In this document: positions 1-17,182 of the stretch, piece after piece
Layout: every line of letters begins with the position of its first letter
How positions within the stretch are numbered: the first letter of the stretch is position 1
From: Pseudomonadota bacterium
GTDB lineage: Bacteria; Bdellovibrionota_B; Oligoflexia; Silvanigrellales; Silvanigrellaceae
Assembly (NCBI GenBank): GCA_039799905.1
Contig: JBDLRP010000023.1
Span: forward strand, 1-17,182
Reading direction: 5' to 3'
Length of the DNA stretch: 17,182 bases
Made by a program: the position numbers and the translations under genes
Notes under the pieces: generated by a model
What the model was told of the DNA's origin: nothing
What the model saw: only the letters and a program-made list of their open reading frames with translations
The model's database searches: none

Positions 1-894
1 GTTGGAGTCGGCGAAAAACTCGGACTGCATTTTGACGTGCTCAAAGAAGTCAATCCGCGCATCATCACCTGCAGCGTGACGGGCTTTGGCGAAACAGGCC
101 CCAACCGTGACTGCACAAGCTTTGATATGGTGGCGCAGGCGACGGGCGGAGGTATGACGCTCACAGGCGATGGCGTTCATCCGCTGCGGTCGGGAATTCC
201 GATTGGTGACTTGGGCGGCGGTTTGATGGCGACAATCGGCATTCTTACAGCGCTGCAGGCCCGAGTGCGCAGTGGCAGCGGACAGCATGTGGATATTTCC
301 ATGCAAGATGCGCAAGTGAGCCTTTTGAATTACATGGCAACCATGACCGCATTGTCGGGCGAGGCGCCCAAGGCCAATGGCAATGCCCACTTTGTCCATG
401 TTCCATATGATTCATTTCCGACGCGCGACAAGCACATCATCATTGCCATCATTACAAATGAACTGTGGAAAACTTTTATTGAAACCATGGGGCTCGCTGA
501 GCTTGACACTGCCGAGAATGCCGAACAGCCCGGCCGCTGGAAAAACAGAGATATTATCACCCGCGCGCTCAGTGACGCGTTGCGCGAGCGCTCGTGTGAA
601 GAGTGGCTGGCAATTTTGCGTCCGGCCGGAGTGCCCTGTGCGCCGGTCAACGACGTTCATGCGGTGCTCAACGATCCGCATCTGCACGCCCGCAACATGA
701 TTGTCGACGTTCCGCATGTGAGCGGTCGTAGTGTGCGTCAGGCGGGTAATCCTGTGAAACTTTCTGCGGCAGGTGAAGACACATTCAGCCCACCGCCGAG
801 AGTCGGCGAGCACACGCACGCAGTGCTGACTGATTTACTGGGATATTCCGAGTCTGCGCTGTCTGAACTTCGCAATGCTGGGGTGATTCAATGA
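1..894 (+). CDS. Family III CoA-transferase (CaiB/BaiF/formyl-CoA transferase family), 5'-truncated by the window edge
   Basis: The frame is open from base 1 (VGVGEKLGLHFDVLKEVNPRII..), so GTG at 37 is not the real start. Family motifs: NPRIITCSVTGFGETGP, FD..AQA.GG.M, 'PIGDLGGG' (catalytic Asp position), 'G.GQHVDISM', PYDSF.T.D, GVPCAPVN, PPPRVGEHT..VL..LG.. Confidence 0.93.
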   Translation, partial: VGVGEKLGLHFDVLKEVNPRIITCSVTGFGETGPNRDCTSFDMVAQATGGGMTLTGDGVHPLRSGIPIGDLGGGLMATIGILTALQARVRSGSGQHVDISMQDAQVSLLNYMATMTALSGEAPKANGNAHFVHVPYDSFPTRDKHIIIAIITNELWKTFIETMGLAELDTAENAEQPGRWKNRDIITRALSDALRERSCEEWLAILRPAGVPCAPVNDVHAVLNDPHLHARNMIVDVPHVSGRSVRQAGNPVKLSAAGEDTFSPPPRVGEHTHAVLTDLLGYSESALSELRNAGVIQ

Positions 895-1862
895 TTCAAA
901 ATGAGCAACACGCGCAGGCGCAGTCCGCCCACTCGGGCGAATTTGATTTTTCATCCGCACCGCTCAGGTACTGGGAAGTCAGTCCGCGCGACGGCCTGCA
1001 AAGCGAAAAGCAGATTCTCCCGCTGCAGGTTAAACGCGACCTTATTTTCGGTCTGATGGATGCTGGCGTGAGGCACATTGAAGCGGGTAGCTTCGTCAAG
1101 GCGATACCTCAGCTGGCCGATACCGACGCGCTGATTGAGTCGCTTCAAACCCATCCCCTGCGCTCGCAGACAAAACTCACCGGACTCATTTTCAATGAGA
1201 AGGGCCTTGAGCGTGCATCAACTGCGGGCGTTGACGGAGTCTGCATTGTTGCGATTCCCTCGGATCAACTGTCGTTAAAAAATTGCGGCGCAGATGCGCG
1301 CGAAGGTTTGCGCCGTGCATTGCTCTTGGCAGACGAGGCCAAGGCTCGTGGGCTTTTTGTGCGGGTTGACGTTGCGACCTCGTGGGTGTGTCCATTTGCC
1401 GGCGCGATGCCCGAACAGCTCGTGCTCGATTACGTTTCGCAGATTCTTGAAAAACCGAGTGTCGACGAACTCGCGCTCGCTGACACTATCGGTCACGCTC
1501 ATCCACTGCAGGTGTTGTCGACCTTCTTGAAGCTTGGCAAGCGCTTTGGCACGGAAAGGCTCGCCGGACATTTTCACGACACGCAGGGGCTCGCTTTGGC
1601 CAATGTCACTGCAGCGCTCACAGCAGGGGTGAGAATTTTTGATGCCTCGTTGGGTGGACTGGGTGGATGCCCATTTGCCCCCGGTGCTGCCGGAAATCTT
1701 GCGACGGAAGACCTCCTTCTCATGGTGCAGAAGTTTACTCCGCCGCAGCTCAGCGATGTATCGCTGCCTTCCTTGTGGAAGGTGATAGGCGACGTCGAGC
1801 GCGAAGTGGGTCGCACGTTGGGCGGGCGCAGTGCGCAGTGGTGGAGGAACAGTCAGAAATGA
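891..1862 (+). CDS. HMG-CoA lyase / (R)-citramalyl-CoA lyase family (DRE-TIM metallolyase)
   Basis: EVSPRDGLQSE (RD motif), IEAGSFV, LADTIG.A.P, GHFHDT.G.ALAN (metal-binding HxH), GLGGCPFAPGAAGNLATEDL. ATGA overlap with the upstream stop at 891-894. Confidence 0.9.
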   Translation: MIQNEQHAQAQSAHSGEFDFSSAPLRYWEVSPRDGLQSEKQILPLQVKRDLIFGLMDAGVRHIEAGSFVKAIPQLADTDALIESLQTHPLRSQTKLTGLIFNEKGLERASTAGVDGVCIVAIPSDQLSLKNCGADAREGLRRALLLADEAKARGLFVRVDVATSWVCPFAGAMPEQLVLDYVSQILEKPSVDELALADTIGHAHPLQVLSTFLKLGKRFGTERLAGHFHDTQGLALANVTAALTAGVRIFDASLGGLGGCPFAPGAAGNLATEDLLLMVQKFTPPQLSDVSLPSLWKVIGDVEREVGRTLGGRSAQWWRNSQK

Positions 1863-3331
1863 CACAGTTCCTGCGAGTTGGTTCTGCGCTTTTGAAAAAA
1901 GACAACAGCACCCTCAGTCGCCCGCGCACGCTGCTGGATAAAATTTGGGAAAAGGCCACTGTCGTATCCGAGTGCGCCGATCATCCTGCGGTGATTTTTG
2001 TTGACCTTCATGTGTTGCATGAGGTGACTTCGAGTCAGGCCTTCGCAGCATTGCAAAAGCGCGGACTGCCGGTGCTGCACCCTGAGCGGACACTGGCTCT
2101 CACAGATCATGCTGTCCCCACGGCATCGCCGGACTCGCGCGGGCGCTGGCCCTTCGCCAGTGAACAAACCCGCCATGCGGTCGAGACCCTGCAACGGAAT
2201 TCTCAGGCAAACGGCATCAAATGTTTTGCTCTGGATGACGATCGGCAAGGCATCGTTCATGCAGTTGTTCCTGAACTGGGACTCACGTGGCCCGCGACAG
2301 TGATTGCCTGTGGCGACAGTCACACCAGCACACAGGGCGCCTATGGTGCTTTAGCGTTTGGAATAGGCAGCAGCGAGGTGGCCGCAGTGCTTGCGACACA
2401 GACGCTGTTGATGAAAAAGCCGCGCGCGTTGCGTGTCGAACTGACCGGCAGTCATAAGCCTTTGGGTGTCACGGCAAAAGACATCGCACTGGCAGTGCTG
2501 GCTGAAATCGGAGTCGGTGGAGCACAGGGCGGAGTGATTGAGTTTTGCGGCGATGCCATTCCTTTACTCTCGATGGATGAGCGCATGACGCTCTGCAATC
2601 AAAGTGTCGAGGCTGGCGCACGCACGGGACTCATCGCGCCCGATGCAATTACGTTTGCAGACCTGCAGCAGCGCACCGGTGTTCCGGTCGGCACGGAGTT
2701 TGCAGAGCTCTGCGCACAGTGGAGCGCATTCAAATCCGATGAAGGCGCTGTCTATGAAAGAACTTGGACCATCAACATCGAAAAATTATCGCCCCGTGCG
2801 ACATATGGAACTCTTCCTGCGCTGTCGCTGGCTCTGGACGAAAATATTCCCGCGCATCCGCCTGCAGGTTGTGATGAACAGCAGTGGCGTGCCGGACTCG
2901 AATACATGGCCATGGAGGCGGGCAAGCCGTTGCGCGGAACGCGCGTTCAGCATGTGTTTATAGGCAGCTGCACGAATGGCCGGCTGAGTGATTTGCGATT
3001 GGCGGCAGAACTCTTGCGCGGCAAGAAGATTTCGCCCGACGTCAAAATGTGGGTTGTTCCCGCGAGCCGTTCAATCAAACGTGCCGCTGAGGCAGAAGGG
3101 CTCGATCAGGTGTTTAAATCGGCGGGTGCGCTCTGGCGTGAATCGGGCTGCTCACTGTGTGTGGCCATGAACGGCGATTTTATTCCGGCGGGTGAGTTGT
3201 GTGTGAGCACGAGCAACCGCAATTTTGCACACCGGCAGGGACCTTTGAGCAGAACGATTCTCGTCAGTCCGCTCACAGCGGCCGCAACTGCACTCACTGG
3301 TCAGCTCACCGATCCGCGGGAGGTGCTCTGA
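1859..3331 (+). CDS. leuC: 3-isopropylmalate dehydratase large subunit-like (aconitase family, 4Fe-4S), divergent LeuC paralog
   Basis: RTLLDKIW, HEVTS, TDH.VPT, CGDSHT, FIGSCTNGR, GCSLC, STSNRNF. All three Fe-S Cys present. Start moved from the track's 1667 to ATG 1859 (ATGA overlap with the lyase stop), giving 490 aa. Substrate may not be isopropylmalate. Confidence 0.88.
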   Translation: MTQFLRVGSALLKKDNSTLSRPRTLLDKIWEKATVVSECADHPAVIFVDLHVLHEVTSSQAFAALQKRGLPVLHPERTLALTDHAVPTASPDSRGRWPFASEQTRHAVETLQRNSQANGIKCFALDDDRQGIVHAVVPELGLTWPATVIACGDSHTSTQGAYGALAFGIGSSEVAAVLATQTLLMKKPRALRVELTGSHKPLGVTAKDIALAVLAEIGVGGAQGGVIEFCGDAIPLLSMDERMTLCNQSVEAGARTGLIAPDAITFADLQQRTGVPVGTEFAELCAQWSAFKSDEGAVYERTWTINIEKLSPRATYGTLPALSLALDENIPAHPPAGCDEQQWRAGLEYMAMEAGKPLRGTRVQHVFIGSCTNGRLSDLRLAAELLRGKKISPDVKMWVVPASRSIKRAAEAEGLDQVFKSAGALWRESGCSLCVAMNGDFIPAGELCVSTSNRNFAHRQGPLSRTILVSPLTAAATALTGQLTDPREVL

Positions 3332-3966
3332 TGAGTCAGCAAGGTTGGACACACTGGACGGGTCGTGCGGTTGTTCTTGCGCGGGACAACATCGACACAG
3401 ACCAAATCTACCCCGGCCGTTTTCTTGCACTGACAAACCGTGCCGACATGGCACCTGCTTTTTTTGCGGACTGGCGCTTTGATGTCGATGGACGTCCACG
3501 TGCGGATTCTCCTTTTAGAGAGGGTCAGAGCGTTCTTGTCGCAGGCGAAAATTTTGGCTGCGGATCGTCGCGTGAGCATGCTGTCTGGGTGATGCAGGAT
3601 TTTGGAATTCGTGCCGTTCTGGCGCGTTCCTTTGCGCCCATCTTCAGACAGAATGCAATCGCAAACGGAATCGCCCCTGTGCAGATCCCTGCTGACGTTT
3701 GGCAGGAGCTGACCCAAGACCCGACGGCGCGATTTGAAATCACAGTTGACTTGCTTGCAGGTCAGGCGCTTGCATTTTCAACACAGCCGCTCGTTTTGAA
3801 ACTCTTTCAATTTTCGCTCGATCCGTTCGATGTGCATTGCCTGCGCAACGGAGTCGACCCGCTCGGCTTTCTGCTGTCATCTGTCGACCTGCAAAAAGCA
3901 TTTCTGCAAAACAAAAGTAACCGCCATTCCTTACAAGTCTATTTTTCCAAGGGAGAATCAACGTGA
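3331..3966 (+). CDS. leuD: 3-isopropylmalate dehydratase small subunit-like (LeuD)
   Basis: DNIDTDQI.P.RFL, F.DWRF, LVAGENFGCGSSREHAVW, FA.IF..N...NG. Start moved to ATG 3331 (TGATG overlap with the leuC stop), giving 211 aa. Confidence 0.88.
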   Translation: MSQQGWTHWTGRAVVLARDNIDTDQIYPGRFLALTNRADMAPAFFADWRFDVDGRPRADSPFREGQSVLVAGENFGCGSSREHAVWVMQDFGIRAVLARSFAPIFRQNAIANGIAPVQIPADVWQELTQDPTARFEITVDLLAGQALAFSTQPLVLKLFQFSLDPFDVHCLRNGVDPLGFLLSSVDLQKAFLQNKSNRHSLQVYFSKGEST

Positions 3967-4901
3967 CCACCGCCGCACAAGGACATCAGCCCATGAACAA
4001 CCCAAACGCTCTTCCCAAGCCCGCACCGCTGCGCGCAAATCCGCGCACATCCATTGGCCGGCTGCATGTCGAGAGCGAACAGTCGCTTTACTCTGTGGTT
4101 GAGTTTACAAAGACACCCTTTCAGATTGCCAACTTCATCGGTGGCGATCGCGGCGAGACACAAATTCTTTCTCAAGACGCGGCAACCGGTGAGTCCACGC
4201 AGCGTGTGACCATCAAAAAAGGCTGGCAGGCGCCCATTGGTCACTTCGACACTGACGTCGAAATTTTTGTGCTCTCCGGTGAACTCAAACAGGGCGGATT
4301 CAAGCTGCGCAATCTTTCCTACACCTACCTTCCGGCTGGTCTTGCCACGGGGCCGTGGGAAGCCTCGGAAGAAACTGTTCTGCTTTTCATGCCCGATCGC
4401 AAACCTAATTATCTGACCGCTCCCTATGCTGATCTTGAGCAAATTCCTGAGAATTCCGCTTATCATTTGAACACGCAGATGAACGACCGGATGGTCGACT
4501 ATATTCCATGCAAAGAAATCAATTCGATGAACTGGGAGCAGACCACATTCCTGCCGGCCGGTTCTGCGCGCAAGAGCCTGTTCAAGTGTCCGCGCACCGG
4601 CCGTGCGACCTGGATTTTGGGTCTTGTGCCGATGTGGATCGAAGGCAACTTCTTTGCAGGGCATCCGACCGCCGAGGAGGCGTATTTGATTCGCGGCGAC
4701 GTGCAGGGTCATTGGAGCATGCAGGATGATCCGTTCAATCGTCGTTACTCAGCAATGCGCGACAATGGTTACTACTGGCGTCCGGCGCATATCGCGCACG
4801 GGCCGTTTTGGTCCGAGAGCGGTGCCCTTTGCCTTTTCCGCACCAAGGATCGTCTTGATTGCCACTGGGCACTTCACAATCCCGACATCACCCAGCGCTG
4901 A
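3963..4901 (+). CDS. Two-domain cupin protein (DUF4437/ChrR-cupin-like)
   Basis: Two cupin-like repeats: GHF...VEIFVLSGEL...YTYLPAG and GHPTAEEAYLIRGD...YYWRPAHIAHGPF. GTGA overlap with the leuD stop and AAGGGAG RBS at about 3949-3955. An alternative ATG is at 3993. Confidence 0.7.
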   Translation: MTTAAQGHQPMNNPNALPKPAPLRANPRTSIGRLHVESEQSLYSVVEFTKTPFQIANFIGGDRGETQILSQDAATGESTQRVTIKKGWQAPIGHFDTDVEIFVLSGELKQGGFKLRNLSYTYLPAGLATGPWEASEETVLLFMPDRKPNYLTAPYADLEQIPENSAYHLNTQMNDRMVDYIPCKEINSMNWEQTTFLPAGSARKSLFKCPRTGRATWILGLVPMWIEGNFFAGHPTAEEAYLIRGDVQGHWSMQDDPFNRRYSAMRDNGYYWRPAHIAHGPFWSESGALCLFRTKDRLDCHWALHNPDITQR

Positions 4902-4916
4902 GCGAAGGAACTTTTT

Positions 4917-6200
4917 ATGAATCAGAAAATCTCTTCATATGGCTGGTTGATGGTGGCGTGCGGATTTCTGATTCTGCTTGTGACCAACGGAATGACCCTG
5001 ACGGGCATCACCGTCTTTGACAATCTCTTGCTCACTGAATTCGGCTGGCAACGGGGTGCGCTGAAATTGCGCGACCTCATCACCTTTGCCGGTGCTGGAA
5101 TGATAGCGCCCCTGTTTGGATACTATGCGGACAAAGGACACATCAAAAATTGTCTTTTGCTGGGCTGCGGCTTTTTGGCTGCAGGCCTCATCGTTTATTC
5201 AAAGGTTGAATCGCTGGCAGGTGTTTACCTTGCGCATGCGTTCTTTGGTTTGTCGCTGGCTGCTGCTGGAATCGTCAGTGTTGTGTTCTTGGTGTCGACG
5301 CAGGTTCCAGCTTCGCGCCGTGGTCTTGCCCTCGGACTTGCGTTGGTTGGTTCGAGCTTAGGGAATACCGTGTTTCCGCAGCTAAGCCTCAACCTGCTCA
5401 AAAGCATGGACTGGCGCTCTGCATTTTTGAACCTGAGTCTTGTTCCTGCGCTGCTCGCGGTGGCGATTGTGTTTACTGTGCGCAGAAGGATGCTGCGTCC
5501 GCCACAGGGCGCTGTCACCAGTTCCACGCAGGAATCAGTCACTGCCACTTCCGAATCCGAATCCGTTAATGTTGTTCCATCGCAGCCCCTCTCGTCGATT
5601 TTGCTGAGCAGCGCGTTCTGGAAAATCGGCATCATTGCGATGCTGACGTTCTTTGCGATTCTTGGTGTGACAAGCCACGCCTTTTTGCGCCTCACGGGTG
5701 CCGGTTTTGCTCCTCAGGAGGCAGGCCGCGCGATTGGAATTTTGTTCATGATGGGCCTTGTGGGCAAGCTCTTTTCGGGAGTTTTTGCCGATCGCTTTTC
5801 ACATCGCACGCTGATGGCTGTGTCGCTGCTGCTGATGATCGCCGGCGCAGTTGGTCTGGCGTCTTTCGTGTCGCAGGGGTTGCTCTATTGGGTGGTCGCC
5901 TTTGGTCTCGGCTGGGGAGCGCTCTACACACTCATTCAGATTGCCACTGTCTCATCTTTCGGCACAGTTGGCTCTGGGCGCATCTTGGGAGCCATTGCGG
6001 TTCTCGAGGCATTGGGCGGCGGACTTGGGCCGTGGCTGATTGGTCTGACCTTCGACAAGACAGGGTCATATTCGTTTGGCTTCTCGCTGATTGCCGCAGG
6101 TCTTGTCGTGGCGTTTGTGCTCAGCAGGTTGTTGCCAGAGTCCCGTAGCCATTTTGCTGCAGCAGTGCAGAAACAATCAGTTTTCCCGAACGCTTTGTAA
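4917..6200 (+). CDS. MFS transporter (12-TM, monocarboxylate/OFA-like)
   Basis: About 12 hydrophobic segments. MFS motif A variants GYYADK and GVFADRF; 'RRGLALGL...GSSLG', 'WRSAF', 'G..FDKTGSY'. AAGGA RBS in a 15-bp gap after the cupin gene. Confidence 0.9.
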   Translation: MNQKISSYGWLMVACGFLILLVTNGMTLTGITVFDNLLLTEFGWQRGALKLRDLITFAGAGMIAPLFGYYADKGHIKNCLLLGCGFLAAGLIVYSKVESLAGVYLAHAFFGLSLAAAGIVSVVFLVSTQVPASRRGLALGLALVGSSLGNTVFPQLSLNLLKSMDWRSAFLNLSLVPALLAVAIVFTVRRRMLRPPQGAVTSSTQESVTATSESESVNVVPSQPLSSILLSSAFWKIGIIAMLTFFAILGVTSHAFLRLTGAGFAPQEAGRAIGILFMMGLVGKLFSGVFADRFSHRTLMAVSLLLMIAGAVGLASFVSQGLLYWVVAFGLGWGALYTLIQIATVSSFGTVGSGRILGAIAVLEALGGGLGPWLIGLTFDKTGSYSFGFSLIAAGLVVAFVLSRLLPESRSHFAAAVQKQSVFPNAL

Positions 6201-6278
6201 TAACTTCGGGTTTCTCTCCAGTCGGCGCAGATGTGCAAGCGCAGAGTAAATGCCTGGATCAAAAAACCCTAAAACATC

Positions 6279-6305
6279 TCACATTAATTCTGTACCTGCC
6301 GATCC
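6279..6305 (+). promoter_or_regulatory. Possible sigma28 (FliA)-type promoter
   Basis: TCAC-N15-GCCGATCC, about 40 nt upstream of the ATG at 6345. Resembles the consensus TAAA/TCAA-N15-GCCGATAA. Confidence 0.35.
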
Positions 6306-6344
6306 CTGAGCGAGCGGGCTGACCTGCCCAGAAGCGAGGATCCC

Positions 6345-7106
6345 ATGAAACACGCCGCATATGCCCTCTTTGCAGTGATTGTCCTTGCACCCTTGGGCTG
6401 CAAACCAAAGAGCACGGATACTCAGGTTTCTGGTGCTTCTATGCAACAAGGGGAAAGGCATCTCGTATTTGCCGAAAGCGGATTTCAGCACAAGGTAAGT
6501 TGTGAGTTCAAAATCAGACAGGGAGATACTCCAGCCCAGTGGCAGAGTGCTCCCGAGATAGCCGGTGCACGAAAGCAGGTTGAATTACTTATTAACAAAG
6601 TTGGTCTTTTGGCGGAGTATCGTGTTTGTGTCGACGTTTTCTCGAGAGACAACATTCGAACGGTGAAGTTGGATTCAAAAAGCTGCGCGGCACGTGAATG
6701 TGCCCCTCCGGCAACTGGACTCCAGCGGCTCGTAAACGCTGCCGACGCCGGAATAGAGGATGGTAATTTTGTTTCACGAACGACAATATACTTAAATGAC
6801 TGGACCCGCGGTGAGAAAGAACAAACTTCAATTCACCTGAGTGAAAAGAGAGTACATCTGACGTGGCGAATGACGGACGATATCAGTAAGCCTGATTTCA
6901 AAGTCGACGGAAAAGAGCTAACCACGTGGGCGAGGCAAAATTCCGGCAAGATTTGCGCATCACTCAAGCGAAGCCAGAAAGCCGGATTGAACAGCGAACA
7001 AGCTTATAGCGCATTGAGTGAGGAGTTCAGAGCCGCCGGTCTCGACGACCAGGAAGCCGGAATCGTTGCGGAACTCGTGAAGAGCGAAAACTGCGGGGGG
7101 TTGTAG
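6345..7106 (+). CDS. Hypothetical lipoprotein
   Basis: 253-aa ORF with GAGGA RBS. Basic N-terminus, hydrophobic stretch, lipobox PLG-C19 followed by KPK. No family recognised. Confidence 0.7.
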   Translation: MKHAAYALFAVIVLAPLGCKPKSTDTQVSGASMQQGERHLVFAESGFQHKVSCEFKIRQGDTPAQWQSAPEIAGARKQVELLINKVGLLAEYRVCVDVFSRDNIRTVKLDSKSCAARECAPPATGLQRLVNAADAGIEDGNFVSRTTIYLNDWTRGEKEQTSIHLSEKRVHLTWRMTDDISKPDFKVDGKELTTWARQNSGKICASLKRSQKAGLNSEQAYSALSEEFRAAGLDDQEAGIVAELVKSENCGGL

Positions 7107-7128
7107 ACTAGCTCAAAAGTAGTTTGCT

Positions 7129-8010
7129 CTAGCGCCCTTCCAGCAATTCAATGGAATATCCATCGGGGTCTTTTATAAAAGCCATCCCGCCTTTACCGCT
7201 TGGAGTCGTTGAAGGCCCCCAAGAGAAATCCCAACCCGCCCGTTTGATTCTTTCACCGAACTCTTTCAGTGAGGGAACGGCAAGTGCGATGTGACCATAG
7301 CCCTTGCCAAGGTCATAAGCTTCAACTCCCCAGTTGTAGGTGAGCTCCAACTCAGGCTCGTCGCCTGTTCCAGCCCTCACACGCAAAAAGGCGAGTGTGA
7401 ATTTACCTTCGGGATAATCGCTTTTGCGCGCTAATTCGAAGCCAAGAACTCGCGTGTAAAAGTCGATGCTCCTATTGAGGTCACCAACCCGCAGCATTGT
7501 GTGCAGAAACCTGTATCCTTCTTTTGCCGATAATTTTTCATCAAGAGTGGCAACGAGTTTCTCGAGACCGTGCTGATCGGCATCATCAAAACGGTTCTCG
7601 AGTGGACTATCGATGTCGAGCACTCCGATGAGCTTTCCACCGACGTGCACGGGCACCACAATCTCGGATCGTGTTGCGCTATCACACGCTATGTGTCCGG
7701 CGAATTTCTCAACATCGGGCACCAGAATAGTTTTGTTTTGCAGAGCCGCAGTGCCGCAAACTCCGCGGCCAAGTTTTATTCGTGTGCATGCGAGCTTTCC
7801 TTGAAACGGGCCAAGTACGAGCTCATCGGATTTGAGCAGATAAAAACCCGCCCAGTTGATGTCCGGCAGGCTTGAATAGAGGAGCGCCGAAACGTTTGCC
7901 AGATTGGCGTGAAAGTCGCTTTCGGCATCGAGCAGCGAACGCACTGCCGAATTGAGCGATTCGTACATGGCAGATTTGTCGGACGAACTGATTTCAAATT
8001 GCATCGACAC
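7129..8010 (-). CDS. Fusion of GAF-type free methionine-(R)-sulfoxide reductase (MsrC/YebR) and lactoylglutathione lyase (glyoxalase I, GloA)
   Basis: N-half: WAGFYL, LVLGPFQGKLAC, GRGVCGTAA, HIACD..TRSEIVVP, GVLDIDSP. C-half: LHTMLRVGDL.RSIDFY..VLG, GKFTLAFL, ELTYNW, GYGHIA, AFIKDPDGY.IEL. Start is probably GTG 8010 or ATG 8004 after GGAGGAGG (8016-8023), not 8220. Confidence 0.9.
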   Translation of the reverse strand: MSMQFEISSSDKSAMYESLNSAVRSLLDAESDFHANLANVSALLYSSLPDINWAGFYLLKSDELVLGPFQGKLACTRIKLGRGVCGTAALQNKTILVPDVEKFAGHIACDSATRSEIVVPVHVGGKLIGVLDIDSPLENRFDDADQHGLEKLVATLDEKLSAKEGYRFLHTMLRVGDLNRSIDFYTRVLGFELARKSDYPEGKFTLAFLRVRAGTGDEPELELTYNWGVEAYDLGKGYGHIALAVPSLKEFGERIKRAGWDFSWGPSTTPSGKGGMAFIKDPDGYSIELLEGR

Positions 8011-8208
8011 AGTGGCCTCCTCCAGATTGTACCTTTGCGGTGCACTCGGGCGCGTCCGAGTTATTCCCGATTCAGACGAGGGGTTACGAAAAACTGCTCC
8101 AACCATCAAGGACGTTGCGATTTGAACTGCTGGGAAGTGATAGTGAGGACAACCAAGGAGTAACTTTGTGATTGGCGTAACTAACTGTATATACTGCAAA
8201 TATATGTG

Positions 8209-8241
8209 ATTGTTAAACAATTTTGCTAATCGCTCCGATAC
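8209..8241 (+). promoter_or_regulatory. Possible sigma28-type promoter with an overlapping palindromic operator
   Basis: TAAA(8214-8217)-N16-TCCGATAC(8234-8241), about 25 nt upstream of the TTG start at 8266. The perfect inverted repeat ATTGTT-A-AACAAT (8209-8221) covers the -35 element. Confidence 0.45.
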
Positions 8242-8265
8242 GCACGCAGTTAAGGGGGTGGGGAT

Positions 8266-9483
8266 TTGAAGAAATTATTTTTATTGGCGATTCTGATGGC
8301 TGCTGGCTGTTCAGAGGGCGGTTACAACAGTGCCGCGCCAAAGGTGAAGCCTCCGCCGGCCAAAAAGAAAAGTTCTACTGAGAATGTGACGCAAAAAGAA
8401 CCGGCGAAAAAGCAAGCAGAGAGCGCTGCTGAGTCGGTCTCGCAAAAACTTTTCAATGTGGCGATCCTGACTCAAAGTGTTCAATGCCTTTTTTGCCACA
8501 TGAAGATCGAAGGTGATGTCGGCGGTATTCAGTTCCCACCCAACAACGAAATGCACCCGCGCGCAGGTGAGGGGCTGAGAATTCTTGGGACACTGTTTGG
8601 CACAAATGAGATCCCAAACAAATTGGGCAACGCACCGCAGGCCGCTTCAACCCGGCCCAACTACGCAAACACCGAGCTGAAGATATTTCCAACAACAAAA
8701 GACGGCAGCGGAAACATTGTTTTTCCCACGGTGACTCGAGAAATGCTGGCTGGCAAAACCAAAGGCACGCTCAAAGCAGGATCGACGACTGTTCAAGACA
8801 GTCATTCAGGAGATCTGACTTTGGTCGACAGCGGGGCAGCTATCGAGCTCAATGGTGAAGTCTTTGTAGACGGCGATTTGATTATTGGTGGAAATTATCG
8901 CGGCGTCGGAACGATTTATGCGCGTAATATTTTTATTGTAAAGGACCTCAAGGCAGTCAATTCAGCCTTTCCCTTTCCTGCCGATCCGGCAGCTGCAAAA
9001 GAGCGCGGCAAGGCAGCCATCAGCGAAAAGAAAGATGGTGCTTACTTGTTCGCACTTGGTCAAATCACGGTCGGCTACCCTGATCCTGCATTTTTGAATG
9101 ACAAAAGCTGGATGCATTCGAACGTGGGTGCAAATGCATTCACACGTGCACAGCCGTCCATGGGCCTCAATTCCTACGTTGCACTGCGGGAGCAAAAAAA
9201 TTGCAATGAAATCAGTTTCGGGCACACCACTCAGTATCAGGCTGTGTTGGTCAACAAGGTTGATGCGTTTTTGTATGCAAGCGACTACCTGCTTTGGAGA
9301 ACCTGTAACACATTTGAGTTGAACGGCGGATTTGTTGCCCCCAACGTGGCTCTCGTAAATGCAGGCGATGCAAACCCACCGCAGATCTCATTGGAGCCGC
9401 GAAACGTGGTCCGCTATGACTATCGTCTGCGTGCAGGAGTGAGCGCGTTTTCTGTTCTGAAAAGCTTTTTTGAGCAGGAATAA
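8266..9483 (+). CDS. Hypothetical lipoprotein with a CxxCH motif and beta-solenoid-like repeats
   Basis: TTG start after AAGGGGG. MKKLFLLAILMAAG-C lipobox, K/P-rich linker, CLFCH at 8485-8499, strand-turn repeats (IELNGEVFVDGDLIIGG.YRGVGTIYARNIFI), C-terminal YDYRL. Confidence 0.7.
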   Translation: MKKLFLLAILMAAGCSEGGYNSAAPKVKPPPAKKKSSTENVTQKEPAKKQAESAAESVSQKLFNVAILTQSVQCLFCHMKIEGDVGGIQFPPNNEMHPRAGEGLRILGTLFGTNEIPNKLGNAPQAASTRPNYANTELKIFPTTKDGSGNIVFPTVTREMLAGKTKGTLKAGSTTVQDSHSGDLTLVDSGAAIELNGEVFVDGDLIIGGNYRGVGTIYARNIFIVKDLKAVNSAFPFPADPAAAKERGKAAISEKKDGAYLFALGQITVGYPDPAFLNDKSWMHSNVGANAFTRAQPSMGLNSYVALREQKNCNEISFGHTTQYQAVLVNKVDAFLYASDYLLWRTCNTFELNGGFVAPNVALVNAGDANPPQISLEPRNVVRYDYRLRAGVSAFSVLKSFFEQE

Positions 9484-9484
9484 T

Positions 9485-10408
9485 TTACTGAAAATTGCAT
9501 TCGCCGGCGGCACGTGACGCGGGTTCGGGACGGGGAAAAAGTGACCCGCGCAGATAATCGCCGAAGTTATTTTTGAAGTACGTCCAGCTTGAGACGTTCG
9601 CTTGGTTTTTAACGACGCATTTGGGAGCGTCGAGATAAATGCCGAGATCAGCTGAGGCGATCTGGCTGCGGATAAGCTCGGGAATGTCGTCAGTGGATTT
9701 TTGCTTTTGAACGAGCGCGTTGAAAACAAGGTGGCCGTTCAAAGCGCCCATTTTCATCCATGGCAGCCAAGGACTCACGCGGGTCCAGCTGACCTGCACG
9801 TCCACTACCGACGCGTTTGAAGCGAGACCGTCGAGATCCTCCCGCGAAAGAATATAGGTGAACGACTCGTGGGCCTTGTAAGTTGGTTCGGGCGAGTATG
9901 CCGCGAACTGATTGTCGCCTGCCAGCGGGTTTGGATAACTGAGCGGGACGTCGATTCGCACAATCGCGGTTTGCGCCGAACGTTCGGACACGAGCTGCGC
10001 TGCTGCGGGAATTTTCTGCTGCACAAGAGCGTTTGCGATGTGAACCACGGGAACTGTTTCGCCCGTCCAAGGATTTTTCCACTGGTTCAACAGAGCACCG
10101 GTTTGAGGATCGAGATAAAAGGTCAACTCTCGTGACGTCACTGTCCAGTTGCCGGATTCATCTTTGAAGCAGCGCGCAATGTTGAAGCCGACAATTTTGA
10201 AGAGCGTCTGGCTCCTTTCGGGTCCTACTCCGGTGGTGGTGACGTTGCCACTCCAAGTCGTGATGGCATTCTCCGCGCTCAGGTTGCAGCGGATTTTCAT
10301 GAAGTGCTCGGCACCGACGAAGGATTCCGATGCGGTTGCTCGACTTGCTGCGTGAGCTAAGAAGAGGCTGAGCAAAAGGGCAATGCTTTTGAATTGGGTC
10401 TGCAGCAT
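9485..10408 (-). CDS. DUF1838-family protein with Sec signal peptide
   Basis: Motifs recalled for this family: LFK..GFN..RC, SREL.FYLDP.TG, W.NPWTGE.VPVVH.AN, YPNPL, Y.A.E.F, SWTR.SPWLPWM.MG. Hydrophobic signal ending ..RATA-S. Confidence 0.72.
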   Translation of the reverse strand: MLQTQFKSIALLLSLFLAHAASRATASESFVGAEHFMKIRCNLSAENAITTWSGNVTTTGVGPERSQTLFKIVGFNIARCFKDESGNWTVTSRELTFYLDPQTGALLNQWKNPWTGETVPVVHIANALVQQKIPAAAQLVSERSAQTAIVRIDVPLSYPNPLAGDNQFAAYSPEPTYKAHESFTYILSREDLDGLASNASVVDVQVSWTRVSPWLPWMKMGALNGHLVFNALVQKQKSTDDIPELIRSQIASADLGIYLDAPKCVVKNQANVSSWTYFKNNFGDYLRGSLFPRPEPASRAAGECNFQ

Positions 10409-10545
10409 GGTTTCATGTTCTTTCGACTGATCGCGGAGGGCCGCCAGTGCCCCCGAAGGCGAGTTGGAATATAGACGTGTGGAAGGGCATAGCTGATGCA
10501 GCGTGGCTGCTCAACCGAAAACAATCCCAGAAATAATGTTTAAGT

Positions 10546-10573
10546 TTATCGGCCGGTTGCGGACTTTATTTTG
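10546..10573 (-). promoter_or_regulatory. Possible sigma28-type promoter for the DUF1838 gene
   Basis: Minus strand reads CAAA-N16-GCCGATAA. The -10 (10546-10553) is a perfect match to the sigma28 consensus and lies about 140 nt upstream of ATG 10408. Confidence 0.4.
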
Positions 10574-11699
10574 GAATGAATTGAAGGGTTTTCTTGTTGG
10601 TGGAACAGACAGCCGGCGCTGCTGAGCCTGCGGGAGCTGCCGGTGCTCCAGCACAGCATCTCTCAACTTCAACCATGAATGACTGAACGGCCGCACCGCT
10701 TGGAAGTCTCATATCTCCGCCCTCTCCGGCGCGGGCAAGTTCATTTCCCTTTTGATCGCGAGCGATTGCCGATTTCAACGAACATGCTTGTCCAGGTATG
10801 AACTCATCGATGAATTCACTCAGCATGATGGACTCCGTGAATGGAAATTCAAACGCGCGACCCGAGATAGCAATTTTTTGCGACAATGCATTGAGCTGAC
10901 CGTGTGCCGCAAATTCCGCACTCATGGACCGCTGAGCACATCCAAAAAAGGTCATCAGTGAACAGGTTTCCACCTGCCGCGCGGTGGAGTGATAAAACTT
11001 CATTTGTGCTTTGAGTTCTGCGGGCAGCGCTGCAAACACTTGCTCGAGCTGCGTCGTCGAGAAGTCTCGGTGGTTGCCGTTGATCGCGTAGCTGATGGCA
11101 TCGGCGATGTAGAGGATAATTTTGCTTGCGCCAGCACGTCCGGGATTATTGATTGAATCCTGACTCAGCAGGCGGACTGCTGCGGCAAGTGCTGCTTGTC
11201 CTGCTTCCTGAACATCGTCACCGCCGTCCGCATACCAGCCGCGGATGGCCGTTGCCAGCGATTTTTCATCCGAAAAAGGCACGATTTGAGTCACTAAATC
11301 GCGGTATCCGACAGCTGCAAACCGTGCGTCCCAGCCTTTGTCCTGCCGCAGTTGCAGAGCAAATCTCTCGACTCCGTTTTTCACTGTATTGAGGCTGTCT
11401 TCCATGCTCGCAGTGATGTCCACGACAAAAACAATGTCGGCCGGTCGCCGTTCCGATTTTCCGTCGGACACGCAATTCCTTGCGAAGTTGAGCACAGATG
11501 TTTGCGCATTGTTGATTCGCACTTCCGGCAGCTTTTCTTGTTCGCAGGAAATCGGAAAGCCTACGCTCGCGACTTTCGCTGGGAGCTCCTTTTTACCGAC
11601 GGGAAGATTCGAGGACTGGAATTGTGTCGGTTTGCAGCCAACAGCACCGAGCAGCGCAAACATAAGTGCGATGGGTCGTCGTGCGTTGTGAATTAGCAT
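10566..11699 (-). CDS. VWA (von Willebrand factor A) domain lipoprotein
   Basis: ADIVFVVDITASM (MIDAS DxTxS), RFAAVGYRD, GGDD.QEA, KIILYIADA. Lipobox AVG-C then KP. Start likely ATG 11699 (GAAAGGAAG RBS) rather than 11726. Confidence 0.82.
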   Translation of the reverse strand: MLIHNARRPIALMFALLGAVGCKPTQFQSSNLPVGKKELPAKVASVGFPISCEQEKLPEVRINNAQTSVLNFARNCVSDGKSERRPADIVFVVDITASMEDSLNTVKNGVERFALQLRQDKGWDARFAAVGYRDLVTQIVPFSDEKSLATAIRGWYADGGDDVQEAGQAALAAAVRLLSQDSINNPGRAGASKIILYIADAISYAINGNHRDFSTTQLEQVFAALPAELKAQMKFYHSTARQVETCSLMTFFGCAQRSMSAEFAAHGQLNALSQKIAISGRAFEFPFTESIMLSEFIDEFIPGQACSLKSAIARDQKGNELARAGEGGDMRLPSGAAVQSFMVEVERCCAGAPAAPAGSAAPAVCSTNKKTLQFIPK

Positions 11700-11718
11700 T
11701 GTCCACTTCCTTTCGCTC

Positions 11719-12330
11719 TTATGCACTCATCCGCGCAATTCCTCGGACGTCTGCTTTTTTCTTTGAAATACAGTCGTAAATGATGGCCGGTGGTATGTTC
11801 CTGAACTCCAGTTTCTTTGAGCGGATTTGAAAAAAATCAGCAAACTTTCGGCCCAGCACCGTCGTGTATTGGAAAGCGACGAAATGTCCGTCAGCCCTCA
11901 GAACCCGAGCGGCAGTAGAAAGAATTTCGTCTGTCATCTCGTTGCTCAAACTTGTGAAGGGAAGGCTTGAAACAATGGCCTCGACGCCGTCGATTCCGCG
12001 TTCGCCAAGAATTTTTTCAAGGTGGCGCGCGTCTGCGTGGATGATTTCGACGTTTTTTGATTGGCTGAGTCTTTCCTTCAGAAGTCGAACGGCATCAGCA
12101 TTCACATCGATGATCAAAACCTTCGTCTGTGGTCCGGCCTGACGTAGAACTTCGGACGTTATCGAACCCGTGCCTGCGCCGAGTTCAACGATGCATGTTG
12201 CTGACTGCGCGTTCATGCAGCCGATCATTTTTCTGGCGAGAAAGCGCGATGATGGGATGATCGTGCCAATCTGATGGGGTGAGCGAACGAAATGCCGTAT
12301 CGTGTGCGCAATGTCCTTCCAAGGCTGCAT
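11719..12330 (-). CDS. Class I SAM-dependent methyltransferase, phospholipid N-methyltransferase (PmtA)-like
   Basis: F..SP.QIGTIIPSSRFLA, IVELGAGTGSIT, DA..L, IVSSLPF, F..FQY, NIPPA..Y. Strong GGAGG RBS upstream. Confidence 0.82.
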   Translation of the reverse strand: MQPWKDIAHTIRHFVRSPHQIGTIIPSSRFLARKMIGCMNAQSATCIVELGAGTGSITSEVLRQAGPQTKVLIIDVNADAVRLLKERLSQSKNVEIIHADARHLEKILGERGIDGVEAIVSSLPFTSLSNEMTDEILSTAARVLRADGHFVAFQYTTVLGRKFADFFQIRSKKLEFRNIPPAIIYDCISKKKADVRGIARMSA

Positions 12331-12365
12331 CTAAGGCTTTCCTCCCCTCCTTTAACCCCGGTGAG

Positions 12366-12414
12366 GTATCGGAAGGTCATCGGGTCGTATGAGTTAATTT
12401 ATCAACTTTGATAA
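12366..12414 (-). promoter_or_regulatory. Possible sigma28-type promoter plus a 7-2-7 palindromic operator
   Basis: Minus strand reads TCAT-N15-TCCGATAC (-10 at 12366-12373, identical to the 8234-8241 element). Perfect inverted repeat TTATCAA-CT-TTGATAA at 12399-12414 in an AT-rich tract. Confidence 0.42.
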
Positions 12415-12443
12415 TTATTTAAATATAGATGAGTATTTGCGGG

Positions 12444-13064
12444 TCATTGCAGATTTTCTGAAGGTGCTGCTGCGCCTTCCTCTCTACCCTGCGACGGAAG
12501 ACCACGGCGGCGCCACTGTCCCGCTCTGGCATGTGACTCGCCCTGTATGTTGGTCGGTGGGCTGCGGCGCGGCAACGCTGCCAAGCCGGCAAGGTGGTTG
12601 TGCAATGCTGTGGCAGAGAGATTTGACAGATTCATCGCGAGCTCGAGGATGTTCACCCGCTGTCTCAGTTCTTTGCCGATCTGGTCACGCAAATCACCGA
12701 GGATTTTGCTCTCAGCCACTATCACGAGCTCGGTCGTGTTGTGCTGAGCGATAAATTCACAGAGCAATTCCGCAACATCACGTGCGAACCGCTTGCTGAT
12801 TTCCTTCTGATGCCTTCCCAGATGGTCGTCATAGCCATGCATGGTCTGGGCCATTCCAGAAAGTCCTACACGATAAGAGAAGCGATTTCCGCCGCTCAGG
12901 GTTTCGTTCTTTTGGTTGAGCCAGTGCTTGTTGGGTACATTTTTTTCACACTTGAGAATAGGGCTCCATTGTTCGCGCGGACGCTCTGCCTGATGCAGAA
13001 GGAACAATTTCGCTTTGCTGAGATCAACCGTCAGCACGGCAATATTTTTCATCTGTGACCTCAC
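12444..13064 (-). CDS. Host attachment protein (AtsE/Host_attach, baeRF-like release-factor-domain family)
   Basis: V...D..KA.LF, 'RFAR.VAE.L', 'LVIVAE..ILGDLR', '..NLS.LS...L..HL' pattern. Start is GTG 13064 or ATG 13052. Confidence 0.68.
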   Translation of the reverse strand: MRSQMKNIAVLTVDLSKAKLFLLHQAERPREQWSPILKCEKNVPNKHWLNQKNETLSGGNRFSYRVGLSGMAQTMHGYDDHLGRHQKEISKRFARDVAELLCEFIAQHNTTELVIVAESKILGDLRDQIGKELRQRVNILELAMNLSNLSATALHNHLAGLAALPRRSPPTNIQGESHARAGQWRRRGLPSQGREEGAAAPSENLQ

Positions 13065-13279
13065 GGCAATGGTGAGTTGTGGTCAAACCCGAGCGCAGTT
13101 TGGAAGTCTCTCGGGAGTTGCCTGACATTAGCCCGATGAATCTCGGGTTTCAGGCAGAAAATCTTTGAATCGAGAAAGCATTTATTTGAGATTTTGTTCA
13201 TTTCGCTGACATTCACCTTGTCCCTGTGTTTGCTAAGCTCCTAAGGCGGGAATTGCGGATGGTTGAGCCTGGAGGCGAC

Positions 13280-15031
13280 ATGAATCGTTTCAGAAAGTTT
13301 AGTTTATTGACAAAAACATGTGCGCACGCCGTGGCATTCGCCGCACTGGCGGCTGGCTTGGCCGTTACGTTTGGCTGCAAGCCGAGAGACTTCAATTCAG
13401 GCTCACAGGTTCAGGGTCTCACTCAACAACAATTCGACTCACAATTTGAAGTGACTCGACTGACTTCGTGCAAAACACCCTCGGGTGCGGCGGGGGGCGA
13501 TCTACGAGTCGTTTGGAGAGTGCGCACGAGCAGCGGGCAAGCGGTGACTCCCTACATTCTCGGGTTTGCGGGTGAGGCCGTCACTACCAAGAACAACAAG
13601 GTCAAGTTTCAGATCATGACCTCCATCGGTGCACCACGCCCACTGTTGCCCTCAGATGGCCCGCAGCCATTTCCGTTTGACATCTATCGCGGCTACGAAC
13701 TGCAAATTCCTGCCGACGAAGCTGCGGCACGCTGGGGTTACGTCGAGGTTGACGGGCGCGCGCAGCAATTTGCGGACATCGACGTTGGTGTATTGCTTAT
13801 GCCGGTGCACGGAAATGGCACCGCAGCAGGACGTATGTTCTATTTTGTCAAACCCGACAGAACCGACTTCACATTTAATTGCGATCCGCTGGATGCCATG
13901 GCAGTGGCCAGACTTTCTACTTTTTCCGTCCGCGACGGCTCGCATGGCTTCAAGGGTGATCGCGGTCCTGTGATCAAGGGTTCTTCAGCAGGCAACAAAT
14001 CTGCAGATGGAAAGCTGGTCGCACAGTGGTCCTGTGCCGGCAACCGCCGCAAGGCGAAAGACCACCAGTTGCGTCCTTTGGTCGGCGGATGGCTCAATCA
14101 AGAAGAGTATTGTGAGTGGGATCGCAATGGAGTTGCACCCGCAAAGGTGACCTCCTCAACAGCAAAGCCCGCTCAGTTGACCTGTATGGTCCGCAGCTCA
14201 TTTGATCAGGAGCGCGCCTATTTTCTGCAGCAGCGGCTTTATAGGCCGACCGCCGAGCAGCAAAAGGTGGAAGGGTTTGCCAGTGCAGGCGAATTCAAAA
14301 GCAATTATTACGACACCAAGTTCAATGGCTATGCATTCCTGATGGGTGGACGCGAGGGCTATCACGTCTGGGACACCCGCGTCTGGAAAAAGATGGGTGA
14401 AAAGGGCGACACACGCGGCGCCTATATTTCGGATACCCGCAAGGGAATCATCGGACACTGCATGCAGTACACGTGCTCTCAGCCCGACGAAATCGGCTAC
14501 ACCGGAAACTGCGTTCAGGGGCGCCAGAGCGACCCTCTCATCTGTGACGTCATCAACAACATTTACTGCGTGGGGCCTGCGCAAAAAGCCTGCGTTCAAA
14601 AGCAGGAGCTCAATCTGAGCAAGCGGCCTGTGCTTCATGCGGATGCCAATCACGTGAAGAATTCAGCGGCAGTCGATCCGGTTCTGAATCCAACGTTGCA
14701 ATTGCCGCCGCAGCCGCTTGCGAAGTTGTCACCCGATCCTGCAATTCGCGAGGATGTGTTGTTCAGGAGTGACTACACTCCACCAACCCGTTTAGGCGAT
14801 ACACCTATCAAGCTTGATCTGGTTGTGCCCGAAGGCTTGCCTGAGTGCCGGCATGTTGTCGATCCCAATCTGGTCAAAAATGGTAGAGTGCCCGATACCA
14901 CCGCGTATCTCGCAAACGACAGAACGCTTGTGCAATGCACTTTTGCCAACAATAAAAAGTATAACAACTGCGATGAAGTGGCTGCTCAGTTGCAGGTGCG
15001 GATTGTGCTAGAGGCTCAGCCGAAGCGCTGA
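13280..15031 (+). CDS. Large Cys-rich hypothetical lipoprotein
   Basis: GGAGG RBS (13271-13275) supports ATG 13280 rather than 13226. Lipobox TFG-C33 then KPR. 14 further Cys in the mature chain; 583 aa; no family recognised. Confidence 0.72.
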   Translation: MNRFRKFSLLTKTCAHAVAFAALAAGLAVTFGCKPRDFNSGSQVQGLTQQQFDSQFEVTRLTSCKTPSGAAGGDLRVVWRVRTSSGQAVTPYILGFAGEAVTTKNNKVKFQIMTSIGAPRPLLPSDGPQPFPFDIYRGYELQIPADEAAARWGYVEVDGRAQQFADIDVGVLLMPVHGNGTAAGRMFYFVKPDRTDFTFNCDPLDAMAVARLSTFSVRDGSHGFKGDRGPVIKGSSAGNKSADGKLVAQWSCAGNRRKAKDHQLRPLVGGWLNQEEYCEWDRNGVAPAKVTSSTAKPAQLTCMVRSSFDQERAYFLQQRLYRPTAEQQKVEGFASAGEFKSNYYDTKFNGYAFLMGGREGYHVWDTRVWKKMGEKGDTRGAYISDTRKGIIGHCMQYTCSQPDEIGYTGNCVQGRQSDPLICDVINNIYCVGPAQKACVQKQELNLSKRPVLHADANHVKNSAAVDPVLNPTLQLPPQPLAKLSPDPAIREDVLFRSDYTPPTRLGDTPIKLDLVVPEGLPECRHVVDPNLVKNGRVPDTTAYLANDRTLVQCTFANNKKYNNCDEVAAQLQVRIVLEAQPKR

Positions 15032-15044
15032 TGAGGACTGCAGG

Positions 15045-15992
15045 ATGATGAGTGTGTGGAGCGCAGCCTCCACTCTCGTTTTATTTTCTCCCCCGACCCC
15101 GCAAGTACAAAAACAGCAACCCCCTGCACCGCCCACAGTGGGCGCGCAGCAGGTTTTGTCGACCGCTGAATTTTCTTCTGTTTGGCGCGCCTTATTCGCA
15201 TCGGAGGCAGAGTCATCCGATTGTGGTGCCGCGAAGGATTTGCGCAAAAGTGATGAAGCGTGGATTGCTCAGGATGCGTTCTTGGTGCAGCTGCGTGGCT
15301 TCCGATCATCTATCTGCAAGGCACAGGCATGGTATGTTGCCTCGATGCGTCTCGATCCGTGCCGCATGCGTTTGAATCGGGAAAACAAAAGCTCAGCTGA
15401 CATTCACAGTTGTTCACAAAATGGCAAATTCAGCGAGGTTCGCTTCGTACTGCAGCCGGTGGAAAAAACGGATCATGGATACATTTTTCCGGACGCAGCT
15501 CTGCACGTTGCTTTTACAGTCACTGACCTGAAAAAAATCATGAAAGCGTGGCGGAGCCAAACCCCTGAGCAGCTGATAAAACTCGTGAGAGACAATGGTA
15601 AATTCAACGACATATCATTGTTCATCGGGGGTGGTGGTCTGGAACGCTGGAGTTTTGCGCGCATCGCACACACGGACGGCATCTGGAAGCGCGACAGACT
15701 TGCACATGGTGGTTATTACGAGTCGCTGAGCGATGCCGAATTGAATTCTGTCGCTGTCAAAACCCAGCGTCCCAAAAGCGAGAAAGAATTTTCGCCTGCA
15801 GAATTTCTCAATCCTCTGAAAGTGCACCCATTGCAAGGAAGCTGTATTGGGTGCCACGTGGCTGAACAGGGTCGTCCAGCGCGGCTGTTCCGCATGTTCG
15901 GCTGGGGATTGGCAGGCGAGCCGGTCGTTTCTGCGCGGCTGCGGGCAGAGGCTGAGTTCGCCGCGAAAGAGCTGCAAATTCTGGAAAAGTAA
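15045..15992 (+). CDS. Hypothetical exported protein with a C-terminal CxxCH (putative c-type cytochrome)
   Basis: 315 aa, GAGGA RBS, 13 bp after the upstream stop. P/Q-rich linker; motifs R.DPC, EVRFVLQP, DAALH, NP...HP...SCIGCH (CxxCH at 15843-15857), FRMFGW. Confidence 0.65.
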   Translation: MMSVWSAASTLVLFSPPTPQVQKQQPPAPPTVGAQQVLSTAEFSSVWRALFASEAESSDCGAAKDLRKSDEAWIAQDAFLVQLRGFRSSICKAQAWYVASMRLDPCRMRLNRENKSSADIHSCSQNGKFSEVRFVLQPVEKTDHGYIFPDAALHVAFTVTDLKKIMKAWRSQTPEQLIKLVRDNGKFNDISLFIGGGGLERWSFARIAHTDGIWKRDRLAHGGYYESLSDAELNSVAVKTQRPKSEKEFSPAEFLNPLKVHPLQGSCIGCHVAEQGRPARLFRMFGWGLAGEPVVSARLRAEAEFAAKELQILEK

Positions 15993-16003
15993 TTTCAGGG
16001 AAA

Positions 16004-16038
16004 CGTCCGACTATCAGACACTGTCAAATGCTTAAACA
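16004..16038 (+). promoter_or_regulatory. Putative tandem enhancer-binding-protein sites (UAS) upstream of the sigma54 promoter
   Basis: Two adjacent 17-bp imperfect palindromes, CGTC-N8-AGACA (16004-16020) and TGTC-N8-AAACA (16022-16038), centred about 75-95 bp upstream of the predicted TSS. Confidence 0.45.
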
Positions 16039-16079
16039 CCGACATTCTTAAAAAGTGCCGCGATTTCAGACCCTCAGAT

Positions 16080-16095
16080 TGGCACAACGATTGCT
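16080..16095 (+). promoter_or_regulatory. Sigma54 (RpoN) -24/-12 promoter
   Basis: TGGCAC-AACGA-TTGCT, an exact match to TGGCAC-N5-TTGCW with GG-N10-GC spacing. Intergenic and about 45 nt upstream of ATG 16140. Confidence 0.8.
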
Positions 16096-16139
16096 CGAAG
16101 CCCTTCGAAGTTCAATTTTGTGCGTATGAGGAGTCCAAC

Positions 16140-16943
16140 ATGAAATTCGTAAAATCGTTGTCAGTCTTTGCGCTGATGTTCACGGTAGTCGCGTGCGGCC
16201 GTGCTGATACGGACGATGCCGGATTTCTCGCTGCGGGCGGCAGCGGTCCAGACTTCATCGTGATCGGGAATCAAAAGACATTTCTCAAAAAGACAGCTGA
16301 AGACTCAAGCGACCTCAGCGCGGGAAGCGAAAAGTGCGAAATTCCCGCCGGAACGAAGGTGTTGCTGCAGGGGCAGCCGACTTTTTCGGGCAACCACTAC
16401 TATGTCAAGACGGCTGATTTGTTGTCGAACTGTTCTTTCCACAACGGTTATGTTTTTACCGGACACGTCGCCAGCACAAGCATCAAACGCATGTTTTCTG
16501 CCAATATGCATGCTTTCCTTGATGTCATTGCCTATGCAGAAGGTACCGACAGACAAGGCAAAGGCGGCGGTTACAACGTGAACTACTCGGGAGCTACCTT
16601 CAACAGCTACTCTAGACATCCGATGTGGCTGATTTGTAGTGGTTATTGTTCCGATGCTGCGGGTCGCTACCAAATAAAATCTGACACATGGGGCGATGTG
16701 CGTCGCGAATTGAATCTGCCGGATTTTTCGCCGCGCAGTCAGGATCGCGCAGCGGTCCAGTTGATCAAGTGGCGCGGCGGTTACGATGATGTGGAGCGCA
16801 TCGACGGCGTGAATTCATTTAGCAACGCTCTCTATGCAGTCCGCTACGAATGGGCATCGCTCCCGCACAGCCCCTACGGACAGCCGATCAAGAGCGTCGG
16901 CGAATTGTGGGCGAAATTTAAAGAGTACAGAGGGCGCTATTGA
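16140..16943 (+). CDS. Lipoprotein with a C-terminal phage-lambda-R-type lysozyme / lytic transglycosylase (GH104-like)
   Basis: GAGGAG RBS; lipobox VVA-C. C-terminal AFLDVIAYAEGT (catalytic Glu position), HP, S.AAGRYQ...TW, LPDFSP.SQD.AA..LI, EWASLP.SPYGQ. Confidence 0.88.
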   Translation: MKFVKSLSVFALMFTVVACGRADTDDAGFLAAGGSGPDFIVIGNQKTFLKKTAEDSSDLSAGSEKCEIPAGTKVLLQGQPTFSGNHYYVKTADLLSNCSFHNGYVFTGHVASTSIKRMFSANMHAFLDVIAYAEGTDRQGKGGGYNVNYSGATFNSYSRHPMWLICSGYCSDAAGRYQIKSDTWGDVRRELNLPDFSPRSQDRAAVQLIKWRGGYDDVERIDGVNSFSNALYAVRYEWASLPHSPYGQPIKSVGELWAKFKEYRGRY

Positions 16944-16946
16944 GGG

Positions 16947-17182
16947 TCAGTGTGCGCGGCCATCATGCATGGATGAGTTGAGATACTCTGCGAATCCACC
17001 CTCGTAAATCTGCATCTCGCCGTGGTCGATGCGAAAGACGCGATTGCTGATTTGTGAGAGAAAATGACGGTCGTGGCTCACGACAATGACAGTACCTTCG
17101 AAATCCTTCAACGCGTCGGTGAGAATCTCTCGGGAGCGAATGTCGAGGTGGTTGGTCGGTTCGTCGAGGATGATGAAGTTGA
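16947..17182 (-). CDS. ABC-F family ATP-binding protein, 3' end (runs off the window)
   Basis: Manual translation of the minus strand: NFIILDEPTNHLDIRSREILTDALKDFEGTVIVVSHDRHFLSQISNRVFRIDHGEMQIYEGGFAEYL...H*. Walker B/D-loop LDEPTNHLD and H-loop VSHDR. Not in the ORF track. Confidence 0.92.
   Translation of the reverse strand, partial: NFIILDEPTNHLDIRSREILTDALKDFEGTVIVVSHDRHFLSQISNRVFRIDHGEMQIYEGGFAEYLNSSMHDGRAH

Follow-up and report, generated by a model that had tools for sequence, protein, structure and literature searches.

The first 6200 positions of the window (the whole stretch of bacterial DNA that was analyzed, 17,182 nucleotides) carry the downstream half of a translationally coupled operon of 11 genes. 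The best explanation, with slightly better than even confidence, is that this operon belongs, as one of two arms, to an accessory catabolic island that would mineralize a carboxylic acid containing nitrogen, probably a cyclic amide or imide, or its half-amide. Literature searches returned no description of this island. The six genes of the window portion are the following:

1..894, + strand: family III (CaiB/BaiF-type) CoA-transferase, C-terminal 297 residues; PF02515 (CoA_transf_3), E 2.8e-74
891..1862, + strand: HMG-CoA-lyase-like (DRE-TIM) lyase, 323 aa; PF00682 (HMGL-like), E 4.2e-28
1859..3331, + strand: LeuC-derived [4Fe-4S] dehydratase large subunit, 490 aa; PF00330 (Aconitase), E 9.1e-139
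3331..3966, + strand: LeuD-type small subunit, 211 aa; PF00694 (Aconitase_C), E 7.9e-25
3963..4901, + strand: DUF4437 bicupin, 312 aa; PF14499 (DUF4437), 3.7e-20, and PF12973 (Cupin_7), 1e-08
4917..6200, + strand: MFS transporter, oxalate/formate-monocarboxylate type, 427 aa; PF07690 (MFS_1), E 6.8e-31

The coordinates of all six genes are consistent with the list of open reading frames. As read from the sequence, the stop of the CoA-transferase gene and the start of the lyase gene share ATGA at 891-894, the lyase and LeuC genes are joined by ATGA at 1859-1862, the LeuC and LeuD genes overlap by one base within TGATG (3329-3333), and GTGA at 3963-3966 connects LeuD with the cupin. A gap of 15 bases (4902-4916) separates the cupin from the MFS gene, which starts at 4917 and has its stop codon at 6198-6200. 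Six co-directional genes, these five junctions, and the six domain assignments had all been claimed in an earlier sequence-only reading, and they stand, with sequence and open reading frame list in agreement and a Pfam match for every gene. Two points need correction: the operon starts outside the window, five further coupled genes preceding it on an adjoining contig (C38), and the gene set comprises about 16 genes rather than six, in an island with two arms, of which the operon is one. By NCBIfam, the MFS transporter comes closest to the models of the L-lactate MFS transporter and of the oxalate/formate antiporter family, without reaching the cut-off of any, and its gene is the last conserved one in four other genomes (G004, G006, G008, and G010), where the genes that come after it differ.

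The upstream part of the operon, retrieved from C38, encodes a CN-hydrolase, an aldehyde dehydrogenase, a DUF3598 beta-barrel protein, an Amdase/maleate-isomerase-like protein, and a NicF-like amidase. All 11 genes are linked by start/stop overlaps or by gaps of at most 15 bases. The contig joins (C2, reverse-complemented, to C38 to C23) are based on unique 121-base end overlaps, C38 ending in the same 121 bases with which the window begins. They find confirmation in G008, where a single contig spans the region, and in the locus L041. The CoA-transferase gene crosses the junction: its N-terminal 142 residues are encoded at 4785-5210 of C38, so that the protein spans the full PF02515 profile (1-130 on C38, 95-366 in the window), and the gene is uninterrupted in L041, G008, G004, and G010.

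The second arm is divergent, and encodes a paralogous HMGL-like lyase (HMGL2), an archaeal-type LeuCD pair (LeuC2-LeuD2), a CoA-transferase, and a hydantoinase/allantoinase-like hydrolase (Hyd). LeuD2 passes TIGR02087, a model carrying the DmdB name. A 20-nt motif is common to both arms, with exactly two sites in the 3.38 Mb genome, one ahead of each arm, and the same two sites recur in G008, against 0.01 expected there by chance. The GC content of the island is 55.8%, versus 52.6% for the genome, a value reached in only 1.7% of 1276 5-kb windows. Purifying selection acts on all 11 operon genes (dN 0.03-0.47 at pS 0.62-0.80). Within the island, no regulator is encoded, nor any obvious oxygenase besides the cupin.

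For the LeuCD pair, one rival reading is ordinary leucine biosynthesis by a housekeeping enzyme lying among unrelated genes by chance. LeuC shares 46% identity with E. coli LeuC and passes NF004016 (584.7, cut-off 510) and the subfamily model NF009116, while LeuD (38% identity to E. coli LeuD) passes TIGR00171 (138.1, cut-off 116.25), scoring 164.7 with NF002458, below its cut-off of 167. LeuC also retains the cysteine motifs GSCTNG (residue 369) and GCSLC (residue 430), aligned with those of E. coli LeuC, whose cysteines we take, from the aconitase family, to be the three [4Fe-4S] cluster ligands. Against this assignment, the LeuC equivalog TIGR00170 is scored at 528.9, below the cut-off of 560.25, and the remainder of the pathway could not be found in the genome, whose assembly is 93.8% complete: PF00682 matches only the two lyases of the cluster, leaving no leuA; both Iso_dh proteins are isocitrate dehydrogenases, leaving no leuB; and KARI_C has no match, leaving no ilvC. 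The sequence-only reading had pointed out that leuA and leuB are missing from the window, and this proved true genome-wide. Nor was a LeuA-sized HMGL protein found in the 13 genomes of the genus, the longest HMGL-like open frame being of at most 374 aa. Because the 94%-complete genome is devoid of other leucine-pathway genes, the LeuCD pair is predicted to act in degradation, in line with that reading's proposal that it does not serve leucine biosynthesis.

Phylogeny and motif changes point in the same direction. LeuC has nine relatives at 67-91% identity, the next matches being at 55% or less, and these ten sequences form a monophyletic clade (support 100/100), whose stem measures 1.01 changes per site. 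The clade carries fourteen specific switches at canonically conserved columns, among them H159Q, M248Q, and E457A/G458H, inside the GDSHT..H, CNM, and NRNFEGR motifs; columns 159, 248, 457, and 458 hold H, M, E, and G in 95-100% of 111 canonical LeuC sequences and in E. coli LeuC. The window LeuC thus appears, as judged from its sequence, to belong to a neofunctionalized clade. The long stem and changed motifs, together with the translational coupling to catabolic-type genes and the absence of LeuC, along with the whole island, from six of 12 sister genomes, bring the leucine assignment close to refutation. The motif changes and the long monophyletic stem also count in support of the sequence-only reading.

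Another reading of the same pair keeps its native reaction, isomerization: a 3-substituted malate released by the amidases would be converted to a 2-substituted malate cleavable by the transferase and lyase, with the chain-elongation steps of leucine running in reverse. The lyase shares its Pfam family (HMGL-like) with LeuA, and the order Isochor-CaiB-HMGL-LeuC-LeuD, conserved in two genera, would suit such a sequence of steps. Nevertheless, nothing separates this reading from hydration, and the changed active-site residues argue for a changed substrate and for neither direction; we regard it as rather unlikely.

The CoA-transferase and the lyase raise a more serious competitor. The best solved relative of the transferase is the succinate-hydroxymethylglutarate CoA-transferase 9br7 (E 6.9e-45), and the transferase clears none of the equivalog cut-offs of NCBIfam, where the mesaconate, glutarate, and oxalate transferase models come closest. 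Among solved structures, the lyase is most similar to HMG-CoA lyases (1ydo, E 3.4e-46), and it keeps the motifs PRDG (residue 32), HFHD (227), and GGCP (258), to which, as PRDG, HxH, and GGCP, we assign catalytic roles. With NF004283, it scores 240.6 bits, just below the cut-off of 246, while its paralogue HMGL2, with 279 against 246, clears the cut-off of the HMG-CoA lyase subfamily, as do both lyases of the MAG UBA6601. The same architecture could therefore act on a glutaconate/HMG-type skeleton: LeuCD-like hydratases would convert 3-alkylglutaconates into 3-hydroxy-3-alkylglutarates, SUGCT-like transferases would activate these, and HMG-CoA-type lyases would yield acetoacetate-type products and acetyl-CoA. 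An HMG- or 3-methylglutaconate-type route is possible because the transferase is nearest to a succinate-hydroxymethylglutarate CoA-transferase and the lyase retains the HMG-CoA-lyase motifs. Such chemistry is within the reach of the aconitase family, since phosphomevalonate dehydratase, an archaeal member, dehydrates a 3-hydroxy-3-methyl acid. However, the window LeuCD is descended from the bacterial LeuCD enzymes, which are known to act on malates substituted at position 2 or 3, the neighboring amidase most closely resembles a maleamate amidase, and the island encodes no acetoacetate-activating enzyme. This route is accordingly given a real but minor share of our confidence. On the evidence of the transferase, the lyase, and HMGL2, a glutaconate/HMG-type substrate fits as well as a maleate/malate type, which counts against the favored reading.

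The hydrolases of the island, for their part, indicate the nature of the precursor. The upstream isochorismatase-like amidase has as its best solved relatives 3ot4/3uao (E 5.9e-37), presumably NicF maleamate amidohydrolase, followed by N-carbamoylsarcosine amidase (26st, 1.1e-36). It has the isochorismatase fold, with the TSGC cysteine motif aligned as TTSGCVRAT, and would be either NicF-like or N-carbamoylsarcosine-amidase-like, its sequence being about equally close to both. The CN-hydrolase is nearest to formamidase and aliphatic amidase, and the Hyd protein of the second arm to allantoinase and D-hydantoinase; the three hydrolytic amidases come from different superfamilies. Uptake of free alkyl-maleates as such had been proposed for the six genes. 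That proposal overlooked the three amidohydrolases, the aldehyde dehydrogenase, and the second hydratase/transferase/lyase module, which together point to a nitrogen-containing precursor instead. On a separate note, a NicF-like half-amidase upstream fits a maleate-type product.

The cupin is the most constrained protein of the operon, with 93-97% identity within the genus and a dN of 0.028-0.042, at near-saturated synonymous sites. Its AF2 model shows a bicupin fold (pLDDT 89.2), for which the best match, and the one close structure, is 2qdr, a Nostoc protein labeled ‘putative dioxygenase’ and itself without assigned function; further matches of the model are to ChrR and to generic bicupins, the latter at a TM of at most 0.55. 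In a comparison with ring-cleaving cupin dioxygenases and their His/Glu metal site, H234, E238, E239, and H279 were seen to be invariant in the C-terminal barrel. That the cupin supplies an upstream isomerase or oxygenase step, as first suggested, is a guess. In Nostocales cyanobacteria, the cupin gene and the gene of the Amdase-like protein, a member of the Asp/Glu-racemase superfamily, are an adjacent and strongly conserved pair. When this protein is aligned to 2xed, the canonical catalytic positions, which we take to be the catalytic cysteine sites of maleate isomerase, read VMGMS and QVGTN, with no cysteine at either; both motifs are invariant in 42 homologues, as is another cysteine, C168.

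The occurrence of this pair in Nostocales, which are rich in natural products, is one of the points that could be brought in favor of a biosynthetic island, with the lyases as synthases, the LeuCD pairs as chain-elongation isomerases, and the MFS transporter exporting an acid or amide product of small size. In chain-elongation biosyntheses, such as the leucine and homocitrate pathways, DRE-TIM enzymes indeed cooperate with LeuCD. Nevertheless, the three amidases of different superfamilies stand beside two CoA-transferases, the island contains no ligase, synthetase, NRPS/PKS, or tailoring enzyme, and its lyases (301-323 aa) are of the short HMG-CoA-lyase type, lacking LeuA-type C-terminal domains, all of which makes biosynthesis very improbable.

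The island is accessory, being found in seven of the 13 genomes of the genus. Window-type LeuC and cupin occur in the same six of the 12 other genomes, five of which also have LeuC2; the remaining six yield no LeuC, only aconitase-level matches (26-28% identity). Gene order is identical in G004, G006, G008, and G010, while in a genome of another genus (G019), the same families are reshuffled into two blocks. This joint conservation, in six further genomes of the genus and, with rearrangement, in another genus, supports the sequence-only reading. The island is also partly present in two unrelated MAGs, UBA6601 and RS363, in which Isochor-CaiB-HMGL adjoins HMGL2-LeuC2-LeuD2-CaiB2; a CN-hydrolase, aldehyde dehydrogenases, and an MFS transporter are encoded there as well. 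In both MAGs, the bacterial-type LeuCD and the cupin are missing from the Isochor-CaiB-HMGL block, implying that this hydratase is not obligatory for the block. Among 31 loci with relatives of the lyase, 25, mostly with relatives at 32-43% identity, lack a match to any other island protein.

The pathway favored here, degradation of a nitrogen-containing acid through a maleate-type intermediate, would begin with import of the acid by the MFS transporter. The amidohydrolases would open and deamidate it, giving ammonia and an unsaturated (maleate-type) dicarboxylate, to which the LeuCD-derived Fe-S hydratase would add water, yielding a 2-substituted malate. The distal carboxylate may then be activated by the CoA-transferase, with succinyl-CoA or a similar donor, and the HMGL-like lyase is predicted to cleave the resulting 3-hydroxy-3-carboxyacyl-CoA into acetyl-CoA (or an acyl-CoA) and a 2-oxo acid. 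PMC8307300 provides reaction precedents in succinyl-CoA:(R)-citramalate CoA-transferase (EC 2.8.3.20), (R)-citramalyl-CoA lyase (EC 4.1.3.46), and maleate hydratase (EC 4.2.1.31), and links M. jannaschii LeuC to the last of these. The second arm would carry out the same reactions on a second intermediate or a related substrate, and the cupin and its Amdase-like partner may catalyze some earlier step. Points that weigh against this pathway are the missing cysteines of the Amdase-like protein, the lack of a regulator and of an obvious oxygenase other than the cupin, the MAG blocks without a bacterial-type hydratase, and the 25 lyase loci devoid of other island proteins. The hydration, CoA-activation, and cleavage scheme of the sequence-only reading is thus partly supported, through the non-leucine LeuCD and the conserved gene set, with an HMG/3-methylglutaconate-type route as a further option.

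Among known systems, the (R)-citramalate branch of Chloroflexus aurantiacus employs a family III CoA-transferase and an HMG-CoA-lyase-family lyase on a 2-substituted (R)-malate. The same two families are encoded in the window as overlapping genes, a match at the family level. Unlike in Chloroflexus, the two enzymes are encoded in coupling with a LeuCD hydratase, amidases, and a transporter; the pair is doubled within the island, and is predicted to serve catabolism rather than a carbon-fixation cycle. HbzIJ of Pseudomonas alcaligenes, a maleate hydratase, and DmdAB of Eubacterium barkeri, a 2,3-dimethylmalate dehydratase, are Fe-S enzymes of the aconitase family with two subunits, and they hydrate maleate or alkylmaleates in degradation. 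The window LeuCD is predicted to resemble them in these respects, but it belongs to the bacterial-type LeuCD lineage, in a long-branched clade of its own; moreover, in their pathways, the malate product is oxidized or split directly by an ICL-family lyase, and not CoA-activated.

The maleamate pathway of aerobic nicotinate degradation (NicX, NicD, NicF, and NicE) likewise uses an isochorismatase-family amidase for a half-amide, the island amidase being nearest to 3ot4/3uao, and a formamidase-like hydrolase and a maleate-isomerase-family protein lie in the same operon of the island. In contrast to that pathway, the island has no NicX-type dioxygenase and no hydroxylases, its isomerase-family protein lacks both catalytic cysteines, and its product would undergo hydration and CoA activation, instead of isomerization to fumarate. 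Finally, hydantoin utilization and the creatinine-N-methylhydantoin-N-carbamoylsarcosine routes also combine a cyclic amidohydrolase, a CN-hydrolase, an Asp/Glu-racemase-superfamily protein, and an amidase. These hydantoinase/N-carbamoyl-amidase routes end in an amino acid, whereas the island continues with two hydratase/transferase/lyase modules.

The distal part of the operon consists of six co-directional open reading frames ending at position 6200, and its junctions are exactly those that the sequence-only reading had described: ATGA overlaps at 891-894 and 1859-1862, TGATG at 3329-3333, GTGA at 3963-3966, and a 15-base gap at 4902-4916. Its six protein assignments are also borne out by Pfam and NCBIfam. 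These comprise a family III CoA-transferase (CaiB), whose N-terminus lies beyond the window edge; an HMG-CoA-lyase-like lyase (HMGL) falling slightly short of NF004283 (240.6 bits, cut-off 246); a LeuC-type large subunit, which scores above the subfamily models and misses the TIGR00170 equivalog (528.9 vs 560.25); a LeuD-type small subunit; a DUF4437/Cupin_7 bicupin; and an MFS transporter, whose nearest models are lactate and oxalate/formate carriers.

The window is an entire contig (C23), and the operon is longer than the window. Its upstream part, the retrieval of which had been proposed, lies on C38 (5211 bases), the only contig terminating in the first 121 bases of C23. It provides five more genes and the beginning of the CoA-transferase, all on the same strand as the window operon:

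C38, gene 1: CN-hydrolase, nearest formamidase and aliphatic amidase
C38, gene 2: aldehyde dehydrogenase, nearest succinic-semialdehyde dehydrogenases
C38, gene 3: DUF3598_N protein, 151 aa
C38:3359-4117, gene 4: Amdase/maleate-isomerase-family protein
C38, gene 5: isochorismatase-family hydrolase, nearest NicF and N-carbamoylsarcosine amidase
C38 end, after gene 5: N-terminal part of the CoA-transferase, the 142 residues missing from the window

The C38 junctions are, in order, ATGA, a 9-base gap, ATGA, TGATG, and GTGA; together with the overlaps and short gap in the window, they indicate that the eleven genes of this long arm are translationally coupled. The C38-C23 join is matched by L041, a 2.6-kb contig of a closely related MAG (92-99% amino-acid identity) carrying the Amdase-like gene, the isochorismatase-like gene, a full-length CoA-transferase gene, and the start of the lyase gene, in this order, and is also backed by four genomes of the genus in which the stretch is unbroken. 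Contigs C2 (reverse complement), C38, C23, C44, and C7 (reverse complement) are chained through unique, identical 121-base end overlaps, and the breaks of this assembly are graph nodes rather than true gaps. Consensus scans of window 1-7200 and C38 gave no usable promoter (0 and 1 promoter-like sites, respectively) and terminator-like sites that were only intragenic.

The remainder of the window carries the following genes:

6345-7106 (+): 253 aa, no Pfam or NCBIfam match
7129-8220 (-): 363 aa, unusual sensor-enzyme fusion of a GAF domain with glyoxalase I (lactoylglutathione lyase) at the C-terminus, the latter passing TIGR00068
8266-9483 (+): 405 aa, no Pfam or NCBIfam match
9485-10408 (-): DUF1838 protein
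10566-11726 (-): VWA-domain protein, its start overlapped by 8 bases by the next gene
11719-12330 (-): methyltransferase, nearest the ornithine-lipid N-methyltransferase OlsG (132.8 bits, below cut-off)
12444-13064 (-): 206 aa, matching Host_attach (PF10116) and the bacterial eRF1-like families baeRF 12 and 10
13226-15031 (+): 601 aa, no Pfam or NCBIfam match
15045-15992 (+): 315 aa, no Pfam or NCBIfam match
16140-16943 (+): 267 aa, no Pfam or NCBIfam match

The 405-aa and DUF1838 proteins also adjoin the island in the sister genomes G008, G006, and G010.

At its other end, the start of C38 overlaps that of C2, reversed in orientation, which carries a second arm:

C2 start: PHB-depolymerase-like esterase, between the arms in this genome
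C2, after the esterase: HMGL2, HMG-CoA-lyase family (279 bits, passes cut-off)
C2, after HMGL2: LeuC2, archaeal-type LeuC
C2, after LeuC2: LeuD2, LeuD/DmdB-type small subunit
C2, after LeuD2: CaiB2, second family III CoA-transferase
C2, after CaiB2: Hyd, cyclic amidohydrolase, allantoinase/hydantoinase-like

The second-arm genes are joined via overlaps or a 6-base gap, and in G008 the two arms are found on a single contig, divergent and separated by about 1.4 kb. The esterase was dropped from the island, since in G008 its position is taken by an unrelated Lys/Ala/Glu-rich gene.

A stretch of about 85 nt preceding the first long-arm gene is conserved across four genomes. A 20-nt motif, AATCACACTTRACTGATACG, within a longer conserved stretch bearing a CTTGA-N10-TCAAG inverted repeat, precedes both arms:

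C38:372-391 (+): site 1, 21 nt upstream of the CN-hydrolase start
C2:1136-1155 (-, inverted): site 2, 72 nt upstream of the HMGL2 start

With three mismatches allowed, these are the only two sites in the 3.38-Mb genome (reversed-pattern control, 0), and G008 carries the 20-mer at both equivalent places, with a chance expectation there of 0.01. The 20-mer is probably an operator common to both arms, which would thus form one regulon. No regulator gene was found nearby, and no Rfam family was matched upstream of the operon.

The neighbourhood search suggested by the sequence-only reading revealed that the gene set is kept together in the genus and rearranged in G019, a genome of another genus. 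Window-type LeuC (67-93% identity) and the cupin (93-97%) are co-present in the same six of the twelve other genomes of the genus, and LeuC2 is found in five of these six island-bearing genomes, the sixth being 75% complete. The eleven-gene order is the same in G004, G006, G008, and G010, and is consistent over the extent of the shorter contigs of G003 and G012. Of 131 genomes of the phylum, eight encode the cupin, namely seven from the genus and G019. The latter carries, on one contig, genes for a CN-hydrolase, aldehyde dehydrogenase, DUF3598 protein, MFS transporter, HMGL2, LeuC2 (two pieces), LeuD2, CaiB2, and Hyd, and, on two others, the isochorismatase-like, CaiB, HMGL, LeuC, LeuD, and cupin genes.

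Outside the phylum, 31 loci encoding lyase relatives were inspected. A related island is present in two of them, from the 'Deltaproteobacteria' MAGs UBA6601 and RS363; L041 is near-identical, one locus has an adjoining CoA-transferase, two have a single distant partner gene, and the remaining 25 gave no match to any other island protein. UBA6601 encodes isochorismatase-like, CaiB, and HMGL proteins (48-63% identity), followed by a CN-hydrolase, an MFS transporter, and HMGL2, LeuC2, LeuD2, and CaiB2 (49-59%), with two aldehyde dehydrogenases, an alpha/beta hydrolase, two short-chain dehydrogenases, and a methylisocitrate-lyase-like protein upstream. Bacterial-type LeuCD is absent from both MAG loci.

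The GC content of the island (55.8%, vs 52.6% for the genome, with 1.7% of 5-kb windows as high) fits an accessory, mobile history. In comparisons with four genomes of the genus, every gene is close to synonymous saturation (pS 0.62-0.80), while dN ranges from 0.03 to 0.47, so all eleven genes are under purifying selection. Constraint is 5-10 times stronger on the cupin (dN 0.028-0.042) and the Amdase-like protein (0.030-0.065) than on LeuC, LeuD, the lyase, the amidase, or the transporter; recent transfer does not explain it, because the synonymous divergence of the two is as high as that of the other genes.

Whether the genome encodes a separate leuABCD set had been raised as a check, and no canonical set was found in this 93.8%-complete genome. 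Its HMGL-like matches are the two island lyases only, its aconitase-family matches are the two island LeuC genes and one true aconitase, and both of its Iso_dh proteins are isocitrate dehydrogenases. The IlvC domain KARI_C had no match in it, and was detected in 14/14 control genomes. Among the 13 genomes of the genus, the longest HMGL-like open frame is at most 374 aa, so none is LeuA-sized, and six of the twelve sister genomes lack LeuC, with only the aconitase matching, at 26-28% identity. The sole HMGL-like gene of the island-free G001 (G001:C8:160388-161194, -) has an in-frame TAA, and the G019 LeuC2 (locus L074 on G019:C100, 6549-7731, -) matches as two separate pieces; these may be broken genes or sequencing errors.

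The LeuC of the window is itself unusual. Among 8000 scored candidates, nine proteins are 67-91% identical to it, all from MAGs or metagenomes, and the next-best matches are ordinary LeuC from many phyla, at no more than 55%. In a 50-row tree (the window protein and LeuC2, together with the top 11 hits and every third one of the other 109, leaving out 72 listed hits), the ten cluster-type proteins form a single clade with 100/100 support, whose stem measures 1.01 changes per site, vs 0.03-0.46 for other supported inner branches. At the 171 columns conserved at 95% or more in 111 canonical sequences, the clade keeps the canonical residue in 152, and at least eight of its ten members have switched to a different residue in 14. 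Four of these switches fall within motifs intact in E. coli LeuC (GDSHTSTQ vs GDSHTATH, CNQ vs CNM, NRNFAHR vs NRNFEGR), which presumably flank substrate-binding residues, as in aconitase structures. The Fe-S cluster-ligand cysteines are retained, and identity to the E. coli proteins is 46% for LeuC and 38% for LeuD. Candidate specificity-changing residues are thus visible, and the island offers a clear natural example of an enzyme of core amino-acid biosynthesis predicted to be refitted for degradation, in a lineage otherwise without the leucine pathway.

The cupin, encoded at 3963-4901, is predicted as a bicupin (pLDDT 89.2), the sole close structure being 2qdr, a Nostoc protein, followed by ChrR and generic bicupins such as oxalate decarboxylase. 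In its C-terminal barrel, H234, E238, E239, and H279 are invariant across 36 homologues and would fit a metal site. Its nearest relatives beyond the genus (60-76% identity) are largely cyanobacterial (Nostoc, Anabaena, Scytonema, Symploca, Calothrix), and the Amdase-like protein has relatives in the same genera (62-72%). The two accessions are consecutive in Nostoc sp. FACHB-973, Desmonostoc muscorum LEGE 12446, Nostoc sp. CreGUA01, Nostoc sp. ChiSLP01, and Nostoc sp. ATCC 43529 (five genomes; pairs P0139/P0347, P0327/P0230, P0329/P0244, P0326/P0223, and P0322/P0233), two apart in Nostoc sphaeroides CHAB 2801, and not near each other in the Symploca MAGs. From this accession order, the two genes appear to form a conserved adjacent pair in heterocystous cyanobacteria; in the window operon, they are separated by the amidase-CaiB-HMGL-LeuC-LeuD block. 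Elsewhere, the cupin query had no match in UBA6601, RS363, or three Kofleriaceae genomes, nor in a 401-genome sample of the phylum of the latter; a metagenome scan gave one near-identical 2-kb contig, a plasmid collection only Novosphingobium relatives (29% identity), and the ESM Atlas only DUF4437/ChrR-cupin clusters.

The Amdase-like protein has 'GMS' and 'VGTN' at the two positions that we take to be the catalytic cysteines of maleate isomerase, and another of its cysteines is invariant; these residues give no ground for assuming either an isomerase or a decarboxylase mechanism. The DUF3598 protein is predicted as a calycin-type barrel (pLDDT 93.0), with BFA1, a Nostoc DUF3598 protein, S-type phycobiliprotein lyase, Ycf58, and nitrobindins as fold neighbours, and proteobacterial MAGs, Sphingopyxis, and the haloarchaeon Halovivax as nearest named sequence relatives.

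We rate the island as real, conserved, and selected, and as probably catabolic, with a LeuCD predicted to be refitted; its gene content, coupling, shared motif, missing leucine pathway, selection, and distribution are shown, and the chemistry is inferred. The three amidohydrolases belong to unrelated superfamilies (nearest allantoinase/hydantoinase, formamidase/aliphatic amidase, and NicF or N-carbamoylsarcosine amidase), which suggests a nitrogen-containing substrate whose amide bonds would be opened one after another. The amidase gene directly 5' of the transferase-lyase-hydratase block is as near maleamate amidase as anything else. LeuCD-type enzymes hydrate maleate and alkylmaleates, and (R)-citramalate is activated by family III transferases and split by HMGL-family lyases. 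Taken together, these likenesses and precedents make the most economical reading, close to the hydration, activation, and cleavage first proposed for the six window genes, one in which a half-amide would be hydrolyzed to an unsaturated dicarboxylate, hydrated to a 2-substituted malate, converted to its CoA ester, and cleaved to acetyl-CoA and a 2-oxo acid, the second arm handling a second intermediate or a sister substrate. EC entries for (R)-citramalate CoA transfer and cleavage are quoted in PMC8307300. As the main rival, the same logic could operate on a glutaconate/HMG skeleton, given that the best solved relative of the CoA-transferase is succinate-hydroxymethylglutarate CoA-transferase and that the island lyases retain all HMG-CoA-lyase motifs.

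The half-amide reading can be extended to a specific, and in our view improbable, proposal: that the island mineralises alkyl-substituted maleimide- or maleamate-type compounds, with a pigment-fragment upstream module shared with cyanobacteria. Photo-oxidation of chlorophyll and bilins yields methyl-ethyl and methyl-vinyl maleimides and hematinic acid, which would be candidate substrates, as would alkylated hydroxypyridines. The hydantoinase-like enzyme would then act as an imidase, the NicF-like enzyme as a half-amidase, both LeuCD pairs as dialkylmaleate hydratases, and both transferase/lyase pairs would cleave dialkylmalates. The cupin/Amdase-like pair would constitute the upstream module for the pigment-derived fragment together with the DUF3598 barrel, which has bilin lyases and haem-binding nitrobindins among its fold neighbours. 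Should the substrate prove to be an amide or imide abundant in the environment, the island would identify a missing step of freshwater carbon and nitrogen turnover. The island also offers a testable context for DUF4437, the cysteine-less Amdase/maleate-isomerase clade, and the small DUF3598 barrels, and connects these families with a gene pair that is common among Nostocales.

Ectoine, pyridoxine, trigonelline, pantothenate, reductive pyrimidine, and Rut pathways were rejected as direct matches, their signature enzymes being absent from the island. A full-text literature search, with subscription journals mostly outside its reach, returned no account of these families being linked in a single island, nor any paper on DUF4437. 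What appears new is the coupling of hydration, CoA transfer, and cleavage in one catabolic island, duplicated and fed by three amidohydrolases, each reaction type (LeuCD-type hydration, family III CoA transfer, HMGL-type cleavage) being already precedented. The Chloroflexus citramalate enzymes are the precedent for CoA transfer and cleavage, maleate and dimethylmaleate hydratases for the LeuCD-type hydration, and the maleamate pathway and hydantoinase routes for the amide-hydrolysis steps.
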